Source: Myxococcota bacterium (GTDB lineage: Bacteria > Myxococcota_A > UBA9160 > UBA6930). From it: a DNA stretch of 64,000 nt. The notes beneath the pieces are model-generated. The model made no database searches and was not told where the DNA came from. It saw only the letters and a list, made by a program, of their open reading frames with translations. Position 1 is the stretch's first letter, and every line of letters starts with the position of its first letter. The position numbers and the translations under genes were made by a program. Of this stretch, positions 1 through 64,000 are shown in pieces. The stretch spans positions 176,052-240,051 of the forward strand of contig JANQFK010000022.1 of assembly GCA_028277885.1 (NCBI GenBank). Direction: 5' to 3'.

Positions 1-1
1 G

Positions 2-535
2 GCGCACCACGCCCTCCCGGGCGAGACGCAGCGAGGTGGGGTCGCCGTCGAGGGCCACGCGAGCGGTGCGGGCGGGTCGGCCGCCGCGCACCACGAGGAT
101 CTCGACCGCGCACAGCTTCGGGCGCAGGTCGAAGGAGACCCGGGCGGTGCGGCCCCGCGCCACGCGGATCTCCTCCTCGAGGGCTACGCGCTCGGTGCGC
201 ACGCCGCCGCCTTCGGCGGCGCGCTCGAAGCGGCCGCTCAGCTGGACGAAGTAGCTGCGCGCGGGCACGCCGCGGAAGTGGGTCTCGCGCGCGATGGCGT
301 TGCGCTCGAGGCGGCTCGAGGCCGGCGGCTCCCCGGGCTCGTCGCCCTCGCCGCGCAGGCGCCGCTCGCGCCGCCGGGCGAGGCGCACGTCGAAGCAGCC
401 GCTGCGCGGGGAGGCGTAGTCGACCACGACCACGACGTCGCCCCGGCCGCGCAGCCGGCGGGCCAAGAGGCCGAGCAGGGCGACGGCGAGAACGGTCGCA
501 CCGGCGGCCCAGGCAATGGGGGGAATTGCCTCCAT
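2..535 (-). CDS. hypothetical membrane-anchored protein, N-terminal part (gene continues beyond left edge)
   Basis: Absent from the ORF track because its stop lies outside the window. ATG (cat at 533-535) opens a minus-strand frame with no in-frame stop down to nt 2. Begins MEAIPPIAWAAGATVLAVALLGLLARRLRG (one TM helix), then VVVVDYASPRSGCFDVRL... Strong GC3 bias in this frame. Confidence 0.5.
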   Translation of the reverse strand, partial: MEAIPPIAWAAGATVLAVALLGLLARRLRGRGDVVVVVDYASPRSGCFDVRLARRRERRLRGEGDEPGEPPASSRLERNAIARETHFRGVPARSYFVQLSGRFERAAEGGGVRTERVALEEEIRVARGRTARVSFDLRPKLCAVEILVVRGGRPARTARVALDGDPTSLRLAREGVVR

Positions 536-632
536 CGGCGCACCGATCGGATGGACGCGGGGCCGCCTTGAGCCGTGCCTGCGAACCCGTCGTCCACCGG
601 CAGCTTCGCCCCGGCGACGAGCAGCCCGGGGC

Positions 633-1445
633 TCAGAAGCGCTTCAGGATGCGGTCGATGGCCTGGTCCGAGAGCTTCGTCCGGCGCTTCACCCCGGTGT
701 AGACCCGGAGCGCGAGGCGATCCATCGCCACCAGGAGCCGCTCCTTCGCCGAGGCCCCGGGGAGCGCGCGGTAGTCCGTGGAGGAGTTCTCCAGCTCGTG
801 GCCCTCGTCGGTGTAGTAGTAGAGCAGGAGGCCCTTGCGGCTCTCGCCCTCGGGGCAGGCGAGCTTGTGGGGGTGGCCGTGGAAGGAGTCGGGGACCGTG
901 GCGAAGAGTATGCAGCGGTTGAACTCCGGCGCCGCGGATCGGACGCAGCGCGTCATGTCGGCGTCCCAGAGCTCGAGGTTGCCCTGCCAGTCCGGCTGCC
1001 AGTCCTTGTTGAAGTAGAGCAGCAGGTTGATCTGGCGCCGCCAGCTGCGCCGCTTGGTGTGGGTGCGGAAGTCGGTGTGGATGTTGAGGAAGCCGCCCGG
1101 CTGCACGAGGTGCATGCCCGCGCCCTCGAGGTCCGGGTCGGCGAGCAGGCCCTCGATGCCCGCCAGCCGGCCCACGAAGTCCAGCATCACGGGCGACTGG
1201 AGCTCATCGATCAGCGCCCGGGTGTGGGCCGGCATCTTCTCGACGTCGGTGAGGGCGAGCTTGCGCTCGTTGTAGTGGTGGTAGTGCTTCCAGCCCGCCT
1301 GGGTCTCCTCGAAGTCCTTCAGGGTCTTCTCGGCGACCGCGGTGGGGAGGAAGTCGTCGATCACGACGTGGGGGAAGGGCGCCGCGCTCGCGAAGGACTC
1401 GCGCAGCTCGTCGGCCAGGGTCTCCAGTCGCTTCTCGTCCAGCAT
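633..1445 (-). CDS. 2OG-Fe(II) oxygenase, prolyl-4-hydroxylase-like
   Basis: Track ORF 633..1577 trimmed to ATG at 1445 (MLDEKRLETL...). HxD metal motif in FLNIHTDFRTH and a distal His in SFHGHPH. Overall 2OG-oxygenase-like layout. Confidence 0.85.
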   Translation of the reverse strand: MLDEKRLETLADELRESFASAAPFPHVVIDDFLPTAVAEKTLKDFEETQAGWKHYHHYNERKLALTDVEKMPAHTRALIDELQSPVMLDFVGRLAGIEGLLADPDLEGAGMHLVQPGGFLNIHTDFRTHTKRRSWRRQINLLLYFNKDWQPDWQGNLELWDADMTRCVRSAAPEFNRCILFATVPDSFHGHPHKLACPEGESRKGLLLYYYTDEGHELENSSTDYRALPGASAKERLLVAMDRLALRVYTGVKRRTKLSDQAIDRILKRF

Positions 1446-1656
1446 CCGCACGGCGCGCGCTCCTCGGCGCACCATCATGGCAGAGGCGAGCCGCCCCGCG
1501 CTACCGCGACGTGCGCGGTCGGGGCCCGGCGAGCCGCAGCGGATCGGCAGGAAGGCGGGCCAGCCCGGCGTGGCCACGGGCCGATTGCCGCCGGCGGCGA
1601 AGATCGCGCGAGGATGGCGCCCGCCCCGGGGGGTTCGCGTGGTAGGCTTGCGCCCC

Positions 1657-1812
1657 GTGACGCCCGAACCCGACTCCGGAGCCGACCCGGGCTCGAGCTG
1701 GCCGCGCAGACTCCGTCAGGCCGGCACCTGGCTGCTCTACGGGGCGATGCTCGCGGCGGTCCTCGCCCTGTGGAACAACGATGCGCCCCAGTTCATCTAC
1801 GTGGCGTTCTAG
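1657..1812 (+). CDS. small single-TM protein with C-terminal FIYVAF tail (DltX-like acyl-shuttle candidate)
   Basis: C-terminal part of track ORF 1342..1812. Possible in-frame starts are GTG 1639, TTG 1648 and GTG 1657. Encodes ...RLRQAGTWLLYGAMLAAVLALWNNDAPQFIYVAF*, with Tyr codon at 1798-1800 and TAG at 1810-1812. Lies directly upstream of the SGNH and MBOAT genes. The start codon is uncertain. Confidence 0.5.
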   Translation: MTPEPDSGADPGSSWPRRLRQAGTWLLYGAMLAAVLALWNNDAPQFIYVAF

Positions 1813-2890
1813 AACGCTGCGCATCGGGCTCCTGCTGGGGGGCTTCCTGGTGGCGGGCCCGGGCGCCGCCCGCGGCGAGACCTGCCTTCCGCCGCTGTTC
1901 GAGGGCGGCCAGCGCCTGGCCCGCATCGGCGAGGCGAGGGTGCTCTGGCTCGGTCTGCTGCTGCGCCAGCACGAGGTCTGCCGGCGTCCGGCGCGCCGCC
2001 CCGGAGAGCTGCGCGTCCTCGTGTTCGGCAACAGCGGCATCTTCGGGTTCCCGCTCCCCGCGGAGCACACCGCCGTCGGCCTCCTGAACCGGCGCTTCGC
2101 CCGCCAGGGCACGCCGGCCCATCTCTACAACCTGGCCTTCCCGTTCACCTACCAGGTGAAGGATGCGGTGATCCTGAGCGAGGCGCTGCGCTACCGCCCC
2201 GACGTCATCGTCTACGGCACCACCCTGGCCGACTACTACCACGTCGCGCCGAACGCCTACCCGCCGCTCGTCGCGTTCTTCGATGCGAACACCGGCGGCG
2301 TGCGGCGTCTCGCCGCCCGGGAGCCGGCCGGACTCGTCGAGCCCATCGACCGCTACCGCGACGCCTATGCAGGGGCCGCGACCCCCTGGCGCAACTTCCG
2401 CCAGCTCGGGCTCTACCTCCGCGAGGGCGCCCGCGAGCTCGGGCTGCATGCGCGCCGACGCTGGTTCCCGGACCTGCCGGACAGCCCCGTCCGCATCGAG
2501 TCCCGCCGGGACCGCTACGACTGCAGAGCGGTGGAGGAGCGCTTCGAGCGCGACTTCGGCGGGTGGCGGGACTGGAGCCTGCTCGCCTTCCTCGGGGAGG
2601 CGGGGCGCCGGACCGGGGCCGAGGTCGTCGTGGTGAACTGGCCGGTGGCTCGCGAGCCCCGTGGCGCCTGCCACAACGTCCGCTACCCGACGCGCGAGCT
2701 CGCGGCGTATCGGCGCTGGCTGCGGGCGGAGACGGCGCGGCTCGGCTTCCGCCTGGTGGACCTCCAGGACCGCTTCGACGCCTCCCTGTTCGTCGACTCC
2801 CTGCACCTCGGCCCGCGTGGACAGCGGGGCGTCGCGGACCTCCTGGAGGCCCCGCTACGGGACGTGCTGCTCGCCCGCAGGCGGCGGTGA
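1781..2890 (+). CDS. SGNH/GDSL-family hydrolase/acyltransferase (DltD/AlgX-like position)
   Basis: 369-aa ORF with an N-terminal signal/anchor LRIGLLLGGFLVAGPGAA. Block I-like VFGNSG and block V-like DSLH. Sits between the micro-ORF and the MBOAT gene. Confidence 0.8.
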   Translation: MRPSSSTWRSRTLRIGLLLGGFLVAGPGAARGETCLPPLFEGGQRLARIGEARVLWLGLLLRQHEVCRRPARRPGELRVLVFGNSGIFGFPLPAEHTAVGLLNRRFARQGTPAHLYNLAFPFTYQVKDAVILSEALRYRPDVIVYGTTLADYYHVAPNAYPPLVAFFDANTGGVRRLAAREPAGLVEPIDRYRDAYAGAATPWRNFRQLGLYLREGARELGLHARRRWFPDLPDSPVRIESRRDRYDCRAVEERFERDFGGWRDWSLLAFLGEAGRRTGAEVVVVNWPVAREPRGACHNVRYPTRELAAYRRWLRAETARLGFRLVDLQDRFDASLFVDSLHLGPRGQRGVADLLEAPLRDVLLARRRR

Positions 2891-2918
2891 CGACGGACCG
2901 CGAGACCGGCCCGACGCG

Positions 2919-4112
2919 ATGATCTTCCTGGACACCTGGTTCTGGATCTTCGCCGCCGTGGCGCTGCCGGGGTACTGGCTGTGTCCGTCCCGGGCGAAGC
3001 TCTACTGGCTGCTCGCCGCGAGCGCGGTCTTCCACTGGCACTTCGCCGGGCCCGCCGGGATGGCGCCCATCCTGGTGCTGGCCGTGATCACCTACGCGGT
3101 GGGGATCGGGATCGCGACCGGCGTCCGGCGCGGCGCCTTCGTAGCGGCTTGCGTCACCCTGGTGGGCGCGTTGGCGTTCTACAAGTACTCGGAGTTCGGC
3201 GCCGGGAGCCTCGCGGGCCTGCTCGGCTGGCTCGATCTCCGCCCCTGGGCCGCCGGTCTCTCGAGCTGGACGGCCCCCGTCGCGCCCCTCGCCATCTCGT
3301 TCTTCACCTTCGAGTTCGTCCACTACCTCTACGAGGTCCGGGTGCACGGCCGCGCACCGATCCGCAACCCCTTCCACTTCGGCGTCTTCGCGATCTTCTT
3401 CCCCTCCCTGGCCTCGGGCCCCATCAAGCGCTTCAACGACTTCGTCCCCCAGCTGGAAGGCCTGCGCAACCCGGGGGTCGACGAGGTCCTCGACGGGGCG
3501 CGCCGCGTGATCCGCGGGCTCTTCAAGAAGGTCTGCATCGCCGACCTGCTGGTGGAGCTGATCGTGATCCTGGAGGAGGTGCCCCACTGGACGCCGCCCG
3601 TCGTGGGCTCCCTGGCCGTGCTCCAGGGCTTCCGCATCTACTACGACTTCGCCGGCTACTCCGACATGGCGATCGGCCTCGCCCGCATGCTGGGCCTGCG
3701 CATCCCCGAGAACTTCGACCGCCCGTACTTCTCGACCAGCCTGCGCGAGTTCTGGCGCCGCTGGCACATGAGCCTCAGCACCTGGATCCGGGACTACGTC
3801 TACGTGCCCCTGGGCGGCAACCGCACCCGCCGGGGCGCCAACCTGCTGATCGCCATGGTGCTGTGTGGCCTGTGGCACGGCGCGGCCTGGAACTTCGCGC
3901 TGTGGGGCCTCTGGCACGGCCTCGGGCTGGCCCTCGAGGCCGGCGTGCGTCGGGCGCGGCCGGCGTGGCTCGAGGCCGGCGGGCCGATGCGCGGGCTCCG
4001 CTGGGCCGTCTGCTACGGCTGGGTCAGCTACGGCTGGCTGCTGTTCTTCTACCCGATCGGCACGGTGGCCGACATGACCGCGGCCTGCCTGGCATGGGCG
4101 TCCGGTGGCTGA
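2919..4112 (+). CDS. MBOAT-family membrane O-acyltransferase (AlgI/DltB-like)
   Basis: Track ORF 2661..4112 trimmed to ATG 2919 (MIFLDTWFWIFAAV...). Polytopic. Carries YYDFAGYSDMAIG and the His-containing signature FWRRWHMSLSTWIRDY. Confidence 0.95.
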   Translation: MIFLDTWFWIFAAVALPGYWLCPSRAKLYWLLAASAVFHWHFAGPAGMAPILVLAVITYAVGIGIATGVRRGAFVAACVTLVGALAFYKYSEFGAGSLAGLLGWLDLRPWAAGLSSWTAPVAPLAISFFTFEFVHYLYEVRVHGRAPIRNPFHFGVFAIFFPSLASGPIKRFNDFVPQLEGLRNPGVDEVLDGARRVIRGLFKKVCIADLLVELIVILEEVPHWTPPVVGSLAVLQGFRIYYDFAGYSDMAIGLARMLGLRIPENFDRPYFSTSLREFWRRWHMSLSTWIRDYVYVPLGGNRTRRGANLLIAMVLCGLWHGAAWNFALWGLWHGLGLALEAGVRRARPAWLEAGGPMRGLRWAVCYGWVSYGWLLFFYPIGTVADMTAACLAWASGG

Positions 4113-5766
4113 GCTCCCGAGGCTGCTGCGCACCTCGCTCCCCGACGCGACCGGAAGCCCCTGGGTGGCCCGCCTGGTGGCGCTGCTCTGCGTGAGCGCC
4201 GCCTTCGAGCTGCTCTTCGTCGGGCACAGCATCAACCGCATGGACGAGGCCTGGCCCCTCTACGCCGCGATGCGGCTGCATGCGGGCGGCGTGCTGTACG
4301 ACGACGTCTTCTGGGTGTTCCCTCCGGGCCACGTCTGGACCGCGTGGCTGGCCTGGTGGCTCGACCCGCCGGGCCTGCTCCTCACCCGCTGCGTGTATGC
4401 GGCGTTCTGCGTGGCGCTGAGCGGCGGCATCTACCTCCTGGCGCGGCGCCTCATGCCCGAGCCCTTCGCGCTGCTGGCCGGGGCGCTCGTCGCCCTGGCG
4501 GCTCCGCGATCGCACCTCGGCCAGATGCTGTTCGGCTACCGCTACCTGATCCTCGCGCTGCTGCCCCTGCTCGCCTACGACCGGCGGCTGCGGGGCGGCA
4601 GCGCGCGCTGGATGTGGGGGGCGGGCGCCCTCATGGGCCTCGCGCTGGTCTTCCGGGTGACGCCGGCCTTCTCGGCGAGCTGCGGCATCGCGGTGGCGCT
4701 CGTCGCCGCCAGCCCCAGCTGGCGGCGTTGCCTCGAGGACGGGCTGCGCTTCGGCGGCGGCCTCGGGATCGTCGTGGCTCCGGTCCTGGCCTGGTTCGCC
4801 ATCAGCGTGGGGCTCGGTCGCCTCTGGCAGGAGGTGATCGCCCACCCCGCGCTGCTGGCGCTGCTCCAGTCCCAGCCCCTGCCGGAGCTGGCCTGGCCCG
4901 GGAGCCTCCGGCGAGCGGCGGTCTGGGACGCCTTCGTCAGCCTGCAGTTCCGGCTCGTCTGGGGGCTCTACCTCGGCTACGCGGTCGCGCTGCTGGTCAG
5001 CTGGGTGCGCGCCCGCCGCGCGGGCCGGCCCTTCGAGCACGGCCTGCTGACCGCGGTCACGGTCCTCGGCGCCGTGTTCTTCCTGCGCTCCCTGACCCGC
5101 TCCGACGAGCCCCACCTCGACTCCGTGATCCCGCCCGCCTGCCTGCTCTTCGCCCACCTCTCGGCCTGGCTCTTCGCCGCCGTCCTTCCGGGCGGAGCGG
5201 AGGGGGAGCGCGGCTGGCGCCCGCGGGCGGCGTGGGCGTGCGCGGCGGGCCTCCTGGCCGCCTGGGTCTACCTGCTCGGGACGGACGTCATGGTGCGGCC
5301 GGAGGTGCGGGGCCACAACGCGCTGCGCAGCGCGCCGGAGACCCGGCTCCGGCGCGCCCACAAGGCCGAGAACATCGACCGGACCGTGGAGCTGCTGGCG
5401 CGGGTGACGCCGCCGGGCGGCGTGGTGCTGAACCTGTCACCTTCGCCGCTGTTCCACGTGCTGACCCGCCGGCCGGGCCCGGGCCATCGCGACCTGCTGA
5501 TGCCGGGGACGTTCCTCGACGAGGGCGAAGAGGGGGCGTTCGTGGAGCGGCTGGAGGCCGCGCCTCCCGACGCGGTGATCTGGCCGGTGCGCGCCTTCGA
5601 CCGCATGCCGTCGCGCTCCGTGGAGGTCACGGCCCCGAAGCTGACCGCCTGGGTGAAGGAGCGCTACGAGTTCGTGCCCGGCCAGACGTGGCCTCGGCCG
5701 ATCCAGCCCGGCGAGCATCGCTGGCTCGTCATGCTGCCCCGCGCAGGGCCCGGGCGCGTGCGCTGA
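4105..5766 (+). CDS. GT-C-like polytopic membrane glycosyltransferase candidate, paralog 1, with C-terminal soluble domain
   Basis: GTG start overlaps the MBOAT stop. About 10 or more TM segments. Acidic first-loop motif NRMDEAWPLYA. C-terminal soluble part contains GPGHRDLLMPGTF and WPVRAFDRM. Colinear with the next gene. Confidence 0.85.
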   Translation: MAELPRLLRTSLPDATGSPWVARLVALLCVSAAFELLFVGHSINRMDEAWPLYAAMRLHAGGVLYDDVFWVFPPGHVWTAWLAWWLDPPGLLLTRCVYAAFCVALSGGIYLLARRLMPEPFALLAGALVALAAPRSHLGQMLFGYRYLILALLPLLAYDRRLRGGSARWMWGAGALMGLALVFRVTPAFSASCGIAVALVAASPSWRRCLEDGLRFGGGLGIVVAPVLAWFAISVGLGRLWQEVIAHPALLALLQSQPLPELAWPGSLRRAAVWDAFVSLQFRLVWGLYLGYAVALLVSWVRARRAGRPFEHGLLTAVTVLGAVFFLRSLTRSDEPHLDSVIPPACLLFAHLSAWLFAAVLPGGAEGERGWRPRAAWACAAGLLAAWVYLLGTDVMVRPEVRGHNALRSAPETRLRRAHKAENIDRTVELLARVTPPGGVVLNLSPSPLFHVLTRRPGPGHRDLLMPGTFLDEGEEGAFVERLEAAPPDAVIWPVRAFDRMPSRSVEVTAPKLTAWVKERYEFVPGQTWPRPIQPGEHRWLVMLPRAGPGRVR

Positions 5767-5850
5767 GGAGCCGGTCTTCCGGCTGGGCCGCACCCGGTGC
5801 CTGGGGTATCAAGGGCGGGCCCGGTCCTCCTCCACCGTTCGGGAACCTCG

Positions 5851-7494
5851 ATGCGGCGCCCTCTCCACAGCACCCTCGCCGATGCGGGAAGCTCGCCCTG
5901 GCTCGGGCGCCTGCTCGTCGTCCTGTGCGTGAGCGTCGCCTACGAGTCGCTCTTCCTCGTCCACAGCCTGAACCGGATGGACGAGTCCTGGCCGCTCTAC
6001 GCCGGCATGCAGCTCCACGCCGGCGGTCGCCTCTACGACGACGTGCTCTGGGTCTTTCCTCCGGGCCACGTCTGGATCGGGTGGCTCTCCTGGTGGCTCG
6101 ATCCACCGGGATTCATCCTGGCCCGGCTCCTGTACTCGGTCTTCGCGGTCGCCCTGTGCGCCGGCGTCTACTTCCTGGCCCGGCGGCTCATGCCCGAGCC
6201 CTTCGCCCTGCTCGCCGGGCTGCTGGTGGCCCTGGCGGCGCCGCGCAGCCACCTCGGCCACCTCCTGTTCGGCTACCGCTACCTGATCCTCGTGGTGCTG
6301 GCGCTCCTCGCCTACGACCGGCGCCTGCGCGGAGGCTCCGCGCTCTGGATGTGGGTGTCGGGCGCGTGGATGGGCGTGGCGCTCACCTTCCGGGTGACGC
6401 CGGCGTTCTCGGCGAGCTGTGGGATCGCGGTGGCGCTCCTCGCCGCCAGCCCGAGCTTCCGTCGCTGCATCCAGGACGGCCTGCGCTTCAGCGGCGGGCT
6501 GGCGATCGTCGTCGTCCCCGTGCTGGCCTACTTCGCGGCGGGCGTCGGGCTGGGACGGCTCTGGCAGGAGGTCATCCTCCACCCGCTCGAGATGCTCCAG
6601 GCGCTCCCGCTGCCGGAGATCCGCTGGCCGTCGGATGGGGGCCGCATCCCCATCTACCGGTTCTTCGTGGCGCTCCAGTTCCGGCTGATCTGGGTGCTGT
6701 ACTTCGGCTACCTCGCCGTCCTGGCGGCGCTCTGGGTGCGGGCGAGGCGCCGCGGCGAGCCCTTCCGCCACGGGCTGCTCACCGCCGTGGTGGTCTTCGG
6801 CGCCGTCTTCTTCGTCCGCTCCACCGGTCGCTCGGACGAGGCCCACCTGGACTCGGTGATCGCTCCGGTCTGCCTCGTGTTCGCCCACCTGTCGGCCTGG
6901 CTCTTCACCGCTCTCTGGCCCGGCGACGGGAGCGGCGGGGCGGGCTTCGGCTGGCGATCGGTCTCGGCCCACGGGCTCGGCGCGGCGTTGCTGGGGAGCT
7001 GGATCTTCCTGCTGGGCGTGGACGAGTCCAGCCGGCTGCGGGTGCGCGGCGGCTGGCCCCTCGAGAGCGTGGGCGGGACGATCCTCATGCAGCCCCGCTT
7101 CCACGTGGAGAACATCGACCGCGTGGTCCGTCTCATCGAGGAGGCCACGCAGCCCGACGATCGGATCCTCAACCTGTCGGCGACGCCCATGTTCCACGTG
7201 TTGACGGGTCGCCTGGGCCCGGGCCACCGGGACCTGATCATGCCCGGCACCTTCTTCGACGACGCCGAGGAGCGCCGCTTCCTGGCCCGGCTCCGCTCCG
7301 ATCCTCCCGCCGCCGTGGTCTGGCCCGTGCGCGCCTTCGATCGCATGCGCTCCCGCTCCCACAAGGCGACGGCGCCGCGGGTCACGGCCTGGGTGGAGCG
7401 GAACTACGAGAAGCTGCCGGGTCAGGAATGGGACGAGCCGATCCACCGCGGTGAGCTGCGCTGGTTCGTCCTCGTGCCGCGAGGCGCTCCTTGA
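5851..7494 (+). CDS. GT-C-like polytopic membrane glycosyltransferase candidate, paralog 2
   Basis: Track ORF 5797..7494 trimmed to ATG 5851 (MRRPLHSTL...). Colinear with 4105-5766 and sharing long identical blocks (NRMDESWPLYA, ARRLMPEPFALLAG, FRVTPAFSASCGIAVAL, GPGHRDLIMPGTF). Confidence 0.85.
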   Translation: MRRPLHSTLADAGSSPWLGRLLVVLCVSVAYESLFLVHSLNRMDESWPLYAGMQLHAGGRLYDDVLWVFPPGHVWIGWLSWWLDPPGFILARLLYSVFAVALCAGVYFLARRLMPEPFALLAGLLVALAAPRSHLGHLLFGYRYLILVVLALLAYDRRLRGGSALWMWVSGAWMGVALTFRVTPAFSASCGIAVALLAASPSFRRCIQDGLRFSGGLAIVVVPVLAYFAAGVGLGRLWQEVILHPLEMLQALPLPEIRWPSDGGRIPIYRFFVALQFRLIWVLYFGYLAVLAALWVRARRRGEPFRHGLLTAVVVFGAVFFVRSTGRSDEAHLDSVIAPVCLVFAHLSAWLFTALWPGDGSGGAGFGWRSVSAHGLGAALLGSWIFLLGVDESSRLRVRGGWPLESVGGTILMQPRFHVENIDRVVRLIEEATQPDDRILNLSATPMFHVLTGRLGPGHRDLIMPGTFFDDAEERRFLARLRSDPPAAVVWPVRAFDRMRSRSHKATAPRVTAWVERNYEKLPGQEWDEPIHRGELRWFVLVPRGAP

Positions 7495-9371
7495 GGCGGA
7501 GCGTGCCGCTCGGTGCGCTGCTGGTCCTCGCCGTGGTCGTCGGGTCCGCGCTCCACCTGTCGCGCGGCTCCCGGCTCAGCGTGGACTGGGTGGACGAGGG
7601 CCAGATCGTGTACCCGGCCTGGCGCGTCTCCGAGGGCGCGCTGCCCTACCGGGACTTCCGCCACCTCTACGGACCCTCGCTCTTCTTCGTGAACGCCGCG
7701 CTCTTCGAGCGCTTCGGCGTCGACCTCGCCGTGCTCCGCAACCTGATGGTCGGGCTCAAGGCCGCCATGGTCGGGCTCGTCTTCCTCGCGGCGCGGGCGG
7801 TGGCGCCGCTGCCGGTGGCGCTCGGGCTGGCGCTGCTCCTCGCGGCCGTGTGGGGCTGGCCGGCCGCGCACCTGAACACTCCCTACGCGAGCTACTACGG
7901 CCTGCCGCTCGCGCTGGCGGGGATGCTCCTGCCCCTGGCCCTCCCGCGCCGGCCGAGGGCCGCCTGGTGGCTGGCGGGCCTGGCGATCGGGACGGCCGCG
8001 ACCTTCAAGCAGACCAACGGGCTGTTCCCGGCCCTGGCCCTCGCGCTGCTCTCGCTGGCCCGCTCCCGGCCCGGCGCCGACGGGGCTCCGCCCGGGGCGC
8101 TCCAGGCCCGCGCCGCCGCCGTGCTGCGCGGAGCCGCGTTCGTGGCCTGCGTGGCCTTGCCGGTCTACTACCTGCGGGGCTCCACGCTCGGAAACGCGGC
8201 CCTGCTGGCCGGGCCGTGGCTGCTGTGCTGCGCCGCGGTGGGGCTCCGGGAGTGGCGAACGCCGCCGGACCCCCGGGAGCGCGCCGCCTCGGCCACGGAG
8301 CTGCTGGGCCTCGCCGCCGGCCTGGTGGTGGCTCCGGCCGCCTACGCGCTCTTCTACGCGGGGCAGGGCGCGCTGCCCGCCCTGGTGGCGGACACGGTGA
8401 CCGAGATGCCCGCGCTGATCCGCTGGTTCGTTCCCCTGGAGGCACCGGGGTCCCTGGCCGTGCTCTGGGTCGCCTGCCTGCTCGGCGCCGCGGGCGCGGG
8501 CGTCTCGTCCCGGCCCCCGCGGCTTCGCGCCGGCGTGGGCGGGCTCTCGCTCGGGGGTCTCGCGCTGGCGAGCGTCGCGTTCCTGCGAGAGGAGGCCTTC
8601 TCGGGCCTGGTCTCGGGGCTGTTTCCGCTGCTCCCCCACGTCGTCACGTGGCTCGCCCTGGCGACCTGGCTACGCGGCGGAGCGCGTCTCGGCGAGCGCG
8701 AGCTGCTCGTGCTCCTCCTCGCCGCCAGTGGGCTGCTCTACCTCTACCCCGCGGCGGACTGGGCCCACGCCTACACCAGCCTGCCGGTCTTCCTCCCCGC
8801 CCTGGGCCTCCTGCTGGCCCGGCCCTTCGCCGCGGGGCTCGCCCGCAGCCGGACGATCTACCTCGCGACCCTGGCCGTCGCGGTGGGGCTCTTCCTCGCG
8901 GTGCCCTTCGTCCTGATCCAGCGCGACTACGCCGCCCTGCGCGGGCGCCCGCTCCCCCAGCGGGCCAGCGGGATCCGCGTGCCCGGCGCCATGCACCGCG
9001 ACCACGTGGCCCTCGCCGCCGCGCTGCTCTCCGACCGCCACCGCGAGCGCGACGTCGTCGTGCTCTCGGGCCAGCACCTGCTCTACTTCGTCAGCGGGCG
9101 CGTGTCGCCCCTCGAGGAGCACGAGTTCGCCCTCTACCTGAACCGCTTCGAGGGCATCTCGGGCGAGGACCTGCGACGGCTCGTGGACCAGGACGCGGTG
9201 GTGGCGCGGCTCGAGGCGACCCGCCCGCTGCTGGTCGAGGACTACCAGGGCGCGGGCGCCCGCCTGCGCCGGCAGCTGCCCCGGCTGGGCCGCTACATCG
9301 AGCGGCGCTACCGGGAGCAGAGCCGGGTCGGCGGGCTGCGCATCCTCGACCGGCGGGAGCCGGCCCGCTAG
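7491..9371 (+). CDS. GT-C-like polytopic membrane protein, third more divergent member of the array
   Basis: TTG start overlaps the previous stop (alternative GTG at 7503). First-loop VDWVDEGQIVYPAW. Many TM segments followed by a C-terminal soluble region. Confidence 0.8.
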   Translation: MRRSVPLGALLVLAVVVGSALHLSRGSRLSVDWVDEGQIVYPAWRVSEGALPYRDFRHLYGPSLFFVNAALFERFGVDLAVLRNLMVGLKAAMVGLVFLAARAVAPLPVALGLALLLAAVWGWPAAHLNTPYASYYGLPLALAGMLLPLALPRRPRAAWWLAGLAIGTAATFKQTNGLFPALALALLSLARSRPGADGAPPGALQARAAAVLRGAAFVACVALPVYYLRGSTLGNAALLAGPWLLCCAAVGLREWRTPPDPRERAASATELLGLAAGLVVAPAAYALFYAGQGALPALVADTVTEMPALIRWFVPLEAPGSLAVLWVACLLGAAGAGVSSRPPRLRAGVGGLSLGGLALASVAFLREEAFSGLVSGLFPLLPHVVTWLALATWLRGGARLGERELLVLLLAASGLLYLYPAADWAHAYTSLPVFLPALGLLLARPFAAGLARSRTIYLATLAVAVGLFLAVPFVLIQRDYAALRGRPLPQRASGIRVPGAMHRDHVALAAALLSDRHRERDVVVLSGQHLLYFVSGRVSPLEEHEFALYLNRFEGISGEDLRRLVDQDAVVARLEATRPLLVEDYQGAGARLRRQLPRLGRYIERRYREQSRVGGLRILDRREPAR

Positions 9372-11245
9372 GGCGCGGGCGTCAGGTCCAGGAACAGCGA
9401 GATGTACTCGCCGTTCTTCGACACCTCCACCAGGCCGAGCTGCAGTCCCAGGAAGTCCGGCAGCGGGAACGACTCGAGCGAGGTCAGGAGATCCGGCAGG
9501 GCCGAGGGCAGGATGCCCTCGAGCAGGCTCTCCACCGTCGCCTCGAAGATGCCGAGCTTGTCCCGGATGATGTCGACGTTGATCTCCTGGGCCACCACGG
9601 CGCCGAGCGTGAAGGAGAGCTCGCCGGCCGCGAACGTGATGTCGAGCCCCACGGTCAGGTCCACCACGCCCTGGAGGTACGTCTTCAGGTTGTTGTTCCG
9701 GATGTTCACCTGGAGCTGGGCGATGCGCATCTCCGCGAGCTCGCCCAGGGGTCCGGGCGCGCCCGTGATGAGCGGGGCCGTGGTCGGCCGCAGCTCGAGC
9801 ACGAGGGCCTCGTCCGGGTCCACGGTGCCGAACTCGGGGATGACCGACGCCAGCACGCCGGCGGTGAGCGGCACCGGGTCCGGGATGACGGGCGGGATCG
9901 CGATCTCGTTGATGTTCTGGATCAACAGGCCGCTCTCGATCTCGGCCTTGAGGAGCTGGTTGAAGGCCGAGGTGGAGAGGGAGATCGCGAGCTCGTAGGG
10001 GAGCGCGCCCGGACTGAGCGCCTCGCAGGTGCCGCCGGGACAGTTCGCGTCCACGTCGCAGGCGTTGCCGTCGTTGCTCCCGCCGACGCAGTGGGCGAAG
10101 GACGGGAAGGGCTCCGGGATGTGGTAGGAGGCCGTGAGATCCACCGCCATGGGGTCGGGCATGGAGGCCGTGATGCGTGCGTCGGAGTCGAGGGTGAGGC
10201 CCTCGACGTCCTCGAACACGTCGAAGAGCGGCGTCTCGAGGCTCACGCCGACGGCCTGGCCGAGGGGGCCCGAGATCTCGATCTCGGCCAGGGCCAGCTC
10301 GACCTCGTCGGCGATGGGGCCGTCGAGGGGCCCGGAGCCGTCCGGATCGTTCAGGAAGCCGGCGAGGGCTCCCTGCACCTCGGCGGTGACGTCGCTCTCG
10401 ATGATCCCGAAGAACTGCGCCACCTCGCACAGGAAGCCCGAGGTGATCTCGAAGTCGAAGCCGGTCCCGCCGAAGCTGAGGTTCCCCTGCTGGACGACGT
10501 CGATCAGGCTGGGATCGCCGGCGTCGGCCTGGAGGTCGTAGACGCCGTCCACCTCGACCAGGCTGCTGGTGATGCGACCGTCGCAGTTCGGAGCCAGGAA
10601 GCCCTGGCCGTCGAGGAAGACGTTCACGACCACGTTGTTGAGGTCGATGTTGGCCGCCACGTTGCCGTTGGACAGGGCGTCGATGTCGAGGCCGAAGGGC
10701 TGGCTGAACGACGGCGCCGGGTTGCGGACCGAGATGTCGAAGTCCCACACCGCTTCGACGGTGAGCAGGAAGAGGCCCACGGGCACCAGGGTGGCGAGAT
10801 CGATGCTGATGCCCGACTGGACGATCGACTGGGCCTCGTCGAGGCCCGAGTCGTTGAGCCGCAGGGCGACGCCCATGGGGGAGAAGGCGCCGTCGGCGAT
10901 CGACTCGCCCTGGAAGACGGTGACGCGGTCGCGCACGTCCTTGTTGGCGAAGCCGTAGGTGTACCGGACCAGGATCGGGTTCACGATGTCGGTGAGGTTC
11001 ACCGTCGCCGAGAAGGAGCCGCCGCCGCCCACGGGGGTGACGACGCCGTTCACGCGCAGCGTGCCGTCGGCTCGCGGGTTCAGCACGACACCGGCAACGG
11101 ACACGCTCGTCGCCGTGGTGAAGATGCCGTGGTCCGGGGTCGCGATGACGACCCTCGGGTCCGGCGTGCCGCAGGGCATGCCGAGCAGACCGAGGACGGA
11201 GACGGCGACGAGAGCCGCGAGCGAGGAGCGGGCGCGCTGGTTCAC
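9368..11245 (-). CDS. secreted lipoprotein: N-terminal Ig-like domain, then a possible BPI/LBP/CETP-like (TULIP) lipid-binding fold with a Cys-rich insert
   Basis: Track ORF 9368..11473 trimmed to GTG 11245, preceded by GGGGGA. Signal peptide VNQRARSSLAALVAVSVLGLLGMPC. Visibly lower GC, rich in N/I/F/D. C-terminus is FPLPDFLGLQLGLVEVSKNGEYISLFLDL. Confidence 0.85.
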   Translation of the reverse strand: MNQRARSSLAALVAVSVLGLLGMPCGTPDPRVVIATPDHGIFTTATSVSVAGVVLNPRADGTLRVNGVVTPVGGGGSFSATVNLTDIVNPILVRYTYGFANKDVRDRVTVFQGESIADGAFSPMGVALRLNDSGLDEAQSIVQSGISIDLATLVPVGLFLLTVEAVWDFDISVRNPAPSFSQPFGLDIDALSNGNVAANIDLNNVVVNVFLDGQGFLAPNCDGRITSSLVEVDGVYDLQADAGDPSLIDVVQQGNLSFGGTGFDFEITSGFLCEVAQFFGIIESDVTAEVQGALAGFLNDPDGSGPLDGPIADEVELALAEIEISGPLGQAVGVSLETPLFDVFEDVEGLTLDSDARITASMPDPMAVDLTASYHIPEPFPSFAHCVGGSNDGNACDVDANCPGGTCEALSPGALPYELAISLSTSAFNQLLKAEIESGLLIQNINEIAIPPVIPDPVPLTAGVLASVIPEFGTVDPDEALVLELRPTTAPLITGAPGPLGELAEMRIAQLQVNIRNNNLKTYLQGVVDLTVGLDITFAAGELSFTLGAVVAQEINVDIIRDKLGIFEATVESLLEGILPSALPDLLTSLESFPLPDFLGLQLGLVEVSKNGEYISLFLDLTPAP

Positions 11246-11521
11246 GGAGATCCCCCAGACCGGACGAGAGCCCGTCGGCTCGCGTTGCCGGCTGCTTTCC
11301 CGGCCGACGCGGCCGGGCTCATTGTTGCAGGGCGCCTGGGGGAAGGGCGTGCGGCGCCTGAACCCTCGGGCGCCCTGGAGAGGAGAGGTCGCTGCTCCGC
11401 CGCCTCTCGACCTCGCAAATTGGGCGATATCACACCGCCGTGTCAAGGATTTTCTGCACCACCCCCGGCGCAACGGGGCCCCGTTTGGAGGGCGATGGAG
11501 GGCGATGGCAGGGGTCCGACG

Positions 11522-12895
11522 TCAGCGCAGGTAGCCGAGAGCCTCGAGCGCGTCCCGCGTCCCGGCGTCCAGCGAGGGCTCCGGCAACCCGCGGGGGTCG
11601 GGCAGGCTCGCCTCGACGCGCGAGAGCTCGAGGGAAAGCGCCTCCGGCACCCGCGGGTCCGCGGGCCCGAGCGGCTCCCGCTCGCCGGGATCGCGATCCA
11701 GCCGGTACCAGGTGTGGCTCCCGTCCGTGTGGACCAGGAGCTTCCACGGGCCCCGGAGCAGCGCCCGGCGGTGCTGGCTGCGCCCCTTCAGGAGCTCCAG
11801 CACGAGGTCGCGCTCGGGGAGCGCCCCCTCGGCGAGCAGGTTCCGGCCGCGCATGCCGGGCGCGGCCTCGACCCCCGCCAGGGCGAGCAGGGTGGTCGGG
11901 ACGTCGAGCAGGTCCACGGCCTCGTCGCGCCGCGCCCCGACGCCGGGGCGCCGGAAGTCGCGCAGAGCGAGGGGCGCTCGCAGCACCTCGTCGTGGAGGG
12001 TCAGGCCGTGGCCCCAGCCGCCGTGGTCGCCGAACTCCTCGCCGTGGTCCGCAGTCACCACCACGACGGCGTTGCGGGCGAGGCCGCGGCGCTCGAGCTC
12101 CGCCAGCAGCTCGCCGAGGGCCGCGTCCACCTGTGCCACCTCGGCGTCGTACAGGTCGAAGAGCCAGCGGCGCTCCTCGGCATCGGGCTCGCGCCCGGTC
12201 CTCGCCATCTCGATCAGGGCATCGGTGCTGACGCCGTCGGGGCGCTCGCCCGCGTCCCGGCGGAAGGTCTCCCGGAAGGGGCGCGTCGGTGCGTAGGGGG
12301 TGTGGGGGTCCACGTAGTGGACGTACAGGAACAGGGGGCGCGTGGTCTCGGCGGGCAGTCGGCGCAGCAGCCGCTGGTTCACCTCACGCGCCCGCGGAAG
12401 GCGGAGGCTCTGGCGGCGCCCCCCCAGCTCGATCTCCAGGGTGTCGAGGAAGGCCCCCGCCGGCGCCGGCATCATCAGCGGCTCGAAGACGTCGAAGCCC
12501 CGCGCGAAGCCGAAGCGCTCGGCGACCTGGATCGGGTTCCCCGAGACCGCGATGGTGTGGTAGCCGGCGTCGCGCAGTAGCTCGGCCAGCACGGGCACCG
12601 CGTCGTCGAGGCCGTCGCCGAGCCGCGCGATGCCGTGCTCGGAGGAGAGCCGCGACGTGAAGAGCGATCCCACCGAGGGCTTCGTCCAGGAGCTGGGTGC
12701 GAAGGCGCGGGTGAAGAGGACGCCCTCGGCGGCGAGACCGTCGAAGCTCGGCGAGGTGGGACGGTCGTGTCCGTAGGCGCCGAGGCGGTCGGCGCGCAGG
12801 GTGTCGACGACGACCAGGACGAGGTGCGGGGGCGCGGCGGGCCCCTCGCCCGCACAGGCGATCAGCGCCGCCAGGCACCCGAGCCCGACCCGCAC
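11522..12895 (-). CDS. sulfatase-fold (alkaline-phosphatase superfamily) lipoprotein, Thr at the nucleophile position
   Basis: Track ORF 11522..14431 trimmed to GTG 12895 (VRVGLGCLAALIAC lipobox). Motifs VVVDTLRADRLG, SSWTKPSVGSLFTSR..HGI, VVVTADHGEEFGDHGGWGHG. C-terminal tail is ALEALGYLR*. Confidence 0.9.
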   Translation of the reverse strand: MRVGLGCLAALIACAGEGPAAPPHLVLVVVDTLRADRLGAYGHDRPTSPSFDGLAAEGVLFTRAFAPSSWTKPSVGSLFTSRLSSEHGIARLGDGLDDAVPVLAELLRDAGYHTIAVSGNPIQVAERFGFARGFDVFEPLMMPAPAGAFLDTLEIELGGRRQSLRLPRAREVNQRLLRRLPAETTRPLFLYVHYVDPHTPYAPTRPFRETFRRDAGERPDGVSTDALIEMARTGREPDAEERRWLFDLYDAEVAQVDAALGELLAELERRGLARNAVVVVTADHGEEFGDHGGWGHGLTLHDEVLRAPLALRDFRRPGVGARRDEAVDLLDVPTTLLALAGVEAAPGMRGRNLLAEGALPERDLVLELLKGRSQHRRALLRGPWKLLVHTDGSHTWYRLDRDPGEREPLGPADPRVPEALSLELSRVEASLPDPRGLPEPSLDAGTRDALEALGYLR

Positions 12896-12903
12896 CGCGC
12901 GGC

Positions 12904-14418
12904 TCAGGGTCGCTCCGTCGACTCCTCGTCGAGGGTGGTGATCTCGGCCTCGAGGAGGAACTGGTAGGCGAACAGGGAGGGCCAGAGCCGCGCCAGGGCG
13001 TGGTAGGCCGAGGCGATCCCGCGCACCAGCCGGCTGCGCCCGGTGGACTCGAACACCACCTCGAAGGGCAGGGCGGTCACGCGCTGGCGCAGGATGCGGA
13101 AGCCGGCCTGCTCCACGGCGCGCCGGAAGCTGCTGCGGGTGTAGAGGTGGACGTGGGTCTCGTCCAGGACGCCGCGGGGCCCGTACTCGAAGCGGCCGGC
13201 AAGGAGCGAGAGGCGGTAGAACCAGAGCGCCACGTTGGGGGTCGAGATCAGCAGCCGCCCCTCGGGCTTGAGGTAGCGCCGCACCCCGCGCAGCACCTCG
13301 GTGCGGCTGCGCAGGTGCTCGATCACGTCGGAGCAGATCACGTAGTCGAAGACGCGGCCCGTGGGCAGCTCGAGGGGCTGCTCGAGGTCGCGCTGGTGGA
13401 AGGCGTGCAGGTCCTCGGTGAGCCGGCGCGGCGCCTCGAGGTCCACCCCCGTCACCTCGACGCCCTTCTGGCGCAGCGGCCGCGCCAGCAGCCCCTGGGA
13501 GCAGCCCAGGTCGAGCACCCGGCTGCCCGGCTCGATGGCGTCCACGATCTGCATGTGGGAGCCGGTCGGGCTCCGCTTGAGCGTGTAGTGGACGTCGGGC
13601 TCGACGAAGTAGCTGCCGCTGCGCGTGAGGTGGAGCTGGTGGAGCCGGTAGTCGAGGGCGGCGGCGGTGAAGCGCAGCACGTGGAGGAGCCCGCGCGGGC
13701 TGGAGGGGTACTCCTTCCAGCTCGGCGGGAGCGGCACCTCGACCACGGGTGCGCCCAGGGCCCGGCACTGGACCAAGGTCTGCATGTCGAAGACGCGGTC
13801 GTCGGCGTTCAGCTGGAACGGGATCGCGCGCAGGGCGCGGGCCGCGTACACGCGGAAGCCCGAGTGGTAGTCGCCGAGGCGCAGGCCCAGCAGCCGGTTC
13901 TGGACCGCGGTGGCGGCGAGGTGCGCGATCCAGTGGGGCAGGCGCACCTCGGGCCGCTCGCGCTGCATGCGCCGGGTGGCGATCACGAGCGCGCCGGGCT
14001 CCGCGAGGGCGGCCTGGAGCAGCTCCGGCAGGGCCTCGCCGGGGTGGCGCCCGTCGCCCCGCATCGTCACCGCGAAGTCGAAGCCCCGGAGCAGCACGTA
14101 CTCGAAGGCCGACTTGCGCGCCGCGCCGGCGCCGGGCTCGCCGGGGGTGCGGTGGATGCGGATCTCGAGCCGTCGCTCGGGTGCGAGCTCGCGGAGCGGC
14201 GACGAGAGGTCGCCGGCCCCGGGCTCGGGCACCACCACGAGCTCCTCGATGCAGTCGTCGAGGGCGGCGGGGATCGCCTCGATGCTGCGGCGCAGCAGCG
14301 CGGCGTCGGCGACCGAGAACAGCAGCAGGGCGATGCGCGGGAAGCCCTCGCCGCGCTCGCGCCGGGTGCGCAGCAGCGTCTCGAGGGGCTTCTCGCCCGC
14401 CTGGGGGTCCGCGGCCAT
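12904..14418 (-). CDS. bifunctional GT2-like glycosyltransferase / class I SAM-dependent methyltransferase
   Basis: Track ORF 12904..14619 trimmed to ATG 14418 (MAADPQAGEKPLE). N-terminal half is DPM1/GtrB-like (TMRGDGRHP, DYHSGFRVY). C-terminal half has VLDLGCSQG, ICSDVIEHL and LKPEGRLLISTPN. Confidence 0.9.
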   Translation of the reverse strand: MAADPQAGEKPLETLLRTRRERGEGFPRIALLLFSVADAALLRRSIEAIPAALDDCIEELVVVPEPGAGDLSSPLRELAPERRLEIRIHRTPGEPGAGAARKSAFEYVLLRGFDFAVTMRGDGRHPGEALPELLQAALAEPGALVIATRRMQRERPEVRLPHWIAHLAATAVQNRLLGLRLGDYHSGFRVYAARALRAIPFQLNADDRVFDMQTLVQCRALGAPVVEVPLPPSWKEYPSSPRGLLHVLRFTAAALDYRLHQLHLTRSGSYFVEPDVHYTLKRSPTGSHMQIVDAIEPGSRVLDLGCSQGLLARPLRQKGVEVTGVDLEAPRRLTEDLHAFHQRDLEQPLELPTGRVFDYVICSDVIEHLRSRTEVLRGVRRYLKPEGRLLISTPNVALWFYRLSLLAGRFEYGPRGVLDETHVHLYTRSSFRRAVEQAGFRILRQRVTALPFEVVFESTGRSRLVRGIASAYHALARLWPSLFAYQFLLEAEITTLDEESTERP

Positions 14419-14494
14419 GACGCTCCAGCATAGGCGATGGCGGGCGGCGGGGTCCCAGGGCGCGGGCGGGCTCCGCGAGCTGAAGGGGGCAGGG

Positions 14495-16198
14495 TCAGGG
14501 AGCGGTCGGGGCCAGGCAGCGGGTCGGATCCAGGCGCGCCCACCCGAAGCCGCGCGCGCGTTCCAGCTCCACCACGCAGCCGCCTCCCCGCGCGCGGTCG
14601 AGGGCGGGCAGCGGCGCATAGAGGCGCGCCCCCCAGCCGCCGAAGGCCAGGCGCACCTCGGGGCCGCGCCGGATGCCGAGGTCCGGGAAGGCGCGGTCCG
14701 CTGCGCGGAGGTAGTCGAAGACGTGGTCCGCGCTCTGGGGGCGCTTCGGGTTCCCGCGCATGCGCCAGGCGTGGATCACCACCACGTCGACCCGGTCCCA
14801 GCGGAAGCGCGAGATCACCGCGTCCTCGAAGGTGTGGCTGCCGGCGAACTTGGCCGGGTCCCAGCGCGCCGGGGCGTCGGCCGACCCCAGGGTCTGCATC
14901 GCGAGCCGCGCCGGGTGGAAGTGCGGCATCAGCACGAAGTAGGTCTCCTCGTCGACCAGCAGCACGCCGGGCCGCGCGCGGGTCTCGGCCAGGAAGGCGC
15001 CGGCCCGCTCCACGCTGGCCCGGGGCACCACGCCCTCCAGGTGGCGCCGCGAGTCGAGCTGCGCGGTTCCCGCCAGGCTGCGCAGCGGAGCCGGGTAGGC
15101 GAGCAGCCCGGCGAGCACGGCGAGCGCGGCCCAGCGCCAGGGTGCCGGCGCCGTCGCCGCGGCGACCACGCCGTGCGCGATCCCCGGCAGCAGGATCGGA
15201 GCGAGCCAGATCGAGTGGCGGGACTCGCCGAAGGGGAACACCGCCGCCAGCGAGAGCGTCACCGCGGCGGCGACGCCGAAGAGGGCGAGGGCCGGCAGCA
15301 GCAGGGCGCGGCGGCGGAGCGCGGCGACGAGCCCCACCCCGAGGAGCAGCACGGCGAGGGCGTCCCAGGCGGGATCGATCCAGTAGCGCAGCACGCCCAC
15401 GCCGCCCTCGAGCAGGCCGGCGAGGTCGGCGTGGAAGTACGGCCGCAGCCAGGTGGCGCGGGCCGAGCGCAGGTGGTCGCCTCCCACCAGCGTGGCGTTC
15501 ACGTGGCTCCACCACAGCCAGAGCACCCCGGCGAGGGCGGGCAGCTGGACGCCCGCCAGGGTGACGAGACGCCGCCGCTCGAGGGCGCCGGCCAGCCAGA
15601 GCAGGCCCGCCGCGCCGCTCGCCGCCGCCGCGAACAGCCACGAGCCGTAGTGGATCGCGATGGCGACGGCGAGCAGCGCACCCCAGGCCACGGCGTCCCG
15701 GGGCCGGCCGTGGCCGGCGAAGCGCGCCAGCAGCCACAGCCCGACGGCCAGCACCAGGAGCTGGAGCGTGTAGGGCCGGATCACCTGGGACTGGGCGATG
15801 GCGCCGGGGGAGATCGCGAGCAGGAGCGCCGCGACGAGCCCCGTCGGCGTGCCGAGCAGGGCGCGGGCCGCGGCGTAGAGGGCGGGAACCGCGAGCACGC
15901 CGCAGAGCAGGGCGGGTGCCCGCAAGGCCTCGAAGTCGAGGCTCAGCGCCCCGGCGGCGCGCACCACCAGGAAGAACAGCGGTGGGTGGGCGTTGCTCGC
16001 GACCTCGGTCGCGAACCGCTCCCACGAGGGCCAGCTCGCCGCCGAGTAGTAGATGCCCTCGTCGGGGTTGAGCCAGAACCCGAGGAAGCCCGGCAGGCGC
16101 AGGCCCAGGGCGACGAGGGCGAGGGCCGCCACCGCGAAGGGCGCGAGCCGCTCGAGCCACTCGAGCCGGGCGGGCGCCTCCGGGGGCGTTGCGGGCAT
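14495..16198 (-). CDS. GT-C family glycosyltransferase (ArnT/PMT-like)
   Basis: 567-aa polytopic protein. First-loop motif WLNPDEGIYYSAA. C-terminal soluble domain. Confidence 0.85.
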   Translation of the reverse strand: MPATPPEAPARLEWLERLAPFAVAALALVALGLRLPGFLGFWLNPDEGIYYSAASWPSWERFATEVASNAHPPLFFLVVRAAGALSLDFEALRAPALLCGVLAVPALYAAARALLGTPTGLVAALLLAISPGAIAQSQVIRPYTLQLLVLAVGLWLLARFAGHGRPRDAVAWGALLAVAIAIHYGSWLFAAAASGAAGLLWLAGALERRRLVTLAGVQLPALAGVLWLWWSHVNATLVGGDHLRSARATWLRPYFHADLAGLLEGGVGVLRYWIDPAWDALAVLLLGVGLVAALRRRALLLPALALFGVAAAVTLSLAAVFPFGESRHSIWLAPILLPGIAHGVVAAATAPAPWRWAALAVLAGLLAYPAPLRSLAGTAQLDSRRHLEGVVPRASVERAGAFLAETRARPGVLLVDEETYFVLMPHFHPARLAMQTLGSADAPARWDPAKFAGSHTFEDAVISRFRWDRVDVVVIHAWRMRGNPKRPQSADHVFDYLRAADRAFPDLGIRRGPEVRLAFGGWGARLYAPLPALDRARGGGCVVELERARGFGWARLDPTRCLAPTAP

Positions 16199-16250
16199 GC
16201 CGGGGTAGGTAGCGCAGCGCCGGCGGCGCTTCGGGGGCGCCGCCGCGGCG

Positions 16251-18368
16251 TCAGGGGCGGCTCAGCTCCACCAGGCCGAGGAGCGCCTGGGCGGGCGGGG
16301 CCGAGGGGTCCCGCGGCCGGCGGCTGCGCTCGACGTACTCGCGCACGAGGCGCAGCTGGAGTCGGGAGCGCGGATCCTCGGGCGCGAGCGCCATCAGCGC
16401 GCGCGCCTCGACGAGGGCCTGCACCGGGCGGTCGAGTCGCAGCAGGTCGTAGACGAGTCGCTGGCGCGGCCGCCTCGCGTCGGGGTCGAGGGCGATGAGG
16501 GCGCGCTCGGCCGCGATCGCCTCCTCGTAGGCGCCCAGCCGGGCGTAGCTCCAGCCGCGCAGCGCGAGGTCCCGGGGGTGCTCGGGCTCGCCGTCCGGGC
16601 GGCTGCGCAGCAGGGCGTCGGCGGCCGGGCCGCGCACCCAGCCCCAGCGGCGCGCCCACTCGGGGCGCTCGCGGATCACCCGCGCCGGGTCGACGCCCTG
16701 CTCGGCGTCGAAGGGGACGCGCTGGGTCCGGTACCAGGCCTCCACCCGGGCGAGGTTCGCCGCGTTGCTCTCGTTGCGGCGCAGGTAGAGGGCGTCCTTC
16801 ACCGTGCGCCAGACGGGCAGCCAGCCCGGTGCGCGCTCCAGGTGGGCCGAGGTGTAGTGGCGGTCGCCGGGCGCCCCCGTGCCGTGGAAGACGTCGACGC
16901 CGCGCCGGTCGAGCAGCCCGAGGAGGTCCTCGCCGGCCTTCCCCCCGCGCCGCTCCTGCGCGGCCAGGTAGTCCTCGAAGACGTCGAGGCCGTAGTGCTC
17001 GGTGCGGCTGTCGATGAAGGTGCGCAGGCGCGGCGCCAGCCGGTAGCCGAGGAAGCCCCCCATCGCGTAGCTGTTGAACAGGTTGCCCTCGAGACCGGTC
17101 TCCTCGAGGAAGCGCACGCTCTCGCCGTGGAACTTCCGCACGTCCCAGGTGGCCTCGAGGTAGGCGGCCGGCGCGCGCGGAATCCGGGCGAGCCGCGCGC
17201 GGTGGAAGGGCACCTGGGGCATCGCCACGGCGAGGGCCGCGGCGATCCCCGCAGCCGCCCAGGCCAGGGCCCGGCTGCGCGGCGCGGGACCGGCGAGGCG
17301 CAGGGCGCGCAGCACGTAGAGGAGCGGGAAGATCCCCATCCACAGGAAGCGCACGGACGCGAGGGCGGCCAGCACGGCGGCGGACGCGACGCCGAGCAGC
17401 AGCGGGTCCGCGGGAGCGAGGGTCTCCCGCCCGGGGCGGCGCAGGAAGCGGAGCGAGACGGCGAGGGCGCTGGCCGCGAAGAGGAGCAGCACCGCGTCCG
17501 CGAGCCCCCAGGCCAGCACGCTCACCGAAGGCGCCGCGGGCGGGGAGAAGGGATCGAAGCGGGCCCACTCGTCGATCACGGCCCAGATGGCGCTCTCCGC
17601 CGAGGAGGTGAAGAAGGTGAGGTGCTGGCCGATGCCGCGCGGGTTCAGCAGGCTCGCCGCCAGGGCGAGGCCGAGGGCCACGGCGAGGCGCCGGGCGTGG
17701 CGCGCCTCCCGGGCGGGCTCCACCCCGACCTCGGCGCCGCGCGCGCCGGCCCAGCGCGCCAGGCCGACGCGCAGCGCGATTCCCATCAGCGCCGCCACGC
17801 CCAGCAGCGGACCGAGGGCGAAGAGCGAGTGGGCGTTGGCCCAGAGCCCGATCCCCACCGCGCTCGCCGCCACCACGCCCCAGCCCGGCCGCCGCCTCGG
17901 CGCCAGCAGCCCGCTCCACACGAGCAGGGTGGCGGGGATGCTGACGAGATCCGGGCGCAGCTGCATCAGCCGGGGCCAGGCCAGCACGGCGAACACCGCC
18001 GTCGCCGCCGCGGCCTCGGCGAGGCCCGGGCTCTCGCGGCGCAGGGCTGCGAGCCCCAGCCCGAGGATGCCCACCACGGCGAGCACGTGGGCGACGCGCA
18101 GCCCGTCGAGGCCGGCGAGCACCTCGACGCCGTGCACGCCCACGCCGAAGAGCCACTCGTGCTGCACCGGCGCGTCGTCGTGGGCGGTGTGGAGGAGCGG
18201 GTCGCCGTCGGGCCAGGGCCCCTCGCGGGCGTAGACCTCGCCCATGGCGAGGTGCCACCAGAGGTCGTTGGTGCGCAGCGGGCCGCCACACAGGTAGAGG
18301 AGCTGGAGCGCGAGGAGCGCGAGGCCGAGGAGCGCCGCGACGTCTGCGCCGCGGCCGGGTCGCTTCAT
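16251..18368 (-). CDS. polytopic membrane protein with C-terminal TPR-like region (putative GT-C-type transferase or polymerase)
   Basis: Track ORF 16251..19904 trimmed to ATG 18368 (MKRPGRGADVAALLGLALL...). Motif LRTNDLWWHLAMGEVY. More than 10 TM segments. The tail has TPR-like helices (GWSYARLGAYEEAIAAERALIALDP). Confidence 0.85.
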   Translation of the reverse strand: MKRPGRGADVAALLGLALLALQLLYLCGGPLRTNDLWWHLAMGEVYAREGPWPDGDPLLHTAHDDAPVQHEWLFGVGVHGVEVLAGLDGLRVAHVLAVVGILGLGLAALRRESPGLAEAAAATAVFAVLAWPRLMQLRPDLVSIPATLLVWSGLLAPRRRPGWGVVAASAVGIGLWANAHSLFALGPLLGVAALMGIALRVGLARWAGARGAEVGVEPAREARHARRLAVALGLALAASLLNPRGIGQHLTFFTSSAESAIWAVIDEWARFDPFSPPAAPSVSVLAWGLADAVLLLFAASALAVSLRFLRRPGRETLAPADPLLLGVASAAVLAALASVRFLWMGIFPLLYVLRALRLAGPAPRSRALAWAAAGIAAALAVAMPQVPFHRARLARIPRAPAAYLEATWDVRKFHGESVRFLEETGLEGNLFNSYAMGGFLGYRLAPRLRTFIDSRTEHYGLDVFEDYLAAQERRGGKAGEDLLGLLDRRGVDVFHGTGAPGDRHYTSAHLERAPGWLPVWRTVKDALYLRRNESNAANLARVEAWYRTQRVPFDAEQGVDPARVIRERPEWARRWGWVRGPAADALLRSRPDGEPEHPRDLALRGWSYARLGAYEEAIAAERALIALDPDARRPRQRLVYDLLRLDRPVQALVEARALMALAPEDPRSRLQLRLVREYVERSRRPRDPSAPPAQALLGLVELSRP

Positions 18369-19573
18369 GGGGAGGCCGGGCTGCGGGCCGGCGCCGCGTC
18401 GGGGACGCTCGCGCGATGCAGCAGGGCCTCGCCCACGACGCGGTAGCCCTCGCTGCGCGCGTCCACGAACACCGCGTCGCCGCGCGCGAGCGGGAGGGGA
18501 GCCGCGCCGGGCTCCTCCAGGCGGGCCTCGCCGCTCGTGCAGAGCAGGATCTCCGGGAGCCGCCGCGTCCGGATCTCGAGAGCGTCGCCTCCGCGCAGGG
18601 CGAGGCGCGAGAGCGCGAAGGCGTCGCAGCGGACGGGCCAGCGGTCCACGGCGTCGGAGCCCGCCTCGGCGCGCAGGATCTCCGGCGGCCGCGGTGCCCG
18701 GGAGGCGACGGCGCGCAGCTCGGCGACGTCCACGGGCTTCGACGTGAGCCCGCCCCGGACCACGTTGTCGGAGCTGCTCATCAGCTCGATCGCGCTGCCG
18801 GCCAGGTAGCCGTGGAGCTCTCCCGGCGGCAGGTAGAGGGCCTCGCCCGGTGCCAGGACCCGGGCCTCGAGGAAGAGCGGCGCCAGGGCGGCGGGGTCTC
18901 CCGGGTGGCGTGCCGCGAGCTCCCTCGCCCACGCGAAGGCCGGCTCCTCGGGGCGACGCGCGGCGGCCTCCCGCGTCGCCGTGGCGACCTTCTCGGCCAG
19001 GGTCCGGCCGCGGGGAGCCGGCAGGGAGAGCACGCCGGCCAGGCCGGCCAGGGCGTCGCGGTGCGTCGCGGCCGCCGCCAGGGCGTCGAGCTCCCCGAGC
19101 GCGAGCTCGGCGCACAGGGCCCGCTGGTGCTCCGGCTCCCGGAGCCCGCACAGGACCCAGAACGGCGAGAGGGCGCACACCATCTCGTGCTTGCCGTTCG
19201 GATCCCGGTAGTGGCGCTCGGGCGCCGCGCGGTCGAGGCCCGCGGCCTCCTCCCGGGCGAAGCCCGCCGCGGCCCGGGTGGCGTCGGGATGCACCTGGAG
19301 GGAGAGCGGCCGCTCCACCGCGAGCAGCTTCAACAGGAACGGCAGCACGCTCGCCGCGCCCACCCAGGCCTGCGGGTCCGCGTCGATCCGCTCGGCGAGG
19401 GAGCGCCAGTCCGAGCCGACGCGCACCTCCGAGGGCGCGCGCTCGTGGGCGCCCAGCCAGAGCTCCGCCCAGGGTCGCCCGTCCGGGTTGGGCAGGCCCA
19501 GCAGCTCCGGGATCACCGAGGGGGAGCCCCAGTCGTAGTGCTGGACCGGATTGCGGAGTCGGTGCGCGCCCAT
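18365..19573 (-). CDS. manA: mannose-6-phosphate isomerase, class I
   Basis: Track ORF 18365..19615 trimmed to ATG 19573 (MGAHRLRNPVQHYDWGS). Motifs LWLGAH, PFLLKLL..RPLSLQVHP and YRDPNGKHE. The stop overlaps the downstream start (ATGA). Confidence 0.9.
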   Translation of the reverse strand: MGAHRLRNPVQHYDWGSPSVIPELLGLPNPDGRPWAELWLGAHERAPSEVRVGSDWRSLAERIDADPQAWVGAASVLPFLLKLLAVERPLSLQVHPDATRAAAGFAREEAAGLDRAAPERHYRDPNGKHEMVCALSPFWVLCGLREPEHQRALCAELALGELDALAAAATHRDALAGLAGVLSLPAPRGRTLAEKVATATREAAARRPEEPAFAWARELAARHPGDPAALAPLFLEARVLAPGEALYLPPGELHGYLAGSAIELMSSSDNVVRGGLTSKPVDVAELRAVASRAPRPPEILRAEAGSDAVDRWPVRCDAFALSRLALRGGDALEIRTRRLPEILLCTSGEARLEEPGAAPLPLARGDAVFVDARSEGYRVVGEALLHRASVPDAAPARSPASP

Positions 19574-19730
19574 GAGCCCCCGTTGCGGAGAAGCTGCTGG
19601 AAGGGCGCCAAACATACCCGAGGGTGCGGGCTCGGCTCCGCCCCGGCCTCAAGAGCGGACGGCGGGCCTCCGATCCCGTCCGGGTCCCCGTGCGCCGGGC
19701 CCCGCCTCCGGCCCGATCGAGGAGACGACC

Positions 19731-20510
19731 ATGGCCCGATCCCCGCTCGTCCGCCTCGCGTGGCTCGTCCTCGCGGCCGGCCTGCTGGCCACGCCCGCCG
19801 GCGCCAAGCTGTACCGCTGGGTCGACTCCGGCGGCACGACCCACTACACGGACCGGGCCGAGGAGGTCCCGCCCCGGTACCGCGACCAGCTCGCCGACGA
19901 CCACCCGGGCTACGAGCCCGGCTCCGGGACGGCCAGCTTCGTGGTGGTGCCGGGGATCGACGGCCGGCCCGACGAGAACGGCAAGGCGAAGGCCCTCGAC
20001 GAGGATGCCTACCAGGCCCGCGCCAACGAGGCGCTGGCCGGCCAGCGCAAGGACTCCCCGTGGTCCTCCTCGCGCGCGCTGCCCGACCTGGGCGAGCTCC
20101 TCGAGGGGGGAGCCCCGGTCATCGCGGGGCTGATCGCCGGCGCCCTGGTGGCGATCGCACTGGTGCTGCTCGTCTCGGTCGTGATCCTGAAGGCGTCCTG
20201 CTACTTCTGCGGCGAGCCGGCGCCGGGCTGGGGCAAGGGCATGGGCGTGGTCCTGATCCAGACCCTCGGCGCCGGGGCCACGGGCTTCCTGATCGGCCTG
20301 CTCGTGCCCCAGGGCCCCGGCGGCTACGAGGTGCAGGCCGGCCAGTTCGCCGTCGGCTTCCTCGTCAACGCCGCCGTCCTGCGCAGCATGCTGCTCGACA
20401 GCTTCCCGAAGGCGCTGGCCGTGGTGGCGGTGGCGATGCTGATCCAGCTGGTGCTCGGTCTGGTGCTCGGCCTCGCGGTGGCGATGAGCCTGGGGCTGGC
20501 CGCGCTCTGA
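19731..20510 (+). CDS. DUF4124-like signal-peptide domain fused to a C-terminal multi-TM region
   Basis: Track ORF 19551..20510 trimmed to ATG 19731, preceded by GGAGA. Begins MARSPLVRLAWLVLAAGLLATPAGAKLYRWVDSGGTTHYTD, followed by about 4 TM helices. Confidence 0.8.
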   Translation: MARSPLVRLAWLVLAAGLLATPAGAKLYRWVDSGGTTHYTDRAEEVPPRYRDQLADDHPGYEPGSGTASFVVVPGIDGRPDENGKAKALDEDAYQARANEALAGQRKDSPWSSSRALPDLGELLEGGAPVIAGLIAGALVAIALVLLVSVVILKASCYFCGEPAPGWGKGMGVVLIQTLGAGATGFLIGLLVPQGPGGYEVQAGQFAVGFLVNAAVLRSMLLDSFPKALAVVAVAMLIQLVLGLVLGLAVAMSLGLAAL

Positions 20511-20581
20511 CGCTGGCGCCGGGGACGCGCTTCGCGTAGAACGCCCGGAGGCCGCGCGGCGCGGCCCCGGAGACCTGGCAG

Positions 20582-21280
20582 ATGGCGGCGTCCCGAGGCC
20601 ACGGCTGGTGGCCCTACCTGGGCCCCTACGGCCTGTTCCTGATCCTGGTCGAGATCGGCAGCCGCACGCCGGAGTCCGCGGCCGGCGCGATGCTGCTCGT
20701 GAAGGTGCTGCTCCCCGGCGCCCTGGTGCTCCACTTCGCCCGACGCGGCGACTACCCGGAGCTGAGCGGCTACCGACCCGGCGCGGCCGGCTTCGCGGCC
20801 GACGTGCTGTGCGGCCTGGTCATCACGGCGCTCTGGATGGGCCCGTTCCTGCTGCTTCCGGGCCTCGAGCGCGGCGCGCCCGAGGACGCCTTCGACCCCG
20901 CCGGCTTCGCGCCGCTGGGCGCCGGGGTCGCCCTCGGCGTGCGCCTGCTGGGCTTCGGGGTGGTGACGCCCTTCGTCGAGGAGCTCTTCGTGCGCAGCTT
21001 CGTGATCCGGCTGGTCGACGTGATCGACACCGGCGAGGACTTCCGCAGCGTCCCCATCGCCCGCTTCACCTGGCGGAGCTTCGTCATCACCGCCGTCTGG
21101 TTCACCTTCACCCACGTGCCCTGGGAGTGGGGCGTGGCCGCCGTCGCGGGCGTGGTGTTCAACCTCTGGCTCTACCAGCGCCGCCACATCGGCTCCCCCA
21201 TCGTCGCCCACGCCGTCGCCAACGCCTCCATCTGGGCGATCGTGGTCCTGGGCCCAGGCGACCTGTGGGTATTCCTGTAG
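20582..21280 (+). CDS. CPBP-family intramembrane glutamic endopeptidase (CAAX protease-related)
   Basis: 232-aa polytopic protein with motifs PFVEELFVRSF, FTFTHVP and VAHAVANASIW. Confidence 0.9.
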   Translation: MAASRGHGWWPYLGPYGLFLILVEIGSRTPESAAGAMLLVKVLLPGALVLHFARRGDYPELSGYRPGAAGFAADVLCGLVITALWMGPFLLLPGLERGAPEDAFDPAGFAPLGAGVALGVRLLGFGVVTPFVEELFVRSFVIRLVDVIDTGEDFRSVPIARFTWRSFVITAVWFTFTHVPWEWGVAAVAGVVFNLWLYQRRHIGSPIVAHAVANASIWAIVVLGPGDLWVFL

Positions 21281-21326
21281 AACCCACTTCTGCCCGCAGC
21301 CGTCGCCGGGATGCTACTAGGGCAGA

Positions 21327-21342
21327 GGCCCCGCGCGGGGCC
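21327..21342. repeat. perfect 16-nt palindrome GGCCCCGCGCGGGGCC between convergent genes (possible bidirectional terminator stem, no U-tract)
   Basis: Read directly in the 174-bp gap between 20582-21280 (+) and 21455-21856 (-). Confidence 0.5.
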
Positions 21343-21454
21343 GCGCGCCAGACGCGTGATCCCTCCGCGCGCGAAGCGTCTCGGAAGGCAAGCCCGCCAT
21401 GGGCGGGCGCGCAGCGCCGGCCCGCCTCCGGCGGGCTGGCGCGAAGTCCAGAAG

Positions 21455-21856
21455 TCACGCCGCGCCGCGGTGGCCGATGCGGACGCGCTTCGAGAGCTCG
21501 GTGATGTCGACCACGCTCTTGTGGACGGCCTCGGGGTTGCGCTCCCGGCAGGCGAGGGCGAGCTCGTGGGCCGCCACGGCGAGGGGCTCGTAGCCGAGCT
21601 CGGAGGACTCGTCGCCGAAGGCCACGGCCGCGGCCTCGAGCGGGGCGAGGGCCCCCTCGGCCTCCAGGTCCTGGAGGCCGTCCACGCGATCGCCCAGGGC
21701 GAACACGAAGGCGTCGATGCGCTCCTCGAGCTCGGGATCGTCGGCGCGGGTCGAGGCGATGGGCTTGGGCGCGGGACCGATCACCCCGCTCGTATCGACC
21801 GCTGGCGCCCCGGCCTGAACGCGGGCTGCGACGCCGCTCGAAGGCTGACGCCCCAA
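21455..21856 (-). CDS. hypothetical small acidic helical protein (weak HPt-like resemblance)
   Basis: Very high GC3 in this frame. Sequence DDPELEERIDAFVFALGDRVDGLQDLEAEG...AVAAHELALACRERNPEAV. Start uncertain (TTG 21856 or GTG 21784). Confidence 0.5.
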   Translation of the reverse strand: MGRQPSSGVAARVQAGAPAVDTSGVIGPAPKPIASTRADDPELEERIDAFVFALGDRVDGLQDLEAEGALAPLEAAAVAFGDESSELGYEPLAVAAHELALACRERNPEAVHKSVVDITELSKRVRIGHRGAA

Positions 21857-21889
21857 GCCCCCGGGACTAGGGCGAAAACCGGACCGGTC

Positions 21890-22513
21890 TCAGCGGAGCC
21901 CGAACTGCACCAGGTCGAGGTCCAGGCGGTCGCCGGCGGGCGCCTCGAGGGCCAGGGTGAGGCGCCTCCGGTCGCCGAAGCCGGCCAGCCGGCGGTAGGC
22001 GTCGGTGCCCCGCTTCACCACCGCGAAGCGGGCCGTCCCGCCGGCGAAGTCGACCTCCCGCGGTGGCTCGCCGTCCTCGCCGCCGACGCGCAGGCGCCCG
22101 CGCTTCACGCGGAACTCGAAGGCGCCCTCGCGGCGCAGCACGTCCTGGAAGTCGCGCTCGGCATTGTCCGGGCGCGAGATCCCCTCCAGGTGGTAGTAGA
22201 GGCTCCCCAGGGCGTTGGGCTGGGGCCGGGCGTTCTCGTCCGTGCAGCGGGTCCCGCCGGGGATCTCGAGGTCGAAGAGCTGGACCCGGGCGGTGAGGGG
22301 CCGGACGTGGCGCGGGCCCGGCGCGATCAGCACCCGCCGCAGCCCGCGGTGGGCGACGCCTTCGATGGTGCAGACCAGCGGCGCGCGCCAGTCGCCGCGG
22401 GTCCAGCCGAGAGCCAGCATGTTGAGGTCGCGCGGCGGCTCCCCGGGGCGCTGTCCCAGCGAGCCCAGTCCCAGCAGCAGCACGAGGAGCGCGAGGGGTG
22501 CGCGGGCGGGCAT
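21890..22513 (-). CDS. secreted hypothetical protein
   Basis: ATG start, signal peptide MPARAPLALLVLLLGLGSLG, protein-like composition and high GC3. Confidence 0.75.
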   Translation of the reverse strand: MPARAPLALLVLLLGLGSLGQRPGEPPRDLNMLALGWTRGDWRAPLVCTIEGVAHRGLRRVLIAPGPRHVRPLTARVQLFDLEIPGGTRCTDENARPQPNALGSLYYHLEGISRPDNAERDFQDVLRREGAFEFRVKRGRLRVGGEDGEPPREVDFAGGTARFAVVKRGTDAYRRLAGFGDRRRLTLALEAPAGDRLDLDLVQFGLR

Positions 22514-22617
22514 CGGGCCAGCCTACCGCCCCGCGCCCGATTCGCGAAGCCCGGCCGGTCGGACCGTGGGGAAGGGAGCCGCTTGCAGGTCGACGCCGCG
22601 TCCGGGACCGTCACCGG

Positions 22618-22908
22618 GTGCGTTGCTTCGCCTGTGACGCCGCCCACGAGCTCGCGAGCGGGGAGCGGGTGGGCTTCCGAGACGCCTGCTCGGCCTGCGG
22701 CGCGGACCTCCACGTCTGCCGCAACTGCGCCCACCACGACCCCTCGGCCTACAACGAGTGCCGGGAGTCCGGTGCCGAGCGCGTCGCCGACCGCGAGCGC
22801 GCGAACCGCTGCGAGTGGTTCGCGCCCGGGTCCGGGGGCGGAGGCGACGCCGCCGCCGCGCGCGAGTCGGCGAGCCGCTCCCTCGATGCCCTGTTCAAGA
22901 AGCGCTGA
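22618..22908 (+). CDS. small Cys-rich zinc-ribbon-like protein
   Basis: Track ORF 22498..22908 trimmed to GTG 22618. Begins VRCFACDAAHE..CSACGADLHVCRNCAHHD..YNECRE..NRCEWF. Stop lies 1 nt before the PPTase start. Confidence 0.6.
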   Translation: MRCFACDAAHELASGERVGFRDACSACGADLHVCRNCAHHDPSAYNECRESGAERVADRERANRCEWFAPGSGGGGDAAAARESASRSLDALFKKR

Positions 22909-22909
22909 C

Positions 22910-23629
22910 GTGGAGGTGCTGCCCGCCGACGAGGTCCACGTCTGGTGGGCGCCGCTCCCGGAGACCGAGGCCCGGGAGAGCTGGGAGCTGCTCTCCGAGG
23001 CGGAGCGCGAGCGCGCCCGCCGCTTCCGCTTCCCGCGCCACCGCCGGGCCTTCGTCGCCTCTCACGCCATGGTGCGCACCACGCTCTCCCGCTACGCCGC
23101 CGTCTCGCCCGCCGCCTGGGAGTTCGTCGCCGAGCGGCGCGGGCGGCCCCGGGTGGCGGGCCCCGCCGGCGCCGCCCGGCCGCGCTTCAACCTCTCCCAC
23201 AGCGACGCTCTCGCCGCCTGCGCGGTGGCGGCCGAGCTCGACGTCGGCGTGGACGTCGAGGGAGCGGCCCGCGTCCGCCACGCCCTCGAGATCGCCGAGC
23301 GCTACTTCACCCGCGGCGAGGCCGAGGCGCTTCGCGACCTCGAGGGTGCGGCCCGGGTGGCGCGCTTCCTCGACCTCTGGACGCTCAAGGAGGCCTACGT
23401 GAAGGCGCGCGGCGACGGGCTCGCCCTGCCGCTCGACGGGATGGGGTTCGCACCCGGCGCCGACCGGGTGGCCGTGGCGTTCCAGCCCGGCCTGCGGGAC
23501 GAGCCGGGCCACTGGCAGTTCGCCCTCGAGGAGCCCGTGACGGGCCAGCGCCTCGCGCTGGCGGTGCACCGGCCGGGACGGCCCGACGTCGCCGTGCGGC
23601 TGCGCCGGGCCGGGCCGCTCGCGGGCTGA
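22910..23629 (+). CDS. Sfp-type 4'-phosphopantetheinyl transferase
   Basis: Last 239 aa of track ORF 21311..23629, GTG start at 22910. Motifs FNLSHSD, GVDVE and WTLKEAYVKARG. Confidence 0.9.
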   Translation: MEVLPADEVHVWWAPLPETEARESWELLSEAERERARRFRFPRHRRAFVASHAMVRTTLSRYAAVSPAAWEFVAERRGRPRVAGPAGAARPRFNLSHSDALAACAVAAELDVGVDVEGAARVRHALEIAERYFTRGEAEALRDLEGAARVARFLDLWTLKEAYVKARGDGLALPLDGMGFAPGADRVAVAFQPGLRDEPGHWQFALEEPVTGQRLALAVHRPGRPDVAVRLRRAGPLAG

Positions 23630-23691
23630 GTCGTGGGGAGAATCCCCGGGGCCGGCGGGGCGGCGATTCCAGTCGGGGCGCGCGGCGTCCG

Positions 23692-24387
23692 ATGGAGGAG
23701 GGGATGGGGGTCGACTACCGGGCCAAGGACACCTGGACGGTCTTCAAGATCATGGGCGAGTTCGTGGAGGGCTTCGAGACCCTCCGCCCCATCTGGCCCT
23801 CGGTCTCGATCTTCGGCAGCGCACGCCTCGAGCCCGGTGACCGCTACTACCAGGAGGGCGTCCGGGTGGGCGAGGAGCTCTCCAAGGCGGGCTTCTCGAT
23901 CATCACCGGCGGCGGGCCCGGGGTGATGCGGGCCGCGAACGAGGGCGCCAAGGCCGGCAAGGGGCGCTCCATCGGGCTCCACATCAAGCTGCCCGAGGAG
24001 CAGGCCCCCAACGACGCCACGGACATCCAGATCCAGTTCGACTACTTCTTCGCCCGCAAGGTGATGTTCGTGAAGTACGCCTGCGGGTTCGTGGCGCTGC
24101 CCGGCGGCTTCGGCACCCTGGACGAGGTCTTCGAGGCCCTCACCCTGATCCAGACCAACAAGGTGCACGACTTCCCGGTGATCCTGTTCGGCTCGGAGTT
24201 CTGGGCCGGCCTCGTGGGATGGCTCGAGAAGCAGCCCCTCGCCCAGGCGATGATCTCCCAGCGCGACCTCGAGCTGTTCCAGGTGACCGACGACGTGGAC
24301 GAGGTGGTGGAGGTGATCCAGCGCCACTTCGAGCGCCGCCGCCAGCGCCGGGGGCCCGTCCAGTCCCGAGGGCACGAGACCCCCTAG
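23692..24387 (+). CDS. LOG-family nucleotide phosphoribohydrolase (TIGR00730-like)
   Basis: Last 231 aa of track ORF 22945..24387, ATG at 23692. Motifs ITGGGPGVMRAANEGA and PGGFGTLDEVFE. Confidence 0.92.
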   Translation: MEEGMGVDYRAKDTWTVFKIMGEFVEGFETLRPIWPSVSIFGSARLEPGDRYYQEGVRVGEELSKAGFSIITGGGPGVMRAANEGAKAGKGRSIGLHIKLPEEQAPNDATDIQIQFDYFFARKVMFVKYACGFVALPGGFGTLDEVFEALTLIQTNKVHDFPVILFGSEFWAGLVGWLEKQPLAQAMISQRDLELFQVTDDVDEVVEVIQRHFERRRQRRGPVQSRGHETP

Positions 24388-24405
24388 CCCCGGAAGACCC
24401 GAAGC

Positions 24406-26178
24406 TTGAGCCTCACCCTTCGAGCAGCACGTGAGCTCCGCGGAGCGGTGGGGGGCGGTCTCGCCGCAGCGGCGATCGGCGCCGGCTGGGCGGCGGGCTA
24501 CGGGCTGCCCGGGAGCGCGATCGCGGCGTCGGCGGGCCTCCACGGCGTCGCCGGTCTCGCGCTGGGTGCGCTCCTCGGCCGGCTCCACCCGGCCCTGGCC
24601 GCGGTGGCGGCCGCCGTGCTGTTCGCCGCGCTGCCGGCGGGCTGGGCGGCGCTCACCGCGGCGCCCGAGGCGAGCGCGCCGCTCGCGCCGCGCCCGGTGG
24701 CGAAGGCCGAGCCCCGGGACGCGACGGCGCGGCGCGTGGCCGTGATCGGGCTCGACGGCGCGGACTGGCGCGTGATCGACCCGCTGCTCGCCGCGGGCGA
24801 GCTTCCCCACCTGCGCGCGCTCCTGGCGCGCGGGCGCGGCTGGGTGCTGCGCTCCACCGACCCCAGCAGCTCGCCGGTGGTGTGGACGTCGATCTTCTCG
24901 GGCAAGCCGCCCGAGGCCCACGGCATCACGGACTGGGACTCGTCCCGCGCCGACAACCGGCGGGCGGCGCTGCTCTGGGAGCTGCTGGCCGGGGCCGGCC
25001 TGCGCTCGGTGGTGGTGAACGTGCCCGGCAGCTGGCCGCCCACGGCCGTGGACGGCGCCTTCGTGTCGGGCTTCCCGATGCCCTCGCCGCTGCTGCCCGC
25101 CTCGGCCGAGACCGGCTTCCAGAACCTCGGCACCCTGGTGGACCCCGAGGCCCGTGCGGCGACGCTGACGGTGGTGGGCGCGCGGGACGGCCGCGCCGAC
25201 GTGAGCCTCGGCCGTCTGGCGCCGCGCGCCCGGGGCAGCCTGCGCCACCCGCTGTTCGAGACGCGCGCGGCCCGGCGCTGGCTTCCCGCCCGGTCCCTGG
25301 AGACCGAGGTCGCGCTGGCCAACGGCAGCGCGCCGCCGCCGGGCGAGTGGTCCCACTGGCACCACCACGCCGAGGCCGGCGTGGCCCTCGTGTACCGCAT
25401 GCACCGCCTGGCGGACTCCCGCCTGTGGCTCACGCCGGCCTTCCAGGACCCGGCGCGGCCGTCCCTGGTCTTCACCAACGCGCCCTGGGTCGCCGAGGCG
25501 CTGGCCGCGAACGGGCCCTACGTGGTGGAGGGAGCCGGCTGGCGGCTCGCCGCGGAGCCCGCGCTGCGCACCACCCTGGTCGAGCACCTCGAGCAGGTCG
25601 AGGCGCGCCATCGGCGCGCCGCCGAGACGCTGCTGGCGGCGGTTCCCGACTGGCGGCTCTTCGCCCACGTCATCACCCTGCCGGACCGGGTCTCCCACGC
25701 GTTCTGGCGCTTCCACGCGCCCTCGGACTACCCGGCCGCGGAGCCCGGCGAGGCCGCCGCCCAGGCCGAGCGGGTGCGCGAGGCCTACCGGGTGGCCGAC
25801 GTCCACCTCGGCGCGCTGCTGGCCCGGGTGGACGACGGCGAGACCCTGATCGTGGTGCCGAGCGACCACGGCTTCCAGTCGAATCCGCCGGAGTGGGGCA
25901 ACCATCGCGACGCCGGCATCCTGGTGCTGGCCGGGCCGGGCGTGGGCCATCGGCCCGAGCGCGGCGAGCGCTCGATCTACGACGTGACGCCGCTGGCCCT
26001 GGCGGCCCTCGGGCTACCGGTGGCGTCGGACATGGTGGGCGAGGTGCCGGGCGGCCTGGCCGCGGCCGACACCGTGCGCCGGATCGCCAGCTACGAGCGC
26101 GGCGCGGCCCCCGCGGCCGGCGCCCGCATCGACGAGACCACCACCGAGCAGCTGCGCAGCCTCGGCTACGTGGAGTGA
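24406..26178 (+). CDS. membrane-anchored alkaline-phosphatase-superfamily enzyme (type I phosphodiesterase/NPP-like)
   Basis: N-terminal TM helices. Motifs VIGLDGADW, SSSPVVWTSIFSGKPPEAHGI and VVPSDHGF. C-terminal tail is EQLRSLGYVE*. Confidence 0.85.
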   Translation: MSLTLRAARELRGAVGGGLAAAAIGAGWAAGYGLPGSAIAASAGLHGVAGLALGALLGRLHPALAAVAAAVLFAALPAGWAALTAAPEASAPLAPRPVAKAEPRDATARRVAVIGLDGADWRVIDPLLAAGELPHLRALLARGRGWVLRSTDPSSSPVVWTSIFSGKPPEAHGITDWDSSRADNRRAALLWELLAGAGLRSVVVNVPGSWPPTAVDGAFVSGFPMPSPLLPASAETGFQNLGTLVDPEARAATLTVVGARDGRADVSLGRLAPRARGSLRHPLFETRAARRWLPARSLETEVALANGSAPPPGEWSHWHHHAEAGVALVYRMHRLADSRLWLTPAFQDPARPSLVFTNAPWVAEALAANGPYVVEGAGWRLAAEPALRTTLVEHLEQVEARHRRAAETLLAAVPDWRLFAHVITLPDRVSHAFWRFHAPSDYPAAEPGEAAAQAERVREAYRVADVHLGALLARVDDGETLIVVPSDHGFQSNPPEWGNHRDAGILVLAGPGVGHRPERGERSIYDVTPLALAALGLPVASDMVGEVPGGLAAADTVRRIASYERGAAPAAGARIDETTTEQLRSLGYVE

Positions 26179-26853
26179 GGCGCCGGCGCCGGCGGTCTCC
26201 TCCGCCGGACCCTCGGTGGGCCAGCGCTCGCCGATCAGCGGGTCGAGGGAGAGCGCGAAGGAGAGCAGCCGGCTGCGCGCGGCCTCGGTCTCGCCGGAGC
26301 GCAGCGGCGTGCTCAGCCGGATGAGCGCGCCGTCGGCGCGGCCCTCGAGCAGGCGCCCGGCCAGGCGGTCGAGGTTCTGGTCGATACCGCCCAGCATGCC
26401 GGTGCGGCGGTGGGAGCGGTACCAGAACAGCACCAGGCGCCGCTCGCGGTCGCGCTCCACCACGTACTCGTTCATGGCGAGCTCGCCCTGCGGGTCGGCG
26501 CGCACCACCCGGGACTCGGGGATCCCCCAGCCCGCGCCGGTGTAGCAGCCCCGGGGCGTGTGCTCGGGACGGCCGCCGCGGCCGGTGCCGTAGTAGCCGA
26601 GGTAGAGCCACACGACGCCGCCCTCGGAGCTCCGGTAGGCGCGCTGGAGGTTGAAGTCGGCGCGCAGCGCGTTCTCCACCACGGAGTCGATGGGCAGGTC
26701 CTCGGAGCGCCAGCCGTCGATCTCGCGGGGCAGGGTGGCGAGCGCGCTGGCGTCGACCACCGGCGCGCCGCGCAGGGTGAGGGCCCAGGCGAGGGCGCCC
26801 ACGGCCACCAGGACCGCACACAGCAGCGCGGTGGAGAGCTGGTCGCGGCTCAC
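26014..26853 (-). CDS. EpsI-family protein (exosortase-associated periplasmic domain)
   Basis: Part of track ORF 26014..27684. GTG 26853 forms a GTGA overlap with the upstream stop. N-terminal TM helix, then LPREIDGWRSEDLP..LQRAY..VWLYLGYYG..EHTPRGCYTGAGW..LVLFWYRSHRR..GRADGALIRLSTP. Confidence 0.8.
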   Translation of the reverse strand: MSRDQLSTALLCAVLVAVGALAWALTLRGAPVVDASALATLPREIDGWRSEDLPIDSVVENALRADFNLQRAYRSSEGGVVWLYLGYYGTGRGGRPEHTPRGCYTGAGWGIPESRVVRADPQGELAMNEYVVERDRERRLVLFWYRSHRRTGMLGGIDQNLDRLAGRLLEGRADGALIRLSTPLRSGETEAARSRLLSFALSLDPLIGERWPTEGPAEETAGAGASLHVAEAAQLLGGGLVDAGAGRGGRAALVAGDPAHGVGRGQAARHLAHHVRRHR

Positions 26854-28082
26854 CGCGCTCCCCTCCCCAGGCGCAGGCCCAGCCGGCGCCCTCCCCAGAG
26901 CGCCGCCGCCGCCGCGCCCAGCTGGGCGAGGGGGGTCGGGCGCAGCCCGCCGAGCAGGGGCAGCGCCGCGGCGCCGGCGAGGCCCGCCGCCAGCCACGCC
27001 GCGCCGCCCCGGGACGGCGCGAACAGGCCGACCGGGAAGGCCCAGAGCGCCAGCCAGGCCATGGCGAGCGCCGGCCGCAGGCGATCGAAGGCGCTTCGCT
27101 CGGGCAGCAGCAGCATCCAGCCGTCTCCCACGGTCGGCCCGAGCCCGCAACGCTCGAGGCCGTTCACCGCCAGGCACAGATCGGCTTCCGAGCGCCTCGC
27201 CTGCACCCGGATCGCATCGCCGGGCGCCGCCGCCGCCAGCGCGCCGGGGCTCCGGACCCGGGTGGACTCGAGGCCCAGGGCCTGGCCGCGGCTGCGGTAG
27301 CGCAACACGAGGTCGGGACCCTCGGGCCCGAGCAGCAGGAGCCCGTGGCCCTCGACGTCGGTGATCAGCAGCAGGGCGGCCTGGCCGGAGGGGGCGGGGC
27401 CCGCGCGCCCCTCGACCTCCACCCGGAACGGGCCGGTCAGGGAGGCGCGCACGGCCTCGGCATCGGGGAGCCGGCCGTGGGGAACCGGAGCGCCGTCGAG
27501 GCGCGCCGCGTCCAGGGACCCGGCGTAGGGCGCGAGGTGGCCCAGGTCCGGCGTCCAGTGCCCCGAGAGCGGTCCGTCCGCTGCGCGCCCCGGAGCCGCG
27601 GCGAGCAGGAGGCCGGTGCCGGCCAGGGCGGCGAGGCAGACGGCCAGCGCCAGTGCGGCGGCGAGCGGGCGCGGGCGCAGCCACGCGTCGGCATGGGCGG
27701 CCGCCAGTGCGCCGAGCCCCGCGCCGCTCGCGTTCGCGATCACGTCGACGAGGCTCGGGTCGCGGCCGGGGATGGCGAGCTGGGCGGCCTCCACCGCGAG
27801 GCCGAGGGCCAGACCCGCCGCGGCCACGAGCCCGGGACGCACGCCGAGCAGCACCGCCGCGGCCCCCGCCGGCAGCAGCAGGGCGAGGTTGCGCAGCACG
27901 TCGGAGAGCGCGATGCCGCCCGGCGCCGCGTCCGGCGGCGGTACGCCCGCACTCGGGCCGGGTGCGGGCCAGAGGGTGGCGAACGCGAAGGCGGCGAGCG
28001 CGCAGGCCAGCGCGAGGGCCGCCGTCGGCCGTCGCCAGTGCGAGGCACCCGACGCGTGCGTGCTCCCCTCGGCTTTCCCCAT
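26850..28082 (-). CDS. VanZ-like membrane domain + beta-sandwich (LamG-like?) domain + C-terminal TM helices
   Basis: Track ORF 26850..28160 trimmed to ATG 28082. VanZ-like stretch SDVLRNLALLLPAG...GRDPSLVDVIANASGAGLGA. Central soluble domain, then 3 C-terminal TM helices. Confidence 0.75.
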   Translation of the reverse strand: MGKAEGSTHASGASHWRRPTAALALACALAAFAFATLWPAPGPSAGVPPPDAAPGGIALSDVLRNLALLLPAGAAAVLLGVRPGLVAAAGLALGLAVEAAQLAIPGRDPSLVDVIANASGAGLGALAAAHADAWLRPRPLAAALALAVCLAALAGTGLLLAAAPGRAADGPLSGHWTPDLGHLAPYAGSLDAARLDGAPVPHGRLPDAEAVRASLTGPFRVEVEGRAGPAPSGQAALLLITDVEGHGLLLLGPEGPDLVLRYRSRGQALGLESTRVRSPGALAAAAPGDAIRVQARRSEADLCLAVNGLERCGLGPTVGDGWMLLLPERSAFDRLRPALAMAWLALWAFPVGLFAPSRGGAAWLAAGLAGAAALPLLGGLRPTPLAQLGAAAAALWGGRRLGLRLGRGAR

Positions 28083-28183
28083 CGCGGCGCCAGAACCTAG
28101 CAGTCCGGCGGGTGGGCCCGGTAGCAAGCCGGGGCCGTCGCCGCGTGCCGACAGGGTCACGGGCAGAGGGCTAGCATGCCGCG

Positions 28184-29404
28184 GTGCGGGGCCGAGGAGC
28201 GGGGGGAGGGGGTGACGACGGCCGGGCGGGCGTCCCGAAGCCGCTGCTGGCGCTGCTCGCCGGCCTGGCGGTGCTGGTCGTCCTCGAGCTCGGCGCCCGC
28301 GTCGTGCTGGGGGTGCTCGCGCGCGTCCCCAAGTTCCGCTTCACCCCGATCGAGGCGCGCCTCGCGGAGCAGACCGACAAGCTCCGCGAGCTGCTCGACT
28401 CCCAGGGCGACTCCCTGGTGCGGCTCGATCCCGAGATCGGGTGGGTGTACGGGCCGGGCCACCGCGGCGACCTCTACTCGAGCAACTCCCAGGGCCTGCG
28501 CGGGCGTCGGGAGTACGCGCCGCGCCCGCCCCCGGGCGTGCTCCGGCTCGCGGCCTTCGGGGACTCCTTCGTCCACGCCAACGAGGTGGCCGACGCGGAC
28601 GCCTGGTCGGCGCGCCTCGAGTCCCTCGACCCGCGGCTCGAGGTGCTGAACTTCGGCGTGGGCGGCTTCGGCACCGACCAGGCGCTCCTCCTGGCGCGAC
28701 GCCGGCTGCCCGACTTCGATCCCCAGGTCGTGGTGCTGGGCTTCGCCGAGGTGAACCTCGCCCGCAACGTGAACCGCTACCGGCGCTTCCTCTCTCCGGA
28801 CGACCTGCCGCTGTTCAAGCCGCGCTTCCTGCGCGCCCCCGGTGGCGTGCTCGAGCGGGTCGCGAACCCGTTCCCCGGCCTCGAGGACCAGCGTGCGCTC
28901 CTCGCCGAGCCCCGGGGCGTGCTGGCCGCCGCGCCCCACGACTTCTACTTCGAGCCCCTCGAGTGGCGGAACCCGCTCTACGACCGGCTCGGCCTCGCGC
29001 GCCTCACGAGCAGCCTCGCCGCGCGCACCTGGCGCTCGCGGGGCTCGGCGGACCGCCTCTACCGGGGCGGGCGCATGAACGACGCGAGCGAGGCCTTCGA
29101 GCTCCTGGTCGCCCTCGTGCGCCAGTTCGCCGGGGAGGTGGCGGCCGGCGGCCGGGAGTTCCTGCTCGTCGTCTTCCCGACCCGGAGCGAGGACGTCTGG
29201 GGCGGCGGGTCCCGGGTCTACCAGCCGCTCCTCGACGCCGTCGCCGACCTGCGGGTCCTGGACCTGGCCGAGCCCCTCGCCGCCGCCGGGCTCGAGCCGT
29301 CGGAGTGGCTGCGCCCGGGCGGCCACTACGGCGCCGCGGCGAATCGGATCGTGGCCGAGGCCGTCCATGGAGTGCTGGACGACCTCCGGAGCGGCACACG
29401 ATGA
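28184..29404 (+). CDS. SGNH/GDSL hydrolase
   Basis: GTG start, N-terminal anchor. Motifs AAFGDSF, NFGVGGFGTDQ and GGHY. Confidence 0.8.
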   Translation: MRGRGAGGGGDDGRAGVPKPLLALLAGLAVLVVLELGARVVLGVLARVPKFRFTPIEARLAEQTDKLRELLDSQGDSLVRLDPEIGWVYGPGHRGDLYSSNSQGLRGRREYAPRPPPGVLRLAAFGDSFVHANEVADADAWSARLESLDPRLEVLNFGVGGFGTDQALLLARRRLPDFDPQVVVLGFAEVNLARNVNRYRRFLSPDDLPLFKPRFLRAPGGVLERVANPFPGLEDQRALLAEPRGVLAAAPHDFYFEPLEWRNPLYDRLGLARLTSSLAARTWRSRGSADRLYRGGRMNDASEAFELLVALVRQFAGEVAAGGREFLLVVFPTRSEDVWGGGSRVYQPLLDAVADLRVLDLAEPLAAAGLEPSEWLRPGGHYGAAANRIVAEAVHGVLDDLRSGTR

Positions 29405-30960
29405 GCGGAGACGAGCGAGGCGGGGCGACGGCGGAGGGCGGCGGCGAGGCCCCCGGCAGCGAGCCCTTCGCCATGGACCGCATCGGGCGCCACACCCTGG
29501 TCTACGGCCTCGGGATCGCGCTGCGCCAGTCGGTCTCGTTCCTGATGCTCCCGATCTACACCCGCTACCTCTCGCCCGCCGACTACGGCGTGATGGAGCT
29601 GATCGAGCTCGCCCTCGACCTGATCGCGACGGTGGCGGGGGCGCGCATCGCGGTGGGGATCTTCCGCTACTACCACAAGGCCGAGACGCCCCGGGACCGG
29701 GACGCCGTGGTCTCCACCGCGTTCCTCGTGCTGACGCTCAGCTACCTGACCGTGGGCCTCGCGACCCTGCTCTTCGCCGCGCCGCTGGCCCGGCTCATCT
29801 TCGGCTCCGAGGAGCACGTGGTGCTGGTGCGCCTCGCTGCGACGAGCCTGGCCCTCAGCAGCCTGACCCTGGCTCCCCTCACCCTGGCCCGGGTGCGGGA
29901 CCGCTCCACGCTCTTCGTCACCGCGAACGCGGCGATCCTGCTGCTCAAGGTGGGGCTCAACCTGGTGTTCCTCGCCGGTCTCGGCCTCGGCGTGCTGGGC
30001 GTCTTCCTCAGCAACGTGATCGGCAGCCTGGTGGTGGGCGCCGCCCTCACCGTCTACCTGGTGCGCGAGGTGGGGCTTCGCTGGTCGCGCTCCGCGACGC
30101 GGGACCTGCTGCGCTACGGCATCCCGCTGGTCGGCACCCAGCTCGCCACCTTCGTGGCCACCTTCGCCGACCGCTTCTTCCTGAACGCGGCCGCCGACGA
30201 GGCGGCCGTCGGGCTCTACGGCCTCGCCTATCGGTTCGGCTTCCTGCTGGCTGCCGTGGGCTACATGCCCTTCGAGCTGGTCTGGGAGCCGGCGCGCTTC
30301 GCCGTCGCCCGGCGCCCCGACCGCGACACGATCCTGGCCCGCGGCTTCGTCTACCTGAACCTGCTGCTCGTCTCCGCCGCCGTGGGGATCACGCTCTTCG
30401 TCGACGAGGTCCTCGTCCTCATGACCGCACCGGCCTTCCATCCCGCCGCGGCCATCGTCCCGCTGATCCTGGTCGCCTACGTGTTCCAGGGCTGGGCCGG
30501 CATCCAGGACATCGGGATCCTGATCCGCGAGAAGACCGAGTACGTGACCCTGGCGAACTGGGTGGCGGCCGGGGTCGCCCTGGTGGGCTACGCGATCTTC
30601 GTCCCGCGCTACCTGGCCTGGGGGGCGGCGGGCGTCACCGTGGTGGCCTTCGCGGTGCGCTACGTCGGCGTCTACTGGGCCTCCCAGCGGCTGTGGCCGG
30701 TGCGCTATCGCTGGGGCCCGGTGCTGCGGATCCTCGCCTTCGCGGGAGCGGCCTGCGCGGCCGGGCTGGCGCTGCCGCCCCTGGGGCTGGCGGCGGCCCT
30801 GGGTGCCAAGGCGCTGCTGTTCGGCGGCTTCGTGCTCGCGGTCTGGAGCCTGGGCGGGCTCGCCGCCGAGGAGCGGGAGGAGCTCGCCGCCATGGCGGGC
30901 GCGCTGGGCGCCACCCTGACGGGGCGCGGCCGCAGCGACGCCCCGGGGACGGGCGGATGA
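29401..30960 (+). CDS. Wzx-type oligosaccharide flippase (MOP superfamily)
   Basis: ATG 29401 forms an ATGA overlap with the previous stop. 519 aa, about 12-14 TM segments, polysaccharide-biosynthesis-protein-like N-terminus. Confidence 0.9.
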   Translation: MSGDERGGATAEGGGEAPGSEPFAMDRIGRHTLVYGLGIALRQSVSFLMLPIYTRYLSPADYGVMELIELALDLIATVAGARIAVGIFRYYHKAETPRDRDAVVSTAFLVLTLSYLTVGLATLLFAAPLARLIFGSEEHVVLVRLAATSLALSSLTLAPLTLARVRDRSTLFVTANAAILLLKVGLNLVFLAGLGLGVLGVFLSNVIGSLVVGAALTVYLVREVGLRWSRSATRDLLRYGIPLVGTQLATFVATFADRFFLNAAADEAAVGLYGLAYRFGFLLAAVGYMPFELVWEPARFAVARRPDRDTILARGFVYLNLLLVSAAVGITLFVDEVLVLMTAPAFHPAAAIVPLILVAYVFQGWAGIQDIGILIREKTEYVTLANWVAAGVALVGYAIFVPRYLAWGAAGVTVVAFAVRYVGVYWASQRLWPVRYRWGPVLRILAFAGAACAAGLALPPLGLAAALGAKALLFGGFVLAVWSLGGLAAEEREELAAMAGALGATLTGRGRSDAPGTGG

Positions 30961-32147
30961 GCGCTCCGGCCGGGCCCCGACGCGTGCTCTTCTGCGAGGT
31001 CTGTGAGGACGGGACCGTCGGCGGCTCCCACCAGATCCTGTTCGACCTGGTGCGCGCCCTCGACCCGGCGCGCTGGACGCCGGTGGTGGTCTTCTACCAG
31101 GAGAACCGCTTCGCCGCTGCGCTGCGCGCCGAGGGCGTCCCGGTCCACGTCTGGGAGGCGGAGCGCGCCCGCGAGCGCCGCCCGTTCCCCGGCGGTCGTC
31201 GCCCCGCGAAGCTCATGGCGAGCTTCGGTGCCATCGCGCGGCGCGCCCGGCTGCTGCGCCGGGAGCGGATCGACCTGGTGCACCTCAACAACTCGCCCTT
31301 CCTCGGCTACGACGACTGGCTGCCCGCCGCGCGCCTGCTGCGCATCCCGTGCATCACCTGGGCGGTGGGCGAGCCCTACGCGCTGCCCGCCGAGACCCTG
31401 CGCCGCCGGATGGTCGCCGACTGGGACCGGGTGGTCGCGATCTCCGAGCACATCGCCGCCCAGCTGCGCGCCGGCGGCTTCCCCGAGGAGCGGCTGCACA
31501 CCATCGTCTCGGGGATCGACGTGGCGGAGTTCACGGCGCGGGTGAAGCGCGACCGGGCCGCGGTGCGCGGCGAGCTCGGGGTCGGCGACGACGAGGTGCT
31601 GGTGCTGATGGTGGGCAACCTGCGCGCCTGGAAGGGCCAGGCCTGCGTGGTGGAGGCGCTGCGGCTGCTCGCGCCCGCGGTGGGCGCCCGGGTGAGGCTC
31701 GCCTTCGCGGGGGCGGCGCGGCCCGAGGATGCCGACTACGTGGCGGGCCTCGAGGCCGCGGTGGAGAAGGACGGCCTCGCCGGACGCGTCGCGTTCCTCG
31801 GCCCGCGTCGCGACGTGCCGGATCTGATGAACGCGGCCGACGTCGCGGTCCACGCGTCGACCTTCCCGGAGCCCTTCGGCCTGGTGCTCGTGGAGGCCCT
31901 CGCCCTCGGCAAGCCCCTGGTGGCGGCGCGCCGCGGCGGCCCCCTCGAGATCCTGCGCGGGGGCACGGGCTTCCTGCACGACCCCGAGCGCCCCGCGGAG
32001 CTCGCCGCCATCCTCACCCACCTGGTCCAGGACCCGAAGCTGCGCCAGGACGTGAGCGAGCGAGCCCGGGCCCGGGCGGCGGAGCTCGACACGCGACGCA
32101 GCGCGCCCCGGGTCCAGGATCTCTACGACGAGGTGCTGGCGGGCTAG
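30957..32147 (+). CDS. GT4 (GT-B fold) glycosyltransferase
   Basis: ATG 30957 forms an ATGA overlap. Motif FPEPFGLVLVEALALGKPLVA. Confidence 0.9.
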   Translation: MSAPAGPRRVLFCEVCEDGTVGGSHQILFDLVRALDPARWTPVVVFYQENRFAAALRAEGVPVHVWEAERARERRPFPGGRRPAKLMASFGAIARRARLLRRERIDLVHLNNSPFLGYDDWLPAARLLRIPCITWAVGEPYALPAETLRRRMVADWDRVVAISEHIAAQLRAGGFPEERLHTIVSGIDVAEFTARVKRDRAAVRGELGVGDDEVLVLMVGNLRAWKGQACVVEALRLLAPAVGARVRLAFAGAARPEDADYVAGLEAAVEKDGLAGRVAFLGPRRDVPDLMNAADVAVHASTFPEPFGLVLVEALALGKPLVAARRGGPLEILRGGTGFLHDPERPAELAAILTHLVQDPKLRQDVSERARARAAELDTRRSAPRVQDLYDEVLAG

Positions 32148-32211
32148 CGCGCGCGCGGGGTGGCCGGGCGCCCCTCGGGGGCGGCCGCCACCGTGATTGA
32201 AGCTTTCGCGC

Positions 32212-32232
32212 AGCTACTCGTCCGAAGTAGCT
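32212..32232. repeat. 7-bp inverted repeat AGCTACT-N7-AGTAGCT, abutting TTGACG
   Basis: Read directly in the lower-GC 325-bp gap upstream of the PKS gene. Confidence 0.6.
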
Positions 32233-32235
32233 TGA

Positions 32236-32254
32236 CGGCTTGCGCTTTCGGGGG
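32236..32254 (+). repeat. conserved intergenic motif, copy A (CGGCTTGCGCTTTCGGGGG)
   Basis: Near-identical to copy B at 52827-52845 and related to copy C at 61825-61840. All three are in gaps upstream of plus-strand operons. Confidence 0.5.
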
Positions 32255-32472
32255 TCCCGAGGGCGGGGCGCGGTAGCCCACCCGGGCTGCGGCGTTGCTC
32301 CCGCGCCCGGGCCCTCTACGTTGGCCGGAAATCGTCGCTGCGGGTTCCGCCTCCGCCCCGATTCTTCCGATACGCATGGGAGGACCGGAGGCCCGGCGGC
32401 GGGCATCCACACGGTCCGGAGGGCCCGGGAACGCAGCGCCCGGGGAGCCTAGGAGTGGGGGCGAACGGCAGC

Positions 32473-38388
<5,916 letters not shown>

Positions 38389-38398
38389 GGGGGCGGCG

Positions 38399-39205
38399 AT
38401 GAACCCCTTCTTCTTCGGGACCTCCGAGGAGCGCCTGCTGGGCGTCCACCACCCGCCCCGCGGCCGCGCGCCCCGGGACGTCGGCGTGCTGCTGTGCGCG
38501 CCCTTCGGCCAGGAGTACATGCGCGCCCACCGCGCGTTCCGCCAGCTGGGCCTGCTGCTCGCCCGCCGCGGCTTCCACGTGCTGCGCTTCGACTGGTTCG
38601 GCACCGGGGACTCGGCGGGGGACGCCGAGGAGGGGAGCCTGGCCCGCTGGGTCGCCGACGCCCGCGCCGCCATCGAGGAGCTCGAGGACACCGCGGGCGT
38701 GGCCCGGGTCTCCCTGGTGGGCCTGCGCCTCGGCGCGCTGGTGGCGGCCCTCGCGGCCGAGGGGCGCGACGACGTCGCCGACCTGGTGCTCTGGGACCCG
38801 GTGGTGGAGGGGCGCCTGTATCTCGAGCAGCTGCGCAAGGCGCAGCACGTCCACGCGGGAGAGGATCCGGGCGACCTGACCCGGCTCGCTCCGGACGCCG
38901 TGGCCGGCATCCTCGGCTTCCCGATCACCGGCGCCCTGGCCGCGGAGCTCACCGCCGCGGACCTCACCGCGGTGGGGCTGCCGGCGCTGCGCCGGGTGCT
39001 CAGCGTGGTGGCCGAGGAGCGCGAGGAGTACGCCCGCTGCGACCGGGCGCTCGCCGAGCGCGGCCTCGACGTGCGCAGCGAGTGCCTGCCCGCCGGCGGG
39101 AGCTGGGCCGAGGTCGACAACTTCGGCTCGGCGCTGATCCCCCATCAGATCGTCCAGGCCATCGTGGCCTTCCTCGACCAGGAGCCCGGGGGAGCCCCGC
39201 GATGA
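38399..39205 (+). CDS. alpha/beta-hydrolase-fold protein with GLRLG at the nucleophile elbow (exosortase-system 'hydrolase'-like)
   Basis: ATG 38399 lies 10 nt after the PKS stop. Motifs LRFDWFGTGDSAG, SLVGLRLGALVA (Arg codon 38726-38728), LVLWDP and ALIPHQ. Confidence 0.85.
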   Translation: MNPFFFGTSEERLLGVHHPPRGRAPRDVGVLLCAPFGQEYMRAHRAFRQLGLLLARRGFHVLRFDWFGTGDSAGDAEEGSLARWVADARAAIEELEDTAGVARVSLVGLRLGALVAALAAEGRDDVADLVLWDPVVEGRLYLEQLRKAQHVHAGEDPGDLTRLAPDAVAGILGFPITGALAAELTAADLTAVGLPALRRVLSVVAEEREEYARCDRALAERGLDVRSECLPAGGSWAEVDNFGSALIPHQIVQAIVAFLDQEPGGAPR

Positions 39206-40095
39206 GGGAGCGCGCGATCCGGTTCGGAAGCCACGGGACCCTCGCGGGCATCGTGTGCGAGCCCGCCGGGCGGGGGGCGACCCGCGCCGTGGTGATGGTG
39301 AACTCCGGGATCCTGCACCGCGTCGGCGCGTGCCGCCTGCACGTCAAGCTCGCCCGCCGGCTGGCGGAGCGGGGCGTGCCGTCGCTGCGCTTCGACCACT
39401 CGGGGATCGGGGACAGCGAGGCCCGCCGCGACAGCCTGCCCTTCGAGAAGAGCGCCGTGCTCGAGATCCGCGAGGCCCTCGACTGGCTCGCGACCAAGCG
39501 CGGCATCGAGCGCTTCACCGTGCTCGGCCTGTGCTCCGGCGCCGACATGGCGTTCGAGGCCGCGCGGGAGGAGCCGCGCATCGACGGTCTGGTGCTGCTG
39601 GATCCGTGGGCCTACCGCACGCCCCGCTACTGGTGGACCCACTACCGGGCGCGGGTGACGAGCGCCGCCGCCTGGCGGAGGCTCTGGGAGCGCCACGCGG
39701 GCCGCCGCGTCGCGCCTCCGGCGCCGACCGGACCCGCGGCCGAGGAGGACCTCGACCTGCCCACCTACGTGCGCGAGTTCCCGCCCCGCGAGCGCGTGGC
39801 CGCGGACCTCGCCGCGATGGCGGCCCGGGGCCTGCGGCTGCTGTGCCTCTTCTCCGGCGGCCAGGGCGACCACTACAACCACGCGGGGCAGATGCGCGAG
39901 AGCTTCCGCGACGTGGATCTCGGCGAGCGTCTCGAGGAGGTCTTCCTCCCCGACGCGGACCACATCTTCACCGACCTGGGGCACCAGCAGACGGTGCTGC
40001 GCACCGTCGAGGGCTGGCTCGTCGCCGCGAGCGACCCGGCCGCCGACGCCGGCGCGCCCCAGGCGCTGCCCGCCACCGCGGGCTCGTCGGCCTGA
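39202..40095 (+). CDS. alpha/beta-hydrolase-fold protein with GLCSG (Cys) nucleophile elbow
   Basis: ATG 39202 forms an ATGA overlap. Motifs LRFDHSGIGDSEA, VLGLCSGADMA (Cys codon 39532-39534), LVLLDPW and DADHIF. Confidence 0.85.
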   Translation: MRERAIRFGSHGTLAGIVCEPAGRGATRAVVMVNSGILHRVGACRLHVKLARRLAERGVPSLRFDHSGIGDSEARRDSLPFEKSAVLEIREALDWLATKRGIERFTVLGLCSGADMAFEAAREEPRIDGLVLLDPWAYRTPRYWWTHYRARVTSAAAWRRLWERHAGRRVAPPAPTGPAAEEDLDLPTYVREFPPRERVAADLAAMAARGLRLLCLFSGGQGDHYNHAGQMRESFRDVDLGERLEEVFLPDADHIFTDLGHQQTVLRTVEGWLVAASDPAADAGAPQALPATAGSSA

Positions 40096-40102
40096 GCGCG
40101 CC

Positions 40103-41221
40103 GTGGAGCCCGCGCGTCCCGCGCCCCTCACGATCGCCCAGATGATCGAGACCGACGGCCCCGGCGGCGCCGAGACCGTGGTGCTCGAGCTGTCGCGGGA
40201 GCTGCGACGCCGCGGCCACCGCGTGATCGCGGTGGGGCCCGAGCGGGGAGAGGGGTGGCTCTCGGGGCGCTTCCACGACGATGGCTTCGAGCGCCGCGGC
40301 TTCCGGATCCGGCGCGCCCTCGACCCGCTCTTCCTGCGCGACCTGACCCGCATGCTCCGCGACGTGGACGTGGTGCACAGCCACGAGTTCACCTGCGCGG
40401 TCTACGGCGCCGCGGCGACCCGCCGCCTGGGGATTCCCCACGTGATCACCATGCACGGCAACGAGCGGGTGGCCGACGCCTGGCGCCGGCGCGTCGCGCT
40501 GCGCTGGGCGTTCCGGCGCTCTGCGCACTGCCTCACCATCTCCGACACCACCCGCTTCGACATGGAGACGCGGCTGGGCCTCGCGTCCGGCGTGCTCGAG
40601 GTGGTTGCCAACGGGGTCGCGGTGCCCGAGGGCGACGCCGCGCGGATCCGCGCCGAGCTCGCCCTCGAGGAGGGCGACCTGCTGCTGCTCGCCGTGGGGA
40701 ACCTCTACGAGCGCAAGGGACACAAGGTGCTGCTCGAGGCCCTGCACCGCGTCCTCGCCGAGGGCAAGCGGCCCCTGCACCTCGCCATCGCGGGCCGCGG
40801 AGCCGAGCACGACCGCCTGATCGAGTTCGCCGAGGAGTGCGGGATCGCGGAGCGCGTGCACCTGCTGGGCGTGCGCGACGACGTGCCCGACCTGCTCGCC
40901 GGCGCCGACGTCTACGTGATGCCGTCCTTCTGGGAGGGGATGCCCCTGGCGCTCCTCGAGGCGATGCTGGCCGGCAAGCCCTGCGTGGCGAGCCGCACCG
41001 GCGGGATCCCCGAGGTGGTCGCGTCGGACCGCCTCGGCGTGCTGGTGCCGCCGGGGGACGTCGAGGCCCTCGCGAACGCGCTGGCCCGGGTGGTGGACGA
41101 TCCGCCCCTGCGGGCCTCCCTGGGCCGGGCCGCCCGGGAGCACGCGCTGGCGCGCTACACGCTCCCGGTCATGACCGACGCCTACGAGCGACGCTACCGT
41201 GACGCGCCGTCTAGCGCCTGA
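40103..41221 (+). CDS. GT4 glycosyltransferase
   Basis: GTG start. Motifs IETDGPGGAE and SFWEGMPLALLEAMLAGKPCVAS. Confidence 0.9.
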   Translation: MEPARPAPLTIAQMIETDGPGGAETVVLELSRELRRRGHRVIAVGPERGEGWLSGRFHDDGFERRGFRIRRALDPLFLRDLTRMLRDVDVVHSHEFTCAVYGAAATRRLGIPHVITMHGNERVADAWRRRVALRWAFRRSAHCLTISDTTRFDMETRLGLASGVLEVVANGVAVPEGDAARIRAELALEEGDLLLLAVGNLYERKGHKVLLEALHRVLAEGKRPLHLAIAGRGAEHDRLIEFAEECGIAERVHLLGVRDDVPDLLAGADVYVMPSFWEGMPLALLEAMLAGKPCVASRTGGIPEVVASDRLGVLVPPGDVEALANALARVVDDPPLRASLGRAAREHALARYTLPVMTDAYERRYRDAPSSA

Positions 41222-42224
41222 CGCGCAGCGCGCGGCGCAGCGCGAGGGCCCTGCGCAGGAGCGGTGCGGGAAGCCGGGCGAGCCCGCGCAGGCGCAGGGG
41301 CGGACGGGCCAGGTGGGCCAGCTCGGCGCGGGCCGCGCGGGTGCGGCCGCGATGCAGCAGCTCGGCGCAGCGGATCAGGCGCTGCTCCTCGACGGCCTCG
41401 CGGTACAGCGCCCCGTGCCGGGCCAGGAACTCCGGGTCGGAGCCCCAGACCCGCTCGAGGACGTGCAGGCTCGAGGTGGCGGCGAGCAGCGGGTCCACGG
41501 TGCTGAGACGGTCCGCGGCGTCGCCGTACTGCCAGGCGGTCTCGACGTCGAGGAAGGCTCCCGCGCCCGCCCGGGCCAGGCGGCCGAAGCACTCCAGGTC
41601 CTCCCGGGTCGGCACGTCCTCGGCGAAGCGGAGGGCGTCGCCGGCCTCCCGGCGGCGCGCCACCACGGTGCTGGTGAACACGTAGCCGCGGCGGGCCTCG
41701 GCGGCGTAGAGGTCGCCGACGTGGACCGGGAAGTCGTCGAAGCCCGGAGGCAGCTCCGAGAGCCGGGAGAAGGCCACCGCCGGCCCGAGGATCTCGCTCC
41801 AGGGTCGCGGATCCCGGTGCCAGCGGAACAGGAAGCGGGGGTGCTCGCGGCCGGCGGCGTCCCGGACCGCGAAGTCGCTGAACAGGAACAGCACGTCCGG
41901 GCGCGCGGCGAAGAGCCGGCGCGCCAGCTCGAGCTTGCCCGGCATCCACTCGTCGTCGGAGTCGAGGAAGGCCACGAGCTCGCAGCGGGCGGCGCGGATG
42001 CCCGCGTTGCGGGCGGCGCCGGCCCCGCCGTGGCGCAGCGCCCGGTAGCGGATGCGCTCCCGGTAGGGCGCCAGCGCGGCCTCGGTGCCGTCCCGGGAGC
42101 CGTCGTCGACGACGATCACCTCGTCGCCGGGCCGGCACTGGGCCAGGGCGGAGCACACCGCGCGGCCCACCAGGTGGGCGCGGTCGTGGGTCGGGATCAC
42201 CGTGGAGATGCTGAGGTCGCTCAC
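41211..42224 (-). CDS. GT2 glycosyltransferase
   Basis: Track ORF 41211..42524 trimmed to GTG 42224, preceded by GGAGAG. Motifs STVIPTHDR, VIVVDDGSRDGT and FLDSDDEW. Confidence 0.9.
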   Translation of the reverse strand: MSDLSISTVIPTHDRAHLVGRAVCSALAQCRPGDEVIVVDDGSRDGTEAALAPYRERIRYRALRHGGAGAARNAGIRAARCELVAFLDSDDEWMPGKLELARRLFAARPDVLFLFSDFAVRDAAGREHPRFLFRWHRDPRPWSEILGPAVAFSRLSELPPGFDDFPVHVGDLYAAEARRGYVFTSTVVARRREAGDALRFAEDVPTREDLECFGRLARAGAGAFLDVETAWQYGDAADRLSTVDPLLAATSSLHVLERVWGSDPEFLARHGALYREAVEEQRLIRCAELLHRGRTRAARAELAHLARPPLRLRGLARLPAPLLRRALALRRALRVRR

Positions 42225-42286
42225 GTCTCTCCGCCGACCCGGGAGCCTATCGTGGCCGGGGCGGGAATGGGACCGGGAGGCCCGCC

Positions 42287-43573
42287 GTGAAGCCGCCGGC
42301 CTCCACCTCGCTGGCCCGGGAGCCGCGGCGAGCCCCCCCGCGAACGGGGGAGCCGCGCCGGGCGCCCACACGGCCCGGCCCGATCGTCGACGGCCTCCCC
42401 ACCTCGCTCGAGGTGCGGGAGGGCGGGAGCGGGCTCGACCGCCTGCTTCCCGACTGGGAGGAGCTCGCGGCGCGCAGCCTCGAGCCCAACGTGTTCTACG
42501 AGGCGCCCCTGCTGCGGCCCGCACTCCGCCACCTCGCCGAGGGGGCGACGCTGGAGGTCTGGCTGGTCTGGGCCCACCGTGAAGGCGACCCGCCGCGGCT
42601 GTGCGCGCTCCTGCCCGTCGAGCGCCGGCGCGGCTACCGCGGGCTCCCCGTCGCCATCGCGGCGCCCTGGAAGCACGTCCACTGCTTCCTGTGCACGCCG
42701 CTGCTCGACCGCGAGCTCGCCGACGCCGGCGCCGCGGGCCTGCTGGCCCACGCCGCCGAGGCCGGGGTGGCCCTCTTCGAGTGGCGGGCCGTGGGGGCGC
42801 GCGGCCAGTTCCAGGCGGTGCTCGAGCGGGCCGCGCAGCGGGCCGGCCGGGCCCTGCGCGCGACGGAGGGCCACGAGCGGGCGCTCTTCCTTCCCGCCCG
42901 CGACGCCGAGGCCCACCTGCGCGCCGCCCAGCCCCGGCATCACCGACGCAAGGAGCTGCGCCGGCTGATGCGCCGGCTGCGGGAGCAGGGCGAGGTCGCG
43001 CTGCACGCCCTCGCTCCCGGCGAGGACCCGGCCCCCTGGATCCGCGACTTCCTCGCCCTCGAGGCCTCGGGCTGGAAGGGCGGCACCGGGACCGCGATCG
43101 CGCGGCGCCCGGAGGAGCGCGCCTGGTTCGAGACCGCCGCCCGGGAGTGCGCCGAGGCGGGCCAGCTCCGCATGCTGGCCCTCGAGCTCGACGGCCGCCC
43201 CGTCGCGATGAAGTGCAACTTCCTGGCCCGGGGGAGCGGCGGCGCGGGGCGCTGCGGCTTCGCGTTCAAGATCGCCCACGACGAGGCCTTCGCGCGCTTC
43301 TCGCCCGGGCTGCTCCTGGAGCACGAGCACGGGGTCCACCTGCACGAGGAGGGCGAGGTGGCCTGGATGGACTCCTGCGCCCAGCCGGGCCACCCGATGA
43401 TCGAGCGGCTCTGGCCCGATCGCCGCGCGATCGCCACGCTCCTCTCGGACGCCGGCAGCCTGCGCGGCCGCGGCATCGTCGCCGCCCAGCCGCTGCTGCG
43501 GGGCCTGCTGCGCGCCCTGCGCGGTCGGCGGGCCGGCCCGCCGGACTCCGCGCCCCCGGAGGAGCCGCAGTGA
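42287..43573 (+). CDS. GNAT-fold acyltransferase, CelD/BioF2-like (Acetyltransf_6-type)
   Basis: 428-aa ORF with GTG start. Sequence RHHRRKELRRLMRRLREQGEV... and FLALEASGWKG. Composition is protein-like after about residue 40. Confidence 0.8.
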   Translation: MKPPASTSLAREPRRAPPRTGEPRRAPTRPGPIVDGLPTSLEVREGGSGLDRLLPDWEELAARSLEPNVFYEAPLLRPALRHLAEGATLEVWLVWAHREGDPPRLCALLPVERRRGYRGLPVAIAAPWKHVHCFLCTPLLDRELADAGAAGLLAHAAEAGVALFEWRAVGARGQFQAVLERAAQRAGRALRATEGHERALFLPARDAEAHLRAAQPRHHRRKELRRLMRRLREQGEVALHALAPGEDPAPWIRDFLALEASGWKGGTGTAIARRPEERAWFETAARECAEAGQLRMLALELDGRPVAMKCNFLARGSGGAGRCGFAFKIAHDEAFARFSPGLLLEHEHGVHLHEEGEVAWMDSCAQPGHPMIERLWPDRRAIATLLSDAGSLRGRGIVAAQPLLRGLLRALRGRRAGPPDSAPPEEPQ

Positions 43574-44433
43574 CGGGGCGGCCGGAGCTGCTCGAGATCG
43601 ACGGCGACGTGCTGCGGCGCAGCCTCGATCGCGAGCCCTTTCGCATCCGCCACCGCCTGAGCGGTCACCCGCTCTTCGCCGTGGAGCGGCTGCTGCGCCT
43701 GTGTCGAGATCTCCCCGAGGAGTGCGTCGAGTACAACGCCGGCGACGTCGCCGTGGGTCAGGACGCGGCCCTCACGCCGCGCACCGGTCTCTCCGCCGAG
43801 GAGACGGTCCGCCGCATCGCCGAGCAGCAGTCCTGGATGGTGCTCAAGTACGTGGAGCGCGATCCCGAGTACCGCGCGCTGCTCCACGCCTGCCTCGACG
43901 AGGTCCGGCGCCACAGCGAGGCCGTGGCGCCGGGCATGGACCGCCGCGAGGGCTTCGTCTTCCTGTCCTCGCCCGGCTCGGTGACGCCCTTCCACATGGA
44001 CCCGGAGCTGAACTTCCTGCTCCAGGTGGCGGGCAAGAAGCGGATGCGGCTGTTCGACAACGCCGACCGCGGGATCGTGTCCGAGGCGGAGCTCGACCGC
44101 TTCCACGCCGATCACCCCCACCGCAACCTGCCCTTCCGGGAGGAGTTCGACGCCCGCGCCCGGGTGCACGACCTGGCACCGGGGGACGGCGTCCACGTGC
44201 CCGTCACCACGCCCCACTGGGTCGAGGTGGGGGACGAGGTCTCGGTCTCCTTCAGCATCACGTTCCGCAGCGACGTCTCCGAGCGGCGCGCCGGGGTGCA
44301 CGCCTGGAACGCGGCGCTGCGCCGGCGGGGCTGGCGTCCGCGCGCAGTGGGGGCGTCGCCGCGCCTCGACGACGCCAAGTACCTCGCCTGGCGGGCGCGG
44401 CGGCGGCTGGTGGGGATGCTGCGCCGTGGCTGA
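43570..44433 (+). CDS. JmjC/cupin-type 2OG-Fe(II) oxygenase
   Basis: GTG 43570 forms a GTGA overlap. Motifs TPFHMDPE (HxD/E) and VPVTTPHWV (distal His). Confidence 0.85.
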   Translation: MTGRPELLEIDGDVLRRSLDREPFRIRHRLSGHPLFAVERLLRLCRDLPEECVEYNAGDVAVGQDAALTPRTGLSAEETVRRIAEQQSWMVLKYVERDPEYRALLHACLDEVRRHSEAVAPGMDRREGFVFLSSPGSVTPFHMDPELNFLLQVAGKKRMRLFDNADRGIVSEAELDRFHADHPHRNLPFREEFDARARVHDLAPGDGVHVPVTTPHWVEVGDEVSVSFSITFRSDVSERRAGVHAWNAALRRRGWRPRAVGASPRLDDAKYLAWRARRRLVGMLRRG

Positions 44434-45880
44434 GGAGGGCGCCGCCGTCGACACCCGGGGCGAGGGGCTGCGGGTCGCGCGCAACAGCGCGTTCCTGAGC
44501 GGCGGCGCCGTGGTGGGGCTCGGCCTGGGCTTCGTCAGCACCATCCTGGTGACCGACACCCTGGGCGAGGACTACGGCCTGCTGATCGGCGCCCAGCGCT
44601 TCGTCGGCTTCTTCCTGGTGATCGCGAGCTTCGGCCTGCACCCCCTGCTGGTGCGCCGTCTGGCGGCCCGCCGCGACGAGCCCGGCGAGCTCTTCGGCAC
44701 GGTGATCTTCCTGCGCGCGCTGCTCGGTGCCTTCTTCGCCTTCCTGGTGCCGACGGTGGCCGCGGTGGCGGGCTACCTGCCCGACGCGCGCTGGGTGCTG
44801 CTGGGGTTCGTCGCCATCGAGTTCCTGGGCGTCTTCGCCGACTCCTACGTGGCGCTGTGCGAGGGCTACGAGCGCATGGCGCGGGTGGCCCTGGTGCCCC
44901 TGGTGCGCTCCCTCACCACCTTCGTCGGCGTGGTGGCGGTGACGCTCTCGGGAGCGGGGCTGGCGGCGATCCTCGGCGTCTACCTGCTGGGCCAGCTCGT
45001 CCGCCTGGGGTTCGCGGCGGCCCTCGCCCACGGTGCGCTGCCGCGCATGCAGGTGCGGCTGCGCCGCGATCGGGTGCGGCCGCTGCTCTCCGAGGCCGGC
45101 TGGTTCGTGGCCGTGGGGCTCTCCTCCTCGGCGCTGGCGTCCCTCGCGGTGGTGGGGCTGGCGCGCCTGGCGGGCCCCGGCGAGACCGCGCGCTACGGCG
45201 CGGCGCTCAACTTCGTCGACCTGGTCGTGATGGCGCCCCTGCTGGTGCAGCGCGCGCTGCTGCCCGCGTTCAGCCGGCTCCAGGCCAGCGGTGGCGCGGC
45301 GGGCCTCGCGAACGGCGGGCTGCGCATCGTGCCCGCCCTGCTGATCCCGGCCGGCGCCGGGCTCGCGGTGCTGGCCGATCCCGTGCTGGCCCTCTACCCG
45401 AGCGGCCAGTTCGGCGAGGCGGCGCCGGTGCTGCGGGTGCTCGCCCTGGGGCTCCTGTTCCTCGGGCCGAGCTACGTCTCGGGCACCTACCTGACGGGCT
45501 CCGGCCGCCTGCGCACCCTCTTCGTGGTGAACGTCGTCGCGGCCGGCGTCGAGGCGCTGCTGCTGCTGGCGCTGGTGCCGAGCCTGGGCGCCCCCGGCGC
45601 GGCCTGGGCGGCGGTCACGGCCTTCGCCGCGGCGTCGGGGATCCAGCTGCTCGCGATCCGCGGCGAGGGCGTGGAGATCCCCTGGGCCCCGCTGCTGCGG
45701 GTGGGGCTGGCGAGCGCGGGGATGGCCGCGCTGGTGTATCCGTTCCGCGAGCTGCCGCTGCCCGTGGCCGTGGCGGTCGGGGTGGTAGGCTACGCGGCGC
45801 TGCTCTGGCTGCTCACGCCGCGGGACAGCCTGGAGCGTCGGCTGCTCGAGCAGGGGGTCGCGCCGTGGCGGAGTCGCTGA
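44426..45880 (+). CDS. second Wzx-type flippase (MOP superfamily)
   Basis: GTG start overlaps the previous stop by 8 nt. 484 aa, about 12-14 TM segments. Confidence 0.85.
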   Translation: MAEEGAAVDTRGEGLRVARNSAFLSGGAVVGLGLGFVSTILVTDTLGEDYGLLIGAQRFVGFFLVIASFGLHPLLVRRLAARRDEPGELFGTVIFLRALLGAFFAFLVPTVAAVAGYLPDARWVLLGFVAIEFLGVFADSYVALCEGYERMARVALVPLVRSLTTFVGVVAVTLSGAGLAAILGVYLLGQLVRLGFAAALAHGALPRMQVRLRRDRVRPLLSEAGWFVAVGLSSSALASLAVVGLARLAGPGETARYGAALNFVDLVVMAPLLVQRALLPAFSRLQASGGAAGLANGGLRIVPALLIPAGAGLAVLADPVLALYPSGQFGEAAPVLRVLALGLLFLGPSYVSGTYLTGSGRLRTLFVVNVVAAGVEALLLLALVPSLGAPGAAWAAVTAFAAASGIQLLAIRGEGVEIPWAPLLRVGLASAGMAALVYPFRELPLPVAVAVGVVGYAALLWLLTPRDSLERRLLEQGVAPWRSR

Positions 45881-45882
45881 GG

Positions 45883-46986
45883 GTGGCGCGGGTGGCCGGG
45901 GCCGGAGACGCGCGCCACGCGGACCGCTGGCTCGCGCCCGGCCCGGAGTGGCGGCGCTGCGAGTCCCAGCTCGAGGCCGCGGGCGTTCCCCTCGCCTTCG
46001 TGCAGCGCGCCGTCTCGGCCGAGGCGGAGCGGGCGGGGGCCTGGCGGTTCCTGGCCGTCCGGGACGACGAGGAGCGCTGCCGCTGCGGCTTCGCGGTGCG
46101 CGAGGAGGGGACGCGGGCGCTCCCCGGCCACCGCATCTGGCGCGTCGAGCGCTTCGGCGCGGCGGCCGACGCCGCGAGCCGCGCGCACGCCCTCACGGCC
46201 CTGGCGGCGCGGGCCCGGACGGCCCGACGCGTGCTGCGCGTCGAGCTCGGCGTGGTGGAGCGCGACCCGGAGCGCGCCGCCGCCCTGGCCCGGGAGGCGG
46301 AGCGGGCGGGCTTCGCGCCGAGCCCGAGCCCGCGTCTCTACCGCGACACGATCGCGATCGACCTCCGCCGCGACCTCGACGCCATCCTCGCCGGGTTCAA
46401 GAAGCAGACGCGCAAGAACCTGCGGCGCATGGAGCGCGAGCCCTTCGCGGTGCGGCCCCTCGAGGATCCGGCCTGCGCGGAGCGGATGGAGCGGCTGCTG
46501 GCCGAGACCATGGGGCGCACCGGCGGGCCCGCCGAGGCCGCGGACTGGCGGGCGCGCATTCGCGTCGCCCGGGAGCACCCCGGGCTCTCCCGGCTGGCGG
46601 GCCTGTTCCGCGACCCCGGGCAGGGGCCCGAGGCGCTGGTGGCCTTCGGCTGGGCGGTCCACAACGGAGACCACGTCGAGTACCGCACCACCGCGTCGAC
46701 CCGCATCGCGGGCTCGCGGCTGCCGCTCACCTACGGGCTCGCCTGGGACCTGCTGCGCTGGGCCCGGGAGCGGGGCGCCGCCTGGTTCGACTTCGGCGGG
46801 GTGAGCGCGGGCGGGCTGGGCAGCGAGGATCCCCTGGGCGGCATCTCGGACTTCAAGCGCTCGTTCGGGGGTGAGGTCACAAGCATTGGCTCTGAATGGA
46901 TTTTCGAGCCTCGGCCGCTGCTCGCTCGGGTGGCCCGAGGCGCGGGAGCCCTGCGCCGGGCGGTCCGCGGCAGGCGCCGCTCGTGA
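45883..46986 (+). CDS. FemAB-like (aminoacyl-transferase-type GNAT fold) protein
   Basis: C-terminal part of track ORF 44857..46986, with GTG 45883 as a tentative start. Motifs FKKQTRKNLRRMER and YGLAWDLLRWARERGAAWFDFGG...GISDFKRSFGG. Confidence 0.8.
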   Translation: MARVAGAGDARHADRWLAPGPEWRRCESQLEAAGVPLAFVQRAVSAEAERAGAWRFLAVRDDEERCRCGFAVREEGTRALPGHRIWRVERFGAAADAASRAHALTALAARARTARRVLRVELGVVERDPERAAALAREAERAGFAPSPSPRLYRDTIAIDLRRDLDAILAGFKKQTRKNLRRMEREPFAVRPLEDPACAERMERLLAETMGRTGGPAEAADWRARIRVAREHPGLSRLAGLFRDPGQGPEALVAFGWAVHNGDHVEYRTTASTRIAGSRLPLTYGLAWDLLRWARERGAAWFDFGGVSAGGLGSEDPLGGISDFKRSFGGEVTSIGSEWIFEPRPLLARVARGAGALRRAVRGRRRS

Positions 46987-47981
46987 GCCCGGTCGTCCAC
47001 CTGGTCGCCTCCATCGACACCGAGGAGGACAACTGGCTGCCCACCCGGAACGACGTCCGCGTCGAGAACATCCAGGAGCTGCCGTCGCACCACCGCCTGC
47101 TGCGCGCGCTGGGCCTCAAGCCCACCTACTTCGCCGATCACCCGGTGGTGGCCGACCCGGCCGCGGCGGCGCGGCTCGCGGAGCTCGAGGGGGCCGAGCT
47201 CGGCGCCCACCTGCACCCCTGGAACACGCCGCCCCTCGACGAGGCGCTGACCCCCGCCCACACCATGCTGCGCAACCTCCCCGCCGCGCTCCAGCGGGCA
47301 AAGCTGGCCCACCTGGTCGACGCCCACGAGGCCGCCTTCGGGCGCCGGCCCACCTCGTTCCGTGCGGGCCGCTTCGGCCTGGGACGCGAGACCGTGGCGG
47401 CCCTCATCGACGCGGGCTTCGAGGTGGACAGCAGCGTGGTGCCCTTCGTGAGCTGGCAGGGCGACGAGGGCCCGGACTTCGACGGCGCACCGGTCCACCC
47501 CTATCGCCTCGACGGTCGCTCGGACCCCCGGACGCCGGCGAGGGACGGCCCGCTGTGCGAGATCCCGCTCTCGGCCGGCTTCACGCGCCGGCCCTTCGGC
47601 TGGCGCTCGCGGCTGCATCGCCGGCTGTCGCGGCCCCCGTTCCCCCGGCTGCGCATGCTCGGGCTGGCCTCGCGCCTGGGCCTGGCCCGGCGGGTGATCG
47701 TGAGCCCCGAGACGGACACCGCGGAGGACATGCTGGCGGTGTCGCGCCAGCTCGTGGCCGAGGGCGCCTCCTGCCTGCAGATCTTCTGGCACAGCCCGAG
47801 CCTCGTGCCCGGCCTCGGGCCCTTCGTGCGCGAGCCCCGCGACCGCGGGGCCCTGGAGCGTCGCATCGAGGACTACGTATCCGGCCTGGCGCGGGACTAC
47901 GAGCTGCGGCCGGTCACGGTGAGCGAGGCGGCGGCCGCGCTCCTCCCGCCGCTTCCCCCGCGACCCGGGGCGTCGGCGTGA
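46983..47981 (+). CDS. polysaccharide deacetylase-like protein (WalW-type)
   Basis: Track ORF 46896..47981 trimmed to GTG 46983 (GTGA overlap). Motifs HLVASIDTEEDNW, GAHLHPW and FRAGRFG. Confidence 0.85.
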   Translation: MSPVVHLVASIDTEEDNWLPTRNDVRVENIQELPSHHRLLRALGLKPTYFADHPVVADPAAAARLAELEGAELGAHLHPWNTPPLDEALTPAHTMLRNLPAALQRAKLAHLVDAHEAAFGRRPTSFRAGRFGLGRETVAALIDAGFEVDSSVVPFVSWQGDEGPDFDGAPVHPYRLDGRSDPRTPARDGPLCEIPLSAGFTRRPFGWRSRLHRRLSRPPFPRLRMLGLASRLGLARRVIVSPETDTAEDMLAVSRQLVAEGASCLQIFWHSPSLVPGLGPFVREPRDRGALERRIEDYVSGLARDYELRPVTVSEAAAALLPPLPPRPGASA

Positions 47982-48553
47982 GGGGCCCGGCCCGACGCGC
48001 ACTGCGCGGCCTCGGTCGCCTGGCCCTGCGCCGGGACGCGCGCCAGGACGCGCTCCACGAGTGGAGGCGCCGCCTCGGGAGCGAGCCCCCGCTCCCGGAC
48101 GGAGCCATCCAGGAGGTGCTCTTCGTCTGCTACGGGAACGTCTGCCGCAGCCCCTACGCCGCCGCGCTCCTCGCCGCGAGGCGGCCGGGCCTCGGCGTGC
48201 ACTCGGCGGGCCTCGAGGCGGGGGAGGGGCGGGCCGCGGAGCCCACGGCCCGGCGGGTGGCCGCCGGCCGCGGGGTCTCGCTCGAGCCCCACCGGGCCCA
48301 TCGCCTCGCCGCGCCGGACCTCCAGCGGGCGGACCTGGTGCTGGTGATGGAGGGCCGTCACGTCGACGCCGTCCTGCGCGCCTGGCCCGAGGCGCGGCCC
48401 AAGCTCCGCCTGCTCGGCGACTACCGGGCCGCGGCGCCCTTCCGCATCCCGGACCCCTGGGGCGAGTCCGACGAGGTCTTCGCAGCGGTGTTCGCGCGCA
48501 TCGAGGCCGCGGTGGCGCGGCTGGCCGCGCTCCTCGAGGAGCGGACGTCGTGA
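47978..48553 (+). CDS. low-molecular-weight protein tyrosine phosphatase (Wzb-like)
   Basis: GTG 47978 forms a GTGA overlap. P-loop VLFVCYGNVCRSP and DPWG. Confidence 0.9.
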   Translation: MRGPARRALRGLGRLALRRDARQDALHEWRRRLGSEPPLPDGAIQEVLFVCYGNVCRSPYAAALLAARRPGLGVHSAGLEAGEGRAAEPTARRVAAGRGVSLEPHRAHRLAAPDLQRADLVLVMEGRHVDAVLRAWPEARPKLRLLGDYRAAAPFRIPDPWGESDEVFAAVFARIEAAVARLAALLEERTS

Positions 48554-49668
48554 GCTTCGCCTGGCTCGTCGTCGGCCTCGGGCTGGCCTGGGTGGTCTAC
48601 GGCTACCTGGGCTACCCGCTCGTCCTGCTCGCGCTGCGCCGGCTCGCGCCGCGCCCCGTGCGCAGCGCGGAGGTCGCGCCGCCGCTCTCCTTCATCCTGG
48701 CCGTCCACGACGGCGAGGCCCACCTCGAGCGCAAGCTCGCCGCCACCCTCGCTCTCGACTACCCCGGCCCCCTCGAGGTGATCGTCGCGTCGGACGGCTC
48801 CCGTGACGGCACCGATGCCATCGCGGAGCGCTTCGCCGATCGCGGCGTGGTGCTCGTGCGCAACCCCGAGCGCCAGGGCAAGGAGGCCGCCCAGGCCCGG
48901 GCGATCCGCCGCGCCACGGGCGAGCTGCTGGCCTTCAGCGACGTCACCGCGGAGCTCGAGCCCGACGCCCTCACCCGGATCGTGCAGCCCTTCGCGGACC
49001 CTTCGGTGGGCTGCGTGAGCAGCGAGGACGTCGTGGCGGGGACGGGCGGGGAGGGCGCCTACGTGCGCTACGAGATGGCGCTGCGGCGCCTCGAGTCCGA
49101 GACGACCAGCCTGATCGGGCTCTCGGGCTCGTTCTTCGCGGCCCGCCGCGCCCTGTGCGAGCCGTGGCCCGCCGACCTCGCGAGCGACTTCCGGGTCGCC
49201 CTCGAGGCGGCGCGCCGGGGCCTGCGTGCGGTGAGCGAGCCCCGGGCCCGCGCGCGCTTCGGCGCAGTGCGGGAGACGCGCGACGAGTGGGTGCGCAAGG
49301 TGCGCACGGTGCAGCGCGGCATCGCGGTGCTCTCGGCGTACCGCGACGTCCTCCACCCGCGCCACGGCCGGGCGGCCTTCACGCTGTGGAGCCACAAGGC
49401 GGTGCGCTTCGGCTCCCCCTTCGCGCTGCTCGCCGTGGCCCTCGCGTCGCTGCCCCTGGCGGCGAGCGGTCCCTGGGGCCTCGCGCTGGTCGCCGCCCAG
49501 GGGCTCGGCTACGGACTCGGCGGGCTCTCCCTGCTGCGGCCGTCGCTGCCCCTCGGCCCCGCCCGCCTGCTGGGCTTCTTCCTGCTCGTGAACGCCTCGA
49601 CGCTGGTCGCCTGGCGGCGGCACTGGACCGGCCCGCGCGCGGTGACCTGGCAGCCCACCTCGCGATGA
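48550..49668 (+). CDS. membrane-embedded GT2 glycosyltransferase (synthase-like, TM helices at both ends)
   Basis: GTG 48550 forms a GTGA overlap. N-terminal TM helix, motifs VIVASDGSRDGT and FSDVT, 3-4 C-terminal TM helices. Confidence 0.9.
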   Translation: MSFAWLVVGLGLAWVVYGYLGYPLVLLALRRLAPRPVRSAEVAPPLSFILAVHDGEAHLERKLAATLALDYPGPLEVIVASDGSRDGTDAIAERFADRGVVLVRNPERQGKEAAQARAIRRATGELLAFSDVTAELEPDALTRIVQPFADPSVGCVSSEDVVAGTGGEGAYVRYEMALRRLESETTSLIGLSGSFFAARRALCEPWPADLASDFRVALEAARRGLRAVSEPRARARFGAVRETRDEWVRKVRTVQRGIAVLSAYRDVLHPRHGRAAFTLWSHKAVRFGSPFALLAVALASLPLAASGPWGLALVAAQGLGYGLGGLSLLRPSLPLGPARLLGFFLLVNASTLVAWRRHWTGPRAVTWQPTSR

Positions 49669-49675
49669 GTGCGCG

Positions 49676-50806
49676 ATGAGCGGAGCCTTCCATCGACGGC
49701 CCCCGGGCGGCGAGCCCGTGCGCGCCGGACAGCTCGCGCACCTGCTGCGCGAGCGCGATCCCGGCGAGCGGCTGGCGGCCCGCCTGCGCGAGCGGCTCGG
49801 CGTCGAGCACGTGGGCTTCCACGCCTCGGGCCGCGAGGCCCTGCGCGCGCTCCTCGTCGCGGTGGCGGCCCGCACGGGTCGCGGCGAGGTCCTGGTGCCC
49901 GCCTACACCTGCTACTCGGTGCCGTCGGCGGTGGCCGCGGCGGGCCTGCGCGTGCGCCTGGTGGAGGTGGACGCCCGGGGCGCCCTCGATGCCGGGCGCC
50001 TCGCGGACGCCCCGCTCCGGGCCGCCGCGGCGCTGGTGGTCTGCAACCTGTTCGGCGTTCCCGAGCCCCTGGCGCCGCTGCGCGAGATCGCGGCCGCGGC
50101 CGGCGTCTTCGTGGTGGACGACGCCGCCCAGTCCTTCGGCGCCGCGTCCTGCGAGGGGCCGGTGGGAGGGCGCGGCGATGCCGGGATCCTCAGCCTGGGG
50201 CGGGGCAAGCCGCTCTCGGGACTCGGCGGAGGCGTCCTCGTCGGCTCCCGGGAGGCGGAGCTCGCCGCGCCTCCGCGGCCCGCGGGCGGGCGCGCGAGCG
50301 CGCTGCTGCGCGCCCTCGCCTACGACGCCGCCCTCTCACCGCGGGTCTTCCCCTGGCTCGCGAGGCTGCCGGGCCTCGAGGTCGGCGTCACGCGCTTCGA
50401 CCCGGGCTTCCGGCGCGGAGCGATCCGCGGCGACGCCCTCGCGCTGGCGGATGCGCACCTCGCCGTCTTCGACGCCGAGGTCGAGGGCCGGCGCGCGCTC
50501 GCGCAGGACCTCGGCGAGAGCGTCGCCCGCGCCGGGCTCACGCCGCTCGCCGCGCCGAGCCGGCAGGGCGTCTACCCGCGACTCGTCCTGCGCGCTCCCG
50601 ACGCGACGCGCCGCGAGCGCCTGCTCGAGCGCCTGCGACCCCTCGGCGCGAGCGGGATGTACCCGGCGGCCCTGAGCGAGGTCGCGGCCCTGGTCCCGCA
50701 CCGTGCCGACGCGGAGCGCTGCCCGGTCGCCGAGGACCTGGCGCGCCGCATCCTCACCCTGCCCCTGCACCCGGCGATCGCCGAGGGCCTCGACGAGCTC
50801 GTCTAG
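49676..50806 (+). CDS. DegT/DnrJ/EryC1-like PLP aminotransferase-fold protein
   Basis: Motifs VPAYTCYSVPSAV, VVDDAAQSFGA and SLGRGKPLS (candidate PLP Lys). Confidence 0.8.
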   Translation: MSGAFHRRPPGGEPVRAGQLAHLLRERDPGERLAARLRERLGVEHVGFHASGREALRALLVAVAARTGRGEVLVPAYTCYSVPSAVAAAGLRVRLVEVDARGALDAGRLADAPLRAAAALVVCNLFGVPEPLAPLREIAAAAGVFVVDDAAQSFGAASCEGPVGGRGDAGILSLGRGKPLSGLGGGVLVGSREAELAAPPRPAGGRASALLRALAYDAALSPRVFPWLARLPGLEVGVTRFDPGFRRGAIRGDALALADAHLAVFDAEVEGRRALAQDLGESVARAGLTPLAAPSRQGVYPRLVLRAPDATRRERLLERLRPLGASGMYPAALSEVAALVPHRADAERCPVAEDLARRILTLPLHPAIAEGLDELV

Positions 50807-50865
50807 GAGGCCGACCCGAGAGGGTCAGCCGACGACGCGAAAGATCCTGCGAAGCGGAATCGCAG

Positions 50866-51669
50866 CTAGCCCGCTCGCCGACGCGTCTCGATCCAGGCCA
50901 GGGCCAGCACGAAGGCGACGAGGGGCAGGCCCGACTGGAGCGCGTGCCGGCCCAGGGCCGGCTGGCCGAGCAGCAGCAGGCCCGCCGCCCCGAGCACCGC
51001 GACCGCCTGTCCCGGGATCGCCCACAGGCCGAAGACGAGCGCGCGCCGTAGCAGGCCGGCGGACCCCGCGCGCGCCCGCACTCCCGCGTACCACCCCATG
51101 CCCGCCAGCAGCACGGCGAGGCGCAGGCCGCCTTCGTCGATGCCGAGCTCGGCCCCCGACGGGGTGCGCAGCAGCGGACCGCTCGCCGTCAGCCCGGCAC
51201 CGAGAGCGCTCCAGACCCCGGCCGCGAAGCGCGCGAGAGGCGCCTCGAGCCAGGACGAGACCAGGCTCGTCGCCGCGGTGGGGGGCGGCACGATCCACAG
51301 CGAGAGGGCCGCGGCAGGCAGGCTCGGCCGGCCCGTCGCGAGCGCCAGGCCGCAGAACGCCACGGGCAGGCCCAGGCGGGCGACGGACCACGCCCCGCCG
51401 GCGATGCCGAGAATCTGGAGCGCGACGCCGGCCACGAGTGCGACGCTGCCGAGCCGCGGGCGGCGCGGGGAGGCGGGCTCGCCCCGCGAGCACAGCACGA
51501 TCAGGATCGGCGCGACCGCGATGCCCCAGCTGCGGTCCACCGCGGTCAGGCTGCGGACGAGATCGAAGAGGACCGGCGAGAAGGCGGCGCCCAGGGCGAG
51601 CCAGGGCAGGGCCGCCTGGGAGCGGGCGGGGTCGGGATGGCTCAGCTCAGCCCCCGATCCCGGCAGCAC
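50866..51669 (-). CDS. exosortase/archaeosortase-like polytopic membrane protein, divergent; canonical catalytic Cys not evident
   Basis: 267 aa, about 8 TM segments, with an EpsH-like layout (RSWG near the N-terminus, SLWIVPPP, GIDEGGLRLAVLL where xxCSGxR is expected, HALQSG near the C-terminus). High GC3. The CDS call is more secure than the family call. Confidence 0.6.
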   Translation of the reverse strand: MLPGSGAELSHPDPARSQAALPWLALGAAFSPVLFDLVRSLTAVDRSWGIAVAPILIVLCSRGEPASPRRPRLGSVALVAGVALQILGIAGGAWSVARLGLPVAFCGLALATGRPSLPAAALSLWIVPPPTAATSLVSSWLEAPLARFAAGVWSALGAGLTASGPLLRTPSGAELGIDEGGLRLAVLLAGMGWYAGVRARAGSAGLLRRALVFGLWAIPGQAVAVLGAAGLLLLGQPALGRHALQSGLPLVAFVLALAWIETRRRAG

Positions 51670-52732
51670 CGCCGGCGCCGATCGCGGCGCCGGGTGGCGC
51701 GGCGTGGAGCGCGCGATCGGTCTTGAGCGCGCACGCGAAGGACCAGCCGCGGGTCAGCCCCATGCGCGGCAGGCGCAGCGGGTCCGAGCCCGGCCGCACC
51801 GCGCCGAGCTCGGTGGTGAAGGCGGCCTCGCAGCCGCTGCGCGCGATGGCGCTGCGGGCCGCTTCGCTCTGGTGCTCGGGCCCGCCGTAGGGGTAGGCGA
51901 AGGTGGCGACGGGCGCGTCGAGCTCCGCCGCCAGGCGCTCGACGGAGCCCAGCACCTCGGCCTCGCACTCGGCGGCGTCGAGCTGCGCGAGGTTGGCGTG
52001 GGAGCGGGTGTGGGCGCCGAGCTCGAAGCCGCGCCGGCGCAGCTCGCGGACCTGGTCCCAGTCGAGCAGCGGTGCCGCGCGCCCCCGCTCGGGCAGCTTC
52101 GCGTGGGCGGCCCCGGCGAGGGCCCGCAGCGCGGCCTCGATCTCGGCGGGCGGGGTGCGCATCAGGGCCATCGAGAGCTGCCAGTGGGCGCTCTCGCGCT
52201 GGGCGTCGCTCGCGAGGGGCAGGCGCTCGGGCAGGGACCAGCGCGCGCGCAGCTCCGGCGCGCAGGCGGCGACGTCGAGGCTCTCGGCGCGGCTCGCCCG
52301 CAGCGCCTCGCCCAGGCGCTCCCACCAGAACAGCCGGTCGGTCCCCACGAAGTCGGTGTTGAGGAACACCGTGGCGGGAATCCGGAGGGACTCGAGGAGC
52401 GGGGCGGCGAGGTGGAGGTTGTCGGCGTAGCCGTCGTCGAAGCTCACGCCGAATGCGGGCGCGGCGTCGGGCTCGCGGCGCAGCAGCTGCGAGAGGGGCA
52501 GCGGCTCGGCGTGGCGGCGCATGAAGCGCAGCTGGGCCTCGAGCACGTCGAGGGGCACGCCGCGCTCGACCCCGTAGCCCGGGGGCTCGCTGCGCGCGGC
52601 CCGGCCACCGGCGGGCGCCACGCGGTGGTAGACGAGGACGAGCGCGGTGCCGCGCGCCTCCGGGCGACGCCATCGGCGCCGGTACCACCCGCAGGCGTGG
52701 AGGAGCGGGCTGAAGAGCTTCTCCAGCATCAT
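51647..52732 (-). CDS. polysaccharide deacetylase (CE4/NodB-type)
   Basis: Motifs LVYHRV, VSFDDGYADN, ATVFL, LGAHTRSH and AYPYG. Confidence 0.9.
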   Translation of the reverse strand: MMLEKLFSPLLHACGWYRRRWRRPEARGTALVLVYHRVAPAGGRAARSEPPGYGVERGVPLDVLEAQLRFMRRHAEPLPLSQLLRREPDAAPAFGVSFDDGYADNLHLAAPLLESLRIPATVFLNTDFVGTDRLFWWERLGEALRASRAESLDVAACAPELRARWSLPERLPLASDAQRESAHWQLSMALMRTPPAEIEAALRALAGAAHAKLPERGRAAPLLDWDQVRELRRRGFELGAHTRSHANLAQLDAAECEAEVLGSVERLAAELDAPVATFAYPYGGPEHQSEAARSAIARSGCEAAFTTELGAVRPGSDPLRLPRMGLTRGWSFACALKTDRALHAAPPGAAIGAGGAAGIGG

Positions 52733-52826
52733 CCGGGTGTACGGTATCGGGCACCCCCGGTGGCGGCTATAGTCCGGCGCCGGGTACGCCGCCTTGCGGC
52801 GGACGAGGCCGACGAGCCGGGCAGGG

Positions 52827-52845
52827 CGGCTTCGCTTTCGGGGGG
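52827..52845 (+). repeat. conserved intergenic motif, copy B (CGGCTTCGCTTTCGGGGGG)
   Basis: Matches copy A except for one missing G. Lies 13 nt upstream of the TTG start at 52858. Confidence 0.5.
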
Positions 52846-52857
52846 CGAGCGGCGCGA

Positions 52858-53943
52858 TTGGGACGGAACGTCGTCAGCCTGATCGCCTCCCTGGCCGTCA
52901 CCGCGCTCCTCGCCGAAGGCGCCCTGCGCCTGTTCTTCGTGCCGGCGCCGCCCTGGCGCGAGCCCCAGACGCGCCACGTCGAGAGCCCGCTGCTGGGCTG
53001 GGGCCTGCCGCCCGGCTCCCGGTCCTTCACCATCGACGCGCCGGTCTCGGTGAACGCCCACGGCCTGCGCGACGACGAGTTCCCGCGGGCCAAGCCTCCG
53101 GGCGAGACCCGCGTCCTCGCGCTGGGCGACTCCTTCACCTTCGCGCTGGGCGTGCGCTTCGAGGACCTGTACGTCCAGCAGCTCGAGCGCCTGCTCGACG
53201 CGCGCCATCCCGAACGCCGCCACCAGGTCATCAACGCCGGCGTGGCGGGCTACAACACCCGCCAGGAGCTGATCTACCTGCGCGCGGAGGGCCTCGGCTT
53301 CGAGCCGGACCTGGTCACCGTGGGCTTCTACTGGAACGACCTGCTCGGCAACGAGGAGCCGCTCCCGGATCTCGCGACGCCCCGGCTGCCCGAGCGCATC
53401 GAGACCCTGGGCCGCGACGAGCGCCGCCACACCCTGCCGCCCTGGATCCGCGAGCGGCTGCGCTCGAGCGTGCTGCTCTACCAGGTGGTGACGCGCGCGA
53501 AGCGCCTCGGCCAGGCCTTCGACCCGCCCACGGACCCCTACTCCCGTGCCCAGCAGGCGCTGCTCGAAGGCGACGCCGCGGTGCTGGACCCGCTCTGGGA
53601 GGCCACGGGCCGCCGGCTGCGCGAGCTGGCCGCCGCCCTCGAGCCGGGCGCCATCCCCGCGGTGCTGGTCGTCTTCCCCATGGAGAACCAGATCCGCCGC
53701 GACTACCCGCAGCTGGTCTTCGCCGAGCGCCTGCGCGAGATCTGGGAGCCCACCGGCCACCCCCTGGTGGATCTCGAGCCGGCCTACCGCGCCGCCCTCG
53801 AGGCCGGTGACAACCCCTTCCTGCCCTACGACCTCCACCCCAACGCCCTCGGGATGCGGATCGCCGCCGAAGCGATCTACCAGGCGATCCGCGACGGAGG
53901 CCTCCTCGGCGGGGCGAAGGGCCGGGGCGCGCGCCGCGGATGA
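52858..53943 (+). CDS. SGNH/GDSL hydrolase
   Basis: TTG start, N-terminal anchor. Motifs ALGDSFT, NAGVAGYNT, YWNDL and DLHPN. Confidence 0.85.
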   Translation: MGRNVVSLIASLAVTALLAEGALRLFFVPAPPWREPQTRHVESPLLGWGLPPGSRSFTIDAPVSVNAHGLRDDEFPRAKPPGETRVLALGDSFTFALGVRFEDLYVQQLERLLDARHPERRHQVINAGVAGYNTRQELIYLRAEGLGFEPDLVTVGFYWNDLLGNEEPLPDLATPRLPERIETLGRDERRHTLPPWIRERLRSSVLLYQVVTRAKRLGQAFDPPTDPYSRAQQALLEGDAAVLDPLWEATGRRLRELAAALEPGAIPAVLVVFPMENQIRRDYPQLVFAERLREIWEPTGHPLVDLEPAYRAALEAGDNPFLPYDLHPNALGMRIAAEAIYQAIRDGGLLGGAKGRGARRG

Positions 53944-54749
53944 GCTGGGTCGACGCGGTGGCGGCGGCGGTCGAGCGCAGCGGTCTCGCCTCGCCGGGAG
54001 CGACCCCGGGGCCGCTGCTGCTCATGTACCACGGCCTGGGGGGCGAGGACGGCGTGGCGCCGGACGCCTTCGAGTCCCAGCTGGATCGCCTGGCCGCCGC
54101 GCGCCGCGTCGTCCCCCTCGGCGATGCCGTGGCGGCGCTGGGCACCCAGGCGGCGGGCGGGCTCGCGAGCGTCACCTTCGACGACGGCTACCGCGACTTC
54201 GTCGAGCTGGCGCTCCCGCGCCTCGCCGCCCGCGCGATGCACGCCACGTTGTTCGTGCCCGCCGGCTTCCTCGGCGGCCACAACGCCTGGGACGAGGGCC
54301 TGCATCCACGGCGCGAGATCCTCGACGAGGACCAGCTGCGGGCGATCGATCCGCAGCGGGCCGCCATCGGCGCCCACGGCTTCAGCCACTGCCGCCTCGC
54401 CGGCCTCGACGACGCGGCCCTCGCCCGCGAGACCCGCGACGCCAAGGCCCGGCTCGAGGCGGTGTGGGGCCACGAGGTGCGGCACTTCGCGTACCCCTAC
54501 GGCCAGCTCGACGACTTCGACGGGCGCGCGGAGCGCGCCGTGCGCGACGCCGGCTTCGAGGCCGCCTGCTCGACGCACTTCGGGCGCGGCAGCACGCCCG
54601 CCGACCGCCACCGCCTGCGCCGGGTCGGCGTCGGCCCCGACGACGACGACGCCCGCTTCGCCCGCAAGCTGAGCGGTGCCTACGACTGGTGCGCGACGAA
54701 GGAGCGCTGGGGCGCGCGCTGGCGCCGCGGACGGTCCGGTGGCCGCTGA
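53940..54749 (+). CDS. polysaccharide deacetylase (CE4/NodB-type)
   Basis: ATG forms an ATGA overlap. Motifs LMYHGL, VTFDDGYRD, ATLFV, GAHGFSH and AYPYG. Confidence 0.9.
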   Translation: MSWVDAVAAAVERSGLASPGATPGPLLLMYHGLGGEDGVAPDAFESQLDRLAAARRVVPLGDAVAALGTQAAGGLASVTFDDGYRDFVELALPRLAARAMHATLFVPAGFLGGHNAWDEGLHPRREILDEDQLRAIDPQRAAIGAHGFSHCRLAGLDDAALARETRDAKARLEAVWGHEVRHFAYPYGQLDDFDGRAERAVRDAGFEAACSTHFGRGSTPADRHRLRRVGVGPDDDDARFARKLSGAYDWCATKERWGARWRRGRSGGR

Positions 54750-55845
54750 CCTCAAGGCCGCGGTGGTGCGGGACGCCGCCGGTCTCGCGGCCCTGGGGGC
54801 CGAGTGGGACGCGCTGCTCGAGCGCGCCGGCCGCCCGAGCGCCTTCCTCGAGTCGCGCTGGCTGCGGGCCTGGTGGTCCGCCTACGCGGACGGGCGCGAG
54901 CTCCGCGTGGTGACGCTGCGCCGGGAGGGGCGCCTCGAGGCCGCGGCTCCGCTCTTCGTGCAGCGAGGCCGGGGCCTCGCGAGCCTGCACCTGCTGGGCC
55001 AGGGGCGCCTCGACGAGCTCGGCTGCCTGGTCGACGCGGCGGCTCCCGACGCCTGGCCGGCCCTCGGCAGCGCGCTCGCCGGGCTGCCGGAGTGGGACGC
55101 CCTCGAGCTCCACTCCTGGTCCCTCGGCCACGACGCCCTCGAGCGCCTGGTGACCGGGCTCGGGCCGGGCTTCGCCTGGGCGGTGCGCAGCTACGAGCGC
55201 TGCCCCTTCGTCTCGGTCGACGGCACCTGGGAGCAGGGCCTCGCCGCGCGCACCTCGCGCTTCCGCAAGTGGGTGCGGAAGGTCGAGCGCAAGGCCACGG
55301 GCTACGGCGCCACCCGGCTCGAGTGCCGGCGCGGCAGCGGGATCGAGCCGGCCCACCTGCGGGAGCTGGCCGCCCTCGAGTCGCGCAGCCGCCACGGCCG
55401 GGCGGGCACGGGCCACTTCGCGGACCCGCGCTTCGCGCGGATGCTCGAGGCGCTGCTCGGCGAGCCGGACCCGCCCCTCGAGCTCCAGCTGCTGCGGGTC
55501 GATGGCCGCCTGGTGGCGGCCGAGCTGCTCGGCCTCGGCGGTCCCTCGCTGCTCGGGCTGTGGACGTGCTTCGACGCCGAGCTTCCCTACACCGGGACCT
55601 ACGTGGTGAACCGCGCGATCCAGAGCGCCTTCGAGCGCGGCGCGGCGAGCTTCGAGTTCCTCCAGGGCGACGAGCGCTACAAGCTCACCTGGGCGACCGG
55701 GGAGCGCGAGGTGCTCCAGGCCTGCATCGCGCGCCGGCGCCCGGCGGCCCGCCTCTGGCTGGGGGCCCGGCGGCTGCGCTGGTGGGCGGCGGGGTCGCGC
55801 CGCCTGCGACCCGTCCTCGAGCGGCTGCGCAGCCTCGCGCGCTAG
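54739..55845 (+). CDS. GNAT-fold acyltransferase, CelD/BcsL-like
   Basis: Track ORF 54676..55845 trimmed to GTG 54739 (VAADLKAAVVRDAAGL). Motifs FLESRWLRAWW and FEFLQGDERYKLTWAT. Confidence 0.8.
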   Translation: MAADLKAAVVRDAAGLAALGAEWDALLERAGRPSAFLESRWLRAWWSAYADGRELRVVTLRREGRLEAAAPLFVQRGRGLASLHLLGQGRLDELGCLVDAAAPDAWPALGSALAGLPEWDALELHSWSLGHDALERLVTGLGPGFAWAVRSYERCPFVSVDGTWEQGLAARTSRFRKWVRKVERKATGYGATRLECRRGSGIEPAHLRELAALESRSRHGRAGTGHFADPRFARMLEALLGEPDPPLELQLLRVDGRLVAAELLGLGGPSLLGLWTCFDAELPYTGTYVVNRAIQSAFERGAASFEFLQGDERYKLTWATGEREVLQACIARRRPAARLWLGARRLRWWAAGSRRLRPVLERLRSLAR

Positions 55846-56960
55846 CGCGCCAGGCGCTCGCGGTAGACGGCGAGGGTCTCGTCGAGCATGCGCTCCGCCG
55901 AGAGCTCCCCGGCCACCGAGCGGCGCGCGCCCGCCGAGAGCCGCCGGGCCAGTGCGGGATCGGCGAGGATGCGCTCCACGCCCTCGGCGATGGACTCGGC
56001 GCTGCGCGCGTCGGCGAGCAGGGCGTTCTCCTCGTGACGCAGCACCTCGGGCAGGCCGCCCACCCGCGGCGCCACCACCGGAAGGCCGGCGCAGAGCGCC
56101 TCGAGGAGCGCGTAGGGCACGCCCTCGGACCGCGAGGTGAAGACCAGCACGTCGAGGGCGTCGAGGCGCTCGGCCACGTCGTCGACGCCGCCCAGGAACG
56201 CCACACCGGAGCCGAGGCCCCGCTCCCGGGCCTCGGACTCGAGGGCCCCGCGCAGCGGGCCGTCTCCGAGGATCCAGCCCTCGAGGGCGGGGCGGGAGCG
56301 CCGGAGCCGCTCGACGACCCGCAGGAAGAGGGCGTGGTCCTTCACCGGCACCAGCCGTCCCACGCAGCCGATCCGCGGCGGCGCTCCGGCCTCCCGCGGC
56401 GCGGGCTCGCCGCGGCGACACAGCAGCCCGTTCCGCACCACCCGGATCCGCGCGGCGGGCAGCCAGCGCCGCACGTAGTCGTCGCGCACGTCCTCGCACA
56501 CGGCGACGAAGGCGCCAGCGCGCAGCACCGGCAGCCAGCGCGCGAGGCGGTTGTACCACCAGATGCGCGTCCCGGGACCCGGGCCGGGCTCGACGCTCGC
56601 GTGGAGGGTGACCAGCAGCTCCGCGTCGAGGCCGACGCTCGCCAGCCCGGCCCACAGCACGCCCAGGTAGCCGTGGGCGTGCACCACGTGGGGCCGCGCC
56701 TCGCGCAGGTGCCGGCGCAGCGCGCGGATGCGCGCGCGCCCCGACCCCGGCAGGGCGAGCACGGCGGCGCCCTCGGCGCGGAAGCGGTCGGCCACGGGGC
56801 CGGCCTCGCTGAACACGAAGCGGGCGTCCACGGCGTCGGGCCGCTCCCGTCCGGCGAGGTGCAGCTGGAGCAGGTGCGACTCCATGCCCGCCCACACCGA
56901 GCCATCCGTGACGTGCACGACGCGGATCGGTGCAGCGGAGCCGGACTCCGGGGACGCCAT
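55842..56960 (-). CDS. GT4 glycosyltransferase
   Basis: Track ORF 55842..57686 trimmed to ATG 56960 (MASPESGSAAPIRVVHV). Motif SRSEGVPYALLEALCAGLPVVA. Confidence 0.9.
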   Translation of the reverse strand: MASPESGSAAPIRVVHVTDGSVWAGMESHLLQLHLAGRERPDAVDARFVFSEAGPVADRFRAEGAAVLALPGSGRARIRALRRHLREARPHVVHAHGYLGVLWAGLASVGLDAELLVTLHASVEPGPGPGTRIWWYNRLARWLPVLRAGAFVAVCEDVRDDYVRRWLPAARIRVVRNGLLCRRGEPAPREAGAPPRIGCVGRLVPVKDHALFLRVVERLRRSRPALEGWILGDGPLRGALESEARERGLGSGVAFLGGVDDVAERLDALDVLVFTSRSEGVPYALLEALCAGLPVVAPRVGGLPEVLRHEENALLADARSAESIAEGVERILADPALARRLSAGARRSVAGELSAERMLDETLAVYRERLAR

Positions 56961-56973
56961 GGATCGCCGCGGG

Positions 56974-57002
56974 GTTAGCATGGCGCCGGGGCCGGTGCTA
57001 AC
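56974..57002. repeat. inverted repeat GTTAGCA-N15-TGCTAAC centred in a 54-bp divergent intergenic gap
   Basis: Read directly. The repeat centre (56988) coincides with the midpoint between the two divergent start codons (56960 and 57015). Confidence 0.6.
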
Positions 57003-57014
57003 TCCTGCGCGGCC

Positions 57015-57986
57015 ATGCAGCGCGCGAGGCGGGTGGCGAAGCGGGCCCTCTCCCTCGTCGACCGGGCGTTGGCCTCGTCGGCGCACGGCGAGCCCCCGGA
57101 TCCCGGCGCGCTGCCCGCGGTCTTCATCGTCGGCGGCCCGCGCTCGGGAAGCACGCTGCTCTACCAGGCGTGGGTCCGCTCGCGTCGCTTCGCCTACCTG
57201 AACAACGTGAGCGCGCGCTTCCCGCGCAGCGCCCACCGGGTCGCGCGCCTGCTGGCCATGCAGCGCTGGGAGCCTCCGGCGAGCTTCCGCAGCGAGTACG
57301 GCGACACGCGGGGCCGCGCGGCACCGAGCGAGGCCGGCGACTTCTGGGACCACGCGTTCCCCTGGCGGGTCCACCACGGCGTCGAGCCCGAGGACCTCGA
57401 TGACTCGCGCGTGGCCGCGTTGCGCGCCGTGGTGAGCGGTCTCGTCGAGCTCTACGGGGCGCCGTTCCTCGCCAAGAACCTGTGGCACAGCGTCCGCATC
57501 CCCGCCCTCGACGCGATCCTGCCGGCGGCGGTCTTCGTCGTGCTGCGCCGGGACCCGCTGCTGATGGCCCAGTCCCTGCTCGAGGCGCGCCGGCGCCGCC
57601 TCGGCGAGGCGCCGGGGTTCTGGTCCATCCGGCCGCGGGAGATCGTGCCCCTCGAGCACCTGCCTCCGGTGGAGCACACCGCCCACCAGCTCGCGGCCAC
57701 CTACCGCGCCATCGACGCGGCCCGGCGCCGGCTCGGGGAGGAGCGCTTCGTGGACGTGGACTACGAGGCCTTCTGCGCGGCGCCGGCCGCGGGCATCGCC
57801 GCGCTCGACGCCTTCCTGGAGCGCCGCGGGTGGACGCTCGAGGAGCGCGCCCCCCTGGAGACGACCTTCGCCGCCTCCCGGGAGCTGCGGCTTCCGCCCG
57901 ACGAGATCGAGCGGCTGGAGACGATCTTCCGCGAGCAGTGGCCGGGCGGCTATCCGCCCGGTCCGGGGGCTCGCACCGTCTCCTGA
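57015..57986 (+). CDS. PAPS-dependent sulfotransferase-family protein
   Basis: 5'-PSB-like FIVGGPRSGSTLLYQ and 3'-PB-like VVLRRDPLLMAQS. Confidence 0.85.
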   Translation: MQRARRVAKRALSLVDRALASSAHGEPPDPGALPAVFIVGGPRSGSTLLYQAWVRSRRFAYLNNVSARFPRSAHRVARLLAMQRWEPPASFRSEYGDTRGRAAPSEAGDFWDHAFPWRVHHGVEPEDLDDSRVAALRAVVSGLVELYGAPFLAKNLWHSVRIPALDAILPAAVFVVLRRDPLLMAQSLLEARRRRLGEAPGFWSIRPREIVPLEHLPPVEHTAHQLAATYRAIDAARRRLGEERFVDVDYEAFCAAPAAGIAALDAFLERRGWTLEERAPLETTFAASRELRLPPDEIERLETIFREQWPGGYPPGPGARTVS

Positions 57987-57992
57987 GCCGGC

Positions 57993-59135
57993 CTAGTTGG
58001 TGATCAGGAACGGACGACCGGGCGCCGACAGCGGCCCATCGCCCGGCGGCGGGCTCGCCGGCGGGGGCGTGGCGCCGCCGAAGCCCATGGCGGCGCACGA
58101 GGCCGGCTCGGAGCCGGAGGTCGCGTGGATGTTGTCCTGGTAGATGTACGCCGTCGACGGACCCTGGTACGTGTTGTTGTGGTAGTTGTTGAACACGAAG
58201 CGGTCCAGCGGACCCGTGCCGTCGCGCAGCCCGGTCAGGTTCGCCCCCTCGACGTGGATCAGCAGCCGGTCGTTGTGCCAGACGCGGATGCGCGCGTTCG
58301 AGGTGCCCCAGCCGTCGATGTGGAAGGAGCGGCAGCCCCAGGACCCGATGGGGTGGTCGGACTCGGAGTAGTCCGAGGCCAGGGGCGACAGGTGGAAGGT
58401 GTTGTTCGAGCCCTGGACGCCCCGCAGCACCGTGCCGAAGCAGCTGCCGCCGGCGCAGTTGCCGTCGGGGACCCCGATGCTCATGGCGCGCGGCATCCAG
58501 CTCGACATGGCGGGCGGCGGGTTGGGCGACATCGGGGCGTTGCCCCAGATGTTGTTGGTGTTGCAGCCGAGCAGGCAGTGCAGGCCGTTGCCGAACTCGT
58601 TGGTCTTGATCGGACCGCCGCGGTTCACGAAGTTCGACGAGTACTTGTACACGTAGGTGTACCCGATCGTCCGGGAGGCGCGGGAGAAGCGCGCGTCGCC
58701 GAGCAGGCCGCCGTAGCGACCGGGGCGGAACTTCAGGCCGAGGGCGTTGTTGCCGTCGAACACGCAGTCGCCGTCGGGGCTGTCGCAGGCGCCGGGCTGC
58801 ACCACGTTCACGCACTTGAAGCCCTCGGCGCCCTCGACGTTGCGGCTGCCCTGGGCGGCGCTCCAGCACTCGTTGGTCTGGCCGCCGTACTTCTGGAACC
58901 AGCCGCTGTCGCCCTTGTCGCCGCCCTGGGGCCCGCGGCTGAAGTTCAGCGACGGGTCCTCGAAGTCCTCGCAGAAGAGGACGTTCGGGTCGTAGAGGGC
59001 GTCCTGGGGGTTCTGGACCCGGTCGCAGTAGCAGTTCTGGCCGGCCGTACACGGAGCGGCGCCGGCGGCGTCGGCCGCGAAGAGCGCGGCCACGGCCGTC
59101 AGGAGCAAGGCGCCGGGGAGCGAGGCGAGACGCAT
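57993..59135 (-). CDS. secreted Cys-rich protein, concanavalin-like / polysaccharide-lyase-like fold (family uncertain)
   Basis: Track ORF 57993..60734 trimmed to ATG 59135, preceded by GGAAGGG. Signal peptide MRLASLPGALLLTAVAALFAADAAGA. Lower GC. Motifs SFHIDGWGTSNARIRVWHNDRLL and FVFNNYHNNTYQG..YIYQDNIH. Confidence 0.8.
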   Translation of the reverse strand: MRLASLPGALLLTAVAALFAADAAGAAPCTAGQNCYCDRVQNPQDALYDPNVLFCEDFEDPSLNFSRGPQGGDKGDSGWFQKYGGQTNECWSAAQGSRNVEGAEGFKCVNVVQPGACDSPDGDCVFDGNNALGLKFRPGRYGGLLGDARFSRASRTIGYTYVYKYSSNFVNRGGPIKTNEFGNGLHCLLGCNTNNIWGNAPMSPNPPPAMSSWMPRAMSIGVPDGNCAGGSCFGTVLRGVQGSNNTFHLSPLASDYSESDHPIGSWGCRSFHIDGWGTSNARIRVWHNDRLLIHVEGANLTGLRDGTGPLDRFVFNNYHNNTYQGPSTAYIYQDNIHATSGSEPASCAAMGFGGATPPPASPPPGDGPLSAPGRPFLITN

Positions 59136-59236
59136 GAGATGAGCCCTTCCGATCGTACGCCGGAGGGATCGAGTCCCCCCGGCTCTCGAGACGGCCGGAG
59201 GATCGGTGGAGAAGCCCACAACCTCTGTGATGGGGG

Positions 59237-60637
59237 TCACCCCGCACCCCTTTCTGCGCGGTCCTGAGGGGTTCTTCCGACCGAAGGCCCCCCGCGAGGG
59301 GCCGGCAACGCCCGGATCAGCCGGAGCTTGCCCGAAGCCTCGCGCTCCAGCCCGCCCACGGTCTCGGTGGCCACCTCGAAGCGCTCCCCGCTCTCCCGGG
59401 CGAGGCGCCGGGCCAGGGTGGCGCCGTCCTCCTCCCGGTACCCGGGCCCGGGCACGATCCGCACCCGGAGCCGGTCCGGGCGCTCCTGGACGAACTGGGC
59501 CTGGAGGATCGGCATCCCGGCGTCTCGGGCCTCCTCGAGGTGGTAGAGGAAGAACTCGCCGTGGAAGCGCCGGCCGTCGGCGGCCTCGACGAAGTCGTAG
59601 GCCCGTCCGAACACCTCCCGGAAGGCCGGCAGCCCGCGGCCGCAGGCGCAGCCCGCGGCGGGCACCACCCGGTCTCCCACGTCGTATCGCAACAACGGCG
59701 TGGCGCGATTGTGAAGATCCGTCAACACGAGGCGGTGGGCGTCGGGCCGGCTCTCGGTGGGGTCGGGGATCAGCTCCACCCAGAGGTTCTCGGCCATCAG
59801 GTGCAGGGTTCCCCGCTCGCACTCGTACAGGATCGCCCCGACCTCGCCGCAGCCGTACTCGTTGTAGACCGGTGCGCCGAAGGCGGCGCAGATCCGCTCG
59901 CGGTCGCCCGGGGCCAGCACCTCGGAGGTGGTCACCACGGCGCCCACGCCGAGGGCCTCGAGGGGCAGCTTCTCCTCGCGACAGAAGTCGGCGAACTGCA
60001 CCAGCATGGAGACGTAGCCGTAGGCCCAGGCCGGTCGGCTCTCGACCAGACGCCGGTAGTAGCCGCGCAGGTCCTCCCGCGAGAACGCGAAGGCGGAGAA
60101 GCGGTCGCGGTTCAGCACCCAGTCGATGGCGCGGAAGCGCAGCCGCGCCCGGGCGCCGAGGGCCGTGCCCCAGAAGCGCGCCTGGCGGTCGCCGGGACGC
60201 ACGCCGTACCAGCCGTAGCTGCGCCAGGAGGCGGCCTGCTCGGCCGCCGTGGCGCTGCGGTCCTTCTTGAGCCGCACCGGGACGCCCAGGGAGCCGCCCG
60301 TGGTCTTCCAGCTGTAGGTGCCGGGCCAGCGGGCCACGTCGATGGCGGCGGCGTGCTCGACGAGATCCGGCTTGGTGAGCAGCGGGAGCCGCGTGAGGTC
60401 CCCGGCGTCGGCGCGCTCGGCGTCGAGGCCGGCCTCGCGTCCCAGGGCGGCGTAGTGGCGGCTGTGGCGCAGGGCGTGGCGCAGGATGCGCCCGAGGGCG
60501 TCCTCCTGGAGCCGGCGCAGCTCGGCCTCGCTCCACCACTGGGAGGCCTCGTAGCGCCGCAGCAGCCCGAACACCCGCTCGCCCCGCAGCCAGGTCGCGG
60601 GGCGGTAGACGAGGTTGCGGGCCAGCCACGCGTTCAC
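59237..60637 (-). CDS. adenylate-forming enzyme, PaaK/CapK (F390-synthetase-like) family
   Basis: Track ORF 59237..61558 trimmed to GTG 60637 (GTGA overlap). Motifs SWKTTGGSLGVP, YNEYGCGE, RYDVGD and SGKLRLI. Confidence 0.85.
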   Translation of the reverse strand: MNAWLARNLVYRPATWLRGERVFGLLRRYEASQWWSEAELRRLQEDALGRILRHALRHSRHYAALGREAGLDAERADAGDLTRLPLLTKPDLVEHAAAIDVARWPGTYSWKTTGGSLGVPVRLKKDRSATAAEQAASWRSYGWYGVRPGDRQARFWGTALGARARLRFRAIDWVLNRDRFSAFAFSREDLRGYYRRLVESRPAWAYGYVSMLVQFADFCREEKLPLEALGVGAVVTTSEVLAPGDRERICAAFGAPVYNEYGCGEVGAILYECERGTLHLMAENLWVELIPDPTESRPDAHRLVLTDLHNRATPLLRYDVGDRVVPAAGCACGRGLPAFREVFGRAYDFVEAADGRRFHGEFFLYHLEEARDAGMPILQAQFVQERPDRLRVRIVPGPGYREEDGATLARRLARESGERFEVATETVGGLEREASGKLRLIRALPAPRGGPSVGRTPQDRAERGAG

Positions 60638-61812
60638 GGGCTCTCCACGGCGCGGACCAGCCGCTCGGCGTCGTAGCGCCACGCGTAGGTGGTCTCGGCG
60701 GCCTTGCGGGCGCGCTCGCGCATCTCGCGGGCACCCACGGGATCGTCGAGGACGGCGGCCACCGCCCGCGCCAGGTCGCCCGGGTCGCCGCCGCGGAAGG
60801 TCCGGCCGGAGCCCGTCTCCTCGAGGACGCGCACCATGGGCGGGGCGTCGCTCGCCACCACGGGGAGCCCCACCGCCATGTACTCGAAGAGCTTGTTGGC
60901 GAGGGTGTGGTCGATGTGGGAGCAGCGATGGAAGGGCAGCAGGCCGACGTCCGCGGCGGCCCACAGGGCGGGGAGATCCTCGTAGGGGCGCGCGCCCGCC
61001 AGGCGCACCCGCGCCTCCAGGCCCAGCCGGCGCCGGCTCTCCTCGAGGGCGCGCCGCACCTTGCCGTCTCCGACGATCAGCAGCGACGCCTCGCGTCCGG
61101 TCTCGAGCAGGCGCGCCAGGGCCTGCATCGCCACCTCGAGCCCGCGGTCGCCGGCCAGGATGCCGGTGAAGAGCAGGCAGGCCGCGTCGGCATCGGGCTC
61201 GACGGCGAGGGGCCGCTCCGCCAGCCGGCGGACGCGATCGAGCTCCGGCGTGTTGCGCACCAGGGTCCAGCGACCCTCGGGCAGGCCGCAGCGCTCGAGG
61301 CGCTCGCCGGCCTCCTCGGCCACCACCAGCACCCGGCTCGCCCGGCGCATCAGCCAGCGCTCCACCGCCTCGGCGAGGCGCGGGCTGCGCACCGTCGCGG
61401 CCACGCCGCGCACGTCGCCGAAGCGGCGCATGCTGCGCAGGGCCTCGGGGTAGGGCTCGGCCAGGTCCAGGATCGAGGGCACCCCGAGCCGCCGGGCCAG
61501 CCACACGCCGAGGGGCGCGAGGGGGAGGTCGCGCACCACGATCCGGTCCGGCCGGCACTCCCGGGCCGCGGCCACGGCGGCCGCCGCCCAGTGGGGCTGG
61601 AAGAAGAACGGCATGCCGATCAGCGGCTCGAGGGGGCCGGGGTGGGGCAGGCGGCGGATCTCGACACCTCCGAGCCGCTCCCGGCGCGGCCGTTTCTGGC
61701 GGTTGCGGGCCAGGAGGGTTACTTCATGACCAGCCCGCTCGAACGCGTGGAGAAACTTCTCCACGCGAACGTCCCAGGGGTAGTCGCCGTCGAAGATCTT
61801 CAGGATTCGCAT
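60634..61812 (-). CDS. GT4 glycosyltransferase
   Basis: Track ORF 60634..61893 trimmed to ATG 61812 (MRILKIFDGDYPWD). Motif NKLFEYMAVGLPVVAS. Confidence 0.9.
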   Translation of the reverse strand: MRILKIFDGDYPWDVRVEKFLHAFERAGHEVTLLARNRQKRPRRERLGGVEIRRLPHPGPLEPLIGMPFFFQPHWAAAAVAAARECRPDRIVVRDLPLAPLGVWLARRLGVPSILDLAEPYPEALRSMRRFGDVRGVAATVRSPRLAEAVERWLMRRASRVLVVAEEAGERLERCGLPEGRWTLVRNTPELDRVRRLAERPLAVEPDADAACLLFTGILAGDRGLEVAMQALARLLETGREASLLIVGDGKVRRALEESRRRLGLEARVRLAGARPYEDLPALWAAADVGLLPFHRCSHIDHTLANKLFEYMAVGLPVVASDAPPMVRVLEETGSGRTFRGGDPGDLARAVAAVLDDPVGAREMRERARKAAETTYAWRYDAERLVRAVESP

Positions 61813-61824
61813 CAGCGGACCGAT

Positions 61825-61840
61825 CGCTCGGGGGTCCCGG
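61825..61840 (+). repeat. conserved intergenic motif, weaker copy C (CGCTCGGGGGTCCCGG)
   Basis: Shares CGCT..CGGGGGTCCCG with copy A. Lies in the divergent gap, about 85 nt upstream of the SGNH start at 61923. Confidence 0.35.
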
Positions 61841-61922
61841 GCCCGGCTCCCGAAGCGCCCCGTGCGCCCGCGGGGAGGCCTGCCGGCGCCCATTGAGCGC
61901 GCCCCGAGCTACTGGATCGGAA

Positions 61923-63023
61923 ATGGCGGAGCAGAGTGAACCCCAATTCGGACTCGCCAAGTCGCTGCTCTACAGCTCCTTGCTCATCTTCCTGGTCTTC
62001 GGGCTGGCCGAGTGCTCGGTCCGGACCTGGGCCCACTACTACCGGGAGAGCGCCCAGAAGTTCGACCCGGAGGCCGGGACCTACGTGCTCGTCCCCGGTC
62101 GGCATCGCACCCCCCGCGGGGTCCTCGTCATCAATTCTAGGGGATTCGTGGGCGCCGAGCTGGAGCCCCCTGGGGACGATCTTTGGCGCGTCGTGGCCGT
62201 GGGCGACTCCTGCACCTTCGGCGGCGGCGACGACGTGGACACCTACCCCGCGATGCTGGACGTGCGCCTGGACGGCCGCGAGGCCCCGGGGCGGCGCTAC
62301 GAGGTGGTGAACCTCGGCATCTCCGGCCTCGACTCGGGCCTGGCCCTGCGGCGCTTCCGCAGCGAGGCCCCGCCCCTCGAGCCCGACGTGGTCACCATCT
62401 ATCTCGGCTGGAACGACCTGATGAAGTCGGACCCGCTCGGGCAGAGCCGCAGCAGCCGCTGGTCCGGCGCGGCGGGCCTGCTCGACCGGCTCTGGCTCGC
62501 GAAGGGCCTGCGCAAGCTGCTGTTCTTCCACGTGCGGCCGCGGCTGCGCCCGCCGGCCACCGGGCCCGAGAGCCGCACGGGCCGGTTCGCCGGCTTCCGC
62601 CCCGACGTCTACGAGGAGAACCTGACCACGCTCGTGGGCGAGGTGCGCGAGCTCGGCGCGCGACCGCTGCTCGTCACCCTGCCGACGGTGGTGCGCCCGG
62701 ACATGGACGTCGCCGCGCTCCGCGAGGCGCGCGTGGTGTTCCCGTACTTCCCCTCCGCCTACGCGGTGGGCGACTTCCTCGACCTGCTCGCCGCCTACAA
62801 CCGCGCCATCGAGCGCGTCGCCCTGGTGGAGCAGGTCCCGGTGGTGGACCTGGCGGCGCGCTTCGAGGAGCTTCCCGACCCTCGCCCCTACTTCTACGAC
62901 ACCATGCACACCAACAGCGACGGCATGGCGCGGATCGCGGCGGTCCTCGAGGAGGGCCTGGCGGCCGAGGGGCTCCTCGCACCGTCGGCCGCCCTGGCGC
63001 GCGACGCCCGGCACGCGGACTAG
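61923..63023 (+). CDS. SGNH/GDSL hydrolase
   Basis: Track ORF 61893..63023 trimmed to ATG 61923. N-terminal TM helix. Motifs AVGDSCTFG, NLGISGLDS, GWNDL and DTMHTN. Confidence 0.85.
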   Translation: MAEQSEPQFGLAKSLLYSSLLIFLVFGLAECSVRTWAHYYRESAQKFDPEAGTYVLVPGRHRTPRGVLVINSRGFVGAELEPPGDDLWRVVAVGDSCTFGGGDDVDTYPAMLDVRLDGREAPGRRYEVVNLGISGLDSGLALRRFRSEAPPLEPDVVTIYLGWNDLMKSDPLGQSRSSRWSGAAGLLDRLWLAKGLRKLLFFHVRPRLRPPATGPESRTGRFAGFRPDVYEENLTTLVGEVRELGARPLLVTLPTVVRPDMDVAALREARVVFPYFPSAYAVGDFLDLLAAYNRAIERVALVEQVPVVDLAARFEELPDPRPYFYDTMHTNSDGMARIAAVLEEGLAAEGLLAPSAALARDARHAD

Positions 63024-63028
63024 GCGCC

Positions 63029-64000
63029 GTGTGCGGAATCGCCGGAGTGCTCCACGCCGACCGCGACCATCCGGTCGGCGAGGCTCGCCTCGCCGGGATG
63101 GTGTCCCGCCTGCGCCACCGGGGGCCCGACGACGATGGCAGCTTCCGCGAGGGCCCGTGCGGCCTGGTGCACACGCGCCTCGCGGTGCTGGACCCGACGC
63201 CCCGCGCCCACCAGCCCATGGCGAGCGCCGACGGACGCTTCGTCCTCACCTACAACGGCGAGATCTACAACTTCCGGGAGCTGCGCGACGAGCTGCGCGC
63301 AGCGGGCCACGAGTTCCGCACCGGGAGCGACACCGAGGTGATCCTCGAGCTGGCGAGCCGCGGCGGAGCCGCCGCGCTGGAGCGCCTCGAGGGCATGTTC
63401 GCCTTCGCGCTCTACGACCGCGAGCTCGGCGAGCTGATGCTGGTGCGCGACCGCACCGGCATCAAGCCGCTGTTCTGGGTCCAGGACGAGGAGGGGATCG
63501 AGTTCGCCTCGGAGCCCAAGGCCCTGGCGCGGGGCGCCCGGGGCGCATCCCCGGACGCCGCGCGCATCGCCGAGTACCTGGCCTTCCGGCACCTCGCCGA
63601 GGAGGAGTGCCTGGCGCCGGGCGTGCGCACCCTGCCGCCCGGCCACCGGCTGGTGACGAACGGCCGCAAGCGCGTCGTCGAGGCCTGGTGGAGGCCGGAC
63701 TTCGCGGGCCGCGCCGACGGCCGGGACACCGATGCGATCGTGGCCCGGGCCGTGGAGCGGCAGCTCGTGAGCGACGTGCCCGTGGGCACGTTCCTCTCCG
63801 GGGGCGTCGACTCGGCGCTGGTGACCGCGGCGGCGAGCGAGGTCCTGGACGGGCTCGACACCTTCACCGTGGGCTTCCCGGATCCCGAGTGGGACGAGAC
63901 CTCCCGGGCGGCCCACGTCTCCGGGCGTCTCGGCGTGCGGGCCCACGTGATCGGACTGGAGCCCGCGGAGTACGTCGCCGCCCTGGGCGAGGCGGTCTGG
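63029..64000 (+). CDS. asparagine synthase (glutamine-hydrolysing)-family amidotransferase, N-terminal part (runs off right edge)
   Basis: Not in the track because there is no stop in the window. GTG 63029 is followed by CGIAG (N-terminal nucleophile Cys). Motifs HRGPDD, YNGEIYNFRELR, SDTEV and LSGGVDSA. Confidence 0.9.
   Translation, partial: MCGIAGVLHADRDHPVGEARLAGMVSRLRHRGPDDDGSFREGPCGLVHTRLAVLDPTPRAHQPMASADGRFVLTYNGEIYNFRELRDELRAAGHEFRTGSDTEVILELASRGGAAALERLEGMFAFALYDRELGELMLVRDRTGIKPLFWVQDEEGIEFASEPKALARGARGASPDAARIAEYLAFRHLAEEECLAPGVRTLPPGHRLVTNGRKRVVEAWWRPDFAGRADGRDTDAIVARAVERQLVSDVPVGTFLSGGVDSALVTAAASEVLDGLDTFTVGFPDPEWDETSRAAHVSGRLGVRAHVIGLEPAEYVAALGEAVW

What the first reader, a model, noticed from the sequence alone, without database searches (positions are those of the whole stretch)
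50866..51669. Exosortase-like eight-TM protein in which the catalytic Cys (and probably Arg) appear to be missing
The 267-aa product follows the exosortase/archaeosortase topology and several landmark positions. It has a Trp/Gly motif after TM1 (RSWG versus the usual YSHG), a Pro-rich loop (SLWIVPPP) and a late His-x4-Gly (HALQSG). At the place where exosortases carry the invariant ..aCSGlR.. motif the sequence is GIDEGGLRLAVLL (51121-51141), with no Cys. The region that normally holds the conserved N..R reads IPGQAVAVLG. It is co-oriented with a CE4 deacetylase and overlaps it by 23 nt. Possible explanations are a pseudo-enzyme retained as a scaffold, a different nucleophile, or a distinct family that only mimics the topology.
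Basis: inference. Interest (0 to 1): 0.6.

Follow-up and report, generated by a model that had tools for sequence, protein, structure and literature searches.

The report
Exosortase-fold protein lacking its catalytic triad
This membrane protein belongs to a widespread, unnamed branch of the exosortase (protein-sorting peptidase) superfamily that keeps the fold and the usual polysaccharide-locus partners but has lost the Cys, Arg and His needed for peptide cleavage, so it must do something other than classical exosortase chemistry.

Summary
The ORF (50866-51669, minus strand, 267 aa) is a real gene. Alone it misses Pfam Exosortase_EpsH and reaches only E=0.0024 against NCBIfam XrtW. An exhaustive search found a family of about 370 clusters. 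Of 116 aligned members, 68 hit PF09721, and profile-profile comparison with canonical exosortases gives 96-97% probability (E 1e-9 to 2e-10) over 233-255 columns.

Three alignment runs place the exosortase invariants the same way. C of CxG falls on E179 (family: D 65%, never Cys). N and R of NxxR fall on Q221 (96% Q) and A224. H of HxxxG falls on Q245 (variable). Ten of 116 members have no Cys at all.

The family has its own conserved polar set: S31, D/E36, R98, E142, D179, Q221. It sits in exosortase-type polysaccharide loci beside EpsI, XrtA-system marker genes and an LMW-phosphatase/GT2/DegT trio. Some members are fused to a CE4 deacetylase, GT4, Wzx or HAD phosphatase. No canonical exosortase or PEP-CTERM substrate lies nearby.

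Best reading: a non-transpeptidase "pseudo-exosortase" acting as a membrane adaptor in polysaccharide assembly. A re-tooled carboxylate active site is not excluded. This is a new variant of a known kind.

The parts
50866..51669 (-). Gene for the 267-aa Cys/Arg/His-less exosortase-fold protein (P0001)
   Evidence: ORF and coding-type GC pattern. Family of 369 representatives. hhalign to canonical exosortases at 96.4-96.8% probability. AF2 pLDDT 94.1.
51133..51135 (-). Codon E179, the column of the exosortase catalytic Cys (CxG)
   Evidence: hhalign twice and hmmalign place the canonical Cys here. Family column: D75 H11 Q8 E6 N4, no Cys.
51127..51129 (-). Codon G181, the retained Gly of the CxG motif
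   Evidence: G in 111/116 members; aligned to the G of CSG in canonical exosortases.
51007..51009 (-). Codon Q221, the column of the Asn of NxxR
   Evidence: Q in 111/116 members; the canonical L024 exosortase has N here.
50998..51000 (-). Codon A224, the column of the catalytic Arg of NxxR
   Evidence: Family column A62 G23 V10; the canonical exosortase has R.
50935..50937 (-). Codon Q245, the column of the catalytic His of HxxxG
   Evidence: Family column D32 S21 T18 R9; the canonical exosortase has H. H242 of the target is not conserved.
51280..51288 (-). P128-P129-P130, the PxP helix break shared with canonical exosortases (MiPlP)
   Evidence: P128 and P130 are invariant in 116/116 and aligned to the P-x-P of exosortases.
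51376..51378 (-). Codon R98, conserved intramembrane Arg in TM4 near the periplasmic face
   Evidence: R in 107/116. Aligned near a conserved Arg of canonical exosortases in one alignment.
51244..51246 (-). Codon E142 of the family motif S-P-x-L-E (canonical: F-P-L-Q)
   Evidence: E in 97/116. Aligned to the Q of TFPLQL. The target has S139 where 104/116 members have P.
51647..52732 (-). CE4 polysaccharide deacetylase (HfsH-like, no signal peptide), immediately upstream with a 23-nt overlap
   Evidence: PF01522; best NCBIfam match is HfsH. Its ortholog (54% identity) is in one reading frame with a family member in P0004.
48118..50806 (+). Low-molecular-weight phosphotyrosine phosphatase, membrane GT2 and DegT aminotransferase: a trio that recurs with the family
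   Evidence: Pfam. GT2/DegT orthologs lie next to family members in L004, L008, L017, L019, L021, L029 and L030. The phosphatase was assigned in the window from its CX5R-type motif and in L008/L029 by PF01451.
26014..26855 (-). EpsI-family gene, the canonical exosortase partner, 24 kb from the target
   Evidence: TIGR02914 at 104 bits against a cutoff of 42.8; resembles the EpsI domains of XrtD and XrtW. Orthologs lie directly downstream of family members in L021 and L005, and 10 kb away in L029. Start codon.
26850..28160 (-). VanZ-like membrane protein, upstream of EpsI and overlapping it
   Evidence: A homolog (PF04892) directly follows the family-GT4 fusion in L028.
20540..21280 (+). CAAX-protease-related (CPBP) protein of the PEP-CTERM-system type
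   Evidence: TIGR03008 pepcterm_CAAX at 96.8 bits against a cutoff of 81.05.

Best explanation
The gene encodes a member of an undescribed subfamily of the exosortase (EpsH/Xrt) superfamily. The subfamily keeps the eight-TM exosortase fold, the PxP helix break, the periplasmic beta-meander and the Gly of the CxG motif. It has replaced all three proposed catalytic residues: Cys to Asp/Glu, Arg to Ala/Gly, and His to variable residues. It therefore cannot run the Cys-thioester transpeptidation proposed for exosortases and shown genetically for archaeosortase A.

I infer that it works as a non-proteolytic 'pseudo-exosortase'. It would be an inner-membrane adaptor in an exosortase-type polysaccharide assembly machine, tied on the cytoplasmic side to enzymes that build, modify and flip the lipid-linked repeat unit (CE4/HfsH-like deacetylase, GT4, GT2-DegT, Wzx). 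Towards the periplasm it would present a conserved polar pocket (S31, D/E36, R98, E142, D179, Q221) and work with EpsI.

Shown here: homology, loss of the triad, family-wide conservation, gene neighbourhoods and fusions. Inferred: the adaptor or binding role and the partners.
For: **Homology**
- 369 representatives at E<=1e-3.
- 68/116 members hit PF09721 at E<=0.01 and 42/116 at E<=1e-5.
- Weak NCBIfam hits go only to exosortase models: XrtV, XrtD, XrtW, EpsH.
- hhalign against canonical exosortases: 96.4% probability at E 1e-9, and 96.8% at E 2.3e-10.

**Loss of the triad**
- Two hhalign runs and one hmmalign agree on the column mapping C to E179/D, N to Q221, R to A224, H to Q245.
- There is no conserved Cys or His column. 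10/116 members have zero Cys and 2/116 have zero His.
- Haft 2006 (PMC1569441) reports CxG, NxxR and HxxxG as the only six invariant residues of EpsH.

**Fold**
- AF2 pLDDT 94.1. The order of secondary-structure elements matches a low-confidence model of canonical P0158.

**Purifying selection on a different set of residues**
- P128/P130 100%, Q221 96%, R98 92%, S31 92%, E142 84%.
- D179 is only 65% Asp. That is too variable for an obligatory nucleophile and favours binding or structure over catalysis.

**Context**
- A family member is directly followed by EpsI in L021 and L005.
- EpsI (above cutoff) and pepcterm_CAAX (above cutoff) are in the window.
- In L031, P0006 lies (the two genes overlap by 4 nt) just after a GT4 whose best NCBIfam match, below cutoff, is the XrtA-system stp1 family (TIGR03087, 202 bits vs 316.65). 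Its locus includes the XrtA-system deacetylase TIGR03006 (342 bits against a cutoff of 276), a priming transferase that passes TIGR03025 (371.6 vs 295.55; XrtA-specific TIGR03013 382 vs 393), and below-cutoff best matches to XrtA-system FemAB and chain-length determinant.
- The GT2-DegT(-LMWPc) trio recurs in 8 loci.

**Fusions**
- CE4 at the N-terminus; GT4, Wzx or HAD phosphatase at the C-terminus. All fit the N-in/C-in topology.

**Absence of the canonical system nearby**
- No canonical exosortase and no PEP-CTERM tail in the window or in the eight larger family-containing loci.
- The same scans find an exosortase, EpsI and five PEP-CTERM genes within 5 kb in the control locus L024.
Against: - No experiment and no direct evidence of protein-protein contact exists. 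Each fusion is seen in only one or two metagenomic sequences, and the CE4 fusion could be a 1-nt assembly error between two overlapping genes.
- The conserved intramembrane acidic, Arg and Gln residues could equally be an active site.
- Only 64 kb of a roughly 410-kb contig was examined, so a canonical exosortase and PEP-CTERM substrates may exist elsewhere in the genome. A related locus (L016) does carry a PEP-CTERM protein.
- The family is absent from one well-covered locus that has the GT2-DegT trio, EpsI and the VanZ-like gene (L015). It is therefore not obligatory for that gene set.
- The target deviates from its own family at two conserved positions (S139 for P, E179 for D).
Confidence: 0.5

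Rival explanations
1. It is an active enzyme with a re-tooled, carboxylate-based active site. E142 and D/E179 act as general base or nucleophile, positioned by R98 and Q221 at the periplasmic membrane face. It would carry out a different reaction: hydrolysis of a sorting signal without an acyl-enzyme intermediate, or transfer or ligation involving the lipid-linked glycan.
For: - The family's most conserved polar residues sit in the columns of, or next to, the old active site: E142 on the canonical Q, D179 on C, Q221 on N.
- R98, E142 and Q221 are 84-96% conserved.
- The Gly of CxG and the PxP break that shape the site are retained at 96-100%.
- By topology, these residues lie near the outer leaflet, where the exosortase triad lies (PMC1569441).
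Against: - The residue at the nucleophile position is Asp in only 65% of members, and H/Q/N/Y/P/A occur there.
- The Arg and His columns are hydrophobic or variable.
- No known precedent or chemistry could be tested here, and no substrate candidate was found in the loci.
Confidence: 0.25
2. It is still the sorting enzyme of a PEP-CTERM-type system, but the nucleophile is supplied in trans by the periplasmic partner EpsI, which keeps an invariant H-x-P-x-x-C-Y-x-G-x-G-W motif. The membrane protein only docks the substrate's TM helix.
For: - The family-then-EpsI gene order in L021 and L005 mirrors the canonical exosortase-EpsI order in L024.
- EpsI orthologs keep the His/Cys motif.
- A related locus, L016, encodes a PEP-CTERM protein.
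Against: - The EpsI motif is equally present next to the canonical, Cys-containing exosortase (L024), so it is not a specific compensation.
- EpsI is not near the family member in L008, L009, L028, L030 or L031.
- No PEP-CTERM gene lies in any family-containing locus.
Confidence: 0.1
3. It is a decaying, functionless relic of an exosortase gene.
For: The catalytic residues are lost. The single protein scores below every curated family threshold.
Against: - There are 270 representatives at E<=1e-10, with invariant P128/P130 and 90-97% conservation at ten other positions.
- The ORF is intact, has a coding-type GC pattern and shows translational-coupling overlap.
- AF2 gives a confident fold.
Confidence: 0.03
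4. It is an unrelated membrane-protein family that merely mimics exosortase topology.
For: There is no significant single-sequence hit to PF09721, and Foldseek finds no PDB match.
Against: - Profile-profile E values of 1e-9 to 2e-10 extend over nearly the full length.
- 42/116 members hit PF09721 at E<=1e-5.
- The PxP break, the Gly of CxG and the beta-meander are shared.
- The family has the same genomic partners (EpsI, XrtA-system genes).
- The PDB contains no exosortase structure to match, so the negative Foldseek result is uninformative.
Confidence: 0.02

Closest known systems
Exosortases (EpsH/XrtA and relatives; Pfam PF09721, NCBIfam TIGR02602)
   Same: - Homologous over nearly the full length (hhalign 96-97%).
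- About 270 aa with eight TM helices, N-in/C-in.
- Shares the PxP break, the beta-meander before TM6 and the Gly of CxG.
- Encoded in polysaccharide loci with EpsI, XrtA-system deacetylase, FemAB-like, stp-type GT4 and chain-length genes.
   Different: - Lacks Cys, Arg and His of the CxG/NxxR/HxxxG motifs, which are the family's only invariant residues.
- Has its own conserved S-D-R-E-D-Q set.
- No PEP-CTERM genes nearby.
- Below all curated NCBIfam cutoffs, and the window protein is below Pfam's.
XrtD (VPLPA-CTERM exosortase) and XrtW, natural exosortase-EpsI fusions
   Same: - These, with XrtV, are the NCBIfam models hit most often by family members.
- The window's and L021's EpsI resemble their C-terminal EpsI domains.
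- The family-then-EpsI gene order looks like a split version of them.
   Different: Scores are far below cutoff (16-57 bits against 400-425). The catalytic triad is absent. EpsI is a separate gene and often distant.
Archaeosortase A (ArtA) of Haloferax volcanii
   Same: Same superfamily and topology. It is the only member with experimental support for the Cys/Arg catalytic residues (cited in PMC6098224).
   Different: ArtA needs its conserved Cys and Arg. This family has neither.
iRhoms and derlins, the inactive rhomboid pseudoproteases (analogy only, not homology; from general knowledge)
   Same: An intramembrane peptidase fold is retained under purifying selection after loss of the catalytic residues, and is re-used as an adaptor or client-binding module.
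   Different: The fold is unrelated. The adaptor role is demonstrated for iRhoms and only inferred here.

Membership tests
Exosortase/archaeosortase superfamily (fold-level homology, PF09721 clan) | Statistically significant sequence homology to PF09721/TIGR02602 members | tested here: met
   The target alone gives no Pfam hit and only XrtW at E 0.0024. At family level, 68/116 members hit PF09721, best E 6.9e-12, and 42/116 at E<=1e-5. hhalign gives 96.4-96.8% probability, E 1e-9 to 2.3e-10, over 233-255 columns.
Exosortase/archaeosortase superfamily (fold-level homology, PF09721 clan) | Eight TM helices, with the active-site region at the periplasmic ends of consecutive helices after an extracytoplasmic loop | tested here: met
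Functional exosortase (EpsH/Xrt transpeptidase) | Invariant Cys in Cys-Xaa-Gly | tested here: not met
   The column holds E179 in the target and D75/H11/Q8/E6/N4 in the family, never Cys. 10/116 members have no Cys at all. Only the Gly is kept.
Functional exosortase (EpsH/Xrt transpeptidase) | Invariant Asn-Xaa-Xaa-Arg | tested here: not met
   The Asn column is Q221 (111/116 Q). The Arg column is A224 (A62 G23 V10).
Functional exosortase (EpsH/Xrt transpeptidase) | Invariant His-Xaa-Xaa-Xaa-Gly | tested here: not met
   The His column is Q245 (D32 S21 T18 R9). H242 is off register and not conserved. 2/116 members have no His.
Functional exosortase (EpsH/Xrt transpeptidase) | Co-occurrence with PEP-CTERM (or other tripartite C-terminal signal) substrates in the same genome | not testable with these tools
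   Only 64 kb of the genome is available. No such tail occurs in the window or in family-containing loci. The same scan finds five in the control locus L024 and one in the related locus L016.
Functional exosortase (EpsH/Xrt transpeptidase) | Location in polysaccharide loci together with EpsI and XrtA-system accessory genes | tested here: met
   EpsI (TIGR02914, 104 bits against 42.8) and pepcterm_CAAX (96.8 against 81) are in the window. EpsI is adjacent in L021 and L005. L031 has TIGR03006 above cutoff and near-cutoff FemAB, EpsB_2, stp1 and ChnLen.
Specific NCBIfam exosortase types (XrtA, B, D, V, W ...) | Score above the curated cutoff of any type-specific model | tested here: not met
   The best hit for the target is XrtW at 16.3 bits against a cutoff of 425. 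The best family-wide E values are 1e-7 to 4e-6. P0006 has no hit at E<=1e-5.

The most novel reading that the evidence does not exclude
The exosortase fold has been converted here into a different membrane enzyme or ligase. A carboxylate/Arg/Gln site (E142, D179, R98, Q221) at the periplasmic face would act on the flipped lipid-linked glycan, for example attaching, trimming or handing over the polymer, possibly together with EpsI's conserved His/Cys motif. This would reveal that the long-suspected link between exosortases and exopolysaccharide is a direct catalytic or physical one.
Probability: 0.2. Interest if true: 0.85.

Novelty: new variant of a known kind. Interest (0 to 1): 0.6.

Why it matters
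Exosortases are defined by a Cys/Arg/His triad and by many-to-one pairing with PEP-CTERM proteins. Why they are almost always embedded in exopolysaccharide loci, and what EpsI does, have remained open since 2006.

This family is large and conserved. It keeps the fold, the locus type and the EpsI partner, but not the triad. It is sometimes fused to a flippase, a glycosyltransferase or a deacetylase. It therefore separates the polysaccharide-linked role of the fold from peptide cleavage and makes that role testable through mutants, pull-downs and complex prediction.

It also matters for annotation. About a third of members already pass into Pfam Exosortase_EpsH and risk being called functional exosortases. 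The rest, including this one, are labelled hypothetical.

Tried and rejected
- **Single-sequence Pfam and NCBIfam scans of the target.** Only sub-threshold hits: DUF7139 at E 0.0047 and XrtW at E 0.0024. Uninformative alone.
- **Word-indexed homolog search.** It found only 2, 9 and 2 hits in three runs because Ala/Leu-rich sequences saturate the candidate list. The exhaustive representative search was needed.
- **Cys60 or Cys106 as an alternative nucleophile.** Rejected. Neither is conserved (C106 column: L46 I25 V19, C7) and neither aligns with the CxG column.
- **H242 as the catalytic His.** Rejected. It is off register by three positions and not conserved.
- **The search for related loci with the family alignment.** It failed for lack of a conserved stretch or gave nothing in genome contigs. 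Only 4 short metagenome loci came back. Searching with the conserved neighbour GT2 instead gave 16 loci.
- **Second, canonical exosortase in the window or in any fetched locus.** None except the control L024.
- **PEP-CTERM-like tails in the window.** None.
- **Covariation among the conserved polar positions.** No clear pattern.
- **Wzy-type polymerase substitute.** Not supported, because Wzy_C genes co-occur with the family in L009, L029 and L030.
- **PgaD/IcaD-like accessory of the GT2.** This cannot be tested here. L015 has the GT2-DegT trio without the family.
- **Literature searches for Cys-less or inactive exosortase homologs.** Nothing found.
Full report
**1. The observation**

The ORF at 50866-51669 is on the minus strand, starts with GTG and encodes 267 aa. 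Its codon-position GC is 0.79/0.61/0.94, the normal pattern for genes of this 75% GC window. The antisense frame with equally high GC3 has the wrong GC1/GC2 order. The identical protein is present in public collections (P0001, on a 409,809-bp contig).

The exception is GIDEGGLRLAVLL (residues 176-188), which spans 51106-51144 rather than 51121-51141. The CE4 deacetylase gene 51647-52732 is co-oriented and overlaps the ORF by 23 nt. GTG 51669 is the first in-frame start after the upstream stop, and the next in-frame start would delete TM1.

**2. Is it an exosortase relative?**

Alone, the protein does not hit Pfam Exosortase_EpsH. Its best NCBIfam hit is exosortase W at E 0.0024, 16 bits against a cutoff of 425. 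The word-indexed search found one homolog.

The exhaustive HMMER search of 1.84 billion representatives found 369 proteins at E<=1e-3 and 270 at E<=1e-10. Nearly all are 250-300 aa. I aligned 116 of them as A2.

- Scanned one by one, 68/116 hit PF09721 at E<=0.01 (best 6.9e-12) and 42/116 at E<=1e-5. Some pass the gathering score, for example P0141 at 32.4 bits against 25.7.
- In NCBIfam, the hits shared by more than one member are all weak ones to exosortase models (XrtV 22 members, XrtD 18, XrtW 14, generic EpsH 13). None approaches a cutoff.
- Profile-profile comparison of A2 with canonical exosortases gives 96.4% probability, E 1e-9, over 233 columns.
- With a more diverse template that includes the L024 exosortase, it gives 96.8%, E 2.3e-10, over 255 columns.

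The family is therefore a divergent branch of the exosortase superfamily, and 'topology mimic' is rejected. All database names seen for members are 'hypothetical protein'.

**3. The catalytic residues**

Haft et al. 2006 (PMC1569441) report that the EpsH family has only six invariant residues, in three motifs: Cys-x-Gly, Asn-x-x-Arg and His-x-x-x-Gly. They propose Cys/Arg/His as a sortase-like triad at the outer face of three consecutive helices.

Two hhalign runs and an hmmalign of the canonical L024 exosortase to the family HMM agree on the register.

| Exosortase residue | Target residue | Family column (116 members) |
|---|---|---|
| Cys of CxG | E179 | D75 H11 Q8 E6 N4, no Cys |
| Gly of CxG | G181 | G 111/116 |
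| Asn of NxxR | Q221 | Q 111/116 |
| Arg of NxxR | A224 | A62 G23 V10 |
| His of HxxxG | Q245 | D32 S21 T18 R9 |

The best Cys column anywhere in the family holds 22/116, and ten members contain no Cys at all. The best His column holds 48/116, and two members have no His. C60 and C106 of the target are not conserved. H242 is off register and not conserved.

**4. What is conserved instead**

| Position | Conservation |
|---|---|
| P128, P130 | 100% (the PxP break, also present in exosortases) |
| G107 | 97% |
| Q221 | 96% |
| P32 | 96% |
| G181 | 96% |
| G113 | 94% |
| S31 | 92% |
| R98 | 92% |
| W23 | 92% |
| W193 | 91% |
| E142 | 84% (S-P-x-L-E; canonical F-P-L-Q) |
| D/E36 | 78% |
| D/E179 | 70% |

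The commonest signature at positions 31/36/98/142/179/221 is S-D-R-E-D-Q. The target itself deviates at S139 (family P, 104/116) and has E rather than D at 179.

**5. Structure**

AlphaFold2 with the 116-sequence alignment gives pLDDT 94.1 and pTM 0.89. The elements are:

- helices 14-29/31-42 (kinked at S31-P32), 49-61, 71-91, 94-112, 117-126/131-155 (broken at PxP);
- three short strands at 161-176;
- helices 181-198, 203-233 and 237-266.

Basic residues cluster in loops 62-70, 113-116 and 198-209 and at the C-terminus, so the topology is N-in/C-in. That places E179, R98, D36 and R241 near the periplasmic face, which matches Haft's model for the triad.

**6. Genomic context**

Around the target lie:

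- a Wzx-type flippase (44426-45880);
- a FemAB-like protein (45880-46986);
- a low-molecular-weight phosphatase, a membrane GT2 and a DegT aminotransferase (48118-50806);
- the overlapping HfsH-like CE4;
- an SGNH hydrolase, a second CE4 and a GNAT;
- a GT4 whose best match is the PEP-CTERM/XrtA stp2 family;
- a sulfotransferase.

Further away the window encodes an EpsI-family protein (26014-26855; TIGR02914, 104 bits against 42.8). It most resembles the EpsI domains of XrtD and XrtW and is translationally coupled to a VanZ-like membrane protein. The window also encodes a pepcterm_CAAX protein (20540-21280; 96.8 bits against 81.05). Two hallmark accessory genes of exosortase systems are thus present above curated cutoffs, while the only exosortase homolog in the 64 kb is the Cys-less one.

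Related loci show the same pattern.

| Locus | What is there |
|---|---|
| L021, L005 | Family member directly followed by EpsI. Both have D, Q, A, S at the four key columns. |
| L029 | EpsI 10 kb from the family member |
| L028 | Family-GT4 fusion followed by a VanZ-like gene |
| L031 | P0006 lies immediately after (4-nt overlap with) an stp1-like GT4 (202 bits against 316.65, below cutoff). The locus has XrtA-system deacetylase TIGR03006 (342 against 276) and a priming transferase that passes TIGR03025 (371.6 against 295.55). Below cutoff: TIGR03013 (382 against 393), FemAB (236 against 260) and a partial chain-length determinant (158 against 279). |
| Window, L004, L008, L017, L019, L021, L029, L030 | GT2-DegT pair (with the phosphatase in the window, L008 and L029) accompanies the family |
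| L015 | Has that trio, EpsI and the VanZ-like gene, but no family member within 10 kb either side |

Fusions occur with:

- the orthologous CE4 at the N-terminus (P0004; 54% identical to the window's CE4);
- GT4 at the C-terminus (P0032, and probably P0028);
- Wzx (P0075);
- a HAD phosphatase (L007).

All fused soluble domains are on the predicted cytoplasmic ends.

**7. Substrates**

A tail scan recovers five PEP-CTERM proteins next to the canonical exosortase-EpsI pair of control locus L024. The same scan finds none in the window, and none in the other family-containing loci, which hold roughly 150 kb in all.

It does find one genuine PEP-CTERM protein in L016. That is a Myxococcota locus sharing the GT2, EpsI, CPBP and MBOAT genes, but its contig ends before the position where a family member would be expected. 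Whether the window's genome has PEP-CTERM proteins or a canonical exosortase elsewhere cannot be decided from 64 kb.

**8. Mechanism**

Shown:

- the fold and partners of an exosortase are retained under purifying selection;
- the residues required for thioester transpeptidation are absent;
- the protein is genetically, and sometimes physically, linked to enzymes acting on the lipid-linked repeat unit and to its flippase.

Inferred, confidence about 0.5: it is a non-proteolytic adaptor (a 'pseudo-exosortase', by analogy with iRhoms and derlins) that couples cytoplasmic-face assembly and flipping with a periplasmic step involving EpsI, using the remodelled pocket for binding. The variability at the ex-Cys position (65% Asp) argues against an obligatory nucleophile there.

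Rivals:

- A re-tooled carboxylate active site built on E142/D179/R98/Q221 (0.25). The high conservation of R98, E142 and Q221 keeps this alive.
- Catalysis in trans by EpsI's H-x-P-x-x-C motif (0.1). This is weakened because the motif is equally present beside Cys-containing exosortases.
- A functionless relic (0.03).
- An unrelated mimic (0.02).

**9. Novelty**

None of the five literature searches that addressed this found a description of exosortase homologs lacking the triad. NCBIfam release 20 has no model for the family. Pfam catches about a third of members at or near threshold without distinguishing them.

This is a new variant of a known kind. Taxonomy, where given, is mostly Myxococcota MAGs (L017, L021, P0028). 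Relatives also occur in marine and soil metagenomes.

Noticed in passing
window 26014-26855 (-) and 26850-28160 (-): An EpsI-family gene (TIGR02914 above cutoff) is translationally coupled to a 436-aa VanZ-like membrane protein. VanZ-like homologs recur next to family members or EpsI in L028 and L015. EpsI orthologs keep an H-x-P-x-x-C-Y-x-G-x-G-W motif.
   Followed up: partly
window 20540-21280 (+): A CPBP/CAAX-protease-related protein scores above the curated cutoff of TIGR03008 (pepcterm_CAAX). It also weakly resembles the protease half of exosortase E and myxosortase-type proteases. An ortholog is in L016, and a Rce1-like gene is in L028.
   Followed up: partly
window 32236-38388 (+): A 2050-aa type I polyketide synthase module (KS-AT-KR-DH-ACP, with an AMP-binding_C fragment) is embedded in the glycan locus. 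This suggests a lipid or polyketide moiety attached to the glycan.
   Followed up: no
window 2637-4112 (+), 4078-5766 (+), 14495-16261 (-), 12904-14775 (-), 633-1715 (-), 24406-26178 (+), 29440-30960 (+): Further envelope-modification genes: a DltB-like MBOAT, two PMT_2 (GT-C) glycosyltransferases, a methyltransferase, a 2OG-Fe(II) oxygenase, a type I phosphodiesterase and a second (HfsF-like) flippase. A Phosphodiest gene also sits convergent to the family member in L009.
   Followed up: no
window 46896-47981 (+), 5767-7494 (+), 7455-9371 (+), 19539-20510 (+): Sizeable ORFs with a coding-type GC pattern but no Pfam or NCBIfam hit. Window 46896-47981 had been guessed to be deacetylase-like from sequence alone, and that guess is not confirmed.
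   Followed up: no
L016 1176-1805 (+) and 7714-9773 (-): A related Myxococcota locus encodes a bona fide PEP-CTERM protein (signal peptide, VPEP, TM helix, RRRG). From the ORF translations alone (no family scan was run), the two genes upstream of its EpsI gene look like a short-chain dehydrogenase and an FAD-dependent oxidase, possibly a DprE2/DprE1-type pair.
   Followed up: partly
L024 9959-17174: An Omnitrophota locus carries a 31%-identical GT2, a membrane protein that from its sequence looks like a WecA/MraY-type transferase (not scanned), a canonical 271-aa exosortase, a gene matching the L021 EpsI (phmmer E 1.5e-13), and five PEP-CTERM proteins. It served as a positive control and shows what the canonical arrangement of a similar gene set looks like.
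   Followed up: yes
L007 800-2880: A family member is fused in frame to a HAD-type phosphatase and followed by a SIS-domain gene. The pairing looks like GmhB/GmhA, which hints at heptose-containing glycans in that organism.
   Followed up: no
L028 13407-15932 and L031 15640-17595: A SxtJ / DUF5989 gene pair recurs a few kb from family members in two unrelated contigs. In L028 it is followed by a carbamoyltransferase. The corresponding L031 gene is cut by the contig end and carries no Pfam annotation.
   Followed up: no
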